A stretch of DNA of 64,000 nt, from positions 48,250 to 112,249 of the forward strand of contig DFOH01000041.1 in the NCBI GenBank assembly GCA_002376545.1, written 5' to 3'. Under the pieces are notes generated by a model. The model ran no database searches, had not been told where the DNA came from, and was given only the letters and a program-made list of their open reading frames with translations. This DNA is from Firmicutes bacterium UBA3546 (GTDB lineage Bacteria; Bacillota; Clostridia; Tissierellales; Proteiniboraceae). Below are positions 1-64,000 of this stretch, piece after piece. The translations under genes and the position numbers were made by a program. How positions within the stretch are numbered: position 1 is the stretch's first letter; every line of letters starts with the position of its first letter.

Positions 1-612
1 TGCCTTTAGGAGAGCTAATATTTGCGCCTGAATTGTCACGTCTAAAGCTGTAGTAGGCTCATCACAAACAAGTATTTTGGGCTTGCAAGCTATAGCTATA
101 GCTATGACAACTCTTTGCCTCATACCTCCCGAAAACTCATGGGGGTATTGCTTATATCTTTTTTCAGGATTAGGTATGCCTACATCATGTAAGATTTCAA
201 TTACAGTCTTCTTAGCTTCTTCCTTTTTTAGACCTTGATGAAGCTCTACTGCCTCTTGAACTTGTTTCCCTATGGCTTTAAGAGGATTCAATGAAGTCAT
301 TGGGTCCTGGAATACCATGGCTATTTGTTTACCCCTAATTTTCACCCAATCATCCTCTTTGTCAAATCTAGCTATGTCTTTCCCTCCGTAGATTATGTTT
401 CCACCAGCAATCCAACCATTTGCATCTAGCAGCCCCATGAAAGTTTTAGTAAACACTGATTTTCCTGACCCAGATTCTCCAACTATAGCTAGGCTTTCTC
501 CTTCATAAAGGTCTAGAGAAGCTCCTCTTATTGCGGTCAAAACCTTACCTCTCAGTTTAAACTTAACTACTAGCTCTTTTACTGATAAAATAATTTCCTC
601 ACTGGTCATATT
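1..612 (-). CDS. oppD: Oligopeptide ABC transporter ATP-binding protein, N-terminal part (gene continues beyond window start)
   Basis: Reverse-complement translation from ATG at ~612 gives MTSEEIILSVKELVVKF...GESGSGKSV (Walker A)...FSGGMRQRVVIAIAIACKPKILVCDEPTTALDVTIQ (ABC signature, Walker B/D-loop). It is 13 nt downstream of oppC. Confidence 0.85.
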
Positions 613-624
613 GCCACTCACCCC

Positions 625-1593
625 CTAAACATGATTTCTTGGGTCAGCTGCGTCTGCAAATACGTTGCCCATTACATAGAATGATATAGTAATAATTGAA
701 AGAACTATAGCTGGGAAAATTAATTGATAGCGTAAGGATGGAACCATCATAAGTGCCCTGCCTTCGTTAATCAGATTTCCTAAAGATGGAATACTGACTG
801 GCAGACCAAGTCCTATATAAGTCAGAAAAACCTCGTAGCCTATAGCAGCTGGAATAGCCAGTGCCATTCTAAGCATAATAACTGAAACTAGGTAAGGCAG
901 TAGGTTTTTCGTTATGATTCTTCTAGTTGGTGTACCTAAACATCTGGAGGCTAGATTATATTCTCTATCTCTAATGATTACTATAAGATTTCGTACAAAT
1001 CTTGCCATTCCCAACCATCCTGTCATACACATTGCAAAAATCATAGTAGTTAAGCTAGGTCGCATTATGTATGTTAGGAGTATTAAAATAATAGTTGTTG
1101 GTATATTGTTTATGACATTATAAATTTCAGTAATTGAACGGTCTAGATGCCTTACATATCCCCATAATGCTCCTATTATAATTCCAGCTACTGCCTCCCA
1201 AAGACTGACCACTATACCTATTAGAAGAGAAGTTCTTGTACCACTCCATATACGTGCCCATAAATCCTGACCTATGGAATTAGTTCCGAACCAGAATTCC
1301 CAATCTGGAGGATGATTTCTAAGCTGCATCTTTGTATTTTCATCAATATATATTTTAGTTGGAAGCTTTTGGTTTGGCAAATATGGTTGAATTAATGTGA
1401 AGGTTAGTATTATTGTAATCAATGCTAATAGAAAAACAGCAACTTTTTTCTTGGTAAATACCTGCCAAGTGGAGCGCCAATAAGAATAATTAGAATACCC
1501 TGCACGCTTTGCTGCTTCGTCATCATATTCAGCAAATGCAAATAAGTTTTCTTTTATACTATTTGACAGATTATCGAGTTTTTCTTTACTCAT
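625..1593 (-). CDS. oppC: Oligopeptide ABC transporter permease
   Basis: 322-aa polytopic membrane protein with the characteristic OppC N-terminal extension and an ABC TM1 permease core. Its start overlaps the oppB stop at 1593. Confidence 0.8.
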   Translation of the reverse strand: MSKEKLDNLSNSIKENLFAFAEYDDEAAKRAGYSNYSYWRSTWQVFTKKKVAVFLLALITIILTFTLIQPYLPNQKLPTKIYIDENTKMQLRNHPPDWEFWFGTNSIGQDLWARIWSGTRTSLLIGIVVSLWEAVAGIIIGALWGYVRHLDRSITEIYNVINNIPTTIILILLTYIMRPSLTTMIFAMCMTGWLGMARFVRNLIVIIRDREYNLASRCLGTPTRRIITKNLLPYLVSVIMLRMALAIPAAIGYEVFLTYIGLGLPVSIPSLGNLINEGRALMMVPSLRYQLIFPAIVLSIITISFYVMGNVFADAADPRNHV

Positions 1594-2537
1594 TATCTAG
1601 CGCCTCCTTTTTTCTGCAAATTTATTCGTGGATCAAATGCTGCCATGAGTATATCTCCCAAAAGAAGTCCAATTATGCCTATTGATGAGTATATGAGAAC
1701 TAAAGCCTGAACCAGTGAATTATCTTGTCTTTGTATGGAATCAACTAATAACCCTCCCATACCAGGAATGGAGTATAATGACTCTATATAAATAGAGCCT
1801 GATATGGTAAATAACAGTGATGTGGGTAGGTACTGAGCCATAGGAACAAAGGCGTTACGAAAAACGTGCTTTATCATAATTTTTTTGTCTTTGAGTCCCT
1901 TAGCTCTAGCTAATCTTACATAGTCCTTATTGATTTCATCTACCATATAGCGTCTCATCCACATAGCATAGGATGCCGTACCTCCTAAGGACATAGATAT
2001 GGCTGGCAGAATCCAGCTAACAGGTTTATCGGGATTAAATAGAATCGGCAATTTTAAAATATCTGTAACGTATAGCTGCAAAAACAGATAGTATACTGCT
2101 GCTGGAACTGCATTTATAAATACAATATACCCTGTTCCAAGCTTATCCCATATTTTGCTTTTGCTGCGTGCCATGGCTATTCCTAGAAAAACACCTGCAA
2201 ATAAAGATATTCCCATGGCAGCTAAACCAAAATATAATGAATAAGGAATCTTAGTTTTAAGGATTTCTGAGACTGGTACCTTAGGTCTATATATTATTGA
2301 TGTTCCTAAATCTCCTGATAGAAGCGCTTTGTAAAAGTTACCTAATTGTATATGAAGTGGGTCCCTTAACCCCATACTAGTTAAAATTGCTTCTTTTTGT
2401 GCTTCATCTAGTTTTTCATATCCACTTCCAAAGTATCCTTCCTCTGGCATAAGCCTCATTAGAAGAAATACTACTGTGATAATAATAAGTAGTGTGATTA
2501 AGGATTGAAATAATCTTTTGAGTGAGTACTTTACCAT
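1593..2537 (-). CDS. oppB: Oligopeptide ABC transporter permease
   Basis: 314-aa permease with OppB/DppB-like sequence and EAA-like loop. It lies between oppA and oppC. Confidence 0.8.
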   Translation of the reverse strand: MVKYSLKRLFQSLITLLIIITVVFLLMRLMPEEGYFGSGYEKLDEAQKEAILTSMGLRDPLHIQLGNFYKALLSGDLGTSIIYRPKVPVSEILKTKIPYSLYFGLAAMGISLFAGVFLGIAMARSKSKIWDKLGTGYIVFINAVPAAVYYLFLQLYVTDILKLPILFNPDKPVSWILPAISMSLGGTASYAMWMRRYMVDEINKDYVRLARAKGLKDKKIMIKHVFRNAFVPMAQYLPTSLLFTISGSIYIESLYSIPGMGGLLVDSIQRQDNSLVQALVLIYSSIGIIGLLLGDILMAAFDPRINLQKKGGAR

Positions 2538-2615
2538 ATCCCTCCCCCTTTTTTTGTTGTCTAAAACGCTTTATTTAAATGGCAAGGACTATTAATAGTC
2601 CTTGCCTTATCTTTT

Positions 2616-4508
2616 TTAATGTCCAGCTGCCTTTAATGCCTCAGAACGTTCTTTTTCCCATTGTGCAAGTCCTATAGTAAATTCTTCTGAGTTCATAGGC
2701 TTTGCCATAACCTTCTGACCCTTATATCTTTCTGCAGAAACCCCAAATGGTGAATAAGGTGATTCAAATGGATTTAGTCTAGAAGCTGAATATCCACCAC
2801 CACCCACTGCATAAGGAATTACAAAAGCTTGATCTATAAAGAATGCTTCAGCTTCAGCAAATAAATTATAACGCTTTTCATTATCAAGTACTTCCGCTTT
2901 GGCAGCATCCACCATGTTTTGATACTTAGTGTTTCCATTAGCTTCAACATAACCTTCTGCTAATTCAGGCCAGTTATACGTTCCACCAGGATAGAATGAG
3001 TCTGTATAGGTTTCAGGATCTGCATAGTCTGGTCCCCAGTTACACTCTAAGAATGCATAGTTTCCAGCACGTCTCACCTCTGCTAAGAATCCTGTAGGCG
3101 GTTTTGGCTCTACGATTATGTCTATATAATCTGTTCCCAATAAACCTTCTATCTGCTGTTCTATAACTTGAGCACGATTTGCCCATTCAGTCGAGCCTGT
3201 GTTATAAGGCATTAGAACTTTAATTGGAAAAGTAGCTTTTCCTTTTAGCTCTTCCATTGCCTTATCTCTATATTCCTTTGCTTTACTCTCGTTGAATGAA
3301 TCTGTATTTGCGAAATTAGCTAAGCTTCCAAGCTGTGTATAATCTGTTCCATCTAGGTCAACAAAATTCTTTGGAGTAATAGTATTTGATATTCTCTTTT
3401 CTGGATCATATGGCTCTGCCGTTAGCATAGCTGCTTTTCTATCTAATGAATGGAATAGTGATTTACGGAAGTTTAGATTATTTACTGCTATTTTCCAGTT
3501 TTCTGGTTCATATTCCGCAGGGAATTTTGGATCAAAGTTAAGAGCGTAGAAATAAGTATAGAATCCAGTTCTATTTGGACGTACCATATCTTTCTTTACA
3601 GGGTCCTTCATCCATTCATCAATAATTGATGAAGAAATATCTGCATAATCTATTTCTCCACGCTGTAATAGCTCTGGAGCTAATGTAGCTGCTTCTTTGT
3701 TATAAGTAGATGTGATTTTTTTGATATGAATATTTTCTTTATCCCAATAGTTTTCATTTGCTACTAGGATTCTTCTGGTCTGTGGTTCAAATGTTTCCAT
3801 TATATATGCACCGTTATATAATATAGTAGTATTATCTGTACCAAACCTGTCTCCTACTTCATTTAAATACTGTCCATTAACCGGGAAGAAGCATACATAA
3901 CTAAGCATTGAAAGAAAATATGGAGTAGGCTTTTCTAGGGTATATTCTAATGTGTACTTATCTATAGCTTTTACTCCTACTTCGTTGAAATCTGTAATTT
4001 CCTCATTGTAATATTTTTCAGCGTTTTTAATAACTGAATATGCTATGTTTGCAGTTTGAGATTCATTTTTACTGTCTAAAATATACGCCATAGCATCTAC
4101 AAAATCTTGAGCTACAACTTCCGCATATTCATTTCCATCATAGGTTAACCATTTGACTCCCTCACGAATTTTGAATGTCCAAACTAAACCATCATCGGAT
4201 ACTTTCCACTCAGTCGCTAAACAAGGCTGCGGAACTCCATATCTGTCATAATCAATTAATGTATCCACAAAATTTGCTGCTAATCCAAACTCGCTTGTAG
4301 TTGCAGTTACTAAGTAGTTTATTGTCGATATCTCCCCAGAATAAACTGTTCTGTATTCCTGTACTACGTCTGGAACCTCTTCTACTTTTTCTTCGTCTCC
4401 TATAGTTTCACTCGGCTTTTCGGTATCAGTAGGTGTGTTCTGCTCTCCTTTTGTGCAACCTGCTAGTATCAACAACAGCACTAGCATTAATGCTATTAAT
4501 CTTTTCAT
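2616..4508 (-). CDS. oppA: Oligopeptide-binding lipoprotein (family 5 SBP)
   Basis: 630 aa with lipoprotein signal MKRLIALMLVLLLILAGC and an SBP_bac_5-like body. RBS AGGAGGGGGA precedes the ATG, 18 nt after the upstream decarboxylase stop. Confidence 0.8.
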   Translation of the reverse strand: MKRLIALMLVLLLILAGCTKGEQNTPTDTEKPSETIGDEEKVEEVPDVVQEYRTVYSGEISTINYLVTATTSEFGLAANFVDTLIDYDRYGVPQPCLATEWKVSDDGLVWTFKIREGVKWLTYDGNEYAEVVAQDFVDAMAYILDSKNESQTANIAYSVIKNAEKYYNEEITDFNEVGVKAIDKYTLEYTLEKPTPYFLSMLSYVCFFPVNGQYLNEVGDRFGTDNTTILYNGAYIMETFEPQTRRILVANENYWDKENIHIKKITSTYNKEAATLAPELLQRGEIDYADISSSIIDEWMKDPVKKDMVRPNRTGFYTYFYALNFDPKFPAEYEPENWKIAVNNLNFRKSLFHSLDRKAAMLTAEPYDPEKRISNTITPKNFVDLDGTDYTQLGSLANFANTDSFNESKAKEYRDKAMEELKGKATFPIKVLMPYNTGSTEWANRAQVIEQQIEGLLGTDYIDIIVEPKPPTGFLAEVRRAGNYAFLECNWGPDYADPETYTDSFYPGGTYNWPELAEGYVEANGNTKYQNMVDAAKAEVLDNEKRYNLFAEAEAFFIDQAFVIPYAVGGGGYSASRLNPFESPYSPFGVSAERYKGQKVMAKPMNSEEFTIGLAQWEKERSEALKAAGH

Positions 4509-4526
4509 TGTCCCCCTCCTTTAAAT

Positions 4527-5825
4527 TTAAAATCCTTCAGGTACGATTTCTTTTAAAAGTAGGTCTTCATACGTTTCTCGTTTTACAATTACATACTCCC
4601 TGCCCTTACTTAGCAGCACTACTGCAGGTCTAGGTAATCTATTATAATTACTAGACATAGAGTAGTTGTATGCACCTGTACTTAGAACTGCTAGGATATC
4701 ACCCCTCTCAATTTTAGGTACCATTAAGTCCCATATAAGTATGTCACCTGTTTCACAGCATTTTCCTGCAATAGTCACTAGACTGTTGGGACTGAGATTA
4801 CATTTGTTTGCAACTATTGCACTGTATTTTGCACTATACAAGGCTGGTCTTGGATTGTCAGGCAGCCCACCATCTACGCTTACATAAGTTCTAACTCCAG
4901 GTATATCCTTAATTGTCCCTATTTCATAAAGAGTAACCCCTGCTTCTCCAACTATCCATCTGCCTGGTTCGATTATAATAGTTGGGATATCTAACCTTAG
5001 CTTGTTACAATATGAAATTACCTTTGCCATTATAGCATCTGTGTAGTAGGCAAGCTCCTTGACTTCATCAGCATTGTTATAGTATATTCCAAATCCTCCC
5101 CCAGTGTTAAGTTCTTTTGTAGCAAAACTAAATTCATCATAAAGCCATTTCATTAAGTTCAAAAGTATTTCAATAGCTACTGCATATCCGTCATTATCAT
5201 AGAGATTTGAACCTAAATGAAAATGAAACCCCATAAGCTCAATATTGTCTGACTGAAGGACTTTCAATACAGCTTCATCAATGATTCCTTTTACTAAAGG
5301 AATTCCAAATTTAGAATCCTTTTGTCCTGTTGATATGTACTTATGTGTTTTTCCCTCTACTCCTGGCGATACTCTAATTAGAATCTTCACCTTTTTTTTC
5401 TTTTGGGCTGCTATTTCATGTATCAAATCAATCTCATCAATATTATCAACTATTATTCGTCCTACATTGTTTTCTATAGCCATCTTCAGTTCTTCATAAG
5501 ATTTGTTATTTCCATGAAGCATTATATTTTCGGCAGGAAAGCGAGCCTTTAGAGCAGTATATAATTCTCCTCCTGATACAACATCAAGTAATAAGCCTTC
5601 CCTTTCTATAATTTTGCACATAGTTAGTGTAAGAAAAGCCTTACTCGCATATGCTGCCTTTGTATTTTTATATCTATGCAGAAAATTAGCTTTCAATTCC
5701 CAGCATCTTTGCCTTATTATATCTTCGGAAAGAATATACAATGGAGTACCATATTTTTTTGCCAAGCCTACAGTATCATGCCCTGCAAAAAATAGGTTAG
5801 AATCCTTAAATTCTAGTGTTTTCAT
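4527..5825 (-). CDS. lysA: PLP-dependent fold-type III decarboxylase, diaminopimelate decarboxylase-like
   Basis: 432 aa with motifs AYASKAF (PLP lysine), GGGFGI, EPGR and CETGD. It is the first gene of the opp operon. Confidence 0.65.
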   Translation of the reverse strand: MKTLEFKDSNLFFAGHDTVGLAKKYGTPLYILSEDIIRQRCWELKANFLHRYKNTKAAYASKAFLTLTMCKIIEREGLLLDVVSGGELYTALKARFPAENIMLHGNNKSYEELKMAIENNVGRIIVDNIDEIDLIHEIAAQKKKKVKILIRVSPGVEGKTHKYISTGQKDSKFGIPLVKGIIDEAVLKVLQSDNIELMGFHFHLGSNLYDNDGYAVAIEILLNLMKWLYDEFSFATKELNTGGGFGIYYNNADEVKELAYYTDAIMAKVISYCNKLRLDIPTIIIEPGRWIVGEAGVTLYEIGTIKDIPGVRTYVSVDGGLPDNPRPALYSAKYSAIVANKCNLSPNSLVTIAGKCCETGDILIWDLMVPKIERGDILAVLSTGAYNYSMSSNYNRLPRPAVVLLSKGREYVIVKRETYEDLLLKEIVPEGF

Positions 5826-6170
5826 ATCTGCAACTCCCTTTAATTAATTTCATATCTTGTCCTAAAGCTTATATTTATAAATTATATTAGTGTAATTACA
5901 AATATAGTATTAATACAAAAATTATTCTAAGAAATATCTTTTTGGTTCTTATAAAAATTTATACTAGTTATGATGAGTGAATAGAAGAGTATAAAGATAG
6001 TCGGATAGCTAAAACAAAAAATTAATAGCTCTTAGTCCGTTTTAGGACATCAAGTTCTATTAATCTATATATGTTTTTATATGCATTTTTTTGTTTTTAT
6101 ATTCTTTTATAAGTAATTGTGGCATTAAGAAATTAAGGAAGCTTTTCTTGAATCTCATTTTAGAGCATTC

Positions 6171-6701
6171 CTATTCATTATAAGGAATATTAGTATCGAA
6201 GTTAGCTATTTTGTAAGCTACTTCCTCTAAGTCTTTTCCATTTATATCTGCATTTGCACTTCTTTCTCCTATTTTTGCTGTTTTGCAGCCTGCACTTTTT
6301 CCTGCTTCAACATCAGTTTCCATATCTCCTATCATCCAGCTATTACTTAAGTCAATATCATACTTCTCAGCTAATTCCAATATCATTCCTGGTTTTGGCT
6401 TTCTGCAGTCTGATTCTTTTTTAAAATCAGGACAGTACAATATTTCAGTTATCCTGCAAAATGGCTTTAGCTCAATAAACATCCTTTCATGTATTTTATC
6501 AAGCCTTTCATGGGTCAAATGTCCTCGTTCAATTCCACCTTGATTAGTTACTACAAAAAGCTTATAGCCTGCATTATAAAGAAGCTCTATCCCTTTTTTA
6601 GCTACTTCATATATTATTAAGTCCTCAGGTTTATTGACATGCTTTTTATTGTCATTAATGACACCGTCTCTGTCTAAAAAAATGGCTTTTATTTTAATCA
6701 C
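6171..6701 (-). CDS. HAD-IIIA family phosphatase (GmhB / histidinol-phosphatase-like)
   Basis: 176 aa with FLDRDGVIN (DxDG nucleophile motif), VVTNQ and GDMETD HAD motifs. Confidence 0.7.
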   Translation of the reverse strand: MIKIKAIFLDRDGVINDNKKHVNKPEDLIIYEVAKKGIELLYNAGYKLFVVTNQGGIERGHLTHERLDKIHERMFIELKPFCRITEILYCPDFKKESDCRKPKPGMILELAEKYDIDLSNSWMIGDMETDVEAGKSAGCKTAKIGERSANADINGKDLEEVAYKIANFDTNIPYNE

Positions 6702-6915
6702 CTCTATATCAAATTTTTTTAAAAAATTGAGATATAGGTAAACAAGATTGAAATTGTTTGCCTATATTAACTAATAAATATATTTCCAGTAATGAAATAC
6801 ATTACTTTTTATTATATAATATAGCCAAAGTAAGTTATGTATTATTCTGCTATTTTGGCAAAAGGTTTAAGTACATTTTCTTACACACAATATGACATAA
6901 TAAGGAGATTTTAAA

Positions 6916-7176
6916 ATGGATCATAATTACAAGTTCGTACAAAATTCAAAATGTGAGTACTTCCCTTGTCATAAGGTCAAGGATAATGAAAAATTTAATT
7001 GTTTATTCTGCTACTGTCCTCTTTATATGTTAAAGGATAAATGTGGCGGAAATTTTGTTTATAGTAGCGGCATAAAAGATTGTTCCAAATGCGTTATTCC
7101 CCACAGTTCGGGAGGATATGAATACATAATGGATAAGATGGAACAAGTAATAAGGATAGGAAGTGAAAGAGACTAG
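6916..7176 (+). CDS. Cysteine-rich small domain protein (8 Cys)
   Basis: 86 aa with CEYFPCH, CLFCYCP, KCGG and CSKC Cys clusters. It has its own start after a 214-nt intergenic region. Confidence 0.5.
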   Translation: MDHNYKFVQNSKCEYFPCHKVKDNEKFNCLFCYCPLYMLKDKCGGNFVYSSGIKDCSKCVIPHSSGGYEYIMDKMEQVIRIGSERD

Positions 7177-7191
7177 ACTAAGCTAGTCTCT
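7168..7191. terminator. Bidirectional hairpin terminator shared by convergent genes
   Basis: agagactag-actaag-ctagtctct inverted repeat overlapping both stop codons. Confidence 0.55.
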
Positions 7192-7600
7192 CATTATTTC
7201 TATTCATCCTTTCAGCTACTATATTATCCAATATTTCAGCTGCTTTCATAATTACATCATCACAGCCCTTTTCTTCATTTCTATATTCAGCTTTTAATGG
7301 ACTGCAATCTATGCTTTTCATTTCATCTCTATATCTATTTAAAAACTCACTTGTTATTTCTCTTATTTTACTTTCATGAGCTGTATTTTCTACGAAAAGC
7401 TTGCTTAGTACCATAATTGACGCCGTCAAAGCTCCGCATGTGCTCTCTATACCCATGCCACCACCAAATCCAGCAGCTAGCTTCATGGTTTCCTTTCCTA
7501 GACCGAGATTATAAACTTCATTAGCTCCATATATTATTTTTTCTGCACAATTATATTTTTGTTCTTTTCCATAGTCCTTTAAGAGTAAGCTCTTTAGCAT
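7178..7600 (-). CDS. C_GCAxxG_C_C family putative redox-active protein
   Basis: NCAEKI...GFGGGMG...STCGALTAS motif pattern. ATG at ~7600 (MLKSLL) is preceded by GGAGGG; the track's longer TTG start overlaps that RBS. Confidence 0.6.
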   Translation of the reverse strand: MLKSLLLKDYGKEQKYNCAEKIIYGANEVYNLGLGKETMKLAAGFGGGMGIESTCGALTASIMVLSKLFVENTAHESKIREITSEFLNRYRDEMKSIDCSPLKAEYRNEEKGCDDVIMKAAEILDNIVAERMNRNNERLA

Positions 7601-7799
7601 AAAAATTCCCTCCAAATTATTTTGTCATATAGATATATTATCAGAAAGTTTGCATTACAAGTATGTAAGATTTTCACAATATAAAAATATTTGAACTTAA
7701 TATAACTGTATTTCGAGTGTCTAAATATTTTTATTGAAAATATTATATTTTAACTGTATTATAAGTATATACACAAAATATATATTCTGGGGTGATGTT

Positions 7800-9581
7800 A
7801 TGAACATGAGATGGAGTTTGAAAGAGCTTTGCCCATCCTTTGAATCAGAAGAATTCAATTCTGATATGGATAAACTCTACAAAAAAGCTGATGAATTTAA
7901 GGAATGGACAGAGATAAACTTTAATTCAAAAGAAAATGCAGTAGAAAAGGCAGAGGAATACATAGAGCGTATGTCTGAATTTGTAACTTTATTTTCAAGA
8001 TTATCTTCATTTGCTCATCTTACAGCAAGTGTAGATGCAAAAAATGAAGAAGCACTTAAGGTTTCAGACAGGTTAAGCATTAAATATTCAGAATTGACAA
8101 AAGCTTTTGTAAGCTATCAAAAATGGATTGGTAGCCTTGAAAACCTTAATGAATTATTCAGCTCATCTGATTTGTTAAAAGAGCATGAATTCATAATAAA
8201 AGACGCCGCAAACAATGCAAAATATCTACTTGGCGAAAAAGAAGAAATTATTATTTCTAAGCTGAGAAACACAGGTTCTACGGCTTGGTCTAATCTTCAA
8301 AATATGGTAACTTCAACCCTTCTAGTAGATATAGAATTAAACGACGAGAAGAAACAGCTGCCATTGCCTGCCATAAGAAACTTGGCATATGAAAAAAATC
8401 CTGAAACAAGAAAAACAGCATATTATGCTGAACTAGAATCTTATAAGAAAATCGAACAATCATCAGCAGCTTGCTTAAATGGAATAAAAGGTGAAGTAAT
8501 AGCTACATCTGGACTTAGAGGGTATTCTTCTCCTTTAGAGGAAACACTATTTAAATCTAGAATGGATAAGGAAACTCTTGATGCTATGCTAACTGCTATG
8601 AAAGAGAGTCTACCTGCTTTCCGTAAGTACTTTAGAAAAAAAGCTGAGCTTCTAGGTCATTCTAATGGACTTCCTTTCTATGATATATTTGCTCCAATGG
8701 GTGAGGTAAATATTACATTTACTTATGAAGAGGCTAAAGACTATATTGTTAAGAATTTTAGAAGCTTTAGTAATGAACTTGCAGATTTTGCTGATAATGC
8801 ATTTGCAAAGAACTGGATTGACGCAGAGCCTAGAGAGGGAAAACGTGGCGGAGCTTTTTGTTCAAATCTTCGTCCAATACAGGAAAGCCGCATAATGTCC
8901 AACTTCAATGGAAGCTTTAGCAATATGACTACTTTAGCTCATGAACTAGGTCATGGATATCATGGACACTGCCTAAAAAATCAACCCATTTTAAATTGCA
9001 GCTATCCTATGCCTTTAGCAGAGACTGCCTCTATTTTCTGCGAAACTATAGTTGTTAATGCTGCATTAAAAGAAGCGTCACAAGAAGAAGCCTTTGGAAT
9101 ACTAGAATCTTCTATTTCTGATGCAGGTCAGGTTATTGTAGATATATTGAGCCGTTATATATTTGAAACTAATCTATTTGAAAAGAGAAAAGACAGTGCG
9201 CTATCTGTAAAGGAATTTAAGGAATTAATGATAAATGCACAAAAAGAAGCTTACGGCGATGGATTAGATCCTGAGTACTTACATCCTTATATGTGGATTA
9301 ACAAGACACACTATTATTCTGCTGGAAGAAACTTCTACAACTTCCCATATGCATTTGGACTATTATTTGCCAAGGGAATTTATGCAGAATATCTAAAACG
9401 TGGCAATGACTTTGTTCCTGAATATAATAAGCTTTTAGTAGCTACAGGAAGAAATAATATTGCAGATGTGACTAATATGGTTGGTATAGATGTGCGCTCA
9501 GTAGATTTCTGGAGAAGCTCATTGGAGCTTGTTAAACAGGATATTGAGAAATTTATTGAATTGGCAGATACAATGAAATAG
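7800..9581 (+). CDS. pepF: Oligoendopeptidase F (M3B metallopeptidase)
   Basis: HELGHGYH zinc motif and M3 family length. Start MNMRWS is preceded by GGGGTGA; the track's upstream extension lacks an RBS. Confidence 0.8.
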   Translation: MNMRWSLKELCPSFESEEFNSDMDKLYKKADEFKEWTEINFNSKENAVEKAEEYIERMSEFVTLFSRLSSFAHLTASVDAKNEEALKVSDRLSIKYSELTKAFVSYQKWIGSLENLNELFSSSDLLKEHEFIIKDAANNAKYLLGEKEEIIISKLRNTGSTAWSNLQNMVTSTLLVDIELNDEKKQLPLPAIRNLAYEKNPETRKTAYYAELESYKKIEQSSAACLNGIKGEVIATSGLRGYSSPLEETLFKSRMDKETLDAMLTAMKESLPAFRKYFRKKAELLGHSNGLPFYDIFAPMGEVNITFTYEEAKDYIVKNFRSFSNELADFADNAFAKNWIDAEPREGKRGGAFCSNLRPIQESRIMSNFNGSFSNMTTLAHELGHGYHGHCLKNQPILNCSYPMPLAETASIFCETIVVNAALKEASQEEAFGILESSISDAGQVIVDILSRYIFETNLFEKRKDSALSVKEFKELMINAQKEAYGDGLDPEYLHPYMWINKTHYYSAGRNFYNFPYAFGLLFAKGIYAEYLKRGNDFVPEYNKLLVATGRNNIADVTNMVGIDVRSVDFWRSSLELVKQDIEKFIELADTMK

Positions 9582-9582
9582 T

Positions 9583-9620
9583 AAATTCCCCTGCCTTGTA
9601 AAATAAGGTGGGGAATTTTT
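9583..9620. terminator. Rho-independent terminator (bidirectional)
   Basis: aaattcccc...ggggaattttttaagcttttt hairpin between the convergent pepF and GGDEF genes. Confidence 0.65.
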
Positions 9621-11116
9621 TAAGCTTTTTTCTTATGCAAAAGCTTCTCTTTATACATCTGCCTGTCTGCATTATCAATAATTTGCTCTAAATCAAACTT
9701 CATGCCCGATTTAAAATGAAACAGACCATGACTAGCTGTTATAGGATAAGGCAGACTGCTTAGCTTATTTGTTCTGTCAAAGCTTTGTAGAAGCCTTCTC
9801 CATAGATTTTCGACTTCGTGCATAGTTTTATTCATAAATACTATAATAAATTCGTCTCCTCCCATTCGGAAAAACATATCATCCTCATGTATTTCTTGTA
9901 TTATTAATCTACAAAAGGTTTTAATATAATTATCCCCTTCTAAATGTCCATAAGTATCGTTAACAATCTTTAAATCATTTATATCAATGAAACAGAGAAC
10001 AAATTCCATATATTTATTTTTAGATTCATTTATCAGCTCTTGTATTATTTTCATACCCATTCTTCTATTAAGAATGCCCGTAAGCATATCTGTAGAAGCA
10101 TATTTTGAAAGCTCCTCTTCAATTTTTCTTTTTTCTGTAATATCCATTATGCCAGTTAATATACACTCTTCTCCCTGATAATCAACTAGTTCATGATTAG
10201 AACATACCCATCTGTTTTTTCCTTTAACATTGTATTCGACAATGCGATTATGAATACTCTTATTCCTCTTTAATTCTCTGATAATATCAATCCTATTTTC
10301 TTTTCTTACATATATAGCATTTATGTTAAAGTCTTCTAATTCATCTTGGCTTAATCCTATGAAGCTACAAGCCTGTTCGCTAGCTTTTATAACCTTTCCA
10401 TCTTTTAGCCTTGTAATAAAAACTGGGAATGGATTTATATAAAACAGTCTTTTAAAATTTTCCTCACTTTCCTGAAGCCTTCTCTTGTTTATAAAATCGC
10501 TCATCATAAATCTATAAAAAGAAAAAGAGAGCAGTAAAGCTATACCAAAAATAGCTGTAGAGTTAATTTGCTTTGCTGCAAGTACATACTTATCATCGTT
10601 CAGTATGCCAATGCCCACTAAAAAAATTATGTGATTTACTCCGAATATAAATAACATATACAATGGTTTTATAGTAAATGCAACCGCAGTAACAAGTACC
10701 ATAATTATATAGGAATTTATATTGCCAGTAAGTTTTTGACTATTTATTGAGGAAAGTGTACCGACAAGAACATATAAGAAAGCATACACTCTTGGAGTTA
10801 CAGCTGTTATATTAAACTTATCCCAAGCATCTCTTTTCGAAATCTGCTTATAGAATATTAAATACAAAATAGATGCAACTACACTTGTTACGTGTAAAGA
10901 CATTATAGTTATCTTATAAATCTTATCTGTTATATTCTTAATTACTATTAAATCAAAATATAAAAAAGGCACAGCCATGCAGATTGCGGCAATGGAAATG
11001 GTTCTTATTCTGCTTAGTACTAATAGATTATTATACTGCTCAAAGTCTATATAAATTTTATCTGCTTTCTTACTTGTATTTATGAAAAATTTAAAGCTAT
11101 CTTTTATCCATCTCAT
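9620..11116 (-). CDS. Membrane-anchored PAS-GGDEF diguanylate cyclase
   Basis: About 8 predicted TM helices at the N-terminus, then a PAS-like region and a GGDEF domain (RMGGDEFIIVF). Start MRWIKDSF has RBS AAGGAA and a TATAAT just upstream. Confidence 0.75.
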   Translation of the reverse strand: MRWIKDSFKFFINTSKKADKIYIDFEQYNNLLVLSRIRTISIAAICMAVPFLYFDLIVIKNITDKIYKITIMSLHVTSVVASILYLIFYKQISKRDAWDKFNITAVTPRVYAFLYVLVGTLSSINSQKLTGNINSYIIMVLVTAVAFTIKPLYMLFIFGVNHIIFLVGIGILNDDKYVLAAKQINSTAIFGIALLLSFSFYRFMMSDFINKRRLQESEENFKRLFYINPFPVFITRLKDGKVIKASEQACSFIGLSQDELEDFNINAIYVRKENRIDIIRELKRNKSIHNRIVEYNVKGKNRWVCSNHELVDYQGEECILTGIMDITEKRKIEEELSKYASTDMLTGILNRRMGMKIIQELINESKNKYMEFVLCFIDINDLKIVNDTYGHLEGDNYIKTFCRLIIQEIHEDDMFFRMGGDEFIIVFMNKTMHEVENLWRRLLQSFDRTNKLSSLPYPITASHGLFHFKSGMKFDLEQIIDNADRQMYKEKLLHKKKA

Positions 11117-11357
11117 ATTATCTATTCCTTTTTTAAGATTCAATACTCTATATATTATAAAATAGAGTTATGTAAACTAAATAAATAGAAAAAACCAGTT
11201 CATGTGACAAAAAGAAAAAGATGAACCTGCACAGAAAAATTCAAAGAACAAAAGTTAGCTACGATAAAAGCATTACTTTTATCTACAGTATATCAGTAAT
11301 GTACAAAGTCGTGCAAGTCCCAAAGAAGCTATGATGGGAAAATATTAGGATGTCGTA

Positions 11358-11410
11358 CTAGTTAAACAGCCTTAGCTTGATGTATCAAGCTAAGGCTGTT
11401 TAAGGTTTTT
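11358..11410 (+). terminator. Orphan strong hairpin with T-run (plus-strand orientation)
   Basis: aaacagccttagcttgat-gt-atcaagctaaggctgttt followed by aaggttttt. No ORF of 60 aa or more lies upstream on the plus strand. Confidence 0.45.
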
Positions 11411-11444
11411 CACTATAAACTTAACAAGGTGCTATTAAAGTTTT

Positions 11445-11507
11445 TTATTCTACTCCTGCTATTAATAATATTATTGAGCATAGGCTTGCAAAATTGCTTA
11501 TTTTCTA
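11445..11507 (-). pseudogene. Decayed 3' remnant of a pmbA/tldE paralog
   Basis: Minus-strand translation ...*KISNFASLCSIILLIAGVE* matches the C-terminus KINNFSGPKSIKLLNISIAGVE* of the intact PmbA at 26097. The 22 nt ttttttattctactcctgctat are identical in both places, with stop codons just upstream. Confidence 0.55.
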
Positions 11508-11603
11508 AGTTTTTTAATATCAAATACGTACTTAATATCCTGCTTATAAGCAAATTCTTTTATACTTCTTTTTATTCACTACAGATTTATAAGTCATGAA
11601 ATT

Positions 11604-12863
11604 CTATTTTAAATATTCTACTATTCTGATAAGAGTATCATCACTACCAAAGCCGCCTGCTTTTGTAATTATTTGAACATTATACTTATTGCTAAGTATA
11701 TCTGATGCAACTACCCCTAAAAAAATCTCATTTTGTGGTACAATTCCATTGCACCCTAGTGCTTTTATAATTCCAAAGGCAGTATCTCCTCCAAAAATTA
11801 CTAAATGCCCTATAGTTGTCTTATCTAATACCTGTTTTACCATTTTTCCAATGTTTTCTGCTATCAATAAATGTGCTTTTTTGGGATTTATATTTAACTT
11901 TACTGAATAATCTAGACATTCTTTCACCTGACTTCTATCCTCAGCTGTCTTTATAATAATCTTGTCACCTTTATTAATCTTAGAGACAATATCATGTATG
12001 AAAGCCTCTCCCTCACTACTATTAAAATAGTCATGAGCTAGCAACTGTTTTGGTGTAAGAATTATACTTTTATATCCAAGCTTTTCTGAATACTTTACTT
12101 GGTTGATTGATGCTGTATTGACACTACCTGAGATGATTAAGCTACTCAATTCATATTGCTTAGTTTCTGCTTTGTCTCTTTTTAGCTCTAAAATTTCAGT
12201 CAATATTCCCGCAAACCCTGCACATCCCGCGGTTAACTTTAGCTTTTTTCTTTCCTTAAGCACTTTTCCTATTTTCATTAAATCCAAATCATTCTGAGCA
12301 TCAAAAACATAAATTGCCTGTTTATCTTCCTTTAGCTGGAATGTCTCGTAATCCTTTTGCTTTATTGTCACTACTTCAATATTTGACTGGGAATTAATAA
12401 TCTCCGCAATACTACTGTGTTTAGTAGGTTCAAAAGGGTCATTTGCATATGCAGTTTTATTTAATGGTTTTCCATCTACATAATGCTGACCATTTATTGT
12501 AGTTCGATTTGCCTTTGGAAATGATGGTATGAAGAATAATTCATTGCTGTTACATGCCTTGATTGCGCCAGCAAGCTCACTTCCTATATTACCTCTCAAG
12601 GTTGAATCTGTTTTCTTATAAATATACTTAATTCCATATTCCTTCGCTTTGTCTACAACCTTTTTAACTTTTAAAAATGCCTCAAAAGAATTTATATGCC
12701 TAGTTTCAATATCTAAAACAACTACTTGGATTTTTTCATCTAATAATTCATATTTAATATTTTCATCAGTACTTACAATCGTCGGGATATCTTTTTTTGA
12801 GAATTGAACCCCAGTGTCAAGCGCCCCAGTAAAATCATCTGCTATTACAAGTAGCTTAACCAT
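11604..12863 (-). CDS. DUF1537 four-carbon acid-sugar kinase family protein (OtnK/DtnK-like)
   Basis: N-terminus MVKLLVIADDFTGALDTGVQF is typical of the YgbK/OtnK family. RBS GAGGTGA. It is the last gene of the operon. Confidence 0.7.
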   Translation of the reverse strand: MVKLLVIADDFTGALDTGVQFSKKDIPTIVSTDENIKYELLDEKIQVVVLDIETRHINSFEAFLKVKKVVDKAKEYGIKYIYKKTDSTLRGNIGSELAGAIKACNSNELFFIPSFPKANRTTINGQHYVDGKPLNKTAYANDPFEPTKHSSIAEIINSQSNIEVVTIKQKDYETFQLKEDKQAIYVFDAQNDLDLMKIGKVLKERKKLKLTAGCAGFAGILTEILELKRDKAETKQYELSSLIISGSVNTASINQVKYSEKLGYKSIILTPKQLLAHDYFNSSEGEAFIHDIVSKINKGDKIIIKTAEDRSQVKECLDYSVKLNINPKKAHLLIAENIGKMVKQVLDKTTIGHLVIFGGDTAFGIIKALGCNGIVPQNEIFLGVVASDILSNKYNVQIITKAGGFGSDDTLIRIVEYLK

Positions 12864-12923
12864 TATGTCACCTCTCTTACATTGATAGGCACTCTTAATC
12901 TAAATCCACCATCATAAAAATTA

Positions 12924-13958
12924 TTAATCTACATCAATTATTATCTTTCCAGCATCGCCACTTTGCGCAAGCTGAATTGCCTCTTCTACTTTTTCTAATT
13001 TGAAGTGATGAGTAATTACTTTCTCTGGAGTCACCATTCCTGACCTAATAATCTCGTCAGCAGCATACCAGCTTTTATACATATGTCTTCCTGTAATTCC
13101 GTAAATTCTTGCTTCTTTATATATCACATCATTTACTAAATCCAATGAAGTCTTTTTTGAATGCAGTCCAATTAAAGACACCCATCCGCCTTTTCTCAAA
13201 GCTTTCAATCCAGAGTTTAAGGCAGCTTCACTTCCTGTAAGCTCTATTATGGCTCCTGCCCCCAATCCATTTGTTTTGCTAAGTACAATTTCCTCTAAAT
13301 TGTCAGTATTAGTATTTATTGTGTAGTCCGCACCCATTTGTCTAGCCATTCTTAGTCTAGGTTCATTTCTGTCAACAGCAAATACCTGTGAGGCTCCAAA
13401 TGCTTTTGCTACTTCTGTAGCAAAACATCCTATTGGTCCACATCCTAAGACTACTACTGGAACACCAGCCACTTGCTCAGCTTGTAAAGCATGTACCGCA
13501 ATGCCAAAAGGCTCATATATGGCTCCTATTGACGGATCTGTTGATTCGTCCAATTTCCATGCGCATGCTTCTGGCAGTACTGTATATTCAGCAAAAGCCC
13601 CATCAGTATGGACACCTATTATCTTCATATTATTGCATACATGCTGATTACCTGTTCTACATTGAAAGCAAATACCACAAGGTATGTGAGTCTCTGCACA
13701 CACCAAATCTCCTACTTTGAAGTTCTTAACTAAATTACCTACTTCAACAACTTCTCCACAATACTCATGCCCTATTACCATTGGATTCTTAGCTCCTACA
13801 TTCTCGCACCATTCATTCCAATGATAAAGATGTATATCAGTACCACAAATAGCAGCAGACTTAACTTTTACTAACATTTCATCAGGCTTAATTTTGGGTA
13901 CATCTATGTCTTTAAGAACTACTCCCTTACTTCTGTTAACTTTCATAATGGCTTTCAT
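12924..13958 (-). CDS. Zn-dependent medium-chain alcohol dehydrogenase, L-threonine 3-dehydrogenase-like
   Basis: MKAIMKV...ICGTDIHLY..GHEYCGEV..GCGPIG motifs. Start is preceded by GGAGGG; the track's upstream extension overlaps the pdxA stop. Confidence 0.7.
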   Translation of the reverse strand: MKAIMKVNRSKGVVLKDIDVPKIKPDEMLVKVKSAAICGTDIHLYHWNEWCENVGAKNPMVIGHEYCGEVVEVGNLVKNFKVGDLVCAETHIPCGICFQCRTGNQHVCNNMKIIGVHTDGAFAEYTVLPEACAWKLDESTDPSIGAIYEPFGIAVHALQAEQVAGVPVVVLGCGPIGCFATEVAKAFGASQVFAVDRNEPRLRMARQMGADYTINTNTDNLEEIVLSKTNGLGAGAIIELTGSEAALNSGLKALRKGGWVSLIGLHSKKTSLDLVNDVIYKEARIYGITGRHMYKSWYAADEIIRSGMVTPEKVITHHFKLEKVEEAIQLAQSGDAGKIIIDVD

Positions 13959-13974
13959 GTAATTGCCCTCCATT

Positions 13975-15012
13975 CTACCTTCTATTTTTAGCAAGCTTAG
14001 CTCCATAATCAATTGCATTTAACATGCTTTCGGCATTTGCTGTTCCTTTACCAGCTTTTCCAAAAGCAGTACCATGGTCTACAGATGTTCTTATAATTGG
14101 TAATCCAAGAGTTATATTGACTCCACTTACGGATTCCCACTTATTTTTTTCTTCGTCCCAATTAAATCCTACCACTTTGAGAGGTATGTGTCCTTGATCA
14201 TGATACATAGCAACGACGATATCATATTGTCCTCCCTTTGCTTTAGAAAATAATGTATCTGGAGGAACAGGTCCATCTACATTCATTCCTAGCCTAGTTG
14301 CTTCATTTATAGCTGGTTTTATCTCCTTTTCTTCTTCCCAACCAAACATTCCACTTTCCCCTGCATGAGGATTTAATCCCGCAACCCCTATTCTTGGATT
14401 ATCTATTCCAAATCCTCTCATTGTATCATAAGCTAATTCAATAACCTCTAATACTCTATCCTTTTTAACATTATCACATGCTTGTCTTAGTGAAACATGA
14501 GTAGATACATGAACAACTCTCAAATTTCCATCGGCAAGCATCATGGTATAATTCTTTGTTTTTGTGAAATTAGCATATATTTCAGTATGTCCATTATAAT
14601 GATACCCTGCTAAATTTAGTGCTTCCTTATTTAAAGGTCCAGTTACTGTCCCATCTACTTCTCCCGCCATTGCAAGGTCTATTGCCTTTTTTACAGCATC
14701 AAATGCTGCTTTCCCAGACATAGCTTGTACCTCTCCATGCTTTAATTGGTTAATATCCACATCCTTCAAATCTATTACATCGATTGCTCCATGTTCAAAT
14801 TTAGCATCTCTTACTTCATAGATAGGTCTAACTTTTAAGTTTAATCTGGCTATATGATTCACCGCATGCTCAATAATTTTTGCATCTCCTATTATCAGAG
14901 GTCTGCAAATATTATATATGCTTTCTTCTCCCAATGCTTTTACAGCTATCTCAGGCCCTATTCCTGAAGGATCTCCCATTGTAATTGCAAGTATAGGCAG
15001 TTGAACTTTCAT
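13975..15012 (-). CDS. pdxA: PdxA-family NAD-dependent 4-hydroxythreonate-4-phosphate dehydrogenase-like oxidative decarboxylase
   Basis: MKVQLPILAITMGDPSGIGPEI...AMYHDQGHIPLK with conserved His ligands. RBS GGAGGG. Confidence 0.75.
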   Translation of the reverse strand: MKVQLPILAITMGDPSGIGPEIAVKALGEESIYNICRPLIIGDAKIIEHAVNHIARLNLKVRPIYEVRDAKFEHGAIDVIDLKDVDINQLKHGEVQAMSGKAAFDAVKKAIDLAMAGEVDGTVTGPLNKEALNLAGYHYNGHTEIYANFTKTKNYTMMLADGNLRVVHVSTHVSLRQACDNVKKDRVLEVIELAYDTMRGFGIDNPRIGVAGLNPHAGESGMFGWEEEKEIKPAINEATRLGMNVDGPVPPDTLFSKAKGGQYDIVVAMYHDQGHIPLKVVGFNWDEEKNKWESVSGVNITLGLPIIRTSVDHGTAFGKAGKGTANAESMLNAIDYGAKLAKNRR

Positions 15013-15013
15013 G

Positions 15014-15679
15014 CTAACCCTCCAATTCTAATACATGTTTTAATTGTTCTACCCCAGAACGAGGGCTAGTAAGCACAGGTATTTTTATATGATTAAGATA
15101 TGGTAACAATATAGCCATGCTACCTTGAGCAAGTACGATAACATCGCTATTTTTAGCTACCTCTTCTATAGCCCCTAGTACCATTCTATTATGCTTCTCT
15201 CTATCTCCTTCTTCCATAAGCACTCTTATGGCACCATCTACTAGTACTTTATTAATGTCAACTTTTTTGTCTAATTCAGCAGCAGTCCTTTCAATAAGCC
15301 TCACACTAGGGTCAAGTGTAGTAGCTACTGTGCCAATTACAGATATTCTTCTCCCAATTTTCACTGCTTCTCTAGCCATAGGTTCATCAATCTTCAAATA
15401 TGGAATCGTCAACATATTTCTAGCTACATCTACAGCTTCTCCTACAGATGAGCATTGATTTAAAATAATGTGTGCACCCATTTCCTCAGCTTGTATAGCA
15501 TATATACATATTCTTTTAATAACAGACTCTGTAAGCCCTCCAGACCTCATAACATCTTCTAAGAGGCTGTCATCTATAATATTTATCATTTCAACTTCAG
15601 GTACTATTTCTTTAAATAATTCTTTTAAATCCATTACAGTAAGTAAATTTGTATGAATTACAGCAACCTTTTTTTTCAA
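15014..15679 (-). CDS. Asp/Glu/hydantoin racemase superfamily protein
   Basis: About 220 aa (KKVAVIHT...LNQCSSVG...VLAQGSMA). Probable TTG start after AAAGGTG. The longer track ORF overlaps the upstream gene. Confidence 0.5.
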   Translation of the reverse strand: MKKKVAVIHTNLLTVMDLKELFKEIVPEVEMINIIDDSLLEDVMRSGGLTESVIKRICIYAIQAEEMGAHIILNQCSSVGEAVDVARNMLTIPYLKIDEPMAREAVKIGRRISVIGTVATTLDPSVRLIERTAAELDKKVDINKVLVDGAIRVLMEEGDREKHNRMVLGAIEEVAKNSDVIVLAQGSMAILLPYLNHIKIPVLTSPRSGVEQLKHVLELEG

Positions 15680-15713
15680 TTTTCTCACACCTTTCTTTAA
15701 ACTTGTTTTGGAA

Positions 15714-16808
15714 CTAATAAGAGCCTCTCGCTGCAATCTCCCAGATACCTTCAATTTTTCCTTTCCTGACTACATAAATTTGATTATATAAGTTAGTAGT
15801 AGTGCAGCAATGGCTTGGCACTAGATGTACCTTATCACCTACTGCTAGTCCTATATATGGAGTTAATGCACGACATTTTGCATGCTCCTCAGCTAGCTTT
15901 ACTACCTCAACATTTTCTACTCCTTTGATTTTTGGAACCTCTCTCTCAGGTGATATGGATTTCATTCCTGTATTTAAAATAACTGTTTCATCATCAGGAG
16001 TGCTTACTACAGAAGCAAGAACTGTAAGAGATTGTTCAAAAGGTAATCCTACCTTTTCATAAGTTAAGTCCATGAAAATATATGAACCAGCCTGAATCTC
16101 CGTAATTCCTGGATATTCTCCAGCTATATCAAAGGTTCCGCTTCCAGCTCCACTTACTATTTCTACAGGCACTCCAGCCTTTCTTATAGCCTCAGCAGTA
16201 TCAACAAGATACTTATTAGCTTTTCTGCCTGTCTCTTGTCTTTCATGTCTATCTTTTATGAATACTGCATGTCCTTCATAGCCCATGATTCCAAGGAAAT
16301 TTATATTTTTTAGAGAATTTGCAAGCTTTGCTAGCTCAACTGCTGCTTCAGTGCTTCTTGCGCCACATCTTCCCATTCCTACATCAATCTCAATTATTAC
16401 TCCCAAGTCAACCCCAATTTCAAAGGATGCTTCTGATAATTTCTTTAAATTTTCAGTATCATCTACTGCAACCATCATATTAGCATATCGCGCTAAGCTA
16501 ACTAGACGTCTTATTTTATCTTCGTCCTTCACTTCATTGGCAATTAATATATTATCAAGACCTGAATTTACCATAACTTCTGCTTCACTTATGGTTGCAC
16601 AGCAGAGTCCTATTGCTCCTGATTTTATTTGTTGATGTGCTATCATAGGTGTTTTATGCGTTTTCGTGTGTGGTCTTAAACTTACTCCTTGTTTTAATAA
16701 ATATTGCATCATCTTCTTCATATTACTTTCAAATATATCAGCATCCAACACTAATGCTGGAGTTGGTATCAAATCTTGCGATAATCCTATAAGATAAGAA
16801 TTGTTCAT
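15714..16808 (-). CDS. DSD1-like fold-type III PLP enzyme (D-serine dehydratase-like / D-threonine aldolase family)
   Basis: RPHTKTHKTP PLP-lysine motif with an alanine-racemase-N-like domain. Start MNNSYL is preceded by GGAGGT. Confidence 0.65.
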   Translation of the reverse strand: MNNSYLIGLSQDLIPTPALVLDADIFESNMKKMMQYLLKQGVSLRPHTKTHKTPMIAHQQIKSGAIGLCCATISEAEVMVNSGLDNILIANEVKDEDKIRRLVSLARYANMMVAVDDTENLKKLSEASFEIGVDLGVIIEIDVGMGRCGARSTEAAVELAKLANSLKNINFLGIMGYEGHAVFIKDRHERQETGRKANKYLVDTAEAIRKAGVPVEIVSGAGSGTFDIAGEYPGITEIQAGSYIFMDLTYEKVGLPFEQSLTVLASVVSTPDDETVILNTGMKSISPEREVPKIKGVENVEVVKLAEEHAKCRALTPYIGLAVGDKVHLVPSHCCTTTNLYNQIYVVRKGKIEGIWEIAARGSY

Positions 16809-16826
16809 TTTTATATACCTCCGCAT

Positions 16827-18248
16827 TTATATTCTAGGACGTCCTCCATAGAACCATCCTGATTCAAGGTCTACCACCTTTGCCTTAAGTCCACGCTTCT
16901 TAACAGCATTAACTCCTAGTTCAGTTGTTAATACTGTAGTGCCTTTTCCTAACACCACTCCATCTAACATTATGATATTTCCTGAACATACTGCACCGTA
17001 TGCTCTTCCGCTTGTTCCATCAAGTATTGTAATATCTGCATCTGCACCAACTCCAAGATGTCCTTTATCTTTAAGACCAAAAATTTTAGCAGGATTAATA
17101 CTTGTCTTTGTTACAAACTCTTCCCATGTAAGCATATCCATTCTTACAAGAGCTGTTCCTTTCTCTACAATGAAATTTCTTGGAATAGAGCCACCATCAG
17201 TTGATATTGCATCTACTATGAATCTGCCAGATTTAGCTTTTTGTGTTGCTAGCAAAAATCTAGTCGATGCAGGCGTAACAGGAAAAGTGCATGTTACATC
17301 TGTTCCTTCCTTATCAAAATATTCTATCCCTTCCTTACCTGTAAGTCTTAAATTGTCGTTTCCAACATGACATACCACCGACGCCCATCCATCTAGTATA
17401 GCCTGTCTAAGACCTTTCTCTGTTCCTTCATATCCTCCCATGCTTAAAGAATTTTTAACTCCATTAGATTCAGGCATTCCATCAGAACACTTAGCTGGTG
17501 TTCCACTAAATACAGAAAGATATGATTCACTGAAAATATTTGGATTATCCTCTAAAATTCTCAGTGCCTCCAATGTTTCTTCAATGGGATCACCTAATAC
17601 TTGTCCACGACAATAAGAATTTACATGTACTAGGTCCATAGAAAATCCCTTAGCTATATCTACAGCATCCTTAAAGCTATTAAAATTCCCAACTCCATTT
17701 TTTGTAGTTCCTACATGAAAGGCTACATATGCTTTTTTATGATTTGCAACTTCTACTACTCTTTGTGTTGCCTCTGGAGTCATAGGATAGTGACCACCTA
17801 ATAGCTTCATACCAATTGCTCCTTCATCCAAGCTTTTATCAATAAGCTCACTTATCTCTGTTTTTGTTGGAGCTATTCCACTAATGTTCCAACCTGGTCT
17901 TATCATCTGTAAACAAATCATATTCATTCCAGTACCATTATTGATAGAAAAATCATAGAATTCGTGAAGTGGACCTCCACAATCCATTGCAGTAACTGTT
18001 CCTGCTCTTGCTAGCATACTCATAGCAGCTTGTCCGCCTTTGCCCGTAAAGCCAGTATGTACATGCATGTCTATGATTCCTGGAACAATAGTCTTTCCCT
18101 TAGCATCGAGTACTTTTATGCCCTTATTAGTATTTATTTCTTCAGCAACCTCAACCACTTTGCCTCCATCAATCCCAATATCTCTTTGACCATGTATTTT
18201 ATTTTCCGGGTCTATAACAGTTCCATTTTTTATTATTAAATCGAACAT
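16827..18248 (-). CDS. Metal-dependent amidohydrolase family protein
   Basis: N-terminal ...GIIDMHVHTGF (HxH metal motif), 473 aa. RBS AGGAGG. Confidence 0.65.
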   Translation of the reverse strand: MFDLIIKNGTVIDPENKIHGQRDIGIDGGKVVEVAEEINTNKGIKVLDAKGKTIVPGIIDMHVHTGFTGKGGQAAMSMLARAGTVTAMDCGGPLHEFYDFSINNGTGMNMICLQMIRPGWNISGIAPTKTEISELIDKSLDEGAIGMKLLGGHYPMTPEATQRVVEVANHKKAYVAFHVGTTKNGVGNFNSFKDAVDIAKGFSMDLVHVNSYCRGQVLGDPIEETLEALRILEDNPNIFSESYLSVFSGTPAKCSDGMPESNGVKNSLSMGGYEGTEKGLRQAILDGWASVVCHVGNDNLRLTGKEGIEYFDKEGTDVTCTFPVTPASTRFLLATQKAKSGRFIVDAISTDGGSIPRNFIVEKGTALVRMDMLTWEEFVTKTSINPAKIFGLKDKGHLGVGADADITILDGTSGRAYGAVCSGNIIMLDGVVLGKGTTVLTTELGVNAVKKRGLKAKVVDLESGWFYGGRPRI

Positions 18249-18276
18249 TTAGTAACCTCCTTTCATCGCCAATTCC

Positions 18277-19404
18277 TCAATCCAAGTCTCCATTAAAAGC
18301 TTTAACATAGATTGATTTTATGCTATCCTTACTTAAATCAATTGGATTATTTTTAAGAAGTCTTTCTTGCATCATGGCCTCTTCTAAAACAATGTCAATA
18401 TCCTCCTCTGGAATATTAGCGTCTTTTAGTCTGTAAGGAACATTTATCTTTCTAAATCCATCTATAATAGGATTTATTAAACCTCTTATATCAGAAACCT
18501 CAATAGCTTTTTTCAGAGTATTTACTTTTTCAACTTTTAAAGAATCAAGATACAACATAACATAGGGATACAGCATTGCTACTCCTTGGCTATGTGAAAT
18601 TCCGTATTTAGCCAATGGATAGGCAAGAGCATGTACACTGCACGTACCTGCATTTGTTAATGCTGCACCGCCAAGTAATGAACCTAATGCCATATCTTGT
18701 CTAGCTACTAGATTATCGCCATTATCAATAGCTGCATGTAGAGATTTATATATAAGTTTGGTACCTTTAATTGCCAATTCATCTGACCACAAGGAGCCAT
18801 TCTTAGATAAAAAGGATTCTACACAATGTGCTAATGCATCTATCCCTGTCAATGCAGTAAGTTTTGGTGGAAGAGTAATCATTAGTTCTGGGTCGACTAT
18901 AGCTATTTCTGGTATCATATGTCTGCTTACTACTGCTTTTTTATTTTTTTCTTTATCGAGGAAAATAGCATTTGGAGTAGCTTCAGAACCGGTGCCACTT
19001 GTTGTAGGTATCATAATCATTGGGATACCATGTTTGGAAAAGCTAATATTACTTAAATCGTTTATTTTTGTACATCCATTTCCCTTTACCCAAGCTACTA
19101 ATTTTGCAGTATCTAATACACTTCCACCACCAAGTCCTATACATATGTCTGCGTCGAATCCTTCGGCTAATTTTAAGCATTCATTAACAACCTCAATATC
19201 TGGTTCTCCTTTAAATGAGGAAAAAGTCAATACTTCTAGCCCTATAGATGTTAATTTAGTTTCTAAGTGTGCTCTAAAAGGTCTATCACTTAAAAGCAGT
19301 ACTCTTTCAGCATTCATTTGCTCGATTTCCGTACAAACTTGATTATACGCTCCTGCTCCAAAAATTACTCTGCCTGGAGTATTTAAGCTTATTAAATTAT
19401 CCAC
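18277..19404 (-). CDS. Iron-containing (group III) alcohol dehydrogenase
   Basis: GGGSVLDTAK motif and conserved His residues. GTG start after GGGGGT. Confidence 0.7.
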   Translation of the reverse strand: MDNLISLNTPGRVIFGAGAYNQVCTEIEQMNAERVLLLSDRPFRAHLETKLTSIGLEVLTFSSFKGEPDIEVVNECLKLAEGFDADICIGLGGGSVLDTAKLVAWVKGNGCTKINDLSNISFSKHGIPMIMIPTTSGTGSEATPNAIFLDKEKNKKAVVSRHMIPEIAIVDPELMITLPPKLTALTGIDALAHCVESFLSKNGSLWSDELAIKGTKLIYKSLHAAIDNGDNLVARQDMALGSLLGGAALTNAGTCSVHALAYPLAKYGISHSQGVAMLYPYVMLYLDSLKVEKVNTLKKAIEVSDIRGLINPIIDGFRKINVPYRLKDANIPEEDIDIVLEEAMMQERLLKNNPIDLSKDSIKSIYVKAFNGDLD

Positions 19405-19461
19405 AACTTTACCCCCTTGTTTTTTATGTTATTATCATATGTATTATTTCTCTACTTTCTA

Positions 19462-20961
19462 TTAGCTAAGTGGTTCAGCTTTTTTCTTATTCGCATTAAT
19501 TTGATTCTTAATAAGCGGCCAAACTATAGTTAATACTGCTATAAGTAAAAAAGCTAATGAAACAGGACGTGTTAGAAATGGTAAAAAGCTTCCATCTGAA
19601 TAAGTTAAACCACGTCTTAAATTGACTTCTACCATAGGTCCTAATATAAAACCTAAAATCATAGGGCTTATGGAGATTTTTGCAATTTCAAGTATTATAC
19701 CTACTGCTGCGAATATAAGCATAATCCAGATATTAAATGTAGAATTGTTACTTGCAAAGGCTCCAATGAAGCTCATGACCATTAACGCAGGGTATAGATA
19801 ATGATATGGCACCTTTAATAGCCTCGGGAATAATCTCATACCCCCAAATTGAAGTATTAATGTTAAAATAGCAGATAATGCTGCTGCTGCAAATACTATA
19901 TAAACTACTGATGGATTGTTTACAAATAGTAGTGGTCCTGGTTGAATACCATGTATCATTAGTCCCCCAAGAAGAATTGCAGTTACACTGTCTCCAGGTA
20001 TCCCCATAGTAACCATAGGTATTATTGCACCACCAACTGATGCGTTATTTGATACCTCGCTTGCCCAAACTCCATCTACGCATCCCTTTCCAAATTCTTC
20101 TGGACTCTTAGATGCTTGTTTTGCCTGACCATATGCAACCATGTTTGATAGTCCACTTCCCATGCCAGGTAAAAAACCAATCCATAATCCAATCATAAAT
20201 GAACGAATAATATTCCAGCCATTACTTATGACTTCTTTCATTGTAATTCCAAAGCCAGAAACTTTTAATGATACATCGGGTTGCTGCTGTTGGCCTGTAC
20301 CAAAATCCTTTACAATTTGTTTTATGGCAAATATACCAAGTATCATGGCCAATATGTCTATACCACCACTAAGCATAACATTTCCAAATATAAATCTTGG
20401 ACCTCCGTCAATAGGAGCCATCCCAACTGAGCTTAGTCCTATACCAATAAAAGCACCTGCAAGTCCTCGGAACATATCTCCTTTAGATAAAACAGCTACA
20501 AGCACTAAGGCGCAAGTACATAGAGAAAAGAATTCCCATGGTCCAAGCTTTAATGCAACTTCTGCGATAAATGGACTTAATATTGCTGCAATAATAACAC
20601 TTAAAAATGTACCTATAAATGATGCTACTATACCTGTTCCAAGTGCTTTAACTGCCTGACCTTTTTTAGTCATTGGGTAAGCATCAAAGCATGTAGCAAT
20701 TGATGATGGAGTTCCTGGAATACCAATTAGTGTAGCTGAAATAAATCCACCTGACACTCCTCCTATCCAAATACCTACTAAAAGAGCCATACCCATTTCT
20801 GGAGACATTCCAAATGTTAAAGGTAATAACAAGGAAACCCCTGTAACTGCTGTCAAGCCAGGTATTGCCCCAAATATTATTCCTACTATAGTACCAAATA
20901 GAAGCAATAAAAAGGTTACTGGCTGGAGTAACTGTCCTATACTTGAAATAATATAATCCAT
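19462..20961 (-). CDS. tctA: Tripartite tricarboxylate transporter large permease
   Basis: 499-aa polytopic membrane protein with TctA-family sequence, downstream of tctC and tctB. Confidence 0.75.
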   Translation of the reverse strand: MDYIISSIGQLLQPVTFLLLLFGTIVGIIFGAIPGLTAVTGVSLLLPLTFGMSPEMGMALLVGIWIGGVSGGFISATLIGIPGTPSSIATCFDAYPMTKKGQAVKALGTGIVASFIGTFLSVIIAAILSPFIAEVALKLGPWEFFSLCTCALVLVAVLSKGDMFRGLAGAFIGIGLSSVGMAPIDGGPRFIFGNVMLSGGIDILAMILGIFAIKQIVKDFGTGQQQQPDVSLKVSGFGITMKEVISNGWNIIRSFMIGLWIGFLPGMGSGLSNMVAYGQAKQASKSPEEFGKGCVDGVWASEVSNNASVGGAIIPMVTMGIPGDSVTAILLGGLMIHGIQPGPLLFVNNPSVVYIVFAAAALSAILTLILQFGGMRLFPRLLKVPYHYLYPALMVMSFIGAFASNNSTFNIWIMLIFAAVGIILEIAKISISPMILGFILGPMVEVNLRRGLTYSDGSFLPFLTRPVSLAFLLIAVLTIVWPLIKNQINANKKKAEPLS

Positions 20962-20981
20962 TTTTTCCCCTCCTTAAGTCT

Positions 20982-21428
20982 TTAGAATAATTTTCCTGAT
21001 GGTAACATCACCAGTAACACCTTTTCGAAAATTAAATATACCGAGCCTGTAATACATAATGAAAATATTATTGCTGTCTTATAAATCTTCATATTTCCAT
21101 TCATGACAATTATTGAAGCAAATACTGCAATAGGTGTAGCAATTAAGAACCCAAGTGTTACAAGTCCTATAGCGTATAATAATATTACACCTGACATTAT
21201 ACACAGGCGTTTCCAGCCCTCTGGAGTTAAATATACCTTTGCCTTCTCTGCTGTCTTTTCAAGCATTAACCCTATTCCACATATTATCAACCCAATACCA
21301 GAGATATATGGAAATAATCTAGGCCCTACATCATTTTCAAGATTAGGGTTAGGAATCTGGCTAGCTAGTATTGTAATTATAATTCCTATGATTAATAACA
21401 TGATTCCTGTTTTTTTGTTACTGCTCAT
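20982..21428 (-). CDS. tctB: Tripartite tricarboxylate transporter small permease
   Basis: About 148-aa 4-TM protein between tctC and tctA. Start MSSNKK is preceded by GGAGTGA. Confidence 0.6.
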   Translation of the reverse strand: MSSNKKTGIMLLIIGIIITILASQIPNPNLENDVGPRLFPYISGIGLIICGIGLMLEKTAEKAKVYLTPEGWKRLCIMSGVILLYAIGLVTLGFLIATPIAVFASIIVMNGNMKIYKTAIIFSLCITGSVYLIFEKVLLVMLPSGKLF

Positions 21429-21509
21429 ATTATCACTCCATTTCATTTATTATTTATATATTAGAATCAACTCTTAATAGAGTTGATTCTAATATATTTA
21501 ATAGCACTG

Positions 21510-22523
21510 CTATTTCTTTAATCCTAAATTTTCTGCAACAGCTTCTATAGAATTAAATTCTGCTTCTAAATATGCTTCAGTTTCTTCTAAATCTCTATAT
21601 TTATAGCTTTGTCCAATATTGTTAAGTTTGTCCATAAAATCTTTATCAGCTTCCATTTCTGCAAAAAGTCCATTTATTTTTTTAGCTATTTCATCAGGTA
21701 GTCCTTTTGGAGCATACATAGCATGCATAGTCGGGAGAATTACGTTATAGCCTTGCTCGACTGCCGTTGGAAAATCAGGTGCTAATATATCTCTTTCTTC
21801 TGAAGCTACTGCGAGAACCTTTACTTTATTAGCTTCTACATATTGTGAAGCAGCTCCTACTGTTGCTTGGATAAGATCTAGATGACCGCCTTGAAGTGAA
21901 GCTAACTTTTCTGCTTCTCCACCTGAGTCAACCATTTTAAATTCTACGCCTGCCTCATTCATCAATATACCTGCGATAAATTGACTAACTCCACCATACT
22001 GAACACCAAATATATATTTGTTAGGATTTTGTTTTGCATCTTGAACTAGTTCTTCTAAAGTATTCCATGGAGCATCTGCTCTCACTGATATTGTTTGACT
22101 TACATGTGGCATTGTAGCAATTGGTCTAAAATCTTTGTATGAATAAGCATATGTTCCACCGTGATAATTGCATTGTAAAAGTGTGTGATGGAAAAGAATT
22201 GTGTAGCCATCTGGTTCAGCATTTCTTACGGTTTCTGCTCCTACTGAACCTCCACCACCATCTTGGTTAACCACAACTACAGGTTGTCCTAATTTTCCTT
22301 GCATATATTGTGCAACTAAACGAGCAGCAGCATCTGTAGCCCCCCCTGCTTTTGTAACGCATATAAGCTGAATTGGCTTTGTAGGATAATTAACTTCAGA
22401 ATTTGAAGCATTATCATTGACTCCTTCAGAATCATTGTTTGTAACAGGCTGATTTGATGAGCATGCTGTAATTGAAATACCTAATAATGCAATTGCTAAA
22501 AATAAAGCTAATTTCTTTTTCAT
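21510..22523 (-). CDS. tctC: TctC/Bug-family tripartite transporter substrate-binding lipoprotein
   Basis: Lipoprotein signal ...LLGISITACSS and Bug-family length. Confidence 0.7.
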   Translation of the reverse strand: MKKKLALFLAIALLGISITACSSNQPVTNNDSEGVNDNASNSEVNYPTKPIQLICVTKAGGATDAAARLVAQYMQGKLGQPVVVVNQDGGGGSVGAETVRNAEPDGYTILFHHTLLQCNYHGGTYAYSYKDFRPIATMPHVSQTISVRADAPWNTLEELVQDAKQNPNKYIFGVQYGGVSQFIAGILMNEAGVEFKMVDSGGEAEKLASLQGGHLDLIQATVGAASQYVEANKVKVLAVASEERDILAPDFPTAVEQGYNVILPTMHAMYAPKGLPDEIAKKINGLFAEMEADKDFMDKLNNIGQSYKYRDLEETEAYLEAEFNSIEAVAENLGLKK

Positions 22524-22618
22524 TCTTTAACCCCCCATTTTTTATATAAAATTTAAACAAAAGAAAACTATTAGAGAAAATTAAATATCCATACCTCCTT
22601 TTCGTTTGATAATAACAT

Positions 22619-23671
22619 TTATCTAGAATAAACAGAGCACCTATTAAGTGTCTCAGTATTCACTAGTTTAGAAGCTATGTCTATAGCTTTTTCAAGAACT
22701 TTTGTGTCACCTGTTTTTTTTGCAATCCTATTGATTGTAGATTCATGACTGACTGCTAATCCAATCATTGAGCCTCCTAAAGCTATTTCTATTTCATTAA
22801 TTGAGTTCCACCTATTACTTTTATCATCAAACTCGAAGCCAATAGCTTCCATCTGAATATTGCTCCTTTCATGATACATATCCACTATTGCATCATATTC
22901 TCCTGATGCAGCTTTTAAATAGATACTATCTGGTGAAATAGGCCCATATGCAAGAATTCCTTCTCTATAGGATGCTTCAATGGCACTTAATATTTCATCA
23001 CTGATATTAGTGTCCTTATATTCTCCAGAATAAAATATATCTGCTACAGCGACTCTAGGTGCATCTATATTCATTTTTTTTAAGATTTCATTTGTAAGCT
23101 TAATCATTTCATGTATTCGATTTTGAGTTATATTTTTAAATACAGAATCACTAAAGCTCTCAAAATAAACATATGCAATTCTAAGAGAACCTCTTATTAT
23201 CATTACAGAATAAACATCTGACTCTTCATCGTTCAGGAAAACCTTTTCAATTCCTCTATGAAAACTACATAACAATTTATTATTATAATTATTACTTGCA
23301 GGTCCAAGAATAAATGCATCAAGGCTTTTATTAGCACATAATTCAATAGCCTTTCTGCCATAAGTTAAACTCATCTCGTCAGAACTCGTATTATCATCAT
23401 TATTAAAATAGTCCTTTGAAGAATCCATGTTTATATCTATTAGATTAAGTACTCCTTCTTTAAAACACGCTTCAGAAGGCTCCTTAATTGTATTCAATAT
23501 CAAAGATGAGCCAGTAAAGTTCAATGCATTTATAACTATATCTAAGCTTCCTATAACTACGAATCCTAAATCCATGTAAAGAGATGCTTTTTCCATAGCT
23601 TTAACTACTATCTGTGCACCAGCTCCCAGAGAATCTCCTATTGTAATTCCAATTATTTTTCTGCCCACCAA
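22619..23671 (-). CDS. Divergent PdxA-family paralog lacking canonical metal-binding histidines
   Basis: GITIGDSLGAGAQI aligns with PdxA GDPSGIGPEI, and DMYHERSNIQME aligns with AMYHDQGHIPLK. Two of the three His-ligand positions are replaced. Probable TTG start 6 nt after AAGGAGTG. It is the first gene after the sigma-54 promoter. Confidence 0.6.
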   Translation of the reverse strand: MVGRKIIGITIGDSLGAGAQIVVKAMEKASLYMDLGFVVIGSLDIVINALNFTGSSLILNTIKEPSEACFKEGVLNLIDINMDSSKDYFNNDDNTSSDEMSLTYGRKAIELCANKSLDAFILGPASNNYNNKLLCSFHRGIEKVFLNDEESDVYSVMIIRGSLRIAYVYFESFSDSVFKNITQNRIHEMIKLTNEILKKMNIDAPRVAVADIFYSGEYKDTNISDEILSAIEASYREGILAYGPISPDSIYLKAASGEYDAIVDMYHERSNIQMEAIGFEFDDKSNRWNSINEIEIALGGSMIGLAVSHESTINRIAKKTGDTKVLEKAIDIASKLVNTETLNRCSVYSR

Positions 23672-23728
23672 TGTAAGCACTCCTTTTTTAATCAAATTAG
23701 TTAATGTATAGAGTTACTTATTTTATAT

Positions 23729-23744
23729 GCGAAAACTATGCCAA
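23729..23744 (-). promoter_or_regulatory. Candidate sigma-54 (-24/-12) promoter
   Basis: Minus-strand TTGGCATAGTTTTCGC has GG-N10-GC spacing. TGGCAT matches TGGCAC and TTCGC matches TTGCA. It lies about 45 nt upstream of the first operon gene and downstream of the enhancer-binding-protein gene. Confidence 0.55.
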
Positions 23745-23823
23745 AATTAAATAACCGTAAAAAAGTCATGTAATCGCTATATTTCAACAAAAAATATCTG
23801 ATAGCATGTGGAATATCCTTCCC

Positions 23824-23847
23824 ATGCGTTCCATTATTGAAACGCAT
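23824..23847. promoter_or_regulatory. Inverted repeat, candidate enhancer (UAS) site
   Basis: ATGCGTT-N10-AACGCAT about 90 bp upstream of the sigma-54 promoter. Confidence 0.35.
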
Positions 23848-23904
23848 TTATTAAAAATTTAAATAAATGCTTAAAATTCAGTTTTTATCAAGTATACAAA
23901 CAAA

Positions 23905-23938
23905 GAAACATAAGTTCCATTAATGGAACTTATGTTTC
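23905..23938. terminator. Perfect 17-bp-arm palindrome overlapping the regulator stop codon
   Basis: gaaacataagttccatt|aatggaacttatgtttc followed on the minus strand by tttgtttg. It is either a terminator for the regulator gene or a protein-binding site. Confidence 0.5.
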
Positions 23939-25825
23939 TTTGTTGAAACCATATTTATTCATTTTTCTCCAGAGAGTTGTCCTGCTTATGTTTAACTCCT
24001 TAGCTGTTTTTTTAATACTCCACCCATTATTATCCAATACTTTAAGTATTGCTTTTCTTTCTGCTATATCTAGCGTTGTCACTTCATTTTTACCCTCATC
24101 ATGTACTTCTCTTACTATATGTTTCTCATATAATCCATAAAGATCATTTACAGTAACTATAGCTCCATTTTTTAAAACCACTAATCTTTCGATTACATTC
24201 TCAAGCTCTCTTATATTCCCGGGCCAAGAGTATTTTTTAAGCTCATTTATAGCACTGTTTTCAATACCTACCATTTTACACCCAGTCTTTCTTACTGATT
24301 TATTAATAAATACTTCAATAAGATATGGAATATCTTCAGTTCTTTCCCTTAAAGGAGGTAGATGTAATGATAATACATTAAGACGATAATATAAGTCTTC
24401 TCTAAATTTACCATTATTAACTTCTTCAAGTAAGTTCTTATTTGTTGCAGAAATAATTCTTACATCTAGAGGAATTACTCTATCATCTCCAATTCTACGA
24501 ACTACCTTTTCTTGTAGTACTCTCAATAGTCTCGCCTGTAATTTTAATGGCATCTCTCCAATCTCATCTAAAAACAACGTTCCCTGATGCGCCATTTCAA
24601 ACAAACCTGGTTTACCCCCTTTTTTTGCCCCTGTGAAAGCGCCCTCATTGTATCCAAAAAGTTCACTCTCCAAGAGGGATTCGGGTACTGCTGCGCAGTT
24701 AATTGCTACAAAAGGTTCCTCTCTCCTTAAACTATAGTTATGTATACTTTGAGCTAATACCTCTTTACCTGTTCCTGTTTCTCCGCTTATTAAAATTGTA
24801 GAATTAACAATAGCAAACTTTTTTGCATTTTCGCTTAATTCCTTCATCTTTTCATTAACAGTTTTCATATCATCAAATGTATATCTGGCAGAGTTCCCTT
24901 TTAAATACAACTCCCTTCGAACCTTTTCTTCTGCTTTCTGTATTTTATGGGCTTCCTGAATTGTTATTATTACTCCAACTAATTTTTTCTTACTAATAAC
25001 AGGAATTATATCTTTTACAATTAGACCTGACGATACGTAACTTACTTCTCCAAGTAATGGTTTGCTAGTCTTAAAAATATCATCAGTTAATAATCCTGGC
25101 AACATATCATTTGCATAATGTCCTATTATCTCCTCAGCATTTGTATTGAGAATTCTTTCGGCAATAGGATTTATGTATTTAACTTTTCCTAATGCATCTA
25201 GTGTAATGATTCCGTCATGTACAAAGTTGATTAAAGTCCTAATTTCCTCTGTTCTCTCCCTTTCTCTGTTTACCATTTCTATAGTGTTATATGCTTCTCT
25301 TATAGCTTGAATAATAGCTTCTTTACCCGAATGAACTAAAACAGTAAAAAAACCATTTTGAGAAGCTTTTCTTACAGCAATAGTGTCTCCAACAACCATT
25401 TTTATCTCTTCATCGTTCATTCTTATAATTACATCATCCACATCTTTATCAGAACCTATCAAAAATTCTTTTAAATCTATCTTCAAAATATCTCTTAAGG
25501 TTCCTACACCATAAATAATGTTCTTATAGCCAACTACACCAATAGAAGCACTAAATCTCATAGCATTATTAATTGCTCTCATTAAGTCATATCCAGTAAC
25601 AGCAATTTCTATTACAGGAACCTTGACAGCTTCTCTAATTGCTATGGCGGTACCTCCGCGGCTTATTATTGCTTGTGCTCCATTGTCTATGGCATCTAGA
25701 GCTTCTTTTACCCCTTCTTCCATATCTCCTATTCTTATATCCAATTGCTCATTAAATTCATTACATACTTCTTCCCCTAATTCTGCCAACTTGGGGAACG
25801 GTGCAATTAATGCTATCTTACCCAC
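23930..25825 (-). CDS. Sigma-54-dependent transcriptional activator (PrpR-N-like sensory domain, PAS, AAA+, Fis HTH)
   Basis: ESELFGYNEGAFTGAKKGG (GAFTGA sigma-54 contact motif), Walker A GETGTGKE and a C-terminal HTH. GTG start after GGGGGA. Confidence 0.8.
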   Translation of the reverse strand: MGKIALIAPFPKLAELGEEVCNEFNEQLDIRIGDMEEGVKEALDAIDNGAQAIISRGGTAIAIREAVKVPVIEIAVTGYDLMRAINNAMRFSASIGVVGYKNIIYGVGTLRDILKIDLKEFLIGSDKDVDDVIIRMNDEEIKMVVGDTIAVRKASQNGFFTVLVHSGKEAIIQAIREAYNTIEMVNRERERTEEIRTLINFVHDGIITLDALGKVKYINPIAERILNTNAEEIIGHYANDMLPGLLTDDIFKTSKPLLGEVSYVSSGLIVKDIIPVISKKKLVGVIITIQEAHKIQKAEEKVRRELYLKGNSARYTFDDMKTVNEKMKELSENAKKFAIVNSTILISGETGTGKEVLAQSIHNYSLRREEPFVAINCAAVPESLLESELFGYNEGAFTGAKKGGKPGLFEMAHQGTLFLDEIGEMPLKLQARLLRVLQEKVVRRIGDDRVIPLDVRIISATNKNLLEEVNNGKFREDLYYRLNVLSLHLPPLRERTEDIPYLIEVFINKSVRKTGCKMVGIENSAINELKKYSWPGNIRELENVIERLVVLKNGAIVTVNDLYGLYEKHIVREVHDEGKNEVTTLDIAERKAILKVLDNNGWSIKKTAKELNISRTTLWRKMNKYGFNKET

Positions 25826-26046
25826 AAAAATCCCCCACTCTTTTTTACAGATAGTATTTAAATGTAATTATATATTTTCGTCAAATTAATACAATATTCT
25901 TTCATCTCAAAATCTATTAAGTATTATTATATTGAATAATTCTTATGAGGTCAAAGACACTTTCTGTATTTCTATGATATTTGAAATAATCTCTTTTCAT
26001 CTATAAATCTTAATCCTACTTTAACGAAATCATAAAAAACAATAAA

Positions 26047-26090
26047 AAACACCGTTTAATCAACTTATTACTCTTGATTAGACGGTGTTC
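26047..26090 (-). terminator. Rho-independent terminator of the peptide/TldDE operon
   Basis: aacaccgtttaatcaa...ttgattagacggtgtt hairpin followed on the minus strand by TTTTTTATTGTTTT. Confidence 0.7.
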
Positions 26091-26096
26091 AATTTT

Positions 26097-27407
26097 TTAT
26101 TCTACTCCTGCTATACTTATATTTAATAGCTTAATTGATTTTGGTCCACTAAAATTATTTATTTTCTGTGTTTCTTTTGATAGGTACATTTCTTTATGAA
26201 CATCACTGATATTGCCTGAAATAGAGCCTCCTGTCACTGGTATTGTTTTCTGTCCGTCATTATACCAGCCTAATCTAATTTCTCCAGCAAAATCGCCTGT
26301 TAATGTGTCCATTTGAAAATCTGAGAACACTTTGAGCTCTAGGTAAGGTCCTTCTTTAATTTCTTGCAGAGTCTTGCTTCCGCCTTCTACTACAATATTT
26401 CTTATATTGCCTGTAGGCTTGATACCCAAATAGTGGGAAAACCTTGTACTTCCCCAGTATCTCTTTAATATGCCATCTTCATAAAGCGAAACATTTGCCA
26501 GCTTATGACCATCTTCATCATAAGGCGCTGAAGCCGTAGAGCTATGTATAAATGGGTCAAGAGATATGTTTACCTTGTCTCCTATAATAGCATCACCCTG
26601 TATGCTTTCATCTATCTTAGCGATTGAAGTCTGCTCATAAACTGAACGAGCTCCTGCTTGGTCATAATAATAATTGAAAAATTCCTTTACAGGCTCTCCT
26701 GTTAATATTACTGCTATATCCTTTAATACAGGTGTTGGCTTTGCTATTGCCTTATCTTTGCTTATTTGTAGCATTTCATCTACAGACTCAGTAATTAATT
26801 TCTCATCATAATCTGAAAAAACAATGTCATTATAAAGCTCCACTTCCTCGCTTTCTCCGTCTTCCTTCCAGCTTGTAATAAATTCAAGCTCTCCTCTATA
26901 GGTTTCGTATGATGCATCTACTCCCTCTGAATTAAGTATTCTTGTATTTATCTTATCTAAGAAAAGCTCAGCCGAATTAACCCAGCCATTATTGTATTTA
27001 TCTGCTTTAAATATTTCTTCTGTAAGCTTAGGCATCCAGCTTGAATGAGAATGCTTTGAAAATGTGTTTTCCATTACAGGTTGAATCTCTACCTTAGGCT
27101 TCACTAATGGATAATATTCATTTTTTACAAAGCCCGCAGCATATAATGCACTCTTTATTGCATTTCTTATATCTTCATCATTCATTGTAGGATGTATTGT
27201 AGTTGTTGATGAGCCTCTGTATTTCTTTCCATCCTCCTCAAAATCCTTATAAACAGTAATCTTAATATGGTGTACATCCTTAGCTCTATTCATATCAAGT
27301 TCTTTTTTTATAAAGAATAATTCCTTTGATTCAATTCTCTTCTCATTGAGCTTCCAACCATCTATTCCATCAAGCTTTGATAATATTTCTTTTATTTTCT
27401 CTATCAT
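26097..27407 (-). CDS. pmbA: TldE/PmbA family metalloprotease subunit
   Basis: 436 aa with PmbA_TldD-fold sequence. Its start overlaps the tldD stop. Confidence 0.75.
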   Translation of the reverse strand: MIEKIKEILSKLDGIDGWKLNEKRIESKELFFIKKELDMNRAKDVHHIKITVYKDFEEDGKKYRGSSTTTIHPTMNDEDIRNAIKSALYAAGFVKNEYYPLVKPKVEIQPVMENTFSKHSHSSWMPKLTEEIFKADKYNNGWVNSAELFLDKINTRILNSEGVDASYETYRGELEFITSWKEDGESEEVELYNDIVFSDYDEKLITESVDEMLQISKDKAIAKPTPVLKDIAVILTGEPVKEFFNYYYDQAGARSVYEQTSIAKIDESIQGDAIIGDKVNISLDPFIHSSTASAPYDEDGHKLANVSLYEDGILKRYWGSTRFSHYLGIKPTGNIRNIVVEGGSKTLQEIKEGPYLELKVFSDFQMDTLTGDFAGEIRLGWYNDGQKTIPVTGGSISGNISDVHKEMYLSKETQKINNFSGPKSIKLLNISIAGVE

Positions 27408-28837
27408 TATCCCAACCTCACTCTTGCTTTAATATATGGTCCTCCATCAGCTGCTTTAACCCATTCCTTGTACCCCTTGCCACAAGCTCCTGAGCCAAAT
27501 ATCTCAACTTCCTCAGATACCATAGAGATGGATTTTAGAACATCTGGCACATATCCAGTCATAATAACAGGAGACATGATGTTTCCAGTAAGCTCTCCAT
27601 CCTTTATTTCCTTTGCTACTAGTATCATACATTGTATTCCCCAGTTTTTGGGGTCCTCCATACCACTTAACATAACGTCAAGCAAGTATCCTTCTTTTAT
27701 TGAAGCTATCATATCTTCAAGTCTGTCTATTCCTCCTTCAAAGAAGGTATTAGTCATTCTGGCATAGGCTTTTCTCTCAAAAGATTCTCTTTTACCATTT
27801 CCTGTAGGCTTTGTACCTAATCTAAGAGCTGAAAGCAAATCCGATATCCCAGTTTTAAGGATTCCCTTGTCTATAATTATAGTATCTGTTCCAAGAACAC
27901 CTTCGTCATCAAAAAAGTACGAAGACACATTCTCTGCTGCAGCTGCTCCATCATGCATAATCACTAATTCCGATGCTACTTCCTTGTCTACATATTCTAT
28001 AGCCTTTGCTCTATTTTTAACAAACATATCCATCTCAACACCATGCCCAAAGGCTTCATGAGCTATTAATCCTGATATCCCAGGTGAACAGATGACATCA
28101 TATTCTCCCGGTACAATCTTCTTTGCATCTAGTAGTTTTTCTGCATATATTACTACTTCCTTTACTTTATTCTGAAGTTCATCAAGGAGTTCAACACCTT
28201 TTAATCCAGCTGCACTATCATAGTAAAACTTTGTATTATCATCTCTTCTAACCACTGCTGAAAGACTACCTTGACTCCATATGTAGGATTGCTCAAGGTC
28301 TTTATTTTGAGAAATAAATATTTTAGACACATGACATTCTCCGTAGTTTATTCTGAAGTCTACCAATAGACTAGAATATGTAAAGGCCTCATCTTTAATT
28401 TTGGTCATTCTCTTGATCTTTTCTTCTGCACTTACTGCTTCAGGTAGTACTTCCACCTCTTTAAAAAGAGCATCTGTGATTTCATCTTCTTCAATTACTG
28501 GATAAGTGCTTATCCTCACTGATGAATCTTTTAAATTTTTAATGTCTTCGTTAACTCTATTCTTTATGCTTTCAATTAGTGCATCTAATCCTTCTTCTGA
28601 AAGTTCATTAAATGAATACTCAGAATAGTTGTATCCATTATGAATTCTTACTACAAATCCTCTCTCAGTCCACTCTGAATCGTTAATGCCAGCCCCAGTC
28701 CTATAGACAGAATATGTCTTGCCACATATATCTGTACCTAAAACTGAAGCATATCTAAAAGATTTGGATAATTCAGAGACTAGTTCCTTCAATAGCTGCT
28801 TCTTCCCTTGCAAATACCTTGACATACTAACCTGCAT
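27407..28837 (-). CDS. tldD: TldD family metalloprotease
   Basis: 476 aa with HEAFGHGVE metal-binding motif. RBS GAGGGGG. Confidence 0.75.
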   Translation of the reverse strand: MQVSMSRYLQGKKQLLKELVSELSKSFRYASVLGTDICGKTYSVYRTGAGINDSEWTERGFVVRIHNGYNYSEYSFNELSEEGLDALIESIKNRVNEDIKNLKDSSVRISTYPVIEEDEITDALFKEVEVLPEAVSAEEKIKRMTKIKDEAFTYSSLLVDFRINYGECHVSKIFISQNKDLEQSYIWSQGSLSAVVRRDDNTKFYYDSAAGLKGVELLDELQNKVKEVVIYAEKLLDAKKIVPGEYDVICSPGISGLIAHEAFGHGVEMDMFVKNRAKAIEYVDKEVASELVIMHDGAAAAENVSSYFFDDEGVLGTDTIIIDKGILKTGISDLLSALRLGTKPTGNGKRESFERKAYARMTNTFFEGGIDRLEDMIASIKEGYLLDVMLSGMEDPKNWGIQCMILVAKEIKDGELTGNIMSPVIMTGYVPDVLKSISMVSEEVEIFGSGACGKGYKEWVKAADGGPYIKARVRLG

Positions 28838-28949
28838 TGTTGCACCCCCTCAAAATATTGCTGCTAATAACATATATTACTAACTTACCACATTGATTAC
28901 TAAAAATCAAAGATATATAGCATAACTTATCGTTTATATTAAAGCTTAC

Positions 28950-29807
28950 TTACTTCTGTAGCTTGCTAAACACACGTAGCGCATTCCTGTAGAATACATG
29001 CTCATGAAATTCTGTAGGAATAAGCTCCTTAATAAATTCAATATATGGACCTATTTGGACAAGCGGCCAATCTGAGCCAAATAATATTTTAAAGTTGTTA
29101 TCTGCATATACTAATGCCCTCTTAATATGCTCCACAAAGAGCTTTTCACTTTTCATTCGTTCAATTTCTTTCTTATCTCCAACAATAAGCCCTGAAATGT
29201 CAGTAAATACATTTGAATTCTTGCGAACTAATTCTGCTGTTTCCATGACCCAAGGGTCACCTAAATGTGCTATTACAAACTTTATATTTCTGTATTTAAC
29301 TGCTAGCTCATCTACTGTCAAGGGATGTGAGTATTTAAGCAACCCTCTGTCAGAATAAGTATCTCCACTATGGATTACAACAGGTATATCGTATTTTTCA
29401 GCCAAGGCATATATTGGGTCATATACAGAGTCGTACACATAAAACGGATAATATCCAGCATATATCTTTATGCCAATGGCATTGTTCTTTAATTCTTCTT
29501 CTATTTGTAAAAGCTCTTTTTCTTTTGATTCTCCTACCAGCTTAACTGGGTTAACACCAACACAATATGCTAATTTCCTTGGTAGCTTATCTTCTAGGTC
29601 GAGAGCCATGGGATTAGAGGAGGAAACATCTGGGAATCCCCCTCTAATTTCCTCTGTTACTCCCATCCCAATCCCTGCTATAATGTTATTATTCTCAAAT
29701 TCCCTTGTCAGTCCTATTGCAGAATAATCTACAAAAGAAATATCCTTAGCTGTCTTTTCAAAGCTTTCAATTTTTGAAAAGTGCAAGTGAGCATCTATTA
29801 TTTTCAT
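28950..29807 (-). CDS. Amidohydrolase-2 (PF04909-like) TIM-barrel metal hydrolase
   Basis: MKIIDAHLHF (HxH)...VIHSGD...IAHLGDPW...FGSDWP motifs. Confidence 0.65.
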   Translation of the reverse strand: MKIIDAHLHFSKIESFEKTAKDISFVDYSAIGLTREFENNNIIAGIGMGVTEEIRGGFPDVSSSNPMALDLEDKLPRKLAYCVGVNPVKLVGESKEKELLQIEEELKNNAIGIKIYAGYYPFYVYDSVYDPIYALAEKYDIPVVIHSGDTYSDRGLLKYSHPLTVDELAVKYRNIKFVIAHLGDPWVMETAELVRKNSNVFTDISGLIVGDKKEIERMKSEKLFVEHIKRALVYADNNFKILFGSDWPLVQIGPYIEFIKELIPTEFHEHVFYRNALRVFSKLQK

Positions 29808-29819
29808 ATGACTATTCTC

Positions 29820-32800
29820 CTAAAATCTTATATTTTTTAAATTCTTTAATAAGTCGTCGTCCATCGCTTCCTTAGTGAATATTAAGAAGCTTGCTGGTAA
29901 AAAGACCCTCTCGTTATTCTTAATATCCATCTTGTTAATTATATATGCTCCTATTGCTTGGCTATCAGTAAAGCCCCCTATAGGAATGTCGCCATTATTA
30001 CAAACCATCAGTTTATCTTCTCTATTTGCACTGCTGAAAATTAGGACCCCCTCTGTTCTCATCCCGTAATCCTTTACAGCCTTATATGTCGCTAATTGTC
30101 CTGAGAGATTTCTTACGGTTACCATGCTGTCTTTATACTCCTCATCTAGCTTCAGATACATATCTGTCATGAAAGGCATTGAACTAAAATAATAGCCTGT
30201 CTCTTGGGTAATTTCTGTAGTTTGACACAATACTGGAACTCCTGGAAGCATTAAATAGTATTGTGCTATCTTAAGACCCTTGAATTTCTCATTCTTCTTT
30301 ATATTTGTTCTTACGACTATTCCACTCCAAGTATTTCCCACACTGTCCTTTAGCTGTACGAAATCTGCTTCTCTATCTTCTTCCATAAGTGACCTTATAG
30401 TCATTTCATTTGGTATTGTTACTATTCCGCCAACCCATGGATTCCACCATGACTTAGGTCTAGGTGTAGGAAATGAAGTATCCAGCCATTCCTTAGAGTT
30501 ATATAATAGAGAATATATAGTACTTGAAAACTGTGGAGAGGTTTTAATCATCATTTCTCCATTATCAAGTGATAGGGTCTCAATTCCGTTTTCCATATCT
30601 CTATTTTTCTTAATTACTACATTGTCATCAATCTTAAATACTGCCGATTTCTTTTGTAGCAATACTGTGTCAAAATCAATATTCAATGAAAGTGTATCAA
30701 TTTTGGGAATATTATTTCCAGTAACAGAAAATACAGTTTCATTAATTTGATCAGCAATACTGAATTTTTTGTCAAGCTCCTTAAACGAATCCTTAATTGA
30801 GCTTAGCTTCATTTTTCCATCAAAATACGATTCCCTATAGTCTTTTATCCTTACATCAAATCTGTCACCTACAAATGGGTTTCCATTGTGAATATTTAGT
30901 TCAAGCTTATCAGTGGTATTCAGCTTATTATTATCTTGACAATCATCCTTCGTAGCAAATCTTCTTAATTCCTTCCAATCCTTAAAGGTATCTATTGCCA
31001 TATAGCAGGGTTCTGTACACATACTTGAATGAGCAGGAATCTTTCCTAGGTTTTTGTCAATTGATAAGTACCAGTTGTTGAATTTTATTTTATCCTTCAC
31101 TGGCCAGCATAGACTGATAGTTGCCTTTTTTTCATTGGAGTAAATCCAATTCTCAGTAAATTTACTGCTATCCCAAAAATCTAGACCGCTGCTATCCTCC
31201 CCAGCTATTTTTATGTACTTACCTTCATATGGAATAATAGCATCTATAAGCTCATAATAGTAGCTCTGACTAAACCATACTTCCTCATCAGCATCTACAT
31301 CAGTAATGTTTTGTATCTCATAGCTGTGTTCAACTAAACCATTAGCATATAGCTTAGATATAGATATAATCTGAATGTGTTTAAAATCTCTTGAGCTATA
31401 AAAAGCTTTTAAGGCAATGTAATCGCTTTCACAATAGTTCTCTACTTTGTGAGGCCTTTCCTTTGAAAACTCAAGAGAAAATGGTAATCCAAGCTTTGGA
31501 TAGAATACTATCATTTCATGACTGATTTCAGGTATTCTCTTTAATATTAAATCATTGTCGAACTTAGTTAACTGTAATGAATAGCTGCCATTAAATACAC
31601 ACCAATGTTCATCTGTTTCTCCACCGAATCTACTATCATATCCACTAAATTGTAAGGATATCTTTCTCTTGAATTCTACAGAGCTGTTTGAATGCTTTGC
31701 CTTAATACTCAATGTAGCATCATATGAAAATGGCTTGTTTAAAATGTATGGCACAATTATGGAAGCTCTTTCCTGTGAAGCTAAGGTTATACTAAAGCTC
31801 CTATTTTCAATTGCTATATTATTTGATTCAGGTAAAATAAACTGGAATACAGCGTCTTCATTAAAGTTATTTTCAATATCAATATAGAATTCTGAGCTTA
31901 TATTTTTCAGCTTATGTGTATTAGGTGCTGATAAAGAAAGCTTTGCTGGAAACTTAGGCTTTATTCCTACTTTAAATAAAGCACTTTTTCCATTGAGTGT
32001 TATATCAGCTACTACACAAGGATGGGTTCTCCAATGACTTTGCTCCTCTTCTATTGCATCAACAAAAAAACTTGCAGTAAAGGTTTGCTTATCTTCTACT
32101 GATGAAGCTGCCCTAAAGGAAAACTTAATATTTTTATCATCCTTACCACTAATAGCTATATCTAGTTTTTTACCAGTTTTATTTACAATATTATAGCTTA
32201 TATTATATTCTCTTCCGAAAACTAGCTCTTGCTCTTTAATATCTGCACTTATTTGATAATCATCAGTCTCGATTAAACGCAAGCCTCTCCCTTTTCTATC
32301 AAAACCCATTCTTAGATGCTTTCCGTCTTTTTTCCATATGTACTCATAATTTGAAAACTTGTCTTCTTCCTTTCCATCTGGCTTTATTTCAATATTTCTT
32401 TTACAATCTTCATACCAGTCAAACACTTCAAAGAATTCCTTTACAGCTTCTGTTTGCAATACTGTAGGTATGAAATTCATTAAATGTGTTGAATCATCTC
32501 TTTTTTCCCAGAAGAATCCACACTTCTTATATAGTGGAACCGCCTTTGTATTGCCAGGCCAAGTGTATAAATCAAGTCTAGGCCACCCTAGCTCTACAGT
32601 TCTTTTAACAGCTTGAAGTACTAGTGCTTTTCCTACCTTTTTCCCATGATAATCTGTACGAACATTTAATGTAGGAATATATAATGCTCCTTCATCCTGT
32701 CTATATTCTGAAAAGCTGCAATATCCAACAGCCTCATCTCCATCTAAAGCTATGTATGTATTTAAATTACCTGTATTTTCATTTTCCTCAATTACACTTT

Positions 32801-32912
32801 CTTCAGTAGATATACTATCAGAGCCCCCCCAACTGTCCATGCTCATATTCCACATGTCTGCTAATGATTTAGCATACATTTTATCGTATTCTACTATCTT
32901 AATATCTCCCAT
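29820..32912 (-). CDS. GNAT acetyltransferase N-terminal domain fused to a roughly 860-aa uncharacterised C-terminal region
   Basis: Residues ~60-165 carry a GNAT core (...HGKKVGKALVLQAVKRTVELGWPRLDLYTWPGNTKAVPLYKKCGFF). The rest has no recognisable motif. RBS GAGGGGG. Confidence 0.6.
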   Translation of the reverse strand: MGDIKIVEYDKMYAKSLADMWNMSMDSWGGSDSISTEESVIEENENTGNLNTYIALDGDEAVGYCSFSEYRQDEGALYIPTLNVRTDYHGKKVGKALVLQAVKRTVELGWPRLDLYTWPGNTKAVPLYKKCGFFWEKRDDSTHLMNFIPTVLQTEAVKEFFEVFDWYEDCKRNIEIKPDGKEEDKFSNYEYIWKKDGKHLRMGFDRKGRGLRLIETDDYQISADIKEQELVFGREYNISYNIVNKTGKKLDIAISGKDDKNIKFSFRAASSVEDKQTFTASFFVDAIEEEQSHWRTHPCVVADITLNGKSALFKVGIKPKFPAKLSLSAPNTHKLKNISSEFYIDIENNFNEDAVFQFILPESNNIAIENRSFSITLASQERASIIVPYILNKPFSYDATLSIKAKHSNSSVEFKRKISLQFSGYDSRFGGETDEHWCVFNGSYSLQLTKFDNDLILKRIPEISHEMIVFYPKLGLPFSLEFSKERPHKVENYCESDYIALKAFYSSRDFKHIQIISISKLYANGLVEHSYEIQNITDVDADEEVWFSQSYYYELIDAIIPYEGKYIKIAGEDSSGLDFWDSSKFTENWIYSNEKKATISLCWPVKDKIKFNNWYLSIDKNLGKIPAHSSMCTEPCYMAIDTFKDWKELRRFATKDDCQDNNKLNTTDKLELNIHNGNPFVGDRFDVRIKDYRESYFDGKMKLSSIKDSFKELDKKFSIADQINETVFSVTGNNIPKIDTLSLNIDFDTVLLQKKSAVFKIDDNVVIKKNRDMENGIETLSLDNGEMMIKTSPQFSSTIYSLLYNSKEWLDTSFPTPRPKSWWNPWVGGIVTIPNEMTIRSLMEEDREADFVQLKDSVGNTWSGIVVRTNIKKNEKFKGLKIAQYYLMLPGVPVLCQTTEITQETGYYFSSMPFMTDMYLKLDEEYKDSMVTVRNLSGQLATYKAVKDYGMRTEGVLIFSSANREDKLMVCNNGDIPIGGFTDSQAIGAYIINKMDIKNNERVFLPASFLIFTKEAMDDDLLKNLKNIRF

Positions 32913-32942
32913 TTTATAGCCCCCTCGTTTGATTTGATATGC

Positions 32943-32973
32943 AGGCAGATATTACATTTATTAATATCTGCCT
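32943..32973 (-). promoter_or_regulatory. Perfect 12-bp-stem hairpin between the small-ORF array and the enzyme operon (no U-tract)
   Basis: aggcagatatta-catttat-taatatctgcct. On the minus strand it is followed by gcatatcaaatc..., not by Us. Candidate partial terminator, processing or stability element. Confidence 0.5.
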
Positions 32974-32998
32974 ATATTTAATTTGTCTCATAGCACAG

Positions 32999-33088
32999 CT
33001 AGGTATCATTTTCAAATTCAATCTTATAGGATTCATAAAGACCTCTATCAAATGTAGATTTGAAATTGCTCATAATATTTAAATACAT
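32999..33088 (-). CDS. Small ORF 1 (29 aa) of paralogous peptide family: MYLNIMSNFKSTFDRGLYESYKIEFENDT
   Basis: RBS GAGGAG 8 nt upstream, overlapping the stop of ORF 2. Shares GLYExxxxEF with ORF 2. Confidence 0.45.
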   Translation of the reverse strand: MYLNIMSNFKSTFDRGLYESYKIEFENDT

Positions 33089-33092
33089 TACA

Positions 33093-33218
33093 TTATCTCC
33101 TCTCAATATTTTTATCTTTTTTGAATTCTAATCTTAAATACTCATATAAACCAGTATCTTTTTTATGCTCATATTTTTTTGGCTCATATTCTATAACAGT
33201 TAGTCCTAATAAATTCAT
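33093..33218 (-). CDS. Small ORF 2 (41 aa): MNLLGLTVIEYEPKKYEHKKDTGLYEYLRLEFKKDKNIERR
   Basis: RBS AGGTGA 4 nt upstream. Shares LRLE-KK with ORF 3 and MNxLLxL...Y with ORF 4. Confidence 0.55.
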   Translation of the reverse strand: MNLLGLTVIEYEPKKYEHKKDTGLYEYLRLEFKKDKNIERR

Positions 33219-33302
33219 ACATATCACCTGCCTATCCTGTAATCTATATTTAGAAAATCTAATTACTTATCTGATTTAGCTTAGAAGCTCTAAATATAAT
33301 AC

Positions 33303-33425
33303 TTACTTCACCTGTCTTTTCTTTTTGGTCTTTTTGCTTTCTAGCCTTAAAAATTCATCTAAAGGAGAAGTTCTATTTAAATAATATTGTAAAATATTTG
33401 CTTCTATGGGATTTTGTCTAAACAT
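33303..33425 (-). CDS. Small ORF 3 (40 aa): MFRQNPIEANILQYYLNRTSPLDEFLRLESKKTKKKRQVK
   Basis: Strong RBS GGAGGTGA 5 nt upstream. Lysine-rich C-terminus. Confidence 0.6.
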   Translation of the reverse strand: MFRQNPIEANILQYYLNRTSPLDEFLRLESKKTKKKRQVK

Positions 33426-33454
33426 ATCTATCACCTCCAATTCTATATGTTATA

Positions 33455-33577
33455 CTAATATACTCTTTTTTCAGTATCTGGGTTTAACTTAAAATCCTTA
33501 TGTCTTTTGTTTTCCTTTGCCTTGACGCTTTTTTCAAGTAAATAAAATGAAGCGGCTAATTGTAATAAGTCATTCAT
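33455..33577 (-). CDS. Small ORF 4 (40 aa): MNDLLQLAASFYLLEKSVKAKENKRHKDFKLNPDTEKRVY
   Basis: Strong RBS GGAGGTGA 5 nt upstream. N-terminus is paralogous to ORF 2. Confidence 0.55.
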   Translation of the reverse strand: MNDLLQLAASFYLLEKSVKAKENKRHKDFKLNPDTEKRVY

Positions 33578-33869
33578 GCAAATCACCTCCTTATATATTT
33601 TTAATACATCACATCTCCCTCCTCTTCTGTGCTTTAATATGTATAGCTATATAAAATGCATTAAACAAGTTACATCACCTTTATGATATCTGAGCGATAG
33701 CAAAGTATCTTCTATTAAGTTACACTTATCTAGAGATTCTTCGAGCTTTGCTCTCAGAATGACAAGTAAGAGAATGCAATATTATTAGTGGATTTTATAT
33801 ATTTAGCAAGTAAAAATATCTAGTATGGTTCTGTTATACATTTATTGTATATTTTTGAAGCTCAGGCAC

Positions 33870-34016
33870 AATAAAAGCCGCAGATAATTACTCTACGGCT
33901 TTTAAATACAAAAATACAATAAAAAAAGTCGCGAGCATCAAGCCCACGACTATATTATTCTTCAAGACACAAAAAGTGTATAAATATAGAAAGTCGCAGA
34001 CTATACACCTGCGACT
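33870..34016 (-). terminator. Three consecutive GC-stem hairpins (terminators after the aminotransferase operon)
   Basis: The three are aaaagccg..cggctttt, agtcg..cgact followed by T7 on the minus strand, and agtcgcag..ctgcgact. They sit in an otherwise AT-rich spacer. Confidence 0.45.
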
Positions 34017-34046
34017 AGAAACATCATAATTATTTTATCATAAAAA

Positions 34047-34133
34047 ATAACTATAAATTAATTTTTCTACCTATTCGCAGGCCGTTATTATTTGTGTTTT
34101 CAATTTTATAAGTTCTGTTTAAAATTCTCATCA
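34047..34133 (-). CDS. Possible 28-aa small ORF MMMRILNRTYKIENTNNNGLRIGRKINL
   Basis: AGGAGG 9 nt upstream of an ATGATGATG start. No other support. Confidence 0.25.
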
Positions 34134-34242
34134 TCATCTTTCACGGCCTCCTTTCATTATTGGTAAACTCTACTAGATTAAGCTACCTTTTCATATTACC
34201 ACCATTTTTTACATAATGCAATACCTTTTTAGAAATTTTATT

Positions 34243-35079
34243 TTATTTTCTCAAATTTATTTTTATATACTCCTGCATCTTTTGTAAATAACCTTCTGCT
34301 ATCTTTTTGATAATAGTGTTATTTACTGAATCTAATTTAATATCATCTATAGTTGCTATTGGAAGGGCATTAACTGATGTTCCTGTCATAAATGCTCCGT
34401 CAAGGTCTCTTAAAGTATCCTTATGAACTTCCTTTTCTATTACTTCTATGTTTTGCTCATTACACACATTCATGATTTCATTTCTTGTTATTCCTAGTAA
34501 CACATCTCCTGCTGGTGCTGTAAAGACCTTATCATCCTTTACAAAGAACATATTAGAGCGACTGCCTTCAGTTATATAGCCATTTCTATTTACTAGGAGT
34601 GCTTCATAGGCATTTTGTTCTTTTATTTCATCATTAATTCTCTGTCTTAAACCAGCATTTACTATTTTAGCATTAGGGTTTTCTCTTTCTGAATGGAATA
34701 GAATAGTGTGTATTCCTTTTTCATATACTTCTTTTTCCGGATAGCTGCTTTTTATATAGTAAACCATGAAGGTTTGCTCTGGACTATCAACATTTGTACA
34801 TAAAAGCTTTATATTCATGTTATACTCTTTATTAGCATCTATTAGCTTATGTATTTCTTCTGTAATTTCTTCATCTGATTTCTTTATGGTCTTGTCTATG
34901 AGCTCTGCTGATTTTCTCATCCTCTTTATATGTCCTTCTAAAAAAATAGGAACACTATCTATAAGCCTAATTACTTCGTATATTAATGGTGAAGTAGCCT
35001 CCATAAAGCCTTTAGCATCTGAAGTAGGTACTAATTCCCCATTATACATATAATACTTTAGCAATGCTTCATTATCCAT
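34243..35079 (-). CDS. Class IV aminotransferase (D-amino-acid / branched-chain / ADC-lyase family)
   Basis: About 278 aa from MDNEALLKYYMYNGELV, with RBS GAGGTGA. PLP fold-type IV-like sequence. Confidence 0.65.
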   Translation of the reverse strand: MDNEALLKYYMYNGELVPTSDAKGFMEATSPLIYEVIRLIDSVPIFLEGHIKRMRKSAELIDKTIKKSDEEITEEIHKLIDANKEYNMNIKLLCTNVDSPEQTFMVYYIKSSYPEKEVYEKGIHTILFHSERENPNAKIVNAGLRQRINDEIKEQNAYEALLVNRNGYITEGSRSNMFFVKDDKVFTAPAGDVLLGITRNEIMNVCNEQNIEVIEKEVHKDTLRDLDGAFMTGTSVNALPIATIDDIKLDSVNNTIIKKIAEGYLQKMQEYIKINLRK

Positions 35080-35249
35080 TGTATTCACCTCTAGTATATT
35101 GTTAGTATCTTCATATACATTATAGCTTATTAGAAAAAAAATTATAGTACTTTTTAAATAAATTACCACGATTCTTGATTTCGTACAATCTGCTTATACT
35201 ATGGACTTAAAAGAGGAAGAGTCTTCACATTCGTTCAGATAGCCAAAAT

Positions 35250-36242
35250 CTATTCTTCATCTTTATCGATTTTTTTGTTTTGTTTTTTACTAACCTTTTT
35301 AAAAATATAAAATATTACTAATCCTATGATTAATAAAACAAATACTACAGGTAATAGTGCAGCTATTGCAACTAAGAGCTCTTTTCCTAGGTTAATAATT
35401 CCTTTTATTGATTTATTAAATCCATCAACTATTCTATCTCCAAGTGTAACAGGCTCTGGCGTTTTTATTTCTCTTACTTCATAAACTATTACATCTATAG
35501 TTGAAAAACTAACTAGATTATCCCATTTTCTAAGAGTGCCAGTGTAGCTTTCTATTTGATATCTAACATTTGAAAGCTCTCTTTCTAGATTTATGATATC
35601 CTCTATTTTATCTGCTTTTCTCAATATATCTAGTAGTCTTTCTTCTTGTATCGTTAAGGACTTTAGTCTTGCCTCAGAATCAAAATATTGACTCGTAATG
35701 TCTTCTCCGCCACGTTGAATACTTATTACATTTCCAATGTCATCAAAGTCAAGCAAAAGCTTTTCAAAGCTTTTTTCAGGAATTCTTAGCTTAAATGAAG
35801 CTACTCTATTTCTAAAATCTTCTTTATTAACTGATCGCCCTCCTGTTATACTAGAGTTTTCAATATATCCTCCAAGAAAGTTTGTTTTCTCAGTGATTGT
35901 ATTAACTGTTTTATCAAATTCCTTTGTTTCTAGCTCCACGTTTGCGGATCTTATGATTTTACGACTGCTTTGAGATTGATTATTTGTATTTTCTACACCC
36001 TGCTCTGCCTCTTCTGCATCGCTCCTATTACCAAAGCCAGCATTTCCTGTGAATTCCACAGTTGCGTTACTTGCATTATCCATAGATTGAGATTCATTTT
36101 TAGAAGAAGTCGCTTTCTCAGATGGTGCTGCACTATCTTTAGTACTCATATATCCCTTAGAAGAACAGCCTGAAATCATCAGCACTAATAAGAAAATAAT
36201 TAGCAAGAAGCTAGTTAGTCTTTTTTTACCCCTTAATAACAT
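35250..36242 (-). CDS. DUF4349-like lipoprotein with C-terminal TM anchor
   Basis: MLLRGKKRLTSFLLIIFLLVLMISGC lipobox, a C-terminal hydrophobic helix followed by basic residues, and RBS GGAGGTG. Confidence 0.55.
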   Translation of the reverse strand: MLLRGKKRLTSFLLIIFLLVLMISGCSSKGYMSTKDSAAPSEKATSSKNESQSMDNASNATVEFTGNAGFGNRSDAEEAEQGVENTNNQSQSSRKIIRSANVELETKEFDKTVNTITEKTNFLGGYIENSSITGGRSVNKEDFRNRVASFKLRIPEKSFEKLLLDFDDIGNVISIQRGGEDITSQYFDSEARLKSLTIQEERLLDILRKADKIEDIINLERELSNVRYQIESYTGTLRKWDNLVSFSTIDVIVYEVREIKTPEPVTLGDRIVDGFNKSIKGIINLGKELLVAIAALLPVVFVLLIIGLVIFYIFKKVSKKQNKKIDKDEE

Positions 36243-36298
36243 ATTAGCCACCTCCGTACCTTTTTTATATTAGACGGAAATAGGTGGCCTTTGTTCCA

Positions 36299-37225
36299 TT
36301 ATAACTTATCCTTTATTTCATCTGCATTTTTTAATACTATGTCTCTTTTAATCTTTAAAAGCTCAATATTTTTCATAGGTATTGAGGTTTTCATATTTGC
36401 TATAGACAATCCTAGCTTTTCCATAAGCTCTTGGTCTTCCTTGTCTAGTTTTATCTTTGCTCTTGCAGTATTCATAGATTCCTCTGCTTGAGCTATACTT
36501 TCTTGACTCTTATCCCAATCTCCCTGCATGCCATATAAAAGTGCCTGTCTTGTAAAATATCTTAATCTCATTAGCTCGCCCTCATGATTTCCTTTGTATG
36601 AATCAAAGAAAGGTGCCATATCATAAGTAATATCATTAGAATATACTAAGGATTCTTCAACGCTTTTTTTATCAATAGCTATTGTAAGCTTATTTATTGT
36701 TTCTTCAAATTTTCTTAGTTCTTGTTTTTTGATGCCGTTCTCTATGGCTTGTATTTCGTAATCTCCCCATGAATTATGGATTTCCCCAGAGATTTTCTTT
36801 ACTCCATTCCACATTTCTTCAATTTTCTGTTCCTTTGTCTGTGGTTCCTTCTCTTGTCCACCAGATTTTTCAGAGGTTTTCTGCTGGTTTTGTTCATTTC
36901 CTCCTTCTGAGCTTGGGCTACCGCCTTCGCTTCCTCCGCCGCCTCCACCTTGCTGTGAGTTTTGTCCTTGCTGCTGTTGGCCCTTTTCCTCAGGTTTCTT
37001 TGGCTCTTCTGGCTTCTTTATTTCTTCAACGATTTTTTCTATTTCTTTTATTATATCTTCGTTTCTTCCTTGCATTGCTTTTAGCTTTTCAGGAATCTTC
37101 TCTTCCTGGCTCTGTGTTTTTGGTTTTTCTTGCTTTTTAGTGCAAGCTGTGGGTGTAAGCATAATTACAAATAAAAGAATAACAAATAAAAGCCTTATGG
37201 CTATATTTTTCTTGAAAATAAACAA
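36299..37225 (-). CDS. Lipoprotein with Gln/Gly-rich low-complexity linker
   Basis: Signal ...LTPTAC and a QQQQGQNSQQGGGGGGSEGG tract. Confidence 0.5.
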   Translation of the reverse strand: MFIFKKNIAIRLLFVILLFVIMLTPTACTKKQEKPKTQSQEEKIPEKLKAMQGRNEDIIKEIEKIVEEIKKPEEPKKPEEKGQQQQGQNSQQGGGGGGSEGGSPSSEGGNEQNQQKTSEKSGGQEKEPQTKEQKIEEMWNGVKKISGEIHNSWGDYEIQAIENGIKKQELRKFEETINKLTIAIDKKSVEESLVYSNDITYDMAPFFDSYKGNHEGELMRLRYFTRQALLYGMQGDWDKSQESIAQAEESMNTARAKIKLDKEDQELMEKLGLSIANMKTSIPMKNIELLKIKRDIVLKNADEIKDKL

Positions 37226-37393
37226 AGCAATCACCTCAGATTTAGTATATCCAAGATAATTGCTTTTAATTTATTGTGAGCTTTTATTTTTTACACTCCA
37301 CAAAAAGTCAAAATTTTCCTTAATATGAACTTTTCGTATATGAATTTCAGAAAAGGCTACCTAAATTTATTAATAATTTTATGGAAGTATTTT

Positions 37394-38812
37394 TTAAATG
37401 CTTTCTTGTTCTTGACTAGCTGCATTTTCACCACCTACTTCTGGCTCCTTAGTAGATGCTGATAAATATTTAGGTAATTCCATTCCAGCCATCTTAAATA
37501 AATCCTCATATGGTGGTATTGATTTTAACATTCCTGATAAAAAGTTTGCTGTAGCTGGAGTTCCATCACCTTTGCCATTCATAGTGTCCCATACTGTTAC
37601 TTTATCTATCTTAATATTCTTAATAGCTTCAACTTGAGTCTTCACAAGCTCTGGCAGCTTATCAGCTATCATAAGCATAACAGCATCCTTAGAATCTCCG
37701 CCTGCTGCATTAATAAGCTTTTGGAAGCCTTCTGCCTGTTTGCTTAGGATTTCCATAATACCTTGGGCTTCGGCCTGCATTTTAAATAGTATTGCATCTG
37801 CCTCCCCTTTTGCTTGGCGACGAATTCTCTCTGCTTCTGCCTCTGCGGCTATCTCTACCTTTTCTTTTTCTATCTGAGCATGAATAATAACATCTGCTTC
37901 TTTTGTAGCTCTTTCCTTACTTGCCCTAGCTTTTTCTGCCTGCTCCTCCGCTGAATAAGATTCTTCTAGAGCTTTCGCAGCTTGGACCTTTTCTGCTGCA
38001 ACTGCCCTTCTTTCTGCCTCTGCTTTCTTTTCTCTTTTTTCTGCTTCTGAGTTAGCTATAGTAATGTTAGATCTATTTTCCCCTTCTACAGCTGTAGCAT
38101 TGGCTTCAGCAACCTTAACTCTCTCTTCCATTTGTGCATTTGCCTGACCTATTGCTCCATCACGGTCTTTTTCTGCGACATTTTTCTTTGCATCGTTTAT
38201 TGCCTTAGCTGCGGCTTCTTTTCCCAGTGCTTCTATGTAACCTGATTCATCTCTGATATCTGTTACGTTTACATTTATAAGCTTTAACCCAATTTTCTTA
38301 AGCTCAGCCTCAACGTTTTTAGTAACATTTGCAAGAAATTTATCTCTATCTGAGTTGATTTCTTCTATTTCCATTGTAGCTATTACAAGTCTTAACTGCC
38401 CAAAAATAATATCCTTTGCCAGCTCTTGAACTTCTCTAAGCTGAAGTCCTAATAATCTTTCTGCTGCATTAGTCATTACTCCTGGCTCTGTTGAGATACC
38501 TACTGTAAACCGTGAAGGTACATCCACTCTTATGTTTTGGTTACTAAGTGCATTTGTAAGATTTACTTCAATAGATATTGGCGTCAAATCCAAAAATTCA
38601 TAGCTTTGTATTACTGGCCAAATAAAAGCTGCTCCACCATGGATACATTTAGCAGATCTGTAATTTCCATCTGCACCTTTCCCTGTCTTACCATAGACTA
38701 CAAGTATTTTATCAGAAGGACATTTCTTATACCTTCTAAAGATGGCAGCAATAGTACCAAATATTACTATTACTATTACAGTAACTAGTATTACTGAATA
38801 CAATGAATTCAT
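37394..38812 (-). CDS. floT: Flotillin (SPFH/band-7) family protein
   Basis: N-terminal TM, an SPFH domain and Ala/Glu-rich EA repeats (AEAERRAVAAEKVQAAKALEE). Confidence 0.75.
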   Translation of the reverse strand: MNSLYSVILVTVIVIVIFGTIAAIFRRYKKCPSDKILVVYGKTGKGADGNYRSAKCIHGGAAFIWPVIQSYEFLDLTPISIEVNLTNALSNQNIRVDVPSRFTVGISTEPGVMTNAAERLLGLQLREVQELAKDIIFGQLRLVIATMEIEEINSDRDKFLANVTKNVEAELKKIGLKLINVNVTDIRDESGYIEALGKEAAAKAINDAKKNVAEKDRDGAIGQANAQMEERVKVAEANATAVEGENRSNITIANSEAEKREKKAEAERRAVAAEKVQAAKALEESYSAEEQAEKARASKERATKEADVIIHAQIEKEKVEIAAEAEAERIRRQAKGEADAILFKMQAEAQGIMEILSKQAEGFQKLINAAGGDSKDAVMLMIADKLPELVKTQVEAIKNIKIDKVTVWDTMNGKGDGTPATANFLSGMLKSIPPYEDLFKMAGMELPKYLSASTKEPEVGGENAASQEQESI

Positions 38813-38833
38813 ATATTTTCCCCCTTTAAATTT

Positions 38834-39478
38834 CTAATATGCTTCCTCTTCTACTGCATAGCTTTTGGAATGCTTTTCTACTAGAAGAATCTGGTTATTC
38901 ACTACTCCTACAACTTTTATCAATTCTCCCGTCTTTATTTCTTCTCCTTCGGTGGTTGCTTCTATTTCTCTCAATGAACCTTGTAAGGTTATGTTAACTT
39001 TTCCGATGCCACTTCCGTTGGCAGGAATGGTTATATATACTTCACCTATACAATGCATAGCATTTGCTAAGCTCATGGTGCCATTTTCAACAAGCTTATT
39101 TGTAAGATAAAATATACCTGAAACTATTGCCATGACTACTAAGCCTAAAAATACTGATAGTATAACTGTTGCTGCACCGCTTAAATTAGAATTTGCACCT
39201 ACTATCCCTGTCCAACCAAAAACAGTGAAAAATATGATGAAATTTCTTACTGTAAAAAAATGAAATGATGACATACTATCTAAGCTTTCTCCACTGTCAA
39301 GGTCTAAATCATGTGCATCAGAATGGTCAAATATACTGTGGTCCTCTCCGACATCTGTGTCATCATTCATTCCCATGAAGGTTAATATTAGCTGTATAAT
39401 AAAAACTAAGCTAAAGGGTATCGCAAAATACCAAAAAACTTTTTCAAATGCAGGAATGCCATTCCACCATTCAATCAA
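38834..39478 (-). CDS. NfeD-like membrane protein, flotillin partner
   Basis: N-terminal TM helices plus a C-terminal OB-fold-like region. It is immediately upstream of the flotillin gene, matching the yuaF-floT arrangement. Confidence 0.65.
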   Translation of the reverse strand: MIEWWNGIPAFEKVFWYFAIPFSLVFIIQLILTFMGMNDDTDVGEDHSIFDHSDAHDLDLDSGESLDSMSSFHFFTVRNFIIFFTVFGWTGIVGANSNLSGAATVILSVFLGLVVMAIVSGIFYLTNKLVENGTMSLANAMHCIGEVYITIPANGSGIGKVNITLQGSLREIEATTEGEEIKTGELIKVVGVVNNQILLVEKHSKSYAVEEEAY

Positions 39479-39844
39479 GGCTTATCCCTCCTTTATGTAA
39501 AATATATCACTATTGAAACTATATTAAATATTGCTTTTGATTATACTGATTAATATGTTATTTCTATGTCAAAGGCGGAAGTTCCTTCTTTTTAAATTAT
39601 CAAATATTTACCAAGCAAATATCTGACCATAAATATAAAAATGTAAATATGAGCATACATTATTCGAAGATATCACCAAAACTTGTATGGTTCCCAAACA
39701 ATAACATTATCAGCATCACCCCAGTTAGAATAGGCAACAAATGAAGTAAATAGAAATTAGGATAAAAAAGCTCCTCCTTGTAATAAGCAGTTTTATTATT
39801 TAAACTGTCCACACAGGAGGAACATTCATTCAAATATTATTTAT

Positions 39845-41461
39845 TTACCAAACTGCTACCTGTCCGTCTGTCCTCGGTTCTGTAGCACCACATAACACAC
39901 CATCATCATTTCTCCAAATTATCTGACCTCTTCCAAAAGCTACACTGTTTGCCTTTACTACAATATCATGCCCTGCTCTCATTAGCTCTAAAGCCAGCCT
40001 ATTATCAAAGCTTTGCTCTACCTCTATAGTTTTACCTCCAACCCATTGCCATCTAGGTCTATCCAGTGCCTCTTGGGGGTTCATATTATAATCTATAGTA
40101 TTTATCATAACTTGAAGATGTGCCTGTGGCTGCATAAATCCTCCCATGATTCCAAAAGGTCCTACTGGCTTTCCATCCTTAGTTAAAAATCCTGGAATAA
40201 TTGTATGGTAAGGTTTCTTACAGCCTCCGATGCAATTATCTGATTCCTCGTCTAAATTGAAGTTGGCTCCTCTATTATGAAGTGAAATTCCTGTATTAGG
40301 AACTACTATTCCAGAGCCAAAACCCATATAGTTACTTTGTATGAATGAAACCATGTTTCCTTCTTCGTCAGCTGTACATAGATAAACTGTTCCTCCCTTA
40401 GAAGGCTGTCCCGCCTCAGGCAATATTGCCCTATCTGATATCAGCTTTCTTCTTTCCGCAGCGTATTCCTGAGAAAGCAATTCTTCTGTTTTTATTCTCA
40501 TTATTTTTGGATCAGCCACATATTTTTGTGCATCTACAAAGGCTAGCTTTAAAGCTTCTATTTGCAAGTGCGTACTGTTAAAGGAATCTCTTGAGCCTAG
40601 TTCCATTTCTTTTAATATATTTAATGCCATAAGTACAGTTATTCCATGACCATTTGGTGGTATTTCGTATATTTCATATCCCTTATAATTAGTGCTTATT
40701 GGCTCAACCCATTCTGGATAGAAGTCTGCTAAATCCTCTTTAGTAATATACCCGCCATATTTCTTAGAAAATGAATCGATTTTTTCTGCCAATTCTCCAC
40801 GATAGAAGCTCTCTGCCATAGTTTTTGCTATTTCTCTTAAGGTTCTTCCATGGTCTTTTAATGTGACATAGTCTCCAATCTTAGGACAATTCCCATTTGA
40901 TGCGAATGTATCAAACCATGTCTGAAATTCTTCTTTATTTTCTCTTTCCTTAGTATAGTTTCTAAAGGCTGCTGCCCATCCTGCTCCTACCCCTGGCTGA
41001 ATAGTAAAGCCTTCCTCTGCATATTTAATAGCAGGCTCTAGAACTTCCTCAAATGGAAGTTTTCCAAACTTTTTGGATAGCTCTGCCCAAGCAGCAGGTG
41101 CACCTGGTACATTAACTGGTATTAGACCATATTTAGGCATTTCTGTATGTCCTAATTCCTTTAATGCTTTTGCACTTATTGATTTAGGTGAAGGACCACT
41201 GCTATTTAAACCGTGAAGCTTATTTCCTGTCCATACTAGTGCAAAAGCATCTCCACCTATTCCATTGGCTGTAGGCTCCACAACTGTTAGGGTGGCGGCA
41301 GTTGCAATAGCTGCATCAATTGCATTGCCACCTTTTTTTAGTATCTCTAATCCTGCTTGTGCGGCTAATGGATTACCTGTGGCTACCATACCTCTTTTAC
41401 CATAAATTACGTTACGCTTTGATGGATAGCTATAAGTCAATGGATCGAATTTAAATCTCAT
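39845..41461 (-). CDS. ggt: Gamma-glutamyltranspeptidase family protein (no signal peptide)
   Basis: GGT-family sequence with a putative autoprocessing Thr in ...SKGGTVYL.... Confidence 0.7.
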   Translation of the reverse strand: MRFKFDPLTYSYPSKRNVIYGKRGMVATGNPLAAQAGLEILKKGGNAIDAAIATAATLTVVEPTANGIGGDAFALVWTGNKLHGLNSSGPSPKSISAKALKELGHTEMPKYGLIPVNVPGAPAAWAELSKKFGKLPFEEVLEPAIKYAEEGFTIQPGVGAGWAAAFRNYTKERENKEEFQTWFDTFASNGNCPKIGDYVTLKDHGRTLREIAKTMAESFYRGELAEKIDSFSKKYGGYITKEDLADFYPEWVEPISTNYKGYEIYEIPPNGHGITVLMALNILKEMELGSRDSFNSTHLQIEALKLAFVDAQKYVADPKIMRIKTEELLSQEYAAERRKLISDRAILPEAGQPSKGGTVYLCTADEEGNMVSFIQSNYMGFGSGIVVPNTGISLHNRGANFNLDEESDNCIGGCKKPYHTIIPGFLTKDGKPVGPFGIMGGFMQPQAHLQVMINTIDYNMNPQEALDRPRWQWVGGKTIEVEQSFDNRLALELMRAGHDIVVKANSVAFGRGQIIWRNDDGVLCGATEPRTDGQVAVW

Positions 41462-41675
41462 AATACTTACCTCCTAATAAATAGAATCCCCAAAAAAACT
41501 GAAAACATCTATAAAAATCTTAACATAGATAATGTTAGCAAAAAATAGATGTTTTGAAAAGTTGTATATGATTGAATTTGAGGTATAATGTCAAAGCATT
41601 ATATTTTAAAAACATTTATTAAAGGCAATCACATCTTTATTCTAGTTGAAAATATAGTCTAATAATTAAAAAGGC

Positions 41676-41694
41676 AGGTATTCAACGAATACCT
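41676..41694 (-). terminator. Terminator after MFS copy 1
   Basis: aggtattc-aac-gaatacct followed on the minus strand by gccTTTTTaattatt. Confidence 0.5.
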
Positions 41695-41699
41695 ACCCA

Positions 41700-43100
41700 A
41701 CTAGTTTTGCTTTAACCAGCAGTTATTTTTACAAAACAGATTTTAATCTAATAGCATATTAATATTGAATTTCATTTTTGCTTCTACGATAGAAAATAGC
41801 CCATACAATTGATAAAGCCAAGGCTACAACTACTATTGTTAATGCTGTATTGTAACCCGCTGGATTGAATCTACCATCGGCTAGTGGTTCGTATAGGTCA
41901 ATAATCGCACCAATTCCTGATTGAATAACAGTAGACATAACGAATACTATCATATTATAAGTCGTCTGCACACGACCTGATAACTTTGCATCAAACATAG
42001 ATGAAAAAATTGGATATGTAAGTAATGAAAACGGTCCCAATATTACAAATATAGGCCATAATATATTACCATATTGAGGTAAGAGAATAATTAGCCCTAA
42101 AATTGCAGTATATATAGACATTGCAACAATTGTTATAGTAAATACTTTTGTACCAAAACGTGCTTTCAATACGTTAGCACATAATCCATTTATTAGATAG
42201 CCTACTGTAATGGCAAATGCACAAACAAACAGAAGATTTGGAACGGCATCTTTTGAGTAACCTGCAACATCACGATACCATGGTCCAATCCATAAAGAGT
42301 TCAGTGCTAGATAGACTGACTGACCCAATACAGCTACAGGAGCTAATCTCCAAAATCGTTTAGATATAGAGATATCTAATGTTCCTTTTAGCTGCTGTCC
42401 AATGCTTTCCCCTACATTTTTCTCGTCAGGATGACGTGGAGAAAAGTATAGCATAAACGCAACAAATAATGTAAGAAACCCTAATACAACGAACACACCT
42501 CTCCAGCTCATAAATCCTAATGCGGCATTGATTGGAGTAGTAGCAACCATTCCACCAACACCACCAATAAATGATAATAAACTATTGTAGATAGGTAACT
42601 TTTCCTTTGGAAGCCAATCCCCAAATGCCTTGTATGCAGCCATCATACAACCTGATACACCTAAACCCACTAAAGCCCTTCCAATAAACAAGAAGAATAT
42701 GTTTTGAGCTGATGCAAATACAAAACATCCAACAACCCCAAATATCATAAAACCTGCAAGTGTACGTCCAGAACCATATCTATCTAGGCATACTCCTAGC
42801 GGGATTTGCGCAAACGCGACACTTAAAAAATATGCACTTGTCATAATCCCAAGATCACTAGCACTCATACTAAATGTTTGAATGAATGTTGGTGATAAAA
42901 CACTATTAATTGTTCTCAAAAGAACTGACATAAAGAAAGCTAATGCAAAAGGAATAAATAATTTAAAAAAGAAGCTGACAGTTACCTCTTTTTTGTTGAG
43001 TGACACCTGAGCCATTGTGAAACCCCCTTAGCCTTTAATTTTGTTGAATCTATCAGGGAATCCGCTTACCTATTTGAAAGTTTCTTATATATATTTTCAT
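41700..43100. repeat. About 1.35-kb direct repeat, copy 1
   Basis: Covers the MFS gene plus about 60 bp of both flanks, and is about 90% identical in nucleotides to 45095-46490 (copy 2). Confidence 0.7.
41759..43015 (-). CDS. MFS transporter (copy 1)
   Basis: 418 aa, 12 TM, MFS family. About 88% identical in amino acids to the copy at 45154-46410. Confidence 0.75.
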   Translation of the reverse strand: MAQVSLNKKEVTVSFFFKLFIPFALAFFMSVLLRTINSVLSPTFIQTFSMSASDLGIMTSAYFLSVAFAQIPLGVCLDRYGSGRTLAGFMIFGVVGCFVFASAQNIFFLFIGRALVGLGVSGCMMAAYKAFGDWLPKEKLPIYNSLLSFIGGVGGMVATTPINAALGFMSWRGVFVVLGFLTLFVAFMLYFSPRHPDEKNVGESIGQQLKGTLDISISKRFWRLAPVAVLGQSVYLALNSLWIGPWYRDVAGYSKDAVPNLLFVCAFAITVGYLINGLCANVLKARFGTKVFTITIVAMSIYTAILGLIILLPQYGNILWPIFVILGPFSLLTYPIFSSMFDAKLSGRVQTTYNMIVFVMSTVIQSGIGAIIDLYEPLADGRFNPAGYNTALTIVVVALALSIVWAIFYRRSKNEIQY

Positions 43101-43606
43101 GGTTATATTAAGTAATTTTCTAATAAATGATTATTGATTAGAATAGGGACTATCACTATTACTAGCAGATGTTTTAGTAATAGAATATATATACTTATTC
43201 AATGTAAGCAGTATTTCACCTAGTTACTATTAAAAAAGGTTATTAGTTCCCTAGAGTTATAGCGTAACAGAACTTTGCCAAAAAGGGTAAAATATTTCTA
43301 AATATATTTATAGAAAACTAGTATCTATTTTCGTTATCTTGTTCATTTTTTAATGCAATTCTTTTTTTAATAATTTCTTAGTTGTGTCAACTATTTTATA
43401 ACCTAAATCCTTTATAAATATAAGTTCTGAAAATGTATATGAATTATAAGAATTATAGCCAAGGGAACCATGTACAAAATTTTTTTAGAATACTAAACAT
43501 GTGAAATTTTATCTCTTATTCTAGACTCGAATTATATAATATTTTATCACAAATTTTCTAAAAAGTTAGTAATAGATTTCTATACTAGAATTAGAAATAG
43601 ATTAAG

Positions 43607-43637
43607 TTTCCCTGTTTTTTGGTACAAAACAGGGAAA
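43607..43637 (-). terminator. Terminator after the M20 peptidase gene
   Basis: tttccctgtttt-ttggtac-aaaacagggaaa 12-bp stem. Confidence 0.5.
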
Positions 43638-43699
43638 TCATTAGATTAAATAAAACTATTCTTAGAACCTAATTATATATAATAAATCTGTTTAATTTT

Positions 43700-44950
43700 C
43701 TATGCTTGTAAAAAATCATATGCAGATAATGTATGTATCTGTGCAATTTTTACCATCTCATCAATAGAGACATGTTCGTTTGGTCCGCCTAAGCCGTATG
43801 GAGTTAACCCACAGTTTATACTTGGGACACCCTTTCTCAATCTATATATTCTAGCATCAGATGCACCTACACGGAATGTTACTACAACTTCCTCGCCAAG
43901 AACTTCTTCACTGCATGATTTAACAACTTTAAACAAAATATCATCTACATCAGACCAGTTTGCTTCGTATGAACGCATAACAGAATAAGATACATTATCT
44001 ATAGAGGATACTATTTCTTTAAGCTTGTCCTCTATCTGTTGTATGGTAACCCCAGCTGGAATTCTTATATCTGCCTCTGCCATTGCTGATGCAGGAACAA
44101 GATTTGGAGAAATTCCTCCTTTAATGGTGCCAAAGTTTACAGTTACTTTTTGCAAAATTTCCGTTTCACCTGGTCCTGCGCCTACCTCGGAAATTCTTGC
44201 ACCATCTAAAATTGCCCTTCTTACCTTTTCTGGAGCATTCACTTGTAATTTAGGAAGCTCTTCATTTATCATAGATATCGCCTTAATCAAGCTATTAATT
44301 GCACTGCTTCCTTTATGAAGATGTGCACCATGAGCTGATTTTCCAGTAGCTTCTAGCTTAATCCATAGTAGACCTTTTTGCCCAAATCGTAATGCATTAG
44401 GAGCACCTACGTCAGCACAAATCATTGCGTCTCCTGTAGTTTCTGGAACAGTAGCTAGTAAAAACTCTGTTCCTCTAGGTCCCATTGCTTCTTCATCTCC
44501 TGCAAGAGTAAGAATAATCTCACCATTCCATAAGTCTTTTCTTTCTGCTAATATTTTGGATGCAGTAATGAAACAAGCAATTCCACCTTTCATATCAGAA
44601 GAACCACGTCCATATATAAAATTATCCTTTACAATTCCAGACCAAGGGGATTCATCCCAGTCATCAGGATTTCCAACTGGGTAAGTATCTAGATGTCCAT
44701 TAAAGATTAATCTTTTACCTGGCTTGCCACTCTTTATTCTAGCAACAAGATTTCTTACAGGCTCTTCTTGTGTATAATAATTTAGTTCTATACCAGGAAT
44801 CTCCTTAAGAACATCATATACATATTCTGCAACCTCTATTGTGTTAGATGGCGGAGTTTCACTAGGAATCTGAACCATTTTGATACATAAATCTACCATG
44901 TTTTGTTTTTGCTTTAGAATTTCTTCGCATAATTCTTTTCTTAAGTCCAC
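43700..44950 (-). CDS. M20 family metallopeptidase/deacylase (ArgE/DapE-like)
   Basis: HLDTYP, GSSDMKGG and EEAMG motifs, 416 aa. Confidence 0.7.
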   Translation of the reverse strand: MDLRKELCEEILKQKQNMVDLCIKMVQIPSETPPSNTIEVAEYVYDVLKEIPGIELNYYTQEEPVRNLVARIKSGKPGKRLIFNGHLDTYPVGNPDDWDESPWSGIVKDNFIYGRGSSDMKGGIACFITASKILAERKDLWNGEIILTLAGDEEAMGPRGTEFLLATVPETTGDAMICADVGAPNALRFGQKGLLWIKLEATGKSAHGAHLHKGSSAINSLIKAISMINEELPKLQVNAPEKVRRAILDGARISEVGAGPGETEILQKVTVNFGTIKGGISPNLVPASAMAEADIRIPAGVTIQQIEDKLKEIVSSIDNVSYSVMRSYEANWSDVDDILFKVVKSCSEEVLGEEVVVTFRVGASDARIYRLRKGVPSINCGLTPYGLGGPNEHVSIDEMVKIAQIHTLSAYDFLQA

Positions 44951-45153
44951 AAAAGTTCCCTCCTTATATATTGTATTTAGACATAGTTTTATAACATCTA
45001 AAAATACTAATATTTTATTTTTGTTTTTTATTTAGGATATCCTAACGCTAAAATTGAACTAGAGTAATTGGCAAAAGATAGCTCTTTGATTCCTGAAAAG
45101 CTATTAGTTTATTATCTTAATAGCATGCTCATAGATTTTAACCTAATAATCTA

Positions 45154-46410
45154 TTAATATTGAATTTCATTTTTATTTCTACGATAGAAAATAGCCCATA
45201 CAATTGATAAAGCTAAAGATACAAATACTATTATTAACGCTGTTCTATAACCCATTGGATTAAATCTACCATCGGCTAGTGGTTCATATAGGTCAATAAT
45301 CGCACCAATTCCTGACTGAATAACAGTAGACATAATAAATACTAGCATATTATAAGTAGTCTGCACACGACCTGATAACTTTGCATCAAACATAGATGAG
45401 AAAATTGGGTATGTAAGTAGTGAAAACGGTCCCAATAGTACGAATGCAGGCCATAATATATTACCATATTGGGGTAAGAGAATAATTAGCCCTAAAATCG
45501 CAGTATATATGGACATTGCAACGATTGTCACAGAAAATACTTTTGTACCTAAACGTGCTTTCAATGCGTTAGCGCAAAATCCATTTATTAGATATCCTAC
45601 TGTAATGGCAAATGCACAGATAAATAGAAGATTTGGCACAGCATCTTTTGAGTAACCTGCAACATCGCGGTACCATGGCCCAATCCATAAAGAGTTCAAT
45701 GCTAGGTATACTGACTGACCCAATACGGCTACAGGAGCTAATCTCCAAAATCGTTTCGATATAGAGATATCCAATGTTCCTTTTAGCTGTTGTTTAATGC
45801 TTTCTCCTACATTTTTCTCGTTAGGATGACGTGGAGAAAAGTATAGCATAAACGCAACAAATAATGTAAGAAGACCTAATACAACGAACACTCCTCTCCA
45901 GCTCATAAATCCTAATGCAGCATTGATTGGAGTAGTAGCAACCATTCCACCAACACCACCAACAAATGATTCTAGGCTATTGTACATAGGTAGCTTTTCC
46001 TTTGGAAGCCAATCTCCAAATGCTTTATATGCAGCCATTAAACAACCCGATACACCTAAGCCAACTAAAGCCCTTCCAATAAACAAGAAAAATATGTTTT
46101 GAGCTGATGCAAACACTAGACATCCAATAACTGCAAATACCATAAAAATAGAAAGTGTACGTCCAGAACCATATCTATCTAGGCACACCCCTAATGGAAT
46201 CTGTGCAAATGCAAAACTTAAAAAATATGCACTTGTCATGATTCCAAGATCACTAGCACTCATATTAAATGTTTCAATAAATGTTGGTGACAAAACACTA
46301 TTAATTGTTCTCAGAAGACATGACATAAAGAAAGCTAATGCAAAAGGAATAAATAGTTTAAAAAAGAAGCTGACAGTTACCTCTTTTTTATTGAGTGTTG
46401 CTTGACTCAT
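45154..46410 (-). CDS. MFS transporter (copy 2)
   Basis: 418 aa, paralog of 41759-43015. Confidence 0.75.
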   Translation of the reverse strand: MSQATLNKKEVTVSFFFKLFIPFALAFFMSCLLRTINSVLSPTFIETFNMSASDLGIMTSAYFLSFAFAQIPLGVCLDRYGSGRTLSIFMVFAVIGCLVFASAQNIFFLFIGRALVGLGVSGCLMAAYKAFGDWLPKEKLPMYNSLESFVGGVGGMVATTPINAALGFMSWRGVFVVLGLLTLFVAFMLYFSPRHPNEKNVGESIKQQLKGTLDISISKRFWRLAPVAVLGQSVYLALNSLWIGPWYRDVAGYSKDAVPNLLFICAFAITVGYLINGFCANALKARLGTKVFSVTIVAMSIYTAILGLIILLPQYGNILWPAFVLLGPFSLLTYPIFSSMFDAKLSGRVQTTYNMLVFIMSTVIQSGIGAIIDLYEPLADGRFNPMGYRTALIIVFVSLALSIVWAIFYRRNKNEIQY

Positions 46411-47014
46411 TGTAAAACCCCCTTATTTTTTATTTTTTGAACCTTACAAGGAAATCGATTGCCTATCTTATGTATTTTAGTAATGCGTCGTTAGTAAATG
46501 TTTTAATATAAAGTAATATGATTTCTTTAGTAATGTTCTTGTAAACAATAATAGCATATGGTTTACGAAATGTAAATAATTATTTTTCTTATGTTAGTTA
46601 TTTTATTGAAACATATAACAAATAGAAACTTATTGTTTGCATTTAGCAATGTGAATGTTATAATGTTTATAATGCCTTAAATAAATTTAGTAATTTAGAC
46701 ATCAAAATATATCTAGCTCAATTTTGATATCAATTAGCTAACTTTATTTGCACATATCATGTCATTTATTTACTATTTATTCTAGCTGTGGTATTATTTT
46801 TAATGTAAGTGTGAAAGAATACTTGTCTGAAATACGAGTTTTGATTCACCAAATATAATACGGATGAAAAATTGGGGGAAAAGTACACACAAAGGCCTAT
46901 AAAGAATTCATGGTTTTATATTTTGTCTTGATATGTAACTATTACTAAATAAAAATAAGGAGGTATATAGCAAAACTAACATATAGGATTTTCACAAAAC
47001 TGAATATTTCCAAA

Positions 47015-47497
47015 ATGATTGAAAGGGGTATTAAAATTAATATGATAAATGGTCTTGATGAAATTGACAATAAGATTTTGCAGCTTCTTGCTGAAAATGC
47101 AAGGGCATCTTTTGTAGATATAGGAAAAGAAGTTAACCTGTCCCGAACTGCCGTAAAATTGAGAATCCAAGCTCTCGAAAGTAAAGGGATTATCGAAAAA
47201 TATAGTATTATTATTAATCCTGAAAAAGTAGGCAATACTTTAGCTGTCTTCTTTGATATTGAAGTTAACCCAATACACCTTAACGAAGTATGTGATATTT
47301 TAGTCGAAAATCCTTACATTATAAAAATGTACCAGATGACAGGCAATACCAGTTTACACATTCATGCAATGTTAGAGTCTAACGAACATTTGGAGTCATT
47401 TTTAAAAAATGTAATTTATGAACTGCCAGGAATAGTAAATGTAAGATGCAGTACAATTGTCTCAAGAATAAAAGATAGTAAGGAAATTAGAATATAA
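47015..47497 (+). CDS. Lrp/AsnC family transcriptional regulator
   Basis: HTH_AsnC N-terminus (LDEIDNKILQLLAENARAS) plus a RAM domain. The true start may be MINGLDE at 47042. Confidence 0.7.
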   Translation: MIERGIKINMINGLDEIDNKILQLLAENARASFVDIGKEVNLSRTAVKLRIQALESKGIIEKYSIIINPEKVGNTLAVFFDIEVNPIHLNEVCDILVENPYIIKMYQMTGNTSLHIHAMLESNEHLESFLKNVIYELPGIVNVRCSTIVSRIKDSKEIRI

Positions 47498-47521
47498 TAG
47501 CATTATTTTATACTTATTAAG

Positions 47522-47563
47522 AATGCCTCCCAAAATATAATCAACTATATTTTGGGAGGCATT
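47522..47563. terminator. Bidirectional rho-independent terminator
   Basis: aatgcctcccaaaatat...atattttgggaggcatt 17-bp stem between the convergent lrp and chrA genes. Confidence 0.7.
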
Positions 47564-47669
47564 TATTAAGTTCATTTTTATAGAACCTATTTTCAATTTA
47601 CCTGCTCCTTACCATCATAATCCTTCATAAAGATTATGATGGGCGTCTTCAATTGTTTTTAGACTACTG

Positions 47670-48194
47670 CTAATAAATAATATATCCTAAAATCCCTGCT
47701 ACCAATGTAAGTAGTATTGGGTGCATTTTATATTTATATGTTGCAAAGAAAGCCAATGCAAAAAATATAACGCTTTTATAATCTATAAATGTTTCTCTAT
47801 TGATTAACAGCATCATTGCTGATAATACAAGTCCTACTACTACTGGTCTAAGACCTACAAAGGCATTCTCTACATATTTATTATTCTTAAATTTAAAAAA
47901 GAAATTACATATTATAAGCATTATAATTATTGATGGCGCTGCAACTCCTAATGTTGCTAAAGCAGAGCCTAAAGCACTATTTGTAACTGTGTACCCAATA
48001 TATGTAGCACTGTTTATTGCAATAGGTCCAGGAGTAACCTGTGATATGGCAACTATATCTGTGAACTCACTGACACTAAGCCAATTGTTTACATCTACTA
48101 CCTCGGTTTGTATCAAGGGCAGCATAGCATATCCTCCACCAAAGCTAAAAAGTCCTATTTTGAAAAATGTAATGAAAAGTCTTAAATAAATCAT
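47670..48194 (-). CDS. chrA: Chromate transporter family protein (short-chain, second half)
   Basis: 174 aa, about 6 TM, ChrA-family. Confidence 0.65.
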   Translation of the reverse strand: MIYLRLFITFFKIGLFSFGGGYAMLPLIQTEVVDVNNWLSVSEFTDIVAISQVTPGPIAINSATYIGYTVTNSALGSALATLGVAAPSIIIMLIICNFFFKFKNNKYVENAFVGLRPVVVGLVLSAMMLLINRETFIDYKSVIFFALAFFATYKYKMHPILLTLVAGILGYIIY

Positions 48195-48736
48195 TATTTC
48201 TTACCTCCCTTTTTAGCCATGTACAAATTTCCTCCAATTACTGCTAAAATAATAAACAAAATAGGAGTAATTTTTAAGAAGGTAACACCTGCTGCAACTA
48301 CTACAGGTATAATAAAGGCCTTTCCTTTTAGCTTTGAGCTTTTAGATAAACTAATAACAGATGTTGCTATCAAAGCTACTACTGCTGGTCTTATAGCCTT
48401 AAATGCACTTTCTACTGCTTCTAAATCTTTAATTTCTCTAAAAAACATTGCAATAGCTAAAATAATTAGAAATGACGGCAGTATAGCTCCTAATGTAGTA
48501 AAAAAAGCACCCTTATACCTGTCCATTTTAAATCCCACAAATACTGCTGTATTTACAGCTATTGGACCCGGTGATGATTGAGCTAGTGCCAAGGTATCTA
48601 TAAATTCATCCTTTTCAATCCACTTTTTCTTATCTACAACCTCTGCCTCAATAAGTGGCACCATTGCATATCCTCCGCCTATTGTAAAAGCACCTATTTT
48701 GAAAAAAACTGAAAACATTTCTAAATACTTTTTCAT
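48194..48736 (-). CDS. chrA: Chromate transporter family protein (short-chain, first half)
   Basis: 180 aa with ChrA N-type motif GGGYAMVPLI. Its stop overlaps the start of the second half. Confidence 0.65.
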   Translation of the reverse strand: MKKYLEMFSVFFKIGAFTIGGGYAMVPLIEAEVVDKKKWIEKDEFIDTLALAQSSPGPIAVNTAVFVGFKMDRYKGAFFTTLGAILPSFLIILAIAMFFREIKDLEAVESAFKAIRPAVVALIATSVISLSKSSKLKGKAFIIPVVVAAGVTFLKITPILFIILAVIGGNLYMAKKGGKK

Positions 48737-48972
48737 TGTGTCACCTCTTTTTTGTTTTGAGTCCCTAATAATTACTTTATCAGATAAAAAAGAAAAAGTA
48801 TAGGTATAAAGGTAACATAATAAAAATAGTAAAGGTTGATATTCCCATATCTCCCCTTACTATTAATAGTGAATAGATTAATCTTAACCCAGCATGAAAA
48901 GATTAATCAGCAGCTAAAACTCCATTAGTTACTTCTGGATTTATATTATGAAAGAAATCCTAAATTATCAAA

Positions 48973-49446
48973 TTAAAATTTACAATGCTCGTTTCTTATT
49001 GAGCTTACTTCATTTATTATATCATCAACATCTAGAACCATTTCCATCATACCAATTTGCTCATCATATACATCTACGTCAAATTCATCTTTAACTTCTG
49101 GCTCTACAACATGATATACTTTAAGTCCTAACTGGACTCCTGCTAATGGACCTGCAAAAGTTGGATCTCCTGCTGTAACTGTTTCAGCTGCTAAACCTGC
49201 AGCTTCACCTTCAGCAGCACCTAAAAGAACGATTATGTTCTCTGCACCGTGCTTCTCAGCTAAATCCTTAACTCTTTGTTGATTTTCTAGGTCCATAGCT
49301 CCTGCAGCCGTTCAGACAAAACACTCTGTAGATGCAAAAACTACTTCTGCGCTAGTTCCTTTAAGACATTCTTCTACCGCTGGAGCTGGTATACCGTCTC
49401 TATCGCCTATTATGATAACTTTTTTATCATCAAATAGTCTCATCAT
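48973..49446 (-). CDS. grdA: Glycine/betaine reductase selenoprotein A with in-frame UGA (Sec)
   Basis: Translation through TGA at 49312-49314 gives [59 protein letters not shown].... The track shows only the 107-aa portion after the UGA. Confidence 0.8.
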
Positions 49447-49619
49447 CACACTTCCTTTCTCAAGTTATATTATATTTGTGTTATTTAATACAGTTCAGAA
49501 AGAGATACGCTTCTCCTTCTGAATTAAGTCTTAAATTATCTTAATATTGAAGTTTTACCTTAAATATCGTTTATCAGTAGGTAAGAATCATCCTTGTCAC
49601 ATTTCTAGTTATCTAATGA

Positions 49620-50696
49620 TTAAAAAGCTTTATTTTTAATACTCTTAATTAGCATCAGCACTAATAATAATATACCTACATATCCATTAATTACGTAAAT
49701 AATATTAATTAATTTATCAAAAGGTACTTTTAATCCAATAAAAATCCCTACGACTGCTAAAACTATAGTAACTATTTTAAATTTACGGCTCTTCTCATCT
49801 GTAATTCTGGCCGAAGCAGTCCAAAGAAGTGGTACTGCTGTAGTATAAATTCCTGCTACAACTGTTATTGAAAACACTACAGCTATAGTTGGATGTATGT
49901 TGGCTGCTAATATTAATGATGGAATCATAGAGCCAGCAACTTGTTCAATGTTTGCCATAAGTCCTAAAGCTACAATTATAACAGCTATTGAAAAAGCTAT
50001 AGCGCCAAAAATTGCACCAAGAGCAGCTTCTTTTTTGCTATTTGCTGTTGCTCCCATAGAAGACACAAAAGATGCTAACCAAAGCATGCAGAAGCCAACA
50101 TAGGAACCTGCTGCAAACAACCAATTAGTCGATGCCTTCATTAAATTCAAAGTAGGTATAACCTCACTTGCTTTATTTAATCCTCCAGGATTTTTAATGA
50201 TAGCTGTCAACCCTAATAATATAGATAATACAACTATTGCTGGACCAATTTTCCCTATTACATCAACTATTTTACCTAGTCCAAAAATAACTGTTCCTCC
50301 TGCAAGTATACCCATGACTATACCACCAATAGAAACAGGTAACTCATATTGTTGATTTAGCGTAGCTCCAGCTCCTGCAATCATTACAATAAATGACATA
50401 TAAATAAATATCACCGAGAAATAGTCGTAAAACTTGCCTATGGTTTTACCACAATAATAGGTAAAAATATCACTACCTTTTGGAAACTTATGCTCCTGTC
50501 CTACTGTTATAAAGCTAACTCCAACATACAGAAACATAATAAACATAACTATGGCGCCTACAATACCCATATATCCATAAGATGCAAAATACTGCATTAT
50601 TTCTTGCCCTGTAGCAAATCCGGAACCTATTAAAAATGCTATGAATGCTCCTGCAAAAGAAATCACCTTTTTCATGCTTACTGTTTGATTACTCAT
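49620..50696 (-). CDS. Polytopic membrane protein, putative amino-acid permease (YkvI/APC-like)
   Basis: 358 aa, about 10-11 TM, embedded between grdB and grdA. Confidence 0.45.
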   Translation of the reverse strand: MSNQTVSMKKVISFAGAFIAFLIGSGFATGQEIMQYFASYGYMGIVGAIVMFIMFLYVGVSFITVGQEHKFPKGSDIFTYYCGKTIGKFYDYFSVIFIYMSFIVMIAGAGATLNQQYELPVSIGGIVMGILAGGTVIFGLGKIVDVIGKIGPAIVVLSILLGLTAIIKNPGGLNKASEVIPTLNLMKASTNWLFAAGSYVGFCMLWLASFVSSMGATANSKKEAALGAIFGAIAFSIAVIIVALGLMANIEQVAGSMIPSLILAANIHPTIAVVFSITVVAGIYTTAVPLLWTASARITDEKSRKFKIVTIVLAVVGIFIGLKVPFDKLINIIYVINGYVGILLLVLMLIKSIKNKAF

Positions 50697-50763
50697 AAGT
50701 ATCCACCCCTATCTAGAATAAGTCGAGCTGTTCCCATTCTGATTGCAATTTTTAGTTATTGCA

Positions 50764-50789
50764 TTTGAACCCCCTCTCGGGAGTTCAAA
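50764..50789 (-). promoter_or_regulatory. GC-rich hairpin with GAGA tetraloop in grdB-permease intergenic region
   Basis: Minus-strand TTTGAACTCCC-GAGA-GGGGGTTCAAA (11-bp stem, one mismatch), with no U-tract. Confidence 0.4.
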
Positions 50790-50808
50790 CGCAAGGATGC
50801 TCATGCTT

Positions 50809-52116
50809 CTATTCAAATTGAGTTACTTCAGTGATTTCAGTTGTCAAAGCACCTAATGCTTTCTTTACTAAATTACGTCTTAATGCCAGCTCATCCTCCG
50901 GTGTAAGGCTTGGATTTCCAACTGGGTATGGTATTGCTATAGTTGGTACTATTCTGTTTGCTCCTACTGATTCAGAAATTGTAGTAATTGTTGCCATATG
51001 AACTATTGGAATACCATATCTTTCAATTTCTTTTACCATCGTTGCACCGCAACGTGTACAGGTGCCTCAGGTTGATGTTAAAATAACTCCATCTACTCCG
51101 GCTTCTTTTAGTTCCTTTCCAATTTCTTTTCCAAACTTAACTGAATTTCCTACTGATGTACCTGTTCCAGTAGTTGTGTAGAAGTAATTAAATACTTTTC
51201 CTATGACTCCTTCTTTTTCGTATTGCTTTAATAAATCAAGTGGAGCTACTCTATCAGGCACTTCATTTGCATATACTGGGTCAAATCCACCATGGATAGT
51301 GCAATATTCGCCCTTAAGCTCATCTAGATTTTCTACATCATATTTTCCCCATTTTTGAGCACTAGCTGATTGTATTCTATCAGGGTTTCCTAATGGTACC
51401 ATACCACCACTAGTAACTAAAGCTATAGTTGCCTTACTTAGCTCCTTTATAGCAGGAGCTGGGTCTACCATGTCAAATACAGGCATTGGAAGCTCTGTTT
51501 CAAATTCCTGATTATTTAATCTTGCTAATAGCATTTCTACAGCTCTTTGAGAACCTCTTTTTTCTGTAAATACTGTCAGTCTCTTGCCTTGAGGTATATA
51601 GCCTTCTTCCTGTGGAAGTCCTAATTCTTCTTTATTGAGTACCTTCTTCACTATTTTTGCAATAGCATCTAATGCTTTGCGCATACTTGCTGCTGAATCA
51701 GATACACTTACAACTATTGCTTTATCCTTACAAACATCTACCCCCGGATTTTCAACATACATACCAGTTACTACAGGAATATTTAATTTATCTACAACTT
51801 CCTCTGCTATTTCTCCACATGCCATACCGTATCTACCTGCATTAAAGGCTGGCCCTGCAACTAATATATCTGGATTAACCTTTTTAACTACATTAAATAT
51901 ATAATCTAATGCTTCTTCCTTGTTTTCATTGAAATAATTGTCACCGCAAATAATTGTGCCTACAACTTTACCTACATCCTTCAACAATCCATTAAGCCCC
52001 ATTGCTGGCCCTACTGTTTCCTCTTTGTATTCAGGAGCCATACCTGCCTTGTCTTCTCCTCCTACTTGTCCAAAGAATTGATTAACATAATATAAAACTC
52101 TGTATTTATCTGTCAT
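50809..52116 (-). CDS. grdB: Glycine reductase component B selenoprotein (gamma subunit) with in-frame UGA (Sec)
   Basis: ...GVDGVILTST-U-GTCTRCGATMVKEIERYGIP.... The UGA is at 51067-51069. The track splits this gene into ORFs of 349 aa and 76 aa. Confidence 0.8.
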
Positions 52117-52140
52117 GTTTGTACCTCCTTTCAGTTACGA

Positions 52141-53436
52141 TTAGTATAATCTTGCTGTACAGTTGTGATAGCCTATTTCAGAAGTAGAACCAATAACTGC
52201 ATTTAATTCACACATTAATGTTCCATCTTCTAGCAAGGCTCCATCCCAGCCTCCTGCTAAAGTCGATATGGCTTCAGGATTTCCGATAACTCTATCAGCA
52301 GGTGGAAGAGTCACTACATGGCTTACATTGCCTCCCGATACTACTGCTATTGCTTCTTTAGCTGTATCTGCTAGTGGCTGAGACATTCCATCTCTGCCTG
52401 AACATTCATCAGTAATTAGTACAGTTTTTATTCCTGCATTTTCTAATCTCTTACAAATCATTAGTAAATCTGAGTCAGGATTTCCATATCCTTCTTCTGA
52501 TACTATAACACCGTCTGCACCTAACATTTTGCATAGCTTAGCTGTATAATCACAGGTTCTGAATTTACCTTCTAGTGTAGTAAGCTCTGGAGTCAATATT
52601 ACTCCTAAGAAATTTAACGTTTTCCCATGTTGTGAATATAAATCTAGTATAGCTGCATTATTTTGATGTTGATATGTTGTAATCTTATCACATGCTGCAA
52701 CACAGTTACCGCTGATTACAGCTCCATCTAGTTCTTCATTTGGATGTAATAGAGTTGGTAATATTTTTTGACTATTTACTCCATATATATATCCATCATG
52801 AAGTAATCCTTGAGAAATTAACATTTCTACATATAGTACCTTTGGTAAATTTGGATGTTTTGAAATCTCTTGTGCCATACTTCCTATTTCATAGGTTAAT
52901 ACTTCATCAGGCTCTACTTCTCTTCCTGCTTCACCTACAAGCTCAGTAGTTCTTAGCCCTGCTGCTCTAACTACAGCCTCATGAGTATGTGGAGCAAGCC
53001 CTTCAACTGGTGTAATATCTACAACTAAATTATAGGTTTTTGAAAATGGAGTCCATTTAGCTCCTTCATCCCACATGTCAATTACACCTTCTTGGAATCC
53101 CACTATATCACCTATAGTAACAATGGCTGCACCGTATAAAACATTTACTTTACCTTCTCCTAATTGTGCCATTTTTGATGTTACTCCAGGAAAACCATTA
53201 CCTTCACCTTCAATCTTAACTCTTGGCTCAATAACGTCTTTTACTGGAATTATTCTAACCTTCTCTCCAGGTCTTGCAATGTCTAATTTAATCTCTTTAA
53301 TTCTTTCATCTTCCATAAGCTTTTCAATTATGTCTTCTTTTCTTACTGTTAAAACACCATCTTTTACAGCAGTTTCATTTCCAAACTGAATGTCTTTAAT
53401 ATGAATTCTTCTAAGTTCTAATTTCAAAAAAGTCAC
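52141..53436 (-). CDS. grdE: Glycine reductase component B proprotein (alpha/beta subunits)
   Basis: 431-aa GrdE-like sequence directly upstream of grdB. Confidence 0.7.
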   Translation of the reverse strand: MTFLKLELRRIHIKDIQFGNETAVKDGVLTVRKEDIIEKLMEDERIKEIKLDIARPGEKVRIIPVKDVIEPRVKIEGEGNGFPGVTSKMAQLGEGKVNVLYGAAIVTIGDIVGFQEGVIDMWDEGAKWTPFSKTYNLVVDITPVEGLAPHTHEAVVRAAGLRTTELVGEAGREVEPDEVLTYEIGSMAQEISKHPNLPKVLYVEMLISQGLLHDGYIYGVNSQKILPTLLHPNEELDGAVISGNCVAACDKITTYQHQNNAAILDLYSQHGKTLNFLGVILTPELTTLEGKFRTCDYTAKLCKMLGADGVIVSEEGYGNPDSDLLMICKRLENAGIKTVLITDECSGRDGMSQPLADTAKEAIAVVSGGNVSHVVTLPPADRVIGNPEAISTLAGGWDGALLEDGTLMCELNAVIGSTSEIGYHNCTARLY

Positions 53437-53465
53437 CTCCAGATTATTTAAATAAAAAATATGAA

Positions 53466-53831
53466 TTATAATATCTGTGCTTCCTGTAATGCTGATTGTA
53501 AAAGTTTAAAGTCAATCATTGCATAGTCATCAGCATTTTTCTGGTCTGGATTTCTCACCTCCATATTTTTCTTATAGGTTGAAATGCTATTTTCTAATAT
53601 TTCTATATGAAAATCATTAATAGCCTTTTTCTTTTCTCCAACTATTACAGAGCGATATGGAGAATACAACATCCTTATACTAGCACCTAGTGGAGAACTA
53701 ATTAATTCATAACCATCATGTAATAAATCTCTTACTTTAACTAATACATCCTCATAAGTACCTTTAATGAAATAAATATTGTCTAAGTCTTCTTTTACCA
53801 TTGGATTATTGGTGACAATTATATTTTTCAA
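53466..53831 (-). CDS. grdX: GrdX-like small protein of glycine reductase operons
   Basis: 121 aa, first gene of the grd cluster. Confidence 0.5.
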   Translation of the reverse strand: MKNIIVTNNPMVKEDLDNIYFIKGTYEDVLVKVRDLLHDGYELISSPLGASIRMLYSPYRSVIVGEKKKAINDFHIEILENSISTYKKNMEVRNPDQKNADDYAMIDFKLLQSALQEAQIL

Positions 53832-54076
53832 GTGCTCCCACCTTTCATAAAAGATTTTAGGTTTTTAATAGATTGAGTAGTATGTCTAATGAGTGATTAA
53901 CAGAATATATAACAGATGAAATTTAATATAGTTTTTCTGATTTGTTTTTTGTTGTATTTTAATAGTATCTTTTATGTATTTCTTAATTTTATTATACATT
54001 AACTTATAAAATCTTTCAAGTGCTTTAAGGATTTTTTTGTTACTATTTTATCAATGCATTAAAAAAAAGTATAAAA

Positions 54077-54128
54077 AAACCTTAACGCTAGCTTAATCCA
54101 CGTTGAAATTAAGCCAGTGTTAAGGTTT
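54077..54128 (-). terminator. Strong terminator after the GntR gene
   Basis: 21-bp stem aaaccttaacgctagcttaat...attaagccagtgttaaggttt followed on the minus strand by TTTTTTTATACTTTTTTTT. Confidence 0.7.
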
Positions 54129-54176
54129 TACCTTATAAGTTTAATTATTTTAATTACTTTTTTATAGAAGTCTTTT

Positions 54177-54809
54177 TTATAACAATTCTTGCTTTATTTT
54201 CTCTACAAAATCATCAATATGCTCTCTTGCATACTTTTCTGCATTAGCTGTATCTTTCTCTTTAATAGCTTTTAATACTTTACTTAATGTATTGGTAAAT
54301 AGCTCCATTGAATCAAAAAATTGCTCTGAATAATGCCACAATCTTTCAGTATGAATATGCAGACTAGATAGGATTTCAGACAAGCAAGGATTGCCACAGC
54401 TTTGAGATATTATTTTATGAAATCTTTCATCATCATCTATGGCTTTTTGATAATCGCTTTCTATATCATAGCTATTCAATCTTTCTACTATAGCCTCAAG
54501 CTCTTGTAAATTTTCCTTGCTAATTCTTTCAACTGCTAACTTTGTAGCAAATGGATCCATTTCTCTAGTTACTTCAAATACAGATTTTATATATTTAAAA
54601 TCTAAGGGAGTAACCTGTGCTCCAAATCTAGGTATTATATTAAGTAATTTATCATCACTTAGCTGCTGAAAAACCTTTCTTATGGGTGTTCTGCTTAAAC
54701 TAAATTCATTTGCAACATCTTCCTCATTTAATACTTCCCCAGGACTATATTCTAGCTCTATGATTCTTCGTTTTAATAAATCATATATTTCATCTGATTG
54801 AACTTTCTT
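54177..54809 (-). CDS. GntR-family (FadR/FCD subfamily) transcriptional regulator
   Basis: N-terminal wHTH (EEDVANEFSLSRTPIRKVFQQL) plus an FCD-like C-terminal domain. Probable GTG start after AAGGGG; the track N-terminus extends to 54869. Confidence 0.65.
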   Translation of the reverse strand, partial: KKVQSDEIYDLLKRRIIELEYSPGEVLNEEDVANEFSLSRTPIRKVFQQLSDDKLLNIIPRFGAQVTPLDFKYIKSVFEVTREMDPFATKLAVERISKENLQELEAIVERLNSYDIESDYQKAIDDDERFHKIISQSCGNPCLSEILSSLHIHTERLWHYSEQFFDSMELFTNTLSKVLKAIKEKDTANAEKYAREHIDDFVEKIKQELL

Positions 54810-55029
54810 AGTCACTATATTCAAACCCCTTATCGTCAATTTAGTAAAGATAATATCTAAATTAGACACATTATCCTGTATTTTAAATATATCATCAATT
54901 TATCTATTAGTAAAGTACAATAGGTATTCCTTATGTATTTATAATGTTCTATTGTATTTTTGAATGCAGGTAAATATATTATCTAAAGATTATATATTTT
55001 TTGGCGGCTTCATTTTTTCTACTAATTCC

Positions 55030-56331
55030 TCATTCACCTCTCGAAATCACATCTTTTATTAATTCATCAATTAGCAGCTCTTGGTACCCTGCTCTTTTTT
55101 CTCGTTTAATAAATTGTGATAAATGAATCAATGAACTATCCCGCAGTCTATCTAATTTTCTTATTCTGTTTTCTTCAATATGCTCTTCTGACATTACTTT
55201 TTCATAATCATCTATAGAAAACCTCCACAGCTCCAAGCTTTCTCCATATCTTCTTTTAAGCTTATCTGCAATGATTAGACCCTCAGGGTCAAAATCTCCT
55301 GAATAATATATTTTAGCATTTTCTTTTACCAATAAATCTAGAAGAACTAATGAAGCCAGCTTTACATTACCATAGGTACAAATTAAGGCAGATTTTGTTT
55401 CATATGTTCTGTATAGAACTTCACTAAAAACTGTTGGATTCTCAAATACATATACTACACCCTTAGGCGCTATGGCTCTATTTAGTAAGCTAATATTCCA
55501 TAGAGATACTTGTAATGGCTCTCCCTGATTGTAGAAGCCTTGCCAGCCTTGATGAATCCTTTGTTCTGTATATGCTAAAAGACCACTTAATGTAGTATAG
55601 TTGGATATCTCATCTCTTATTAAGCCAGCCTTATATAATATTTCTGCTCTTTCCTCTGCATTTTCTGGATAATTTTCCTTTAGAAAATATACTATTCCAT
55701 ACATGAGCAGAATACCACTATCTGTATTATCATCAAATTCATGGGGATTTTTGCTGATTTGCGAGGAGAAAACAGCCAGTCTTTCCTTTCTATTTGTTAG
55801 GTATGGCAAGTTATCTAAAGCATTGGACACTAATATTAAGCCTTTTCTCAGCTTGTCTTTGTCAGAATCATATTTTCTTAATAATAGGTTGTAGGGATTA
55901 ATCCTATTTTCTAATATATCCTCAAGCCAGTTGTGTCCCCGCTCCCCCCTTATCTGATGTAAAACATCAGCATAAAACTGCCTCTTCTCTTCTTCATAAA
56001 TGCTTTGGCTTTCTTTTTTAGTTATTATATCCCTACTAAAATATTCACTTAGTATATCAACTAAATCTAATCCTTTAAATGGAGTATCCTCAAGGGCATT
56101 TTGAAATTTTTCAACTTTTATAGCTACTGAATCCTTATAATAGTTTTCCTTTAAGTATCCAGATATTGCTTCCTTTTCTGCTTGAGATAGCTTTTCAAGC
56201 TTTATTGTACCTCCAATTTTTCCTAAGGATATATATTTATCTCTGATTTTTAAGAGAACCCTGTTAAACCCAGGGTTACTCTTAAAATATTTACAGCATT
56301 GTTGCAGCAGCTTCTTCTCCATAAGCTTCAC
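55030..56331 (-). CDS. jetD: Wadjet JetD (TIGR02679/DUF2220-like, Toprim fold)
   Basis: VYVFENPTVF...YYSGDFDPEGL: a Toprim-like acidic Glu plus a DxD motif. It overlaps the jetC end. Confidence 0.7.
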   Translation of the reverse strand: MKLMEKKLLQQCCKYFKSNPGFNRVLLKIRDKYISLGKIGGTIKLEKLSQAEKEAISGYLKENYYKDSVAIKVEKFQNALEDTPFKGLDLVDILSEYFSRDIITKKESQSIYEEEKRQFYADVLHQIRGERGHNWLEDILENRINPYNLLLRKYDSDKDKLRKGLILVSNALDNLPYLTNRKERLAVFSSQISKNPHEFDDNTDSGILLMYGIVYFLKENYPENAEERAEILYKAGLIRDEISNYTTLSGLLAYTEQRIHQGWQGFYNQGEPLQVSLWNISLLNRAIAPKGVVYVFENPTVFSEVLYRTYETKSALICTYGNVKLASLVLLDLLVKENAKIYYSGDFDPEGLIIADKLKRRYGESLELWRFSIDDYEKVMSEEHIEENRIRKLDRLRDSSLIHLSQFIKREKRAGYQELLIDELIKDVISRGE

Positions 56332-59300
56332 CTTCGTTTAAAATTAATTCTTTAAATTGTCCATTCCATTTGTATCTAAGAACTGTAACAAAGTTTGCAT
56401 TATTTGGTCTAAGAAGCTCGCATATGGCAAGTGAAGGTACCGTGTCATAGTCTCCCCACAATATCTGGGAATTTATGATATAATTTAGTCCTAATTCATT
56501 TAGCAACCTAAACATATCTCTTATATTATTCTCATCCACACCTGCAAAAGCTTCATCTAAGGAAATTATTCTAGGGCAATCTTTTCTGCCCCCTTCGTAT
56601 TTTGAATATACAGCCGAAAATAAAGGAACATACATTGCCATGGCTTTTTCTCCGCCACTAAATTTATAAAATGCATTGTTTGTAAGCTCTTTTTTATTTT
56701 CGTTAGTTTTTTTATAAAACAGCCTGAATTCAAACCATTTTCTGTAATCTAGTACTTCCTTCATTATAGAGTGGAAGGTAGTACTCGTTTCTTTTTCTTC
56801 TATTTTTCTTCTAGCTTCTTCTATTTTAGATCTAAAATGAGCTGACAGCTTGTTAATTTCGTTTTCAGTTAATAGATTCCCATCCTTCTTTAATAGCTGA
56901 ACCAGTTCTTTAGTATCTAATTGTTCCTCTGTTTCTGCGCTCTTGCTTTTCCAGCTTAAACTAAATGATAGTCCACTTGATGTATTCATAGATTCCATGA
57001 GAGAATTCATCTTTTTTACCCATTCTTCACTGCTGTATATTCTTCCTCTTATTTTTTTACTAATATTTTTAGCCAGTATATCTTCAAATAGCTGCCTATC
57101 ACTTTCTCTGAGTAGCTTTTCATTTTCAGCTATTCCTTCTTTTATGTGTTCCAGCAAACTGTAAAAGCTCACATAGGTACCTCTAATTCTTCCCATAAGC
57201 TCTAATCTTTTATGCTTTAGATAAGCTTCCTTAATTTCATCCTCTAACTCTTCAATATTTTTCTCAAAAATATATTCTATTTTAAGATTATACTCTGCCA
57301 TAAACTGTCGGTTTTCATGGTATTTAGTTTGTAAATTTCCCATATAATCATCTCTTGATTTTCCTTGCTTTTCAAGATACTTCAATTCTCCATATATATT
57401 ATCAGCAGCTTTTTCAATATCTGCATTTTCCTCTGCTTTAAATACATACTGGAGCATATATTCTTCTTTAAAGCCTTCTTTTAAAATCTCGTTTAAGCTT
57501 TCATTAATGCAAATTTCTCTACCAGTGTTCTCCAGCTTTTCAGAAATAATTTTAAGCTCAGAAAACATACTAGTCTTTTTCTCTATGTTTTCTTTAATCA
57601 TTTTGGGTAAATTGTTTAATTCTTCTATACAATTACTAATTTCTTTTTCTATATCCTCAAAGCCTGATATTTGGAGCTGCTCATATAAGCTGTTTGTCTT
57701 TTCTTGGCTTTGCTTAAATCTCAGCTCTATCTTGGATAAATCATATCTTATTTCTTCTATGTCTCCATCTATTTCTTCTTTTCTATCTTCAGCATTTTTC
57801 TCTAAACTTACCACTTGTAAAAGCATTAGATGCTCTCTTTCTAAATCGCTTAAGACCTCCTTGTATGTGGTCGCATCCTCCTCAGCATCCATGAAGGCTT
57901 TAAGATTTTTCCCTATTTCCATATTATAAGTAAGGGAATGTACTTTTTGTCTCACTTCCTTAAGGATTTTGTACAGTCTATCTACTATTTCCTCTTTAAG
58001 CTCTACATCCTTTAACGAATTATCATATTCGAATTCTGATGTCTTCAACTCCCCTATAGCAGTTTCTAAATCTTTTTTATCTGGAAAAGAGCTGTATTCC
58101 TTGCTCAAAACTAATAATCTATCCTTTATTCCACTAATGCCTAATTGTAATTCTTTGATTCTTTCTTCAATTTCTTTCTTTTCCTCTGTAAGCCTTAGTA
58201 TAATTTCTTCTCTATAGGTTTTTCTAGCAGATGAGCCTATGAACTTAGGAGTGTAGGCTTTGCTTGTCTTTCCTTTTATCAATCCTATTCCATATTCCCC
58301 ATGCTCATTTATATAGGTGGTTTCTTCTTTTTCATCTACTAGTATAGTTCTTAGTACATCTTCAACTTCCTCTCTGCTTAGACCCTCTACCAAAGAATTT
58401 TCTGATTTTAACTTTAATGATAACTCATGGGTGAAAATTTTTGGCGATGCAAACAAATACTTATCCGCCATATCCTTATCCATTTCAAATACTCTTTTTC
58501 TGTATTTGTGAGGAATTATAAGAGCATCTAGTATTCCCATGTCTAACAGTGCTTCCTCGTATTTGCCCTTTTCTTCCTCTTTTAATAATTCTTCCTTAAA
58601 GTCTACAGCTAGATAAAAAGGCATAAATGGAATATTTTCCCCTGTTAATCTCTTACGATTTAGCAGTACCTTTTCTGTTCTCTCTGGTTCTGGATCTTTT
58701 TTGTTTTTCCAATCTAATATTTTCTGCTCTTTCTCATCTCTTTGTTCCTTATACTGTTTCTCTGCTGAGTTCAATTTATATAGTTTTTGATTAAGGTCAC
58801 CCTCAAATCTGTTATGCTCTGTTCTAATGTCTCCTATAATATCGTCAAAGGTGGTCTTTTCTCCATATAGATTTACCTTTCTCCTTACTTCTACTAGAAT
58901 CTCTTCAGAAGGCTTAAGCTCTTTGTTGTTTTTTTGCCATATATGCATGTTCTCTATGAATTCTTCTTTTATTTCAGAAAAAAGAAGACTTACCCTCTCT
59001 AGGTTTTTTCCCCTGTCTTCCTTTGCTTTTTTACTTCTCTCTAGCTCTATAAGTCCATTATCGTATTCAGCATTTTTGCTTCCTCTTCCTCTAAAGCTTT
59101 TCTTGCATTTGTTATTCTTTCGCTATAAGCTCTGACTTGAGACTTTACATATGAGAAATCATAGGGTTCATACATTTTTTTCAATATCTCATCTCTCATA
59201 AATACTTCTTCATGAAACTTAAATGCCTCTGCCAGCTCGTCCATTTCTCGTAACTTTTCTTTTATCTCATTTGCCTTGCATGTTTTTTCTTCTTCTCTTT

Positions 59301-60435
59301 TTTTAATTTCCTGGTAAAGCTCTCTTTCCTTATCTAGCTTTATATTTAGAGAATCATTTTTTTGATTTTTTTCTTTACTAAGCTCCTTTAAACCTTCTTC
59401 TAATTTAGCTAATTCTACCTTGATGTTGTAGCTATCATGCTTTTCCAGTTCTCTTTTCTTTTCTTCTAGGGTTTTTTGTCTTATTTCAAGGTCCGTTATT
59501 CTTTTATCTGCCTCATCATGTTGTTTCTGGAATTCTTCTTTTTTAGTGGTAAGTGCGTTTTTCTCCTTTTTAATATTTCTTAAAATTTCATTTGATTTAG
59601 TAAAATCCTTAGATTTTTCAAGCAATACAAATCTATTATATTGATCATAGGATTTTTCAAGCTGTTCTGCTGCTTTCAAGCTAGTTTTCAAGTCCTCAAG
59701 CTTCACCTTTATATTATCCATATTCTCTATGGCCTCTGACATTGGTCTTAAGTCCTCATCAGATAAAGGCTGTAAAGAATTCTCCATTATTTCATAGACT
59801 ACTGTTGGTTTAAAATCCTTTGAAAGCTTAGGGGTTCTGAGCTGAATAAGCAGCTTTATAAGCTCATCATAATCATCTATATTATCAAATCCAAATAAAT
59901 ATCTATTAACTAAGGACATATATTGCTTCTGGTCATCTGCTACTTCTCCGCCGTTTTCTATTCTATTTTTAAGTTCTTTTTTGCTTAAGGGTACTTTTCC
60001 CCCTACATTTTTATATAGGAAAAGCTCTTTTCCTATTCTCCTCCCGTCGCTTATGACAAAGCCCCAGGAATTTAAGCCTTTCCCTCTTTTAGCATTAAGT
60101 CCCATCCCAATAGTTATATACTTTTCACTGTCCTGCTTTTTAAATTCCATGTATATATAGCCTGTGCTTTCATCTTTTCCTGTGTCTTCTTCTCCTAGGA
60201 GATAGTTCTCCATTTTTCTAGCTCTAGAGCCAAAGGGGTCTAGTCTTTCTGGGCTTTTGTTTCCATCTAGTAAAAGAGGTATAAAGCTCTGCATTGTTAC
60301 AGATTTTCCTGAACCATTTGAGCCTCTTAGTAGTAGCTTTCCGTACAAAAAATCGAACTCTTCTTCATCGTAATACCAGAAGTTTATGAGTCCTGCTCTG
60401 TTCATCATCCATTTATCATTATACATCTTCTTCAC
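56291..60435 (-). pseudogene. jetC: Wadjet JetC SMC-like ATPase, interrupted by a +/-1 frameshift near the T5/A5 run at ~59073-59077
   Basis: The N-terminal ORF (59047-60435) has Walker A LLLRGSNGSGKSV plus coiled coil. The C-terminal ORF (56291-58948) has coiled coil, ABC signature FSGGEKA and Walker B IISLDEAFAGVD. The downstream frame stays open up to 59122, so both frames are open across 59047-59122. Confidence 0.7.
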
Positions 60436-61576
60436 TCTCCTTATGGGAGTCTAGGAAATCCTGCGGGTATTTTCCTATGATTTTTCCTGCCATGGGCATT
60501 ATTTTCACTTCATTAAAGTCTTCATTTATCTCTATCATGCTATAGTCCTTCATATATGACACAATATTTTCACAGAGCTTTTCTTCCTTCATTTCCCTAT
60601 ATTCCTTGCTCCAGCCAAAGGAGTTTTTCTCCTTTAGTTCTCTAGTTAAAGCATTAAAGCCTTGTATGGATATGCTTATGATGTCATTAGCTTCCTTATT
60701 TAGTTTTCCTTCCCTTAACTTCTCTAGGATTAATCCATTAGTTTGCAGCACAATATCACTGATGGTCTTGTTTTCTGGAAAGGCCTTTTTATAGTTTTTG
60801 TCTTCACTAAGCACCAGAAGTGCCCCATTCTTGTGAACATGAAGCTCTGAATCAAAATATTTGTCAACATCTGCTTGTATCATATTTCTATAATTTTTTA
60901 CATATAGATAATCCTGATCCTCCACTCCTTCGTTATATATGGCAGGAGACATTATAATCCTTCTATATACTCTATTTCTTCTAATTCTTCCTCTGTCTCT
61001 ATCTATATCAATCCATTCATCATTTTCAAAGTCTTCTAATGAGCTGTAGTCCATTATATTCCCTGTGAAATTTCTTACAAAATAAGTAGATATTCCTGTA
61101 TTTTCATACAGTACCTCTGAATCCTCCGTATTAGTAAAATCATATTCGTCCTCATCATTAATTTTTATAATTCCCATGTTTACTAAAAATTTCATTACAT
61201 TAATAAGGTATTTTCTATGTCTATATAATGTCCAGTCAACCTTTTCTTCTCCTGGAAATGTGGCTTCTATGAATTCCGTTACCTCTGATAGTAAAAATTG
61301 CTCTTCTCTTCCCTTATCTTCTAAAAACATAAGCATTAGGCACAGAAAGCTGTACTCCATCTTATCTTCAAAGTCCTCTATTCCCATCCAGCTTTCGCTT
61401 TTGCCAGGCATTTTTTCCAGCTTTACTAGATAGGGGTTTACTATAATCTGATATCCTAGCTTCTCATATAAAAATGGTCTTATTTCCTGTAATGAATCTC
61501 TTGTTTTATAATAAAGCTCTTTGTCATTTTCTTTTAATATCCAATAATTCTCTAAAAGTAGGTCTAGTTCTTTCAT
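60419..61576 (-). CDS. jetB: Wadjet JetB (TIGR02678/DUF4194-like)
   Basis: 385 aa in the position and order of TIGR02678, between jetA and jetC, overlapping both. Confidence 0.55.
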   Translation of the reverse strand: MKELDLLLENYWILKENDKELYYKTRDSLQEIRPFLYEKLGYQIIVNPYLVKLEKMPGKSESWMGIEDFEDKMEYSFLCLMLMFLEDKGREEQFLLSEVTEFIEATFPGEEKVDWTLYRHRKYLINVMKFLVNMGIIKINDEDEYDFTNTEDSEVLYENTGISTYFVRNFTGNIMDYSSLEDFENDEWIDIDRDRGRIRRNRVYRRIIMSPAIYNEGVEDQDYLYVKNYRNMIQADVDKYFDSELHVHKNGALLVLSEDKNYKKAFPENKTISDIVLQTNGLILEKLREGKLNKEANDIISISIQGFNALTRELKEKNSFGWSKEYREMKEEKLCENIVSYMKDYSMIEINEDFNEVKIMPMAGKIIGKYPQDFLDSHKESEEDV

Positions 61577-63063
61577 AAGGCATTCTCCTGAGTAAACTTA
61601 ATTATATAATGAGGCATATTTAAGCTTCCATCCTCACTTTCTAGAGTACAATACTTGTTTTTATCTGGCAGTAATATTCTGTACTTTCTTCCGTCCTCAG
61701 TTTTTCCTTCTCCATTAGATGAATTGTTGCCTTTACTAAGCCACCTTAGCAAGGTTATCCTTACGTGGGATTCTATTTTAGGCAGCTTTCCAAAATCAAT
61801 GACATTATCCTTTACATAGCTATCTATTATTTTCTTTTCCTCGTCTCTTTTTTTCACTATTTCCTCTAGAACCTTTCTCTTGTTTTCTCTATTATCAGCT
61901 ATGCCGCTTCTACCCCTTGTTTCTCTATAGGTTCTTACTCTGGGCTTTATGATTACTTCATGAGGCTTTTCCTCGTATACACTGCTGTTTATGCTTTCCG
62001 TTTCTCTTATGATGTTTCCTTTTATATGTCTAGTGTTAAATATTCCAAATACCACTGATGAAAGCTTATTGGCTTCATCTATACTATTAACCTTCAGGAA
62101 CATTTCACATAGCTTTTTGTATTCCTCTTTTCTATTGGCTGCACTGTTTCTAGCTTCAACTATTTGAGACGCATATCTGGTTATTTTCCTTATTATTTCA
62201 TTTGTATTGTCAAATAGCTTAGATACTTCGCTGTCTATGCCTTCTTCACCTAAAAACCACCTTTTCAGGCTTTCCCATCTTCCAAAAATGTTTTCTTTTA
62301 TATTTTCTAGGCTTACTTCATTATCTAGTCTTGGAATAGAGCTTTCATATTCAAAAACCTTTTCTAAGACTTTTATTTCCTCTTGACTGTCTAAGTTCTT
62401 TAGTATTGCCTCTATGGCATAGGCATTTTGCTGGAGTCCCTTGATAAAATTTCTTAGATAGTCAATAAACTTATCCTTGAATACTAGAAATTCTCTTGTT
62501 CTCATCATTTCTTCTGCCTTTAGGGAATTTAAATCTCTTATATAGTCTTGATAGTTTTGATTTAGCCTTCTAAAGTCTGCATATAATGAACTCCACCACA
62601 TTCCTATTATGCTCGAATCTTCATCTACTATATCTTTAAATCTTTTAAGCTCGTTTTTAAGTCTTTCAAGAAGAGATGGCTCTAGGGATGCACTTTCAAC
62701 TTTTAAGTTCTCAAGCCTTATGGTCATACGCTCTATTTCTACGCTATATTCAGATAACTGGTATCTAAACTGTTTGTTTTTAAATTCCTCTACTGTAGTT
62801 GCCTTGGAAGTATCCTGTGCCGGAATAAGGTTTCCCCATTCTGCTAATGTATCCAAATCCTGTTTGCACATGTCCATATTGTACTCTAAGAAATATTCAT
62901 GCTTTTTTAGCTCATTGAACACTTCTTCTTTGTACATCCAATGCTTCATTTTTTCATATTGTAAATAGAAAAACCTAAGGATTGTCCTATATCTCCAAGC
63001 ATTTTCAGCAGATAAATATTTAGTTTCTGTTATTTGCTTTAAGAGTCTGTCATCTATTTGCAT
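61573..63063 (-). CDS. jetA: Wadjet JetA (TIGR02677/DUF3375-like, kleisin-like)
   Basis: 496 aa, first gene of the four-gene cassette. Confidence 0.55.
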   Translation of the reverse strand: MQIDDRLLKQITETKYLSAENAWRYRTILRFFYLQYEKMKHWMYKEEVFNELKKHEYFLEYNMDMCKQDLDTLAEWGNLIPAQDTSKATTVEEFKNKQFRYQLSEYSVEIERMTIRLENLKVESASLEPSLLERLKNELKRFKDIVDEDSSIIGMWWSSLYADFRRLNQNYQDYIRDLNSLKAEEMMRTREFLVFKDKFIDYLRNFIKGLQQNAYAIEAILKNLDSQEEIKVLEKVFEYESSIPRLDNEVSLENIKENIFGRWESLKRWFLGEEGIDSEVSKLFDNTNEIIRKITRYASQIVEARNSAANRKEEYKKLCEMFLKVNSIDEANKLSSVVFGIFNTRHIKGNIIRETESINSSVYEEKPHEVIIKPRVRTYRETRGRSGIADNRENKRKVLEEIVKKRDEEKKIIDSYVKDNVIDFGKLPKIESHVRITLLRWLSKGNNSSNGEGKTEDGRKYRILLPDKNKYCTLESEDGSLNMPHYIIKFTQENAL

Positions 63064-63262
63064 TTTTCCACCTTTTTTTATGATTTTATACTAATTATAA
63101 CATATATTGAAAGTGTGGTGCCTAGTTTGTTAGTTGTTTTTATAAGCATTGACAATATATTAGAAAGCTAAAAGTAATAATTAAGAGAATAGCAAAAAAA
63201 TTAAATCGAAGGGACAGGCATATTAATTTTGGCTTCAATCTCGGAAGGATAATTATTACAAC

Positions 63263-63310
63263 AAACAGAAAGAACAAGAGGTTAAATCTTTCCTCTTGTT
63301 CTTTCTGTTT
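63263..63310 (-). terminator. Strong terminator after the GNAT gene
   Basis: 19-bp stem aaacagaaagaacaagagg...cctcttgttctttctgttt followed on the minus strand by TTTGTTGT. Confidence 0.7.
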
Positions 63311-63337
63311 GATAGTGGTATTTCAGTTACCTCTTAT

Positions 63338-63811
63338 CTAAAGTGCCAATCTTGCAACAACTTCACCATCAGATATCTCTCCAGTTTCAACAAAACCAAA
63401 TGAAGCATATAGCTTTCGTGCTGCTTCATTTTGGGGAGCATATGAAAGAAATACAGAAACTGCATCTCCTTGTGGGAATGTTTTGATTAAATACAATGCT
63501 TTTGCAAATGCTTCTTTTCCATATCCTTTCCCTTGGAAATCCTTATCAATCATAAATCTACAGATTCCATAGCTTTCTTCTGAATAATCGCTCTCTTCAG
63601 CTGTATCGTGATACATCATCACGAATCCAATAACACTGTTGTCCTTACATATAGCGTATGTCATAGGTGGAAGTTCGTCATTCAATAATGCAACATATGA
63701 TTGTGCTAAGCTATACATGTTAGAAGCAATAAAATCATCTTGCTCATCTTTAACTCTAAGCCTTAAGCATGATTCCCAATTATCCCATGTGATCTTTTCC
63801 AAAGTAATCAT
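63338..63811 (-). CDS. GNAT family N-acetyltransferase
   Basis: 157 aa with motif A region RFMIDKDFQGKGYGKEAFAKAL. Confidence 0.7.
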   Translation of the reverse strand: MITLEKITWDNWESCLRLRVKDEQDDFIASNMYSLAQSYVALLNDELPPMTYAICKDNSVIGFVMMYHDTAEESDYSEESYGICRFMIDKDFQGKGYGKEAFAKALYLIKTFPQGDAVSVFLSYAPQNEAARKLYASFGFVETGEISDGEVVARLAL

Positions 63812-64000
63812 TCTTTTATCTCCTAAAAATATATTTAATCTTCTATAAGCTGCAATAATAAACCCCTAAGGTACTCCTCTTGGTGGAGTTTTTCTTCCTT
63901 TGTATTCTATGGTTTATCCATTTTCAGTATACAGTCTACAGCATAATAACTCAATCTCCAATTCATTTCAGAAGAGAAATAGTAAAGGAAGGTCATAAAT

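What the first reader, a model, noticed from the sequence alone, without database searches (positions are those of the whole stretch)
26040..33700. Tandem array of four paralogous lysine-rich small ORFs feeding a GNAT-fusion / amidohydrolase / TldD / TldE operon: candidate novel peptide-modification (RiPP-like) system
Upstream of the 1030-aa GNAT-fusion gene I translated four unannotated minus-strand ORFs of 29, 41, 40 and 40 aa. Each has a strong RBS (GGAGGTGA twice, AGGTGA once, GAGGAG once).
- They are mutually homologous in a mosaic way. ORF2 and ORF3 share ...L(Y/D)E(Y/F)LRLE(F/S)KK(D/T)K.... ORF1 shares GLYE...EF(E/K)(N/K)D with ORF2. ORF4 shares the N-terminus MN(D)LLxL....Y with ORF2 and FYLLEKS-KAK with the LRLE-KK motif.
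- All four have Lys/Glu-rich C-termini. ORF1 is translationally coupled to ORF2 by a 4-nt gap, with its RBS inside the ORF2 stop region.
- A perfect 12-bp-stem hairpin without a U-tract (32943-32973) separates the array from the enzymes (GNAT-fusion, PF04909-like amidohydrolase, TldD with HExxxH, TldE/PmbA). The operon ends in a canonical terminator at 26047-26090.
- TldD/TldE are the proteases that mature microcin B17 and process CcdA-type peptides. A GNAT domain could N-acylate Lys side chains or a peptide N-terminus.
- Duplicated precursor-like genes, an attenuating hairpin and processing/modifying enzymes together resemble a RiPP or bacteriocin layout. However, the peptides have no Cys/Ser/Thr-rich core, so this does not match a known class.
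Basis: partly seen in the sequence, partly recalled or inferred. Interest (0 to 1): 0.85.

Follow-up and report, generated by a model that had tools for sequence, protein, structure and literature searches.

The report
Small-protein gene array before GNAT operon
Four real, conserved genes for tiny proteins sit at the front of a stress-switched acetyltransferase operon in a small group of anaerobic bacteria, but there is little support for the idea that they are raw material for a new peptide antibiotic cut by the TldD/TldE protease.

Summary
The sequence observation holds: ORFs, ribosome-binding sites, 4-nt coupling gap, hairpin, terminator and enzyme identities are all as described.

- **The small ORFs are genuine genes.** Relatives keep them, with pooled pN/pS of 0.30-0.41 and synonymous variation across a 12-aa motif (GLxEYLRLEFKK).
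- **The family is tiny.** An exhaustive search of 1.84 billion proteins gave 10 hits. Every looked-up case (Proteiniborus, Brassicibacter, Dethiothermospora) lies upstream of a 1030-aa GNAT-fusion gene.
- **The enzymes do not depend on the peptides.** GNAT-fusion plus Amidohydro_2 is a two-gene module found across Bacillota (>1000 proteins), almost always without such peptides. Its non-GNAT part looks like galactose-mutarotase/beta-sandwich domains.
- **TldD/PmbA is probably a bystander.** Orthologues at 66-69% identity stand alone elsewhere, and the Dethiothermospora array locus lacks the pair.
- **New side finding.** The operon starts with an uncatalogued uORF-dependent attenuator (covarying SD-sequestering stem, antiterminator, terminator), and the array sits between it and the enzymes.

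Best reading: lineage-specific trans-acting micro-proteins, possibly acetyl acceptors or modulators of the GNAT protein, co-induced with a ribosome-stalling-controlled operon. A RiPP system is not excluded. Brassicibacter adds an M29 peptidase and a Mef-like exporter, but the defining RiPP features are not met.

The parts
34193..34221 (-). Candidate promoter of the unit: TTGCAT, 17-nt spacer, TGG-TAATAT (extended -10). Inferred.
   Evidence: Read from the sequence. The same block is conserved upstream of the leader in Proteiniborus and Brassicibacter loci. The consensus scan did not flag it.
34067..34159 (-). Leader element. The SD-overlapping strand GGAGGCCGT (34143-34151) pairs with ACGGCCT (34079-34085). 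The loop holds uORF0 (34051-34137, 28 aa).
   Evidence: Covariance model R1 scores 72 bits here, and this is the only hit in the 64-kb window. The stem is 95% paired across 16 lineages, 6 of 8 pairs show compensatory changes, and 0 of 500 shuffles match it. uORF0 pN/pS is 0.84. No meaningful Rfam match (one chance-level hit, E 0.98).
33992..34016 (-). Terminator T1 of the attenuator. Its 5' arm TCGCAGG is complementary to CCTGCGA (34075-34081) of the leader, which gives an antiterminator alternative.
   Evidence: In 9 lineages where the terminator was picked correctly, the leader 3' strand pairs with the terminator 5' arm at -9 to -15 kcal/mol. Shuffled controls give -4 to -7.
33872..33951 (-). 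Two further terminator-like hairpins: T2 at 33927-33951 with a U-tract, and T3 at 33872-33904.
   Evidence: Both are almost invariant between the window, L001, L006 and Brassicibacter.
33455..33577 (-). sORF4, 40 aa. First gene of the array and a divergent family member.
   Evidence: pN/pS is 0.32-0.46. The first Brassicibacter sORF, MTDLL...KRDFGFEEY, bridges it to the family.
33303..33425 (-). sORF3, 40 aa, motif PLDEFLRLESKK followed by a Lys-rich tail.
33093..33218 (-). sORF2, 41 aa, motif GLYEYLRLEFKK. Its last codons form the SD of sORF1.
   Evidence: The AF2 model places a helix at residues 22-40, with pLDDT about 85 over the motif and low confidence elsewhere.
32999..33088 (-). sORF1, 29 aa. 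Last gene of the array, the subtype ending in ...EFENDT.
   Evidence: A last ORF ending in Thr is kept in Proteiniborus (Pro in one lineage), Brassicibacter and Dethiothermospora, using acc or act codons.
32943..32973 (-). 12-bp hairpin without a U-tract, between the array and the enzyme genes.
   Evidence: A hairpin is kept at this position in all array-bearing lineages. The upper stem changes in a compensatory way: ATTA/TAAT, GTT/AAC, GAAGGC/GCCTC, ACTAT/ATAGT.
29820..32912 (-). GNAT-fusion protein, 1030 aa: an N-terminal GNAT domain followed by about 870 aa of beta-sandwich domains.
28950..29807 (-). Amidohydro_2 / TatD-like metal hydrolase. The only conserved neighbour of the GNAT-fusion.
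   Evidence: It lies directly downstream in 61 of 84 loci. It has an HxH motif at residue 7.
26097..28837 (-). TldD (27407-28837) and PmbA (26097-27407). The two genes overlap by 1 nt. Adjacent to the system but probably not part of it.
   Evidence: There is a 112-nt gap before TldD. Stand-alone orthologues exist elsewhere.
26047..26095 (-). Intrinsic terminator after PmbA.
   Evidence: The sequence is AACACCGT...ACGGTGTT followed by a T-run.

Best explanation
**Shown**
- The four ORFs are genuine, translated small-protein genes. They belong to a very small family confined to three related Tissierellales genera.
- They form the promoter-proximal segment of an operon. Its conserved core is an uncharacterised cytoplasmic GNAT-plus-beta-sandwich protein and an Amidohydro_2 hydrolase.
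- That core works without such peptides in most Bacillota.

**Inferred mechanism**
1. Transcription starts about 50 nt before a leader. In the leader a Shine-Dalgarno-overlapping strand pairs with a strand about 60 nt downstream, and a 22-46-codon uORF sits in the loop.
2. Depending on where ribosomes sit on the uORF, the 3' strand pairs either with the SD strand, which lets the terminator form, or with the terminator's 5' arm, which allows read-through.
3. Read-through carries RNA polymerase into the array.
4. The peptides are translated from near-perfect SDs, partly by coupling.
5. The conserved hairpin after the last ORF gives this segment a stable or partly terminated 3' end, so peptides outnumber enzymes.
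6. Each peptide offers a short N-terminal hydrophobic stretch and a C-terminal amphipathic helix (GLxEYLRLEFKK) with a basic tail.
7. The peptides act in trans with the operon's GNAT protein(s), as acetyl acceptors or as modulators. They are a lineage-specific add-on.

TldD/PmbA is a widely conserved protease pair that happens to lie downstream.
For: **Coding and selection**
- Conserved ORFs in relatives.
- pN/pS 0.30-0.41, compared with 0.84 for the leader uORF.
- Both the N- and C-terminal halves are constrained.
- Synonymous codon variation across the motif.

**Exclusivity**
- The motif HMM hits only array loci.
- Only 19 hits in a word-indexed search of 5.8 billion proteins, and 10 in an exhaustive search of 1.84 billion. 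All looked-up contexts lie upstream of a GNAT-fusion.

**Paralog order**
- The order is kept across genera: an MxDLL-type ORF first and a Thr-ending type last.
- This argues for distinct products rather than redundant cis elements.

**Leader**
-.
- In Brassicibacter only about 60 nt separate T3 from the first sORF, so read-through transcription is likely.

**Hairpin and helix**
- The hairpin after the array is conserved with compensatory changes.
- A helix is predicted over the motif.

**Enzyme core independent of peptides**
-.
Against: - There is no direct evidence of translation, binding or modification.
- Most GNAT-fusion loci lack the peptides, so any partnership is optional.
- The fold of the large protein suggests a carbohydrate or small-molecule substrate.
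- In the window three hairpins and a window-specific insertion of about 170 nt with promoter-like hexamers lie between the leader and the array. Control by the attenuator is therefore not certain here.
- A position in a 5' leader is also what regulatory uORFs would show.
Confidence: 0.45

Rival explanations
1. The sORFs are cis-acting regulatory leader ORFs. On this view the array extends the attenuator. Ribosome occupancy or stalling on the sORFs, especially on the last Thr-ending one before the hairpin, tunes transcription or translation of the enzyme genes. The ermA region with its two leader peptides is an analogy.
For: - The sORFs lie in the 5' region downstream of a proven-looking uORF attenuator.
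- The enzymes function elsewhere without them.
- A specialised last ORF is followed by a conserved hairpin.
- Tight coupling and strong SDs.
- In Brassicibacter the operon includes a Mef-like efflux pump. From my own knowledge, mef(A) is controlled by leader-peptide attenuation.
- A Bacillaceae clade has a single ORF of about 20 aa ending 36-45 nt before the GNAT start.
Against: - Whole-length purifying selection, unlike uORF0.
- Up to 7 copies, some nearly identical.
- The motif lies at a variable distance from the stop codon: 0, 3 or 7-10 residues.
- The hairpin does not sequester the GNAT SD.
- No conserved RNA structure is seen in the Bacillaceae version.
Confidence: 0.25
2. This is the first reader's model: a RiPP-like pathway. 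The sORFs are precursors that are acylated by the GNAT(s), trimmed by TldD/PmbA (and the M29 peptidase), and exported in some species.
For: - Tandem diverged precursor-like genes, then a hairpin, then enzymes.
- Brassicibacter adds an M29 aminopeptidase and an MFS exporter.
- Extra GNATs appear in three lineages.
- TldD/E-like proteases do act in RiPP and pearlin pathways (PMC5810440, PMC10885120, PMC12424672).
- GNAT maturases acylate Lys or Orn in selidamides (PMC8784127).
Against: - The GNAT-fusion/amidohydrolase module is overwhelmingly peptide-free.
- TldD/PmbA is absent from the Dethiothermospora array locus. It stands alone elsewhere as 66-69% identical orthologues.
- The amidohydrolase is truncated in L001 and absent in L006, yet the array is kept.
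- There is no leader/core split and no recognition domain in the model.
- The exporter occurs in only one genus.
Confidence: 0.12
3. The sORFs are evolutionary by-products: duplicated leader-region ORFs with no function of their own.
For: - Copy number is unstable, 2-7 copies, with gains and losses between close species.
- The family is restricted to three genera.
Against: - pN/pS is well below 1 and significant.
- The motif is kept with synonymous changes across genera whose GNAT proteins are only 48% identical.
- Perfect SDs are retained.
Confidence: 0.05

Closest known systems
Ribosome-dependent (leader-peptide) transcription attenuators of Firmicutes stress and resistance genes: vmlR (PMC9226507), LmrC cascade (PMC8546547); ermC, ermA and mef(A) from my own knowledge
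   Same: - A short uORF with its own SD.
- Three mutually exclusive helices ending in an intrinsic terminator.
- The peptide sequence is barely constrained.
- It sits in front of a GNAT gene, and in one genus a Mef-like pump.
   Different: - It is a new sequence family with no meaningful Rfam match.
- The SD itself is one strand of the first helix.
- The inducing signal is unknown.
- In three genera a multi-gene small-protein array has been inserted between the attenuator and the enzymes.
GNAT-dependent RiPPs (selidamides, PMC8784127; lipolasso and goadvionin-type acylation)
   Same: - Small ribosomal peptides with Lys-rich regions are encoded next to a GNAT acyltransferase.
- Several precursor-like copies are present.
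   Different: - The GNAT here is a 1030-aa protein with mutarotase-like sandwiches, found mostly without peptides.
- The peptides carry no NHLP- or Nif11-type leader.
- No modification has been shown.
TldD/TldE (M103) in microcin B17, klebsazolicin, McC-Yps and pearlin (Amm12/13) maturation (PMC5810440, PMC10885120, PMC12424672)
   Same: - A TldD with HExxxH and a PmbA partner without it.
- The two genes overlap, downstream of small peptide genes.
   Different: - This pair looks like the general Clostridia orthologue: 63-72% identity across genera, and stand-alone elsewhere.
- It is not consistently linked to the array.
Bacterial small proteins that bind and modulate a co-encoded enzyme or transporter (for example AcrZ, MgtS, SgrT; my own knowledge)
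   Same: - 30-40-aa proteins.
- A single amphipathic helix.
- Co-expressed with a larger partner.
- Lineage-restricted.
   Different: - These are soluble and highly charged.
- They are tandemly amplified into diverged paralogs.
- The partner is not demonstrated.

Membership tests
RiPP biosynthetic gene cluster | Genetically encoded precursor peptide(s) in the cluster | tested here: met
   The small ORFs are conserved, under purifying selection and carry strong SDs.
RiPP biosynthetic gene cluster | A modifying enzyme whose occurrence tracks the precursor family | tested here: not met
   Every array has a GNAT-fusion. The reverse does not hold: of 160 GNAT-fusion loci fetched from genomes and metagenomes, only the Proteiniborus-type and Dethiothermospora ones carry the motif. 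The family has more than 1000 members.
RiPP biosynthetic gene cluster | Bipartite leader/core precursor with a recognisable cleavage site, or a recognition element (RRE) in an enzyme | tested here: not met
   No conserved cleavage motif. The conserved block is a C-terminal helix motif at variable distance from the stop codon. The GNAT-fusion model has no winged-helix domain and is all-beta after the GNAT. The peptides have no significant Pfam or NCBIfam match (best Pfam E 0.1).
RiPP biosynthetic gene cluster | A post-translationally modified product | not testable with these tools
   This needs mass spectrometry or in vitro reconstitution.
TldD/TldE (M103) heterodimeric metalloprotease | TldD with HExxxH, plus a partner PmbA/TldE that lacks it | tested here: met
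   HEAFGH lies at residue 260 of TldD and there is none in PmbA. Pfam PmbA_TldD domains match. The best PDB sequence match is E. coli TldD, E 8e-24.
TldD/TldE as a dedicated part of this peptide system | Co-occurrence with the peptide array, and absence as a stand-alone pair | tested here: not met
   Adjacent in Proteiniborus and Brassicibacter. Absent in Dethiothermospora. Stand-alone orthologues at 66-69% identity have unrelated neighbours.
Ribosome-dependent transcription attenuator (leader at 34051-34159 plus T1) | A uORF with SD and start codon kept open across lineages | tested here: met
   A 22-46-codon ORF starts 6-9 nt after the SD in all inspected leaders. Its peptide is barely constrained, pN/pS 0.84.
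Ribosome-dependent transcription attenuator (leader at 34051-34159 plus T1) | Mutually exclusive helices ending in an intrinsic terminator, supported by covariation | tested here: met
   P1 is 95% paired with 6 of 8 compensatory pairs. Antiterminator complementarity is seen in 9 lineages. Terminators carry U-tracts.
Ribosome-dependent transcription attenuator (leader at 34051-34159 plus T1) | Regulated read-through in response to ribosome stalling | not testable with these tools
   This needs Term-seq or reporter assays with and without translation inhibitors or starvation.
GNAT acyl-CoA N-acyltransferase (N-terminal domain of the 1030-aa protein) | GNAT fold with an acyl-CoA pyrophosphate-binding loop | tested here: met
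   Acetyltransf_1 matches at E 4.5e-15 over aa 19-133. G90 (>=90% conserved) and G94 (invariant) lie in ...HGKKVGKAL.... Nearest solved sequences are assorted small GNATs, including RimI/Naa30-like and streptothricin-acetyltransferase-like proteins.

The most novel reading that the evidence does not exclude
The peptides are acyl-acceptor or scaffold substrates of the GNAT/beta-sandwich enzyme and the accessory GNATs. That would define a new peptide-modification pathway whose expression is switched on by ribosome stalling. One possibility is an auto-induced peptide product that itself targets translation, trimmed by M29 and TldD/PmbA and exported by the Mef-like pump in Brassicibacter.
Probability: 0.12. 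Interest if true: 0.85.

Novelty: new variant of a known kind. Interest (0 to 1): 0.5.

Why it matters
- If the peptides act with the GNAT protein, this is a compact and experimentally tractable case of a newly evolved micro-protein family grafted onto an old enzyme module. It comes with natural controls, namely related genomes with and without the array.
- The work exposes a widespread but uncharacterised 1030-aa GNAT-sandwich / Amidohydro_2 module in Bacillota.
- It also exposes an uncatalogued uORF attenuator in front of that module. The attenuator hints that the module responds to translation stress, possibly from antibiotics.
- It warns against reading TldD/PmbA adjacency as evidence for peptide natural-product biosynthesis.

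Tried and rejected
- **Sigma-54 promoter.** The downstream activator (23930-25825) suggested one, but there is no TGGC-N8-TGC near the array.
- **Known RNA families.** Rfam gave nothing meaningful for 25800-34400.
- **Known peptide families.** Pfam and NCBIfam gave no significant match.
- **Origin from the aminotransferase gene.** The end of the upstream aminotransferase (...QEYIKINLRK) resembles the motif. The resemblance is not conserved in relatives, so I dropped it.
- **Thr+TAG as a termination signal.** TAG is 31% of stops in this window, so it is not unusual. I keep only the conserved Thr.
- **Bacillaceae single sORF (..KGIDENRKLET) as a homologue.**
  - A relaxed regex is highly specific: every match lies upstream of a GNAT gene except one in 3.8 million residues of six-frame noise.
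  - The regex was written after seeing both sets.
  - Profile scores are significant for only one of six sequences.
  - I leave this as unproven.
- **Error and correction on Brassicibacter.** I first concluded that Brassicibacter keeps the enzymes without sORFs. That was wrong: the fetched locus began inside the upstream gene. The exhaustive protein search and locus L174 corrected it.
- **Repeat search.** The window-specific insertion (33733-33763 probe) is single-copy in the window.
- **Automated terminator picking.** It failed for several AT-rich leaders. Only the correctly picked cases are used.
- **Literature.** Searches for this GNAT architecture or for tandem sORFs upstream of GNATs found nothing relevant.

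Full report
**1. The observation**

On the minus strand four ATG-initiated ORFs lie at these positions:
- sORF4: 33455-33577, 40 aa.
- sORF3: 33303-33425, 40 aa.
- sORF2: 33093-33218, 41 aa.
- sORF1: 32999-33088, 29 aa.

- The extended site GGAGGTGAT occurs only twice in the 64-kb window, in front of sORF4 and sORF3. About 0.28 occurrences are expected by chance.
- The sORF2 stop is followed by 4 nt and then the sORF1 ATG. The sORF1 SD is made of the last sORF2 codons.

The surrounding features are also present.
- The 12-bp hairpin at 32943-32973.
- The terminator after PmbA.
- The enzyme identities.
- HEAFGH in TldD and no HExxxH in PmbA.

The window comes from a Proteiniborus-like organism. 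Its GNAT protein is 84-88% identical to proteins that NCBI names as Proteiniborus.

**2. The small ORFs are genes**

Relatives whose GNAT protein is 65-88% identical keep small ORFs at the same place. Gene callers had independently called several of them.
- Pooled over orthologous pairs, pN/pS is 0.30-0.41. The leader uORF gives 0.84 and the start of the GNAT gene gives 0.04-0.21.
- Both halves of the peptides are constrained: 0.45 and 0.35, with Fisher p about 1e-7.
- In 18 instances of the shared 12-residue motif (consensus GLxEYLRLEFKK) the codons vary synonymously. Gly uses ggt/ggg/ggc/gga, Leu uses tta/ctt/cta/ctg/ttg, and Glu uses gaa/gag.
- A motif HMM scores 18-23 bits on the array ORFs. 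The next-best upstream hit scores 6.4 and the opposite-strand control reaches at most 6.6.

sORF4 lacks a clean motif.
- It scores significantly only once the Brassicibacter copies are added to the profile. Then p is about 0.001 for the window copy, 0.008 for L001 and 0.1 for L006.
- The first Brassicibacter ORF (MTDLL...KRDFGFEEYSKLELRR) bridges it to the family.

An AlphaFold model of sORF2 gives one helix over the motif, at residues 22-40. pLDDT is about 85 over the motif and low elsewhere.

**3. The family is tiny and always in one context**

- A profile search of 5.8 billion proteins returned 19 sequences.
- An exhaustive HMMER search of 1.84 billion representatives returned 10 at E <= 0.001.
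- Every hit I looked up lies upstream of a GNAT-fusion gene. The hosts are Proteiniborus spp., Dethiothermospora halolimnae and Brassicibacter mesophilus.

Copy number runs from 2 to 7.
- Proteiniborus sp. DW1 type has 2 copies.
- Dethiothermospora has 7, three of them nearly identical.

The order of subtypes is kept across genera.
- An MxDLL-type ORF comes first.
- The last ORF ends in ...N(D/N/K)T (Pro in one lineage).
- A hairpin follows the last ORF. Its upper stem changes in a compensatory way between lineages.

**4. The enzymes do not depend on the peptides**

- The 1030-aa protein has more than 1000 full-length homologues across Bacillota.
- In 80 genome loci and 80 metagenome loci the only conserved neighbour is the Amidohydro_2 gene. 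It lies directly downstream in 61 of 84 loci.
- The peptide motif was found in none of these loci outside Proteiniborus-type and Dethiothermospora loci.
- Conversely, the amidohydrolase is truncated in one Proteiniborus (L001) and absent in another (L006). Both keep the array.

The AlphaFold model of the GNAT-fusion is confident, with pLDDT 92.
- After the GNAT domain it is all beta.
- Foldseek sees only generic multi-sandwich proteins.

This points to a sugar-like or small-molecule substrate rather than a peptide. It does not exclude peptide binding.

**5. TldD/PmbA**

- The pair is adjacent in Proteiniborus and Brassicibacter.
- It is absent from the Dethiothermospora array locus.
- Orthologues in other Clostridia genera are 63-72% identical. 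That is more conserved than the GNAT protein, which is 47-49% identical at comparable distance.
- In Caldisalinibacter and Clostridium sp. FP2 the pair stands alone among unrelated genes.
- In the window a 112-nt spacer with a plausible promoter precedes TldD.
- The literature stresses that TldD/E is present in about 60% of bacterial genomes and usually acts from outside RiPP clusters (PMC10885120). Dedicated cluster-encoded versions do exist, such as Amm12/13 (PMC12424672).

On balance this pair is a neighbour, not a defining component.

**6.

The leader lies at 34159-34067.
- The strand GGAGGCCGT overlaps the SD of a 28-codon uORF (34137-34051).
- It can pair with ACGGCCT, which lies 64 nt downstream.

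The same arrangement precedes GNAT-fusion genes in many Clostridia and Bacilli, with different sequences:
- GGTCGC/GCGACC
- GACCAT/ATGGTC
- GGTTGTAT/ATACAACC
- GGTGTGTG/CACACAC

On a 16-lineage alignment the helix is 95% paired. Six of eight pairs have changes on both sides, and no shuffle out of 500 reaches this.

The 3' strand also matches the 5' arm of the following U-tract terminator.
- In the window the pairing is CCTGCGA/TCGCAGG.
- Other lineages use CCTAGAA/TTCTAGG or CCTAT/ATAGG.
- Duplex energies are -9 to -15 kcal/mol, against -4 to -7 for shuffles, in nine lineages.

Other properties of the leader:
- The uORF is always open, at 22-46 codons, but its peptide is not conserved.
- A covariance model finds the element once in the window. 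In roughly 20-25 of the 167 loci (about 19 at E < 0.01) it lies upstream of the GNAT operon on the coding strand, with one likely false hit.
- Rfam has no meaningful match.

I read this as a classical three-helix, ribosome-dependent attenuator. The helices are shown. The response to stalling is inferred.

In the three array-bearing genera the array lies between this attenuator and the enzymes. Two further hairpins also lie there.
- In Brassicibacter only about 60 nt separate the last hairpin from the first sORF, so read-through is the likely source of array transcripts.
- In the window an extra segment of about 170 nt with promoter-like hexamers intervenes. An additional promoter cannot be ruled out.

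**7. Brassicibacter, and a correction**

I first inferred that Brassicibacter keeps GNAT-fusion, amidohydrolase, GNAT, TldD and PmbA without sORFs. That was an artefact of where the fetched locus began.

The exhaustive protein search returned a new member, P0260. It maps 2.7 kb upstream of the GNAT gene on the same contig. The gene order there is:
1. leader
2. three hairpins
3. four sORFs
4. hairpin
5. M29 aminopeptidase
6. Mef/EntS-like MFS transporter
7. GNAT-fusion
8. amidohydrolase
9. MshD-like double GNAT
10. TldD
11. PmbA

A neighbour-joining tree groups Brassicibacter with Proteiniborus, next to Dethiothermospora and one array-less MAG, L009. The array is therefore ancestral to this small clade and was lost at least once.

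The extra peptidase and exporter can be read two ways. They fit a peptide-product pathway, and they also fit a drug-inducible resistance operon: a Mef-like pump behind a leader-peptide attenuator.

**8. Weighing the explanations**

| Explanation | Confidence |
|---|---|
| Trans-acting micro-proteins working with the GNAT protein(s), as acetyl acceptors or modulators | 0.45 |
| Cis-regulatory leader ORFs | 0.25 |
| Full RiPP model including TldD/PmbA | 0.12 |
| Non-functional by-products | 0.05 |

- **Trans-acting micro-proteins (favoured).**
  - For: whole-length purifying selection, maintained paralog types and order, amplification to near-identical copies, perfect SDs, and a stabilising hairpin after the array.
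  - Their exclusive linkage to the GNAT operon suggests they work with its GNAT protein(s). That step is inference.
- **Cis-regulatory.**
  - For: the position in a leader, and the specialised last ORF followed by a hairpin.
  - Against: the selection pattern, the copy number, and the variable distance of the motif from the stop codon.
- **RiPP model.** It fails two co-occurrence tests, and no leader/core split or recognition domain could be shown.
- **By-products.** The selection data contradict this.

**9. Novelty**

- The peptide family and the attenuator are not in Pfam, NCBIfam or Rfam.
- I found no paper on them.
- The attenuator is a new member of a known kind.
- The array is an unusual variant, either of small-protein partners or of multi-precursor peptide operons. 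Its function is unproven.
- Interest is moderate. The strongest claim, a new RiPP class using TldD/E, is not supported. What remains is a clean and testable case of a young micro-protein family attached to a widespread, uncharacterised and apparently translation-stress-controlled enzyme module.

Noticed in passing
window 34051-34159 (-), with hairpins at 33992-34016, 33927-33951 and 33872-33904: An uncatalogued uORF-dependent attenuator. A covarying SD-sequestering stem, an antiterminator and a terminator precede GNAT-fusion operons in Clostridia and Bacilli, in roughly 20-25 of 167 loci (about 19 at E < 0.01). It has no meaningful Rfam match. Two extra, nearly invariant hairpins follow it in Proteiniborus and Brassicibacter.
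   Followed up: yes
L069, L072, L073, L076, L079, L082, L083, L086; about 36-111 nt upstream of the GNAT start: A Bacillaceae clade (Neobacillus, Fredinandcohnia, Bacillus salitolerans) has one 18-22-aa ORF with a strong SD ending 36-45 nt before the GNAT-fusion start. Its C-terminus is ..G[FIM]x[EG][NS]R[KI]x[EK]T, and the Thr codon varies (acc/acg/aca). It resembles the Tissierellales motif, but homology is unproven. No conserved RNA fold was found.
   Followed up: partly
L174 6325-8727 (Brassicibacter mesophilus): An M29 aminopeptidase and a Mef(A)/EntS-like MFS transporter are inserted between the sORF array and the GNAT-fusion gene, all behind the same attenuator.
   Followed up: partly
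L001 10106-10501; L006 10090-10334: The Amidohydro_2 gene is truncated to 131 aa in one Proteiniborus genome and missing in another. The array, the GNAT-fusion and TldD/PmbA are all kept.
   Followed up: no
window about 33600-33860 (-): A segment of about 170 nt between hairpin T3 and sORF4 is absent from L001 and L006. It carries two promoter-like hexamer pairs (33809-33781 and 33765-33736). A probe from it is single-copy in the window.
   Followed up: partly
window 23930-25825 (-): A sigma-54 enhancer-binding activator (PrpR_N, PAS, AAA+ and HTH_8 domains) lies just downstream of the PmbA terminator. There is no sigma-54 promoter near the small ORFs, so it presumably controls genes further downstream.
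   Followed up: partly
L019, L029, L032, L035, L045, L049: In Pseudalkalibacillus, Rossellomorea and related Bacillaceae the GNAT-fusion gene sits immediately after acsA and next to acuABC. This looks like lineage synteny rather than a family-wide link.
   Followed up: no
L002 11070-11843; L004 11057-11830; L089 12254-13030; L091 5953-6843: A second GNAT of 257-296 aa (double-GNAT, MshD-like in Brassicibacter) recurs next to the amidohydrolase in three array-bearing lineages. It is absent from the window.
   Followed up: partly

Follow-up and report, generated by a model that had tools for sequence, protein, structure and literature searches.

The canonical glycine reductase operon (Acetoanaerobium sticklandii / Clostridioides difficile type; loci L012 and L090 in our comparison) has the order grdX-trxB-trxA-grdE-grdA-grdB-grdC-grdD. 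Modules for other substrates have been described in Peptoclostridium (Eubacterium) acidaminophilum. Its betaine reductase module, grdI-grdH, reportedly has its own regulator and a BCCT transporter (work of Andreesen). Its sarcosine locus, on a megaplasmid (CP007453), consists of grdX-grdG-grdF followed by a YkvI gene. A "sarcosine reductase" cluster of the order trxB-trxA-grdA-grdC-grdD-grdX-grdG-grdF is found in 'Ca. Formimonas warabiya' strain DCMF, a Dehalobacterium relative, with a counterpart in Dehalobacterium formicoaceticum. In DCMF a cluster of this gene order is induced by a factor of about 2^7.6 when glycine betaine is the substrate (PMC9768040), and the culture forms approximately one monomethylamine per betaine, with sarcosine and H2 yielding acetate and monomethylamine (PMC8163858). 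Proteomic and physiological evidence favours sarcosine cleavage.

Organization of the locus

The locus analysed here lies on the minus strand of a 64-kb stretch of DNA (the window) and reads GntR/FCD regulator, grdX, grdE-type gene, grdB-type gene, 358-aa permease gene, grdA. The original prediction had given this order, with the GntR gene upstream, and all its coordinates were correct. The GntR-grdX-grdE-grdB(-YkvI) layout was found again across many genera. Like the P. acidaminophilum sarcosine locus, the module has the succession grdX-proprotein-selenoprotein B-YkvI and is devoid of grdC/D; it differs in having grdA, and a GntR regulator in place of a sensor kinase and sigma-54 activator. 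The canonical operon shares with it the protein families, the Sec positions of GrdA and GrdB, the SGNC motif and the SECIS-bearing grdB context, but places grdA between grdE and grdB, contains trxBA as well as grdCD, and lacks both permease and GntR genes. A substrate-specific protein B, a dedicated transporter and regulator, and borrowed protein C and thioredoxin are traits in common with the betaine module, whose transporter is however of the BCCT rather than the YkvI type. Finally, the DCMF/Dehalobacterium cluster is complete (trxBA, grdA, grdCD) and stands beside MttB methyltransferases and BCCT carriers, whereas the window holds only the B module, permease and grdA. In Dehalobacterium the cluster also contains the GntR/FCD and YkvI genes; its GrdE-type protein shares 73% identity with the one in the window, and its YkvI protein 72%.

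A scan of 50 ORFs (145 aa or longer) across the window revealed no grdC, grdD, trxA, trxB, selA, selB or selD, confirming over this distance the predicted absence of grdC/grdD/trxAB; a tRNA scan of the window detected no tRNA-Sec.

In-frame UGA codons in grdA and grdB

As had been proposed, two Sec-decoding genes were cut in two by the ORF caller. The ORFs at 49449..49312 (45 aa) and 49296..48973 (107 aa) form a single frame through a TGA and constitute grdA (48973..49449; start at 49449, 49446 or 49443), encoding selenoprotein A with a CxxU motif (NF040748, 276 bits against a cut-off of 130; PF04723, 270 bits). The UGA codon (49312..49314) is in frame, in CxxU context, and is TGA in all 24 related grdA genes. 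Similarly, ORFs 52116..51067 (349 aa) and 51039..50809 (76 aa) make up one grdB-type gene (50809..52116) for a 435-aa selenoprotein B with Sec350 in a UxxCxxC motif (TIGR01918, 654 bits; PF07355, 539 bits). Across its UGA (51067..51069) the protein reads ILTST-U-GTCTRCGATM, and the homologous codon is TGA in 75 of 75 relatives. Orthologues with Cys at these positions, which would speak against readthrough, number 0/24 for GrdA and 0/75 for GrdB. The reading of both genes as Sec-decoding is borne out.

The original prediction called both sites textbook Sec contexts and expected a SECIS-like structure immediately 3' of each UGA. For grdB this held. A hairpin, CGUUGC-GGU-GCAACG (51029..51066), directly 3' of the UGA matches Rfam SECIS_4 (RF01990) at 64.8 bits (gathering threshold 38; E 3.5e-13), and its synonymous sites are frozen: over 75 loci, third-position entropy is 0.18-0.24 bit at codons +3, +5, +6 and +8 and 0.70 bit at codon +7, which forms the GGU loop, compared with 1.6-1.9 bit for the four codons that precede the UGA and the one that immediately follows. 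This is the element through which the grdB UGA would be decoded as Sec. For grdA the claim was not supported. The stretch said to contain a SECIS-like structure, ACGGCUGCAGGAGCUAUGGACC, is present after the UGA, but no Rfam match was obtained there, folding was no better than that of shuffled sequences (z between +0.8 and +1.0 for the window sequence and 0.03 on average for 24 relatives), RNAalifold gave only -1.86 kcal/mol and synonymous sites showed no constraint. No hairpin is detectable at this site, and Sec at the grdA UGA is predicted from homology.

The missing SECIS of grdA, and the absence of protein C, thioredoxin and sel genes from 64 kb, might suggest a decaying remnant whose UGAs are true stops and whose genes, with no grdC/grdD/trx nearby, are non-functional. 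We consider this very improbable. Both frames remain open and highly conserved past the UGA, and grdB has kept an intact SECIS (64.8 bits). Modules of this layout, with no grdC/D, are conserved and widely distributed, characterised organisms also have substrate-specific B modules apart from grdCD, and Proteiniborus sp. DW1 carries a near-identical locus (GrdE 95%, YkvI 90% identical).

A separate clade of protein B

The grdX gene (53466..53831; NF038093, 124 bits, cut-off 40) precedes the grdE-type gene here and in nearly all related loci. The latter (52141..53436; PF09338, 644 bits) encodes the proprotein of the protein B alpha and beta subunits. The cleavage that forms the pyruvoyl group is predicted at Cys245 (codon 52702..52704; SGN|CVAACDK). 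This SGNC motif is conserved, and by analogy with the family cleavage would occur there.

The GrdE/GrdB pair falls in a conserved clade, only 53-58% identical to canonical glycine reductase as well as to GrdG/GrdF, the characterised sarcosine reductase proteins of P. acidaminophilum, within which GrdE proteins are 75-88% identical across very different physiologies. The GrdE-type protein is 54% identical to canonical GrdE; GrdG and GrdF of P. acidaminophilum each share just 53% identity with the window proteins and are nearer to canonical GrdE (67% for GrdG) than to the window clade. Scores fell below the cut-offs of the sarcosine GrdG model NF040793 (554.7; cut-off 780), the GrdF model (623; 800) and the GrdH model NF040795 (574; 775). 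On the glycine GrdB model TIGR01917 the verdict is borderline, since the score (601.3; cut-off 602.2) depends on a U-to-C substitution and misses by less than 1 bit. Clade GrdBs measured on this model (window, S. schinkii, T. creatinophila) gave 580-601, whereas the canonical GrdB of Clostridiaceae bacterium 35-E11 gave 799.8 bits, with 54-58% identity between the types. In that genome a complete grdX-trxB-trxA-grdE-grdA-grdB-grdC-grdD operon lies directly upstream of GntR-grdX-grdE'-grdB'-YkvI-trxA-grdA'.

GrdB of glycine enzymes carries AHGG and TxGNxT motifs (PMC9751293). The window protein has TIHGGFDP and TTGTGTSV, thus IHGG and GTGT where the canonical type has AHGG and GNGT, and [I/V/T]HGG with TTGTGT occurs in 73/73 intact clade GrdBs. 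The I/V-HGG, TTGTGT and UxxCxxC motifs are also those of P. acidaminophilum GrdF. Compared with three canonical sequences, GrdF/GrdG and the clade share V51, L293, T318 and the I/V of the AHGG site in GrdB, as well as A247 of GrdE, the Ala two residues past the pyruvoyl Cys. The suggestion of a partial, substrate-specific module tied to uptake, with a GntR gene ahead, is borne out and can be refined to a separate protein-B clade that is distinct from the canonical glycine enzyme and whose contexts point to sarcosine.

Could the module nonetheless be a second, divergent glycine-specific protein B with a glycine permease, serving for example at differing glycine concentrations? The near miss on TIGR01917 is compatible with such an isoenzyme; some sources call close relatives "glycine reductase", a clade protein B is the one encoded with grdA-grdC-grdD in Syntrophaceticus, Syntrophomonas and Desulfosporosinus loci, and carriers of small neutral amino acids are among the permease's LeuT-fold relatives. 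We nevertheless judge it unlikely, as one genome has a full canonical operon adjoining the clade module, residues invariant in glycine GrdB (AHGG, GNGT) are replaced by those of sarcosine-specific GrdF, the characterised sarcosine enzyme is accompanied by the same permease, and the clade's neighbour genes produce sarcosine, not glycine.

Gene neighbourhoods

In at least eight related loci, from at least five genera, a D-hydantoinase (TIGR02033, 466 bits) and a homologue of N-carbamoylsarcosine amidohydrolase (E 1e-62 against 1NBA) are encoded no more than about 10 kb from the clade genes; three more loci have the amidohydrolase homologue without the hydantoinase. In Sporomusa, Desulfosporosinus and Dehalobacterium the clade genes stand beside MttB methyltransferases and corrinoid proteins; the DCMF proteins would belong to the clade too, judging by synteny with Dehalobacterium and by their authors' tree. 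In our reading, both sets of neighbours make sarcosine. No sarcosine-producing enzyme was found in the window.

A fourth class of enzyme, besides those for glycine, sarcosine and betaine, acting on N,N-dimethylglycine, creatine or another N-substituted glycine, seems to us improbable, even if the clade scores below the cut-offs of all three substrate-specific NCBI models and is about equidistant (52-58%) from glycine and sarcosine enzymes. Dimethylglycine is also involved in MttB-rich contexts, and clade-bearing Tissierella species grow on creatinine or creatine. However, N-carbamoylsarcosine amidase yields sarcosine itself, DCMF releases monomethylamine and not dimethylamine or methylguanidine, and the very high conservation of the clade across physiologies fits a common metabolite.

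Permease and regulator

The permease (49620..50696) matched no Pfam or NCBIfam profile. Its close relatives are named "YkvI family membrane protein", and its AlphaFold model (pLDDT 88, pTM 0.87) resembles amino-acid, Nramp and BetP-type LeuT-fold transporters (TM 0.6-0.68), suggesting a secondary transporter of the LeuT/APC fold. It is 73% identical to the product of the gene following grdF in the curated P. acidaminophilum locus and 75% identical to that following a GrdG/GrdF pair in Sedimentibacter; none of three canonical glycine operons examined is followed by a YkvI gene. A Virgibacillus YkvI gene (71% identity) precedes a gene of the monomeric sarcosine / N-methyltryptophan oxidase family; contexts of other relatives in bacilli gave no substrate pointer. 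Of 65 clade loci whose downstream sequence is long enough, only 28 have YkvI after grdB'. From gene context, the protein is predicted to import sarcosine.

The GntR protein (54177..54869; PF00392, 52 bits; FCD domain PF07729, 79.5 bits), 61% identical to that adjoining YkvI in D. formicoaceticum, is probably the repressor of the module; 40 of the 63 related loci with enough sequence encode an orthologue in the 1.5 kb upstream of grdX. The GntR-grdX spacer contains a putative sigma-A-type promoter, TTGAAA-17-TATAAT (53991..54019), recognized by pattern alone as the best consensus match of the region (11/12). Two AAATACA repeats just downstream of the -10 (53975..53981 and 53953..53959, spanning 53953..53981) form a candidate operator, to which the GntR protein may bind. 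Of 33 orthologous spacers, 17 carry TTGAAATAC, a section of the motif ATACTATTGAAATACA; in these a tandem ATTGAAATACA overlapping the promoter is frequent.

A 16-bp hairpin without U-tract (50761..50792; spacer -38.3 kcal/mol, z -4.66) directly follows the grdB stop and is probably a partial terminator or an mRNA-stabilising stem. It occurs once in the window, but all 27 related post-grdB spacers have a predicted stem-loop (longest helix 6-30 bp) of unrelated sequence, most beginning no more than about 30 nt past the stop. The permease-grdA spacer has a 12-bp hairpin (49494..49523; spacer z -3.56), also found once.

Proposed function

We propose that the GntR/FCD protein would repress the promoter until its effector appears and that the permease would then import sarcosine. 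The GrdE-type proprotein, self-cleaved at Asn244|Cys245, would supply the pyruvoyl group to which the amine of the substrate binds; the motif is seen, the chemistry is that of the family. As known for the family, Sec350 of GrdB would attack the alpha-carbon, so that methylamine departs and a carboxymethyl-selenoether remains, and the carboxymethyl group would pass to the Sec of GrdA. Protein C (GrdC/GrdD) and thioredoxin with its reductase, which would be encoded outside the window, would form acetyl phosphate from it and re-reduce GrdA, with ATP gained through acetate kinase.

The cluster is a genuine, correctly read selenoprotein cluster of the known glycine reductase family, not a novel system. 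Judging by its context, it is probably a sarcosine-specific protein B module that brings its own importer, repressor and extra GrdA and depends on genes located elsewhere for protein C and thioredoxin.

Gene organization of the reductase module

All genes of the module lie on the minus strand. The first encodes a GntR-family regulator in which profile searches recognise both GntR and FCD domains (54869..54177). It is followed by grdX (53831..53466; NF038093, 124 bits), a grdE-type proprotein gene (53436..52141; PF09338, 644 bits), a grdB-type selenoprotein gene (52116..50809; TIGR01918, 654 bits; PF07355, 539 bits), a gene for a polytopic membrane protein of 358 amino acids, a YkvI-family permease (50696..49620), and grdA (49449..48973; NF040748, 276 bits with a cut-off of 130; PF04723, 270 bits). 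This is the order originally proposed, now supported by coordinates and profile matches. The equivalog match of GrdA covers its full length, and the redox motif CxxU is present as CFVU. The GrdB-type protein (GrdB'; primes denote the type of the present clade) matches TIGR01918 over its entire length and contains a U-x-x-C-x-x-C motif (U350-GT-C-TR-C). The GrdE-type protein (GrdE') matches PF09338 throughout and carries the SGN|C245 cleavage site common to canonical GrdE and GrdG, the corresponding sarcosine reductase protein. Self-cleavage at the Asn-Cys pair is predicted to generate a pyruvoyl group.

Both selenoprotein genes had been cut in two by the mechanical ORF list; read-through translation and profiles agree on this. 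None of 50 scanned ORFs of at least 145 amino acids, distributed across the 64-kb window, corresponds to grdC, grdD, trxA, trxB, selA, selB or selD, in agreement with the reported lack of grdC/grdD/trxAB nearby. A tRNA scan of the entire window found no tRNA, hence no tRNA-Sec there. Together, the gene order, split ORFs, profile matches and scans confirm the initial observation in full. The window itself is an ordinary result: a pair of selenoprotein genes, correctly recognised, that is cut by ORF callers.

Directly upstream of the GntR gene is a four-gene operon (TIGR02677/02678/02680/02679; 55030-63063, minus strand) of the Wadjet/JetABCD type. Its large SMC-like TIGR02680 gene is in two pieces, 59047..60435 (model positions 1-412) and 56291..58948 (538-1355), with a frame change near 59050-59120; it could be a frameshifted pseudogene or reflect a sequencing error. 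Immediately downstream of grdA (47015-48736), a chromate transporter of ChrA type occurs as a split pair (48736..48194 and 48194..47670), beside a divergently oriented AsnC/Lrp-type regulator whose best match is ChrS (165 bits, under the cut-off). The segment 39845-46410 contains paralogous MFS transporters (41759..43015 and 45154..46410) flanking an M20 ArgE/DapE-type deacylase (43700..44950), alongside a gamma-glutamyltransferase (39845..41461), and may represent a putative peptide or N-acyl-amino-acid utilisation island.

Search for recoding signals in grdB' and grdA

The in-frame TGA of grdB' lies at 51069..51067, translation through it giving ...ILTST-U-GTCTRCGATM..., and that of grdA at 49314..49312, within CFVU. 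A SECIS element had been anticipated immediately 3' of each UGA. The expectation was borne out for grdB', where the 38 nt directly following the UGA (51066..51029) match Rfam SECIS_4 with 64.8 bits (gathering score, 38). The core of the element is the hairpin CGUUGC-GGU-GCAACG. In 75 related genes, third-codon-position entropy amounts to 0.18-0.24 bit in the TGT, CGT, TGC and GCA codons of the element and 0.70 bit in its GGT loop codon, with 1.6-1.9 bit in the four codons 5' of the UGA and the first codon after it. The low synonymous entropy of the SECIS codons argues for selection on the RNA itself.

For grdA, the expected structure was not supported. An Rfam search 3' of the UGA gave no match even at E <=10; fold energies after the UGA in the window gene were not better than those of shuffled sequences (z +0.8 to +1.0), and folding 24 relatives one by one gave a mean z of 0.03. 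RNAalifold applied to 21 grdA sequences returned a consensus of just -1.86 kcal/mol with no covariation, and the entropy test found the synonymous positions after the UGA to be unconstrained. A mini-stem of 2-3 bp, GCN-GCNGG-NGC, was discarded, being imposed by the Ala-Ala-Gly-Ala codons and having its third pair in only 11 of 21 sequences. Since the TGA of the CxxU motif is present in 24 of 24 related grdA genes, with the downstream frame conserved and no comparable RNA signal, Sec insertion in GrdA rests on homology. The grdA recoding signal may be minimal, or may have been missed by the methods used. Elsewhere in the window (7178-7615, minus strand), a protein of the C-GCAxxG-C-C family, which has selenoprotein members, occurs in the Cys form with no in-frame TGA.

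A separate lineage of protein B

When a single genome was scanned for each species, 80 loci were recovered with a GrdE-type protein 74-88% identical to that of the window. They occur in Tissierellia, Clostridium ultunense and relatives, Hathewaya, Acidaminobacter, Gudongella, Propionigenium, Syntrophomonas, Syntrophaceticus, Desulfosporosinus and Sporomusa. The nearest named organism is Proteiniborus sp. DW1 (GrdE 95%, permease 90% identical). The wide recurrence of the modular layout, the conservation of the genes and the intact SECIS make it barely credible that the module is a dead remnant.

The decisive locus is that of Clostridiaceae bacterium 35-E11, in which a full canonical operon (grdX-trxB-trxA-grdE-grdA-grdB-grdC-grdD) is found directly upstream of GntR-grdX-grdE'-grdB'-permease-trxA-grdA'. 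Against TIGR01917, the equivalog model of glycine GrdB (cut-off, 602.2), the canonical GrdB of this strain reaches 799.8 bits, as compared to 580-601 bits for the three clade GrdBs measured (window, S. schinkii and T. creatinophila); the window protein, at 601.3 bits with Sec scored as Cys, is borderline. The window proteins also fall short of the models for sarcosine GrdF (NF040794, GrdB' 623 bits, cut-off 800), sarcosine GrdG (NF040793, GrdE' 555 bits, cut-off 780) and betaine GrdH (NF040795, GrdB' 574 bits, cut-off 775), and all three measured clade members are well under these cut-offs. The window's GrdE' and canonical GrdE share 54% identity. GrdG and GrdF of the P. acidaminophilum sarcosine reductase are each 53% identical to the window proteins; that GrdG is 67% identical to canonical GrdE. 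Thus, the paired operons of 35-E11, the sub-cut-off scores and the 53-54% identities identify the window protein B as a separate, well-conserved lineage existing side by side with the glycine enzyme. By NCBI criteria the locus is outside the glycine and betaine reductase lineages. The TIGR01917 score near threshold, and clusters in which the clade provides the sole protein B beside grdCD, would fit a divergent glycine-specific isoenzyme, a reading that we consider unlikely.

Diagnostic residues were compared with published motifs, AHGGxD[QTAP]...RV[IL]PxD...TxGNxTxV for glycine-specific GrdB and IHGGYDR...TTGTGT for GrdF (Nobu et al. 2022, PMC9751293). The window GrdB' departs from the former at three positions (IHGG, RVAP, TTGTGT) and contains the latter in part (IHGGFDP, TTGTGT). 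Each of the 73 intact clade GrdBs carries [I/V/T]HGG and TTGTGT, as opposed to AHGG and TxGNxT in glycine enzymes. Comparison with three canonical sequences identified 20 GrdB positions that set the clade apart. At four of them the characterised GrdF is non-canonical, and at three (V51, L293, T318) it has the clade residue. In GrdE, five clade-distinguishing positions are common to GrdG, including Ala247, two residues after the predicted pyruvoyl-forming Cys245. Annotation pipelines name this widespread clade just 'glycine/sarcosine/betaine reductase component B', and published glycine-versus-sarcosine motif filters would place it in neither class.

A PDB sequence search found no solved relative of GrdE. 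Thermacetogenium was dismissed as a comparison, being an organism without grd genes. A second and distantly related GrdX-like gene, 32-37% identical, occurs upstream of dnaE-pfkA-pyk, remote from any reductase gene, at L048 (1906-2292), L009 (91-477) and similar related loci of Gudongella and Tissierella.

The permease is predicted to adopt a LeuT-type fold

Relatives of the permease are named YkvI family membrane protein in databases. Profile and PDB searches returned no Pfam match and no PDB sequence relative, and a literature search found no published function for the family. The AlphaFold model (pLDDT 88, pTM 0.87) has a LeuT/APC fold; a structure search with it gave 57 PDB matches at E <=0.001 (TM 0.6-0.68), with BasC, AgcS, AdiC, ApcT, Nramp, BetP and CHT1 represented. 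On the strength of this model, the permease is predicted to be a secondary transporter of the APC superfamily (LeuT fold).

The curated locus on the P. acidaminophilum megaplasmid reads sensor kinase - sigma-54 activator - grdX - grdG - grdF - "hypothetical protein", and this last protein is 73% identical to the window permease. Sedimentibacter has the same arrangement, with a GrdG 80% identical to that of P. acidaminophilum and a YkvI protein 75% identical to the window permease. The window locus probably operates in the manner of the P. acidaminophilum sarcosine reductase module, whose permease it shares, although it is outside that lineage by NCBI criteria. Among the 65 clade loci with enough sequence, 28 have ykvI within 2 kb after grdB'; none of three canonical operons examined is followed by it. 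In the aerobe Virgibacillus necropolis (L081, 8001-10603), a YkvI protein 71% identical to the window permease precedes a member of the monomeric sarcosine / N-methyltryptophan oxidase family, a hint that transport of N-methyl amino acids by the YkvI subgroup may extend beyond anaerobes. The gene surroundings of YkvI relatives in Bacillus cihuensis, Oceanobacillus zhaokaii, O. polygoni and on a Pseudomonas plasmid offered no useful information.

Gene neighbours point to sarcosine

In at least eight clade loci, a D-hydantoinase gene (TIGR02033, 466 bits) and one for an isochorismatase-family protein are both found within approximately 10 kb of the grd genes. Three more loci have the isochorismatase-family gene alone. 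A sigma-54 activator accompanies these genes in most such loci. The best solved relative of the isochorismatase-family protein is N-carbamoylsarcosine amidohydrolase (1NBA, E 1e-62), and loci with this homologue belong to the C. ultunense group, Tissierella, other Tissierellaceae, Peptostreptococcaceae, Syntrophaceticus and Syntrophomonas. Hydantoinase and N-carbamoylsarcosine amidohydrolase represent the final two steps from creatinine to sarcosine, a point made for Tissierella creatinophila (PMC5364220). The conserved trio of sigma-54/PAS activator, amidohydrolase homologue and D-hydantoinase is exemplified by L004 (12969-16915), beside the clade grd genes, and recurs in whole or in part at L001, L005, L010, L015, L031, L047, L049, L060, L065 and L073, its amidohydrolase homologue being 80-95% identical across genera. 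It looks like an anaerobic pathway from 1-methylhydantoin to sarcosine tied to the reductase. In loci of Gudongella and Tissierella, large upstream ORFs considered as possible methylhydantoinases proved to be dnaE, pfkA and pyk and were set aside.

In Sporomusa, Desulfosporosinus and Dehalobacterium, clade genes neighbour MttB-family methyltransferases and corrinoid proteins. MttB-type methyltransferases demethylate betaine towards sarcosine. The Dehalobacterium cluster comprises two MttB genes, BCCT, GntR/FCD, YkvI, a sensor kinase, a sigma-54 regulator, trxB, trxA, grdA, grdC, grdD, grdX and grdE' (GntR 61%, YkvI 72% and GrdE' 73% identical to the window proteins), in the same order as the "sarcosine reductase" cluster of the relative strain DCMF. 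The latter responds to growth on glycine betaine with an induction of about 2^7.6-fold (PMC9768040). From each mol of betaine the DCMF culture produces 0.95 mol of monomethylamine, and it converts sarcosine and H2 to acetate and monomethylamine (PMC8163858); the DCMF proteins were grouped by the authors with Sporomusa "sarcosine reductase" genes (PMC6778437). In Sporomusa and DCMF, the name sarcosine reductase has been given to the clade before, on the basis of indirect evidence, and the window locus is a further member. From context, the substrate is most likely sarcosine; that the module reduces another N-substituted glycine appears very unlikely.

Putative regulatory sites

The best promoter-like site of the region, TTGAAA-17-TATAAT (54019..53991, minus strand; 11/12 consensus), is followed by two AAATACA repeats on the same strand (53981..53975 and 53959..53953). 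Of 33 orthologous GntR-grdX spacers, 17 contain the 9-mer TTGAAATAC, which lies within the motif ATACTATTGAAATACA; the tandem ATTGAAATACA is frequent in them and overlaps the -35 and spacer. The AAATACA-type motif is a plausible candidate operator of the GntR repressor. The canonical FCD/GntR operator pattern, T.GT(N3-5)AC.A, is nearly absent from these spacers.

Two strong hairpins with no U-tract lie on the minus strand, one of 16 bp after the grdB' stop (50792..50761; z -4.7) and one of 12 bp before grdA (49523..49494; z -3.6). Each of 27 related grdB'-ykvI spacers is predicted to form a stem-loop, in most cases beginning within about 30 nt of the stop; the longest helices span 6-30 bp and the sequences are unrelated. 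These features suggest partial termination or transcript stabilisation. The window hairpins are not repeat elements, each being unique in the window.

Proposed mechanism and significance

We propose that the YkvI permease supplied by the module would take up the substrate. Protein B, made of the GrdE' alpha and beta chains and GrdB' (Sec350), would confer substrate specificity. The pyruvoyl group arising from GrdE' self-cleavage at Asn244|Cys245 would bind sarcosine, and selenol attack would release methylamine. The carboxymethyl group would then be handed to the Sec of GrdA, the extra selenoprotein A of the module, and protein C and a thioredoxin system, presumably encoded outside the window, would yield acetyl phosphate. 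This scheme combines the motifs, Sec codons and grdB SECIS described here with established family knowledge for the chemistry and gene context for the substrate.

What is mildly new is the conserved GntR - grdX - grdE' - grdB' - YkvI regulon, together with a substrate prediction for the YkvI family. A wider and quite unlikely reading is that the clade constitutes a second, independently evolved N-methylglycine reductase lineage, or the reductase of an unrecognised glycine derivative, and that its conserved partner is the first member of the YkvI family to which a substrate can be assigned. If true, the uncharacterised YkvI family of LeuT-fold transporters would be importers of sarcosine (small N-alkyl amino acids). 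In the most novel variant of this reading, the clade would add a fourth substrate specificity to the glycine reductase family.

Reductases of this family provide anaerobes with ATP from glycine, sarcosine or betaine. In guts, sludge and sediments they also govern how methylamine is released from creatinine, creatine and betaine. If the clade and its YkvI partner were assigned to sarcosine, metabolic reconstructions could be made sharper for Tissierellia, syntrophic acetate oxidisers and acetogens, and the YkvI family would gain a first function.

What the first reader, a model, noticed from the sequence alone, without database searches (positions are those of the whole stretch)
55030..63063. 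Wadjet-type (JetABCD / TIGR02677-02680) SMC-family defence cassette with jetC split by a homopolymer frameshift
Four overlapping minus-strand genes match the Wadjet/MksBEFG-like architecture. The gene order A-B-C-D and the sizes (496 / 385 / ~1350 / 433 aa) fit the TIGR02677-02680 cassette now known as Wadjet.
- The first gene is kleisin-like.
- The second is a mid-size partner.
- The third is an SMC-like ATPase (Walker A at its N-terminus, signature and Walker B at its C-terminus, long coiled coils).
- The fourth is a Toprim protein with E...DxD.
- jetC is in two frames. The upstream frame ends at 59047 while the downstream frame is open from 59122, and a T5 run (59073-59077; A5 on the coding strand) sits in the overlap. 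This is most simply a +/-1 indel: a genuine inactivating mutation, a sequencing error, or slippage-based switching. If genuine, plasmid restriction by this system is off.
Basis: partly seen in the sequence, partly recalled or inferred. Interest (0 to 1): 0.6.

Follow-up and report, generated by a model that had tools for sequence, protein, structure and literature searches.

The report
Type II Wadjet operon, frameshifted jetC
This is an ordinary four-gene anti-plasmid defence operon (type II Wadjet, jetABCD) whose motor gene jetC lacks one A in a run of A's, so the system is most likely switched off in this strain; both the system and this kind of lesion are already known.

Summary
Four overlapping minus-strand genes (55030-63063) are a type II Wadjet cassette. 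JetA, JetB and JetD score above the curated TIGR02677/02678/02679 cut-offs, and PADLOC's best models are JetA2, JetB2, JetC2 and JetD2. JetA, JetB and the repaired JetC match the solved Neobacillus vireti type II complex (PDB 9QE0/9QE1; JetC E=1e-242, end to end).

jetC is in two frames. Adding one A to the A5 run at 59073-59077 gives a single 1381-aa ORF. That ORF aligns without gaps through the junction to 30 orthologues. All 120 best homologues are single proteins of about 1350-1450 aa, and the closest orthologue has A6 at this site.

The frameshift is not an assembler artefact. The truncated product is on 5 contigs (NCBI plus Logan re-assemblies), and one Logan contig is 100% identical over 12.4 kb. 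About 45 other genes in the window are intact.

There is no conserved slippery site, no downstream RNA structure and no usable restart codon. Nor is there a second lesion or any rate acceleration.

Best reading: a recent, genuine 1-nt deletion that makes jetC a pseudogene and leaves Wadjet null. Frameshifted jetC is already a published example. Novelty and interest are low.

The parts
61573..63063 (-). jetA, the kleisin subunit (496 aa), intact
   Evidence: PF09660 DUF2397 2e-149 over profile 1-482/483. TIGR02677 scores 342 bits against a cut-off of 166. PADLOC JetA2 4.6e-209. PDB 9QE0_E (N. vireti JetA) 4.1e-86.
60419..61576 (-). jetB, the tandem-KITE subunit (385 aa), intact; overlaps jetA by 4 nt
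   Evidence: PF09661 DUF2398 1.6e-101. TIGR02678 scores 201 bits against a cut-off of 125. PADLOC JetB2 1.1e-150. PDB 9QE0_D (nvJetB, 389 aa) 2.6e-81.
59047..60435 (-). jetC 5' fragment (462 aa from the GTG at 60435, 459 aa from the ATG at 60426). It holds the N-terminal half of the ATPase head with Walker A (60301-60324) and part of the ascending coiled coil. It ends after 8 out-of-frame codons at the TAG at 59047.
   Evidence: PADLOC JetC2 PDLC00551 7.2e-193, profile 2-452/1365. TIGR02680 scores 371.8 bits, below the 462.85 cut-off because the protein is truncated.
59073..59077 (-). Frameshift site: an A5 run on the coding strand (T5 on the + strand). One A is missing relative to the inferred A6.
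   Evidence: Adding one A restores a 1381-aa ORF. The junction EEEAK|NAEYD aligns without gaps to 30 orthologues. The closest orthologue reads GTA AAA AAC (A6) at the same codons.
56291..59122 (-). jetC 3' part (943 open codons; the first start codon is the ATG at 58948, giving 885 aa). It holds the rest of the coiled coil, the hinge, the descending coiled coil and the C-terminal head half, with the signature motif (56642-56662) and Walker B (56546-56572).
   Evidence: PADLOC JetC2 PDLC00551 8.3e-293, profile 442-1362/1365. PF13558 SbcC_Walker_B 7.5e-24. TIGR02680 scores 461.7 bits against a cut-off of 462.85.
55030..56331 (-). jetD, the Toprim nuclease subunit (433 aa; 430 aa from the ATG at 56322), intact; overlaps the jetC 3' end by 41 nt
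   Evidence: PF11796 DUF3323 1.8e-46 and PF09664 DUF2399 8.3e-32. TIGR02679 scores 214 bits against a cut-off of 196. PADLOC JetD2 9.7e-157. The E of VFENP and the DxD of GDFDPEG are invariant in a 7-sequence alignment.
63064..63102 (-). Putative jetA promoter and ribosome-binding site: extended -10 TGnTATAAT at 63102-63094, GGTGG at 63072-63068, ATG at 63063
   Evidence: Read by eye from the sequence. The consensus scan was not above its shuffles (43 sites against 35.7 expected) and did not report this site, so it is an inference only.

Best explanation
The locus is a chromosomal type II Wadjet (JetABCD-II) anti-plasmid operon in a Proteiniborus-related clostridial genome.

In an intact system, JetA (kleisin), JetB (tandem KITE) and a JetC dimer (SMC ATPase) form a loop-extruding motor. 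The motor recognises small closed-circular DNA and recruits the Toprim nuclease JetD to cleave it. This is established for the N. vireti orthologue and for type I systems; it is inferred here by homology.

In this strain one A has been lost from an A6 tract in the ascending coiled-coil region of jetC, at codon ~452 of 1381 (shown). Translation therefore ends 8 codons later. The resulting 462-aa fragment has Walker A but lacks the hinge, the descending arm, the signature motif and Walker B. It cannot dimerise or form an ATPase head (inferred from SMC architecture).

The first possible restart codon lies 46 residues after the last native residue (58 codons into the open downstream frame) and has no good Shine-Dalgarno sequence. 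More than 2.7 kb of untranslated mRNA precede jetD, so jetD expression is probably lowered as well (inferred).

Net effect: Wadjet is null and the strain should be permissive for small plasmids. The lesion is recent. It is the only defect in 8 kb, all catalytic motifs are intact, and the lineage shows no rate acceleration.
For: System identity:
- Searches give the Pfam, NCBIfam and PADLOC matches.
- Searches match PDB 9QE0/9QE1 (JetC E=1.2e-242 over residues 5-1368 against 3-1360; JetB 2.6e-81; JetA 4.1e-86).
- One search shows the JetD E and DxD motifs.

Nature of the lesion:
- one added A gives a single ORF.
- gapless alignment through the junction.
- all 120 best homologues are single proteins of 1348-1454 aa.
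- A6 in the closest orthologue.

The frameshift is real in the reads:
- the Logan assembly of SRR1749832 is 100% identical over 12,428 bp, including A5.
- the frameshift-specific 459-aa product is on 4-5 contigs from NCBI and Logan, and 2 samples share the Logan contig.
- about 45 other ORFs cover their Pfam profiles end to end. The only exceptions are the selenocysteine genes.
- the window holds 53 A/T runs of 7 or more.

The lesion is recent:
- 64 versus 56 lineage-specific substitutions, p=0.47.
- There is no second stop or indel in 4.1 kb.

Mechanism and phenotype precedents from the literature:
- bioRxiv 10.1101/2025.03.10.642339 (from the abstract): nvJET-II shares substrate selection and DNA cleavage properties with type I.
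- PMC12287153: deleting jetABCD raises conjugation into C. cellulovorans by about 1e5, and an EptABCD null mutation raises plasmid electroporation efficiency in M. smegmatis.
- PMC9252829: a frameshifted jetC is shown as a pseudogene example.
Against: - No raw reads could be inspected, and the sequencing platform of SRR1749832/SRR1749745 is unknown. A systematic homopolymer miscall shared by all assemblies of the same reads is not formally excluded.
- Some of the 5 contigs may derive from the same read sets, so they are independent of the assembler but not necessarily of the library.
- No intact allele of this species is in the databases (best hit 84% identity), so the ancestral A6 is inferred from an orthologue.
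- Loss of function is inferred from SMC architecture and was not measured. Low-level A5-to-A6 transcriptional or ribosomal slippage could give traces of full-length JetC.
Confidence: 0.85

Rival explanations
1. Sequencing or consensus error: the real genome has A6 and an intact jetC, and the A5 is a homopolymer miscall carried into every assembly made from the same reads.
For: The lesion is a single-base length change in a homopolymer, the classic error type. It is the only defect in an otherwise perfect operon, with no rate acceleration. These features fit an artefact as well as they fit a very recent mutation. The contigs carrying it may come from one sequencing project (runs SRR1749832 and SRR1749745 have neighbouring accessions).
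Against: An independent assembler (Logan) reproduces A5 in a contig 100% identical over 12.4 kb. The truncated product is on 5 contigs and in 2 samples. None of about 45 other genes in the 64-kb window is frameshifted. That is despite 130 runs of 6, 47 of 7 and 6 of 8 A/T in the window, and 7 A7 runs inside jetC itself that are all in frame. An error-prone homopolymer platform would hit the longer runs first.
Confidence: 0.08
2. Regulated or stochastic switching: the A tract is a contingency locus or recoding site. Full-length JetC would be made by -1 ribosomal slippage on A_AAA_A, by transcriptional slippage, or by reversible A5/A6 phase variation, giving ON and OFF subpopulations for plasmid uptake.
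For: A -1 slip of tRNA-Lys on GCA AAA A would give exactly the orthologous sequence AKNAEY. Reversible loss of anti-plasmid immunity could be adaptive.
Against: The tract is only 5-6 nt. The site is not conserved: the second-closest orthologue reads AGG AAC with no run, and the closest has in-frame A6. All 120 best homologues are unsplit. The 96 nt around and downstream of the site fold no better than shuffles (z=-1.09). jetC contains 47 A/T runs of 5 or more simply because it is 43% A and Lys-rich, so a hit in one of them is expected from random slippage. All assemblies show the same length.
Confidence: 0.04
3. Functional two-piece SMC: the 462-aa N fragment and an 885-aa C fragment are both made and reassemble through the antiparallel coiled coil into an active JetC.
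For: Both fragments keep long open frames and intact motifs. PADLOC contains a 390-aa JetC2 model (PDLC00554) that matches the N fragment at 1.4e-134. This hints that N-terminal JetC2 pieces recur in genomes.
Against: The first start codon in the downstream frame is the ATG at 58948, 58 codons into that frame. Residues ~453-498 of the coiled coil would be missing, which would break the arm register. No Shine-Dalgarno-like sequence precedes that ATG (GAAUUCAUAGAGAAC AUG). No orthologue is split here. The N fragment ends in 8 non-native residues.
Confidence: 0.03

Closest known systems
Neobacillus vireti LMG 21834 type II Wadjet (nvJET-II; PDB 9QE0/9QE1; bioRxiv 10.1101/2025.03.10.642339)
   Same: The four-gene architecture and subunit sizes match: JetA 496 vs 500 aa, JetB 385 vs 389 aa (tandem KITE), repaired JetC 1381 vs 1371 aa. 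Sequence matches run end to end (JetC E=1.2e-242, JetB 2.6e-81, JetA 4.1e-86). The expected mechanism is the same: SMC loop extrusion on circular DNA followed by JetD cleavage.
   Different: Here jetC is interrupted by a 1-nt deletion at codon ~452, so no full-length SMC subunit is encoded. The host is a Proteiniborus-like clostridium rather than a Bacillaceae member. Activity was not tested here.
Clostridium cellulovorans 743B jetABCD (PMC12287153)
   Same: It is a native chromosomal Wadjet in a clostridial host. [quoted passage not shown] That is the phenotype predicted for the frameshift here.
   Different: Loss there was by deletion of the whole cluster, here by a point frameshift in jetC. 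Similarity between the two systems was not measured here.
Mycobacterium smegmatis EptABCD (Panas et al. 2014, as cited in PMC12287153) and the frameshifted jetC shown in the PADLOC paper (PMC9252829, Fig. 3G/H legend)
   Same: These are precedents for Wadjet-family systems knocked out by a mutation. [quoted passage not shown] The PADLOC paper shows a RefSeq jetC frameshift pseudogene.
   Different: The PADLOC example is a type I system; the Ept subtype was not checked here. This case is type II.
Closest orthologous cassettes in public data (P0001/L006, Logan SRR29457794; P0002/L007, Logan SRR22941226)
   Same: JetC is 84% and 82% identical and JetD 77% and 73%. The jetA-B-C-D order and overlaps are the same. 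L006 has A6 at the homologous site.
   Different: Both have a single uninterrupted jetC (1371 and 1378 aa). Their flanking genes differ (TetR, glycosyltransferase and FMN reductase, against GNAT, GntR and the grd operon here). So the cassette sits in different genomic contexts.

Membership tests
Wadjet type II (JetABCD-II; TIGR02677-TIGR02680 cassette) | Four co-directional, tightly packed genes in the order jetA-jetB-jetC-jetD | tested here: met
   all genes are on the minus strand, with overlaps of 4, 17 and 41 nt. The same order is seen in L006 and L007.
Wadjet type II (JetABCD-II; TIGR02677-TIGR02680 cassette) | JetA kleisin (DUF2397 / TIGR02677) above the curated cut-off | tested here: met
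   342.2 bits against a cut-off of 165.85. PF09660 2e-149. Best PADLOC model is JetA2. 9QE0_E 4.1e-86.
Wadjet type II (JetABCD-II; TIGR02677-TIGR02680 cassette) | Enlarged (~385 aa) tandem-KITE JetB (DUF2398 / TIGR02678), the feature that separates type II from type I | tested here: met
   385 aa. 200.9 bits against a cut-off of 124.65. JetB2 1.1e-150. Matches nvJetB residues 16-384 of 389. The tandem-KITE nature is taken from bioRxiv 10.1101/2025.03.10.642339.
Wadjet type II (JetABCD-II; TIGR02677-TIGR02680 cassette) | JetC SMC ATPase sequence (TIGR02680, ~1370 aa) with Walker A, signature motif and Walker B | tested here: met
   The two fragments tile PADLOC JetC2 profile positions 2-452 and 442-1362 of 1365. 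The repaired protein aligns over residues 5-1368 to nvJetC 3-1360. The motifs are present.
Wadjet type II (JetABCD-II; TIGR02677-TIGR02680 cassette) | JetC encoded as one intact polypeptide, needed for a functional system | tested here: not met
   Frameshift at 59073-59077. Each fragment falls below the TIGR02680 cut-off (371.8 and 461.7 bits against 462.85). All 120 best homologues are single proteins.
Wadjet type II (JetABCD-II; TIGR02677-TIGR02680 cassette) | JetD with a DUF3323 N-terminal domain and a Toprim-like DUF2399 C-terminal domain carrying the catalytic E and DxD (TIGR02679) | tested here: met
   214.4 bits against a cut-off of 196. PF11796 plus PF09664. JetD2 9.7e-157. E (VFENP) and DFD (GDFDPEG) are invariant in 7 sequences. 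There was no PDB sequence match.
Wadjet type II (JetABCD-II; TIGR02677-TIGR02680 cassette) | ATP-dependent cleavage of small circular DNA, or plasmid restriction in vivo | not testable with these tools
   This needs a transformation or conjugation assay, or biochemistry. The prediction is that it is absent in this strain.
Programmed -1 ribosomal frameshift / transcriptional slippage gene | A slippery site and a two-frame organisation conserved among orthologues | tested here: not met
   Orthologues are single-frame. L007 has no homopolymer at the site and L006 has in-frame A6.
Programmed -1 ribosomal frameshift / transcriptional slippage gene | A stimulatory RNA structure downstream of the slip site | tested here: not met
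   MFE -8.8 kcal/mol, z=-1.09 against 200 shuffles.
Phase-variable contingency locus | A long simple-sequence tract whose length varies among reads, isolates or assemblies | tested here: inconclusive
   The tract is only A5. All assemblies found carry the same length. Read-level heterogeneity could not be examined.

The most novel reading that the evidence does not exclude
The A5/A6 tract in jetC would be a reversible ON/OFF switch (or a low-efficiency -1 recoding site). It would let a subpopulation of this clostridium transiently drop SMC-based anti-plasmid immunity and acquire plasmids. That would be phase-variable Wadjet.
Probability: 0.04. Interest if true: 0.55.

Novelty: new member of a known kind. 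Interest (0 to 1): 0.15.

Why it matters
The practical value is modest. If the frameshift is genuine, this Proteiniborus-like strain is a natural Wadjet-null. It should accept small plasmids far better than relatives with intact jetABCD; deleting jetABCD in C. cellulovorans raised conjugation by about 1e5 (PMC12287153). That is useful for anyone wanting to make the strain genetically tractable.

The case is also a reminder for defence-system censuses. A jetABCD hit can be non-functional, and standard pipelines will either miss it or over-count it (PMC9252829).

It does not open a new biological question. The system type, its structure, its mechanism and its inactivation by mutation are all already described.

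Tried and rejected
- **Exact look-up of the 462-aa (GTG-start) N fragment and the 433-aa JetD.** Neither is on record, because gene callers used the ATG starts. The 459-aa and 430-aa versions were found.
- **Genome-contig scan with a junction-spanning JetC segment.** It returned only ~30% identical relatives (Clostridiaceae MAG, Bacillus, Siminovitchia, Desulfitispora). The source species is not among the GTDB representatives that were reached. These loci served only as JetD outgroups.
- **Final homologue search with a 200-aa junction-spanning query.** The aim was to find short intact or truncated fragments from the independent run ERR12068952. Nothing scored, probably because of coiled-coil composition filtering, so the jetC state in that run remains unknown.
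- **Promoter/terminator consensus scan.** It was not above its shuffles and is uninformative.
- **PDB sequence search with JetD.** No hit, so the Toprim residues were checked by orthologue alignment instead.
- **Rejected: an IS or other insertion as the cause of the split.** The two frames abut and align without gaps to orthologues.
- **Rejected: an old pseudogene.** There is no second lesion and no rate acceleration.
- **Rejected: the antisense ORF 58827-59135(+) as a real gene.** It lies wholly inside jetC coding sequence and has no support.
- **Side check of the ORF-poor 1.3 kb at 32913-34242.** Rfam and self-BLAST found nothing.
Full report
**1. Observation**

The ORF list shows five abutting minus-strand ORFs:

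| Coordinates | Length |
|---|---|
| 61573-63063 | 496 aa |
| 60419-61576 | 385 aa |
| 59047-60435 | 462 aa |
| 56291-58948 | 885 aa from the first ATG |
| 55030-56331 | 433 aa |

- Three-frame translation of 58850-59200 shows that the upstream jetC frame ends ...EEEEAKMLNTIMDL* at 59047.
- The downstream frame is open from 59122 and reads ...GSKNAEYDNGLIELERSKK....
- The overlap contains just two homopolymer runs of 4 or more: A4 at 59098-59101 and A5 at 59073-59077.

**2. What the genes are**

- Pfam, NCBIfam and PADLOC agree. They give DUF2397/TIGR02677/JetA2, DUF2398/TIGR02678/JetB2, TIGR02680/JetC2 in two pieces, and DUF3323+DUF2399/TIGR02679/JetD2.
- The two JetC pieces tile PADLOC profile positions 2-452 and 442-1362 of 1365.
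- In every case the best PADLOC models are the type II ones.
- The PDB sequence search ties the locus to the one structurally solved type II system, N. vireti nvJetABC (9QE0/9QE1). The repaired JetC scores E=1.2e-242 over residues 5-1368 against 3-1360. JetB scores 2.6e-81 and JetA 4.1e-86.
- The 385-aa JetB corresponds to the tandem-KITE subunit that distinguishes type II (bioRxiv 10.1101/2025.03.10.642339).
- JetD has no solved close relative. In an alignment with six orthologues, the Toprim glutamate (VFENP) and the DxD (GDFDPEG) are invariant.
- In the repaired JetC, Walker A (residues 38-45), the signature motif (1259-1265) and Walker B (1289-1297) are intact.

**3. The lesion**

- Inserting one A into the A5 run yields one 1381-aa ORF with no internal stop.
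- That protein aligns without a gap through the junction to the 30 closest homologues: ARKALEEEEAK|NAEYDNGLIELERSKK against P0001 ARKALEEEEVK NSEYDNGLKELERSKK.
- The upstream frame agrees with orthologues up to the Lys, and the downstream frame agrees from the same Lys onward. The indel must therefore lie inside the A run.
- At the DNA level, the closest orthologue (84% identity, L006) reads GTA AAA AAC, an in-frame A6. The next (82%, L007) reads AGG AAC with no run.
- All 120 best homologues are single polypeptides of 1348-1454 aa. The split is not native to the family.

**4. Artefact or real?**

- The JetA protein is on 4 contigs from NCBI and Logan. The Logan re-assembly of run SRR1749832 (L005) is 100% identical to the window over 12,428 bp, including A5.
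- The 459-aa truncated product owes its C-terminus to the frameshift. It is on 4-5 contigs, and the Logan contig is shared by two samples.
- Pfam scans of about 45 other ORFs in the window show end-to-end profile coverage. The only apparent truncations are the selenoprotein genes grdA and grdB, which are explained by in-frame UGA and a SECIS element.
- The window has 130 A/T runs of 6, 47 of 7 and 6 of 8. jetC alone has 12 of 6 and 7 of 7, all in frame. A homopolymer-error-prone data set would have broken several of these.
- I therefore rate assembly or sequencing error at about 0.08. Only read pile-ups can exclude it.

**5. Age and consequences**

- There is no second stop or indel in 4.1 kb of jetC, and jetA, jetB and jetD are full length.
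- A Tajima relative-rate test gives 64 lineage-specific substitutions here against 56 in P0001 (p=0.47), with no difference between the N and C parts. The lesion is therefore recent.
- The site lies in the ascending coiled-coil helix, before the hinge region (around residue 600, by alignment to nvJetC).
- The N fragment lacks the hinge, the descending helix and the C-terminal head half.
- The first start codon in the downstream frame is 58 codons in, and GAAUUCAUAGAGAAC precedes it, with no Shine-Dalgarno sequence.
- Inference: there is no functional SMC subunit, jetD probably suffers polarity, and Wadjet is off.

**6. Rival readings**

- *Recoding or phase variation.* A -1 slip on A_AAA_A would give the orthologous sequence. 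However, the site is not conserved, the tract is short, and there is no downstream structure (z=-1.09). The gene is 43% A with 47 runs of 5 or more, so a random slippage hit is expected.
- *Functional split SMC.* This is disfavoured by the missing ~46 coiled-coil residues, the lack of a restart signal and the absence of split orthologues.
- PADLOC's 390-aa JetC2 model (PDLC00554), which matches the N fragment, is a loose end. It may simply reflect recurrent truncated annotations.

**7. Comparison with what is known**

- Type II Wadjet has been reconstituted and solved. Per the paper's abstract, it shares substrate selection and DNA cleavage properties with type I.
- In C. cellulovorans, deleting the native jetABCD raised conjugation by about 1e5. 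Across Bacillota, jetABCD and plasmids under 40 kb are almost mutually exclusive (PMC12287153).
- An EptABCD null mutation in M. smegmatis increases plasmid electroporation efficiency (Panas 2014, cited).
- The PADLOC paper uses a frameshifted jetC as its example of a defence pseudogene.
- This locus is thus a new instance (at most 84% identical to anything in the databases) of a well-characterised kind, carrying a well-known kind of lesion.

**8. Host and context**

- The LysA encoded at 4527-5825 is 81% identical to Proteiniborus sp. and 75% to P. ethanoligenes. The host is therefore a Proteiniborus-related clostridium with ~33% GC.
- The cassette lies between a GNAT gene, which has a strong hairpin terminator at 63266-63307 (read by eye), and a GntR/FCD regulator followed by the glycine-reductase operon.
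- Orthologous cassettes sit in unrelated contexts, as expected for a mobile defence module.

**Verdict**

The most likely mechanism is a genuine, recent 1-nt deletion that makes Wadjet null (confidence 0.85). Novelty is low and interest is 0.15.

Noticed in passing
window 48973-53831 (-): This is a glycine-reductase operon (grdX, grdE, grdB, a 358-aa membrane protein with no Pfam hit, grdA) with two in-frame selenocysteine UGA codons. In grdB the UGA is at 51067-51069 (STUGTCTRCG), followed by an Rfam SECIS_4 element at 51029-51066 (64.8 bits). In grdA the UGA is at about 49312-49314 (CFVUTAAGAMD). These are the only other apparently truncated ORFs in the window, and they are explained by recoding.
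   Followed up: partly
window 32913-34242: A 1.3-kb stretch has no ORF of 60 aa or more on either strand. It lies upstream of a 1030-aa protein that has only an N-terminal GNAT domain (29820-32912). There is no Rfam match at gathering threshold and no significant internal repeat. It remains unexplained.
   Followed up: partly
window 41759-43015 and 45154-46410 (-): Two 418-aa MFS transporter paralogues, 91% identical over their full length, flank an M20 peptidase gene (43700-44950). This looks like a recent local duplication.
   Followed up: partly
PADLOC model PDLC00554, against window 59047-60435: PADLOC-DB holds a 390-aa 'JetC2' model that matches only the N-terminal head and first coiled-coil part (1.4e-134, profile 3-386/390). 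This suggests that truncated or split JetC2 N-terminal ORFs recur in genome annotations. How often type II jetC is broken was not surveyed.
   Followed up: no
L009 (Logan ERR12068952, 2849 bp) = window 3665-6513; L008 (SRR1749745) = window 2527-7825: DNA 100% identical to the window appears in a later, unrelated-looking run (ERR12068952, short contigs) and in a second run with a neighbouring accession (SRR1749745). ERR12068952 could give an independent read-out of the jetC A tract, but no contig covering jetC was retrievable.
   Followed up: partly
L005 392-676, about 320-600 bp beyond window position 64000 (upstream of the GNAT gene): A 94-aa ORF with a faint Mor (PF08765) hit lies just outside the window, next to the Wadjet cassette. 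It may be a remnant of a mobile element or regulator. It was not examined.
   Followed up: no
window 58827-59135 (+): A 102-aa antisense ORF spans the frameshift site. It lies wholly inside jetC coding sequence and is probably spurious.
   Followed up: no
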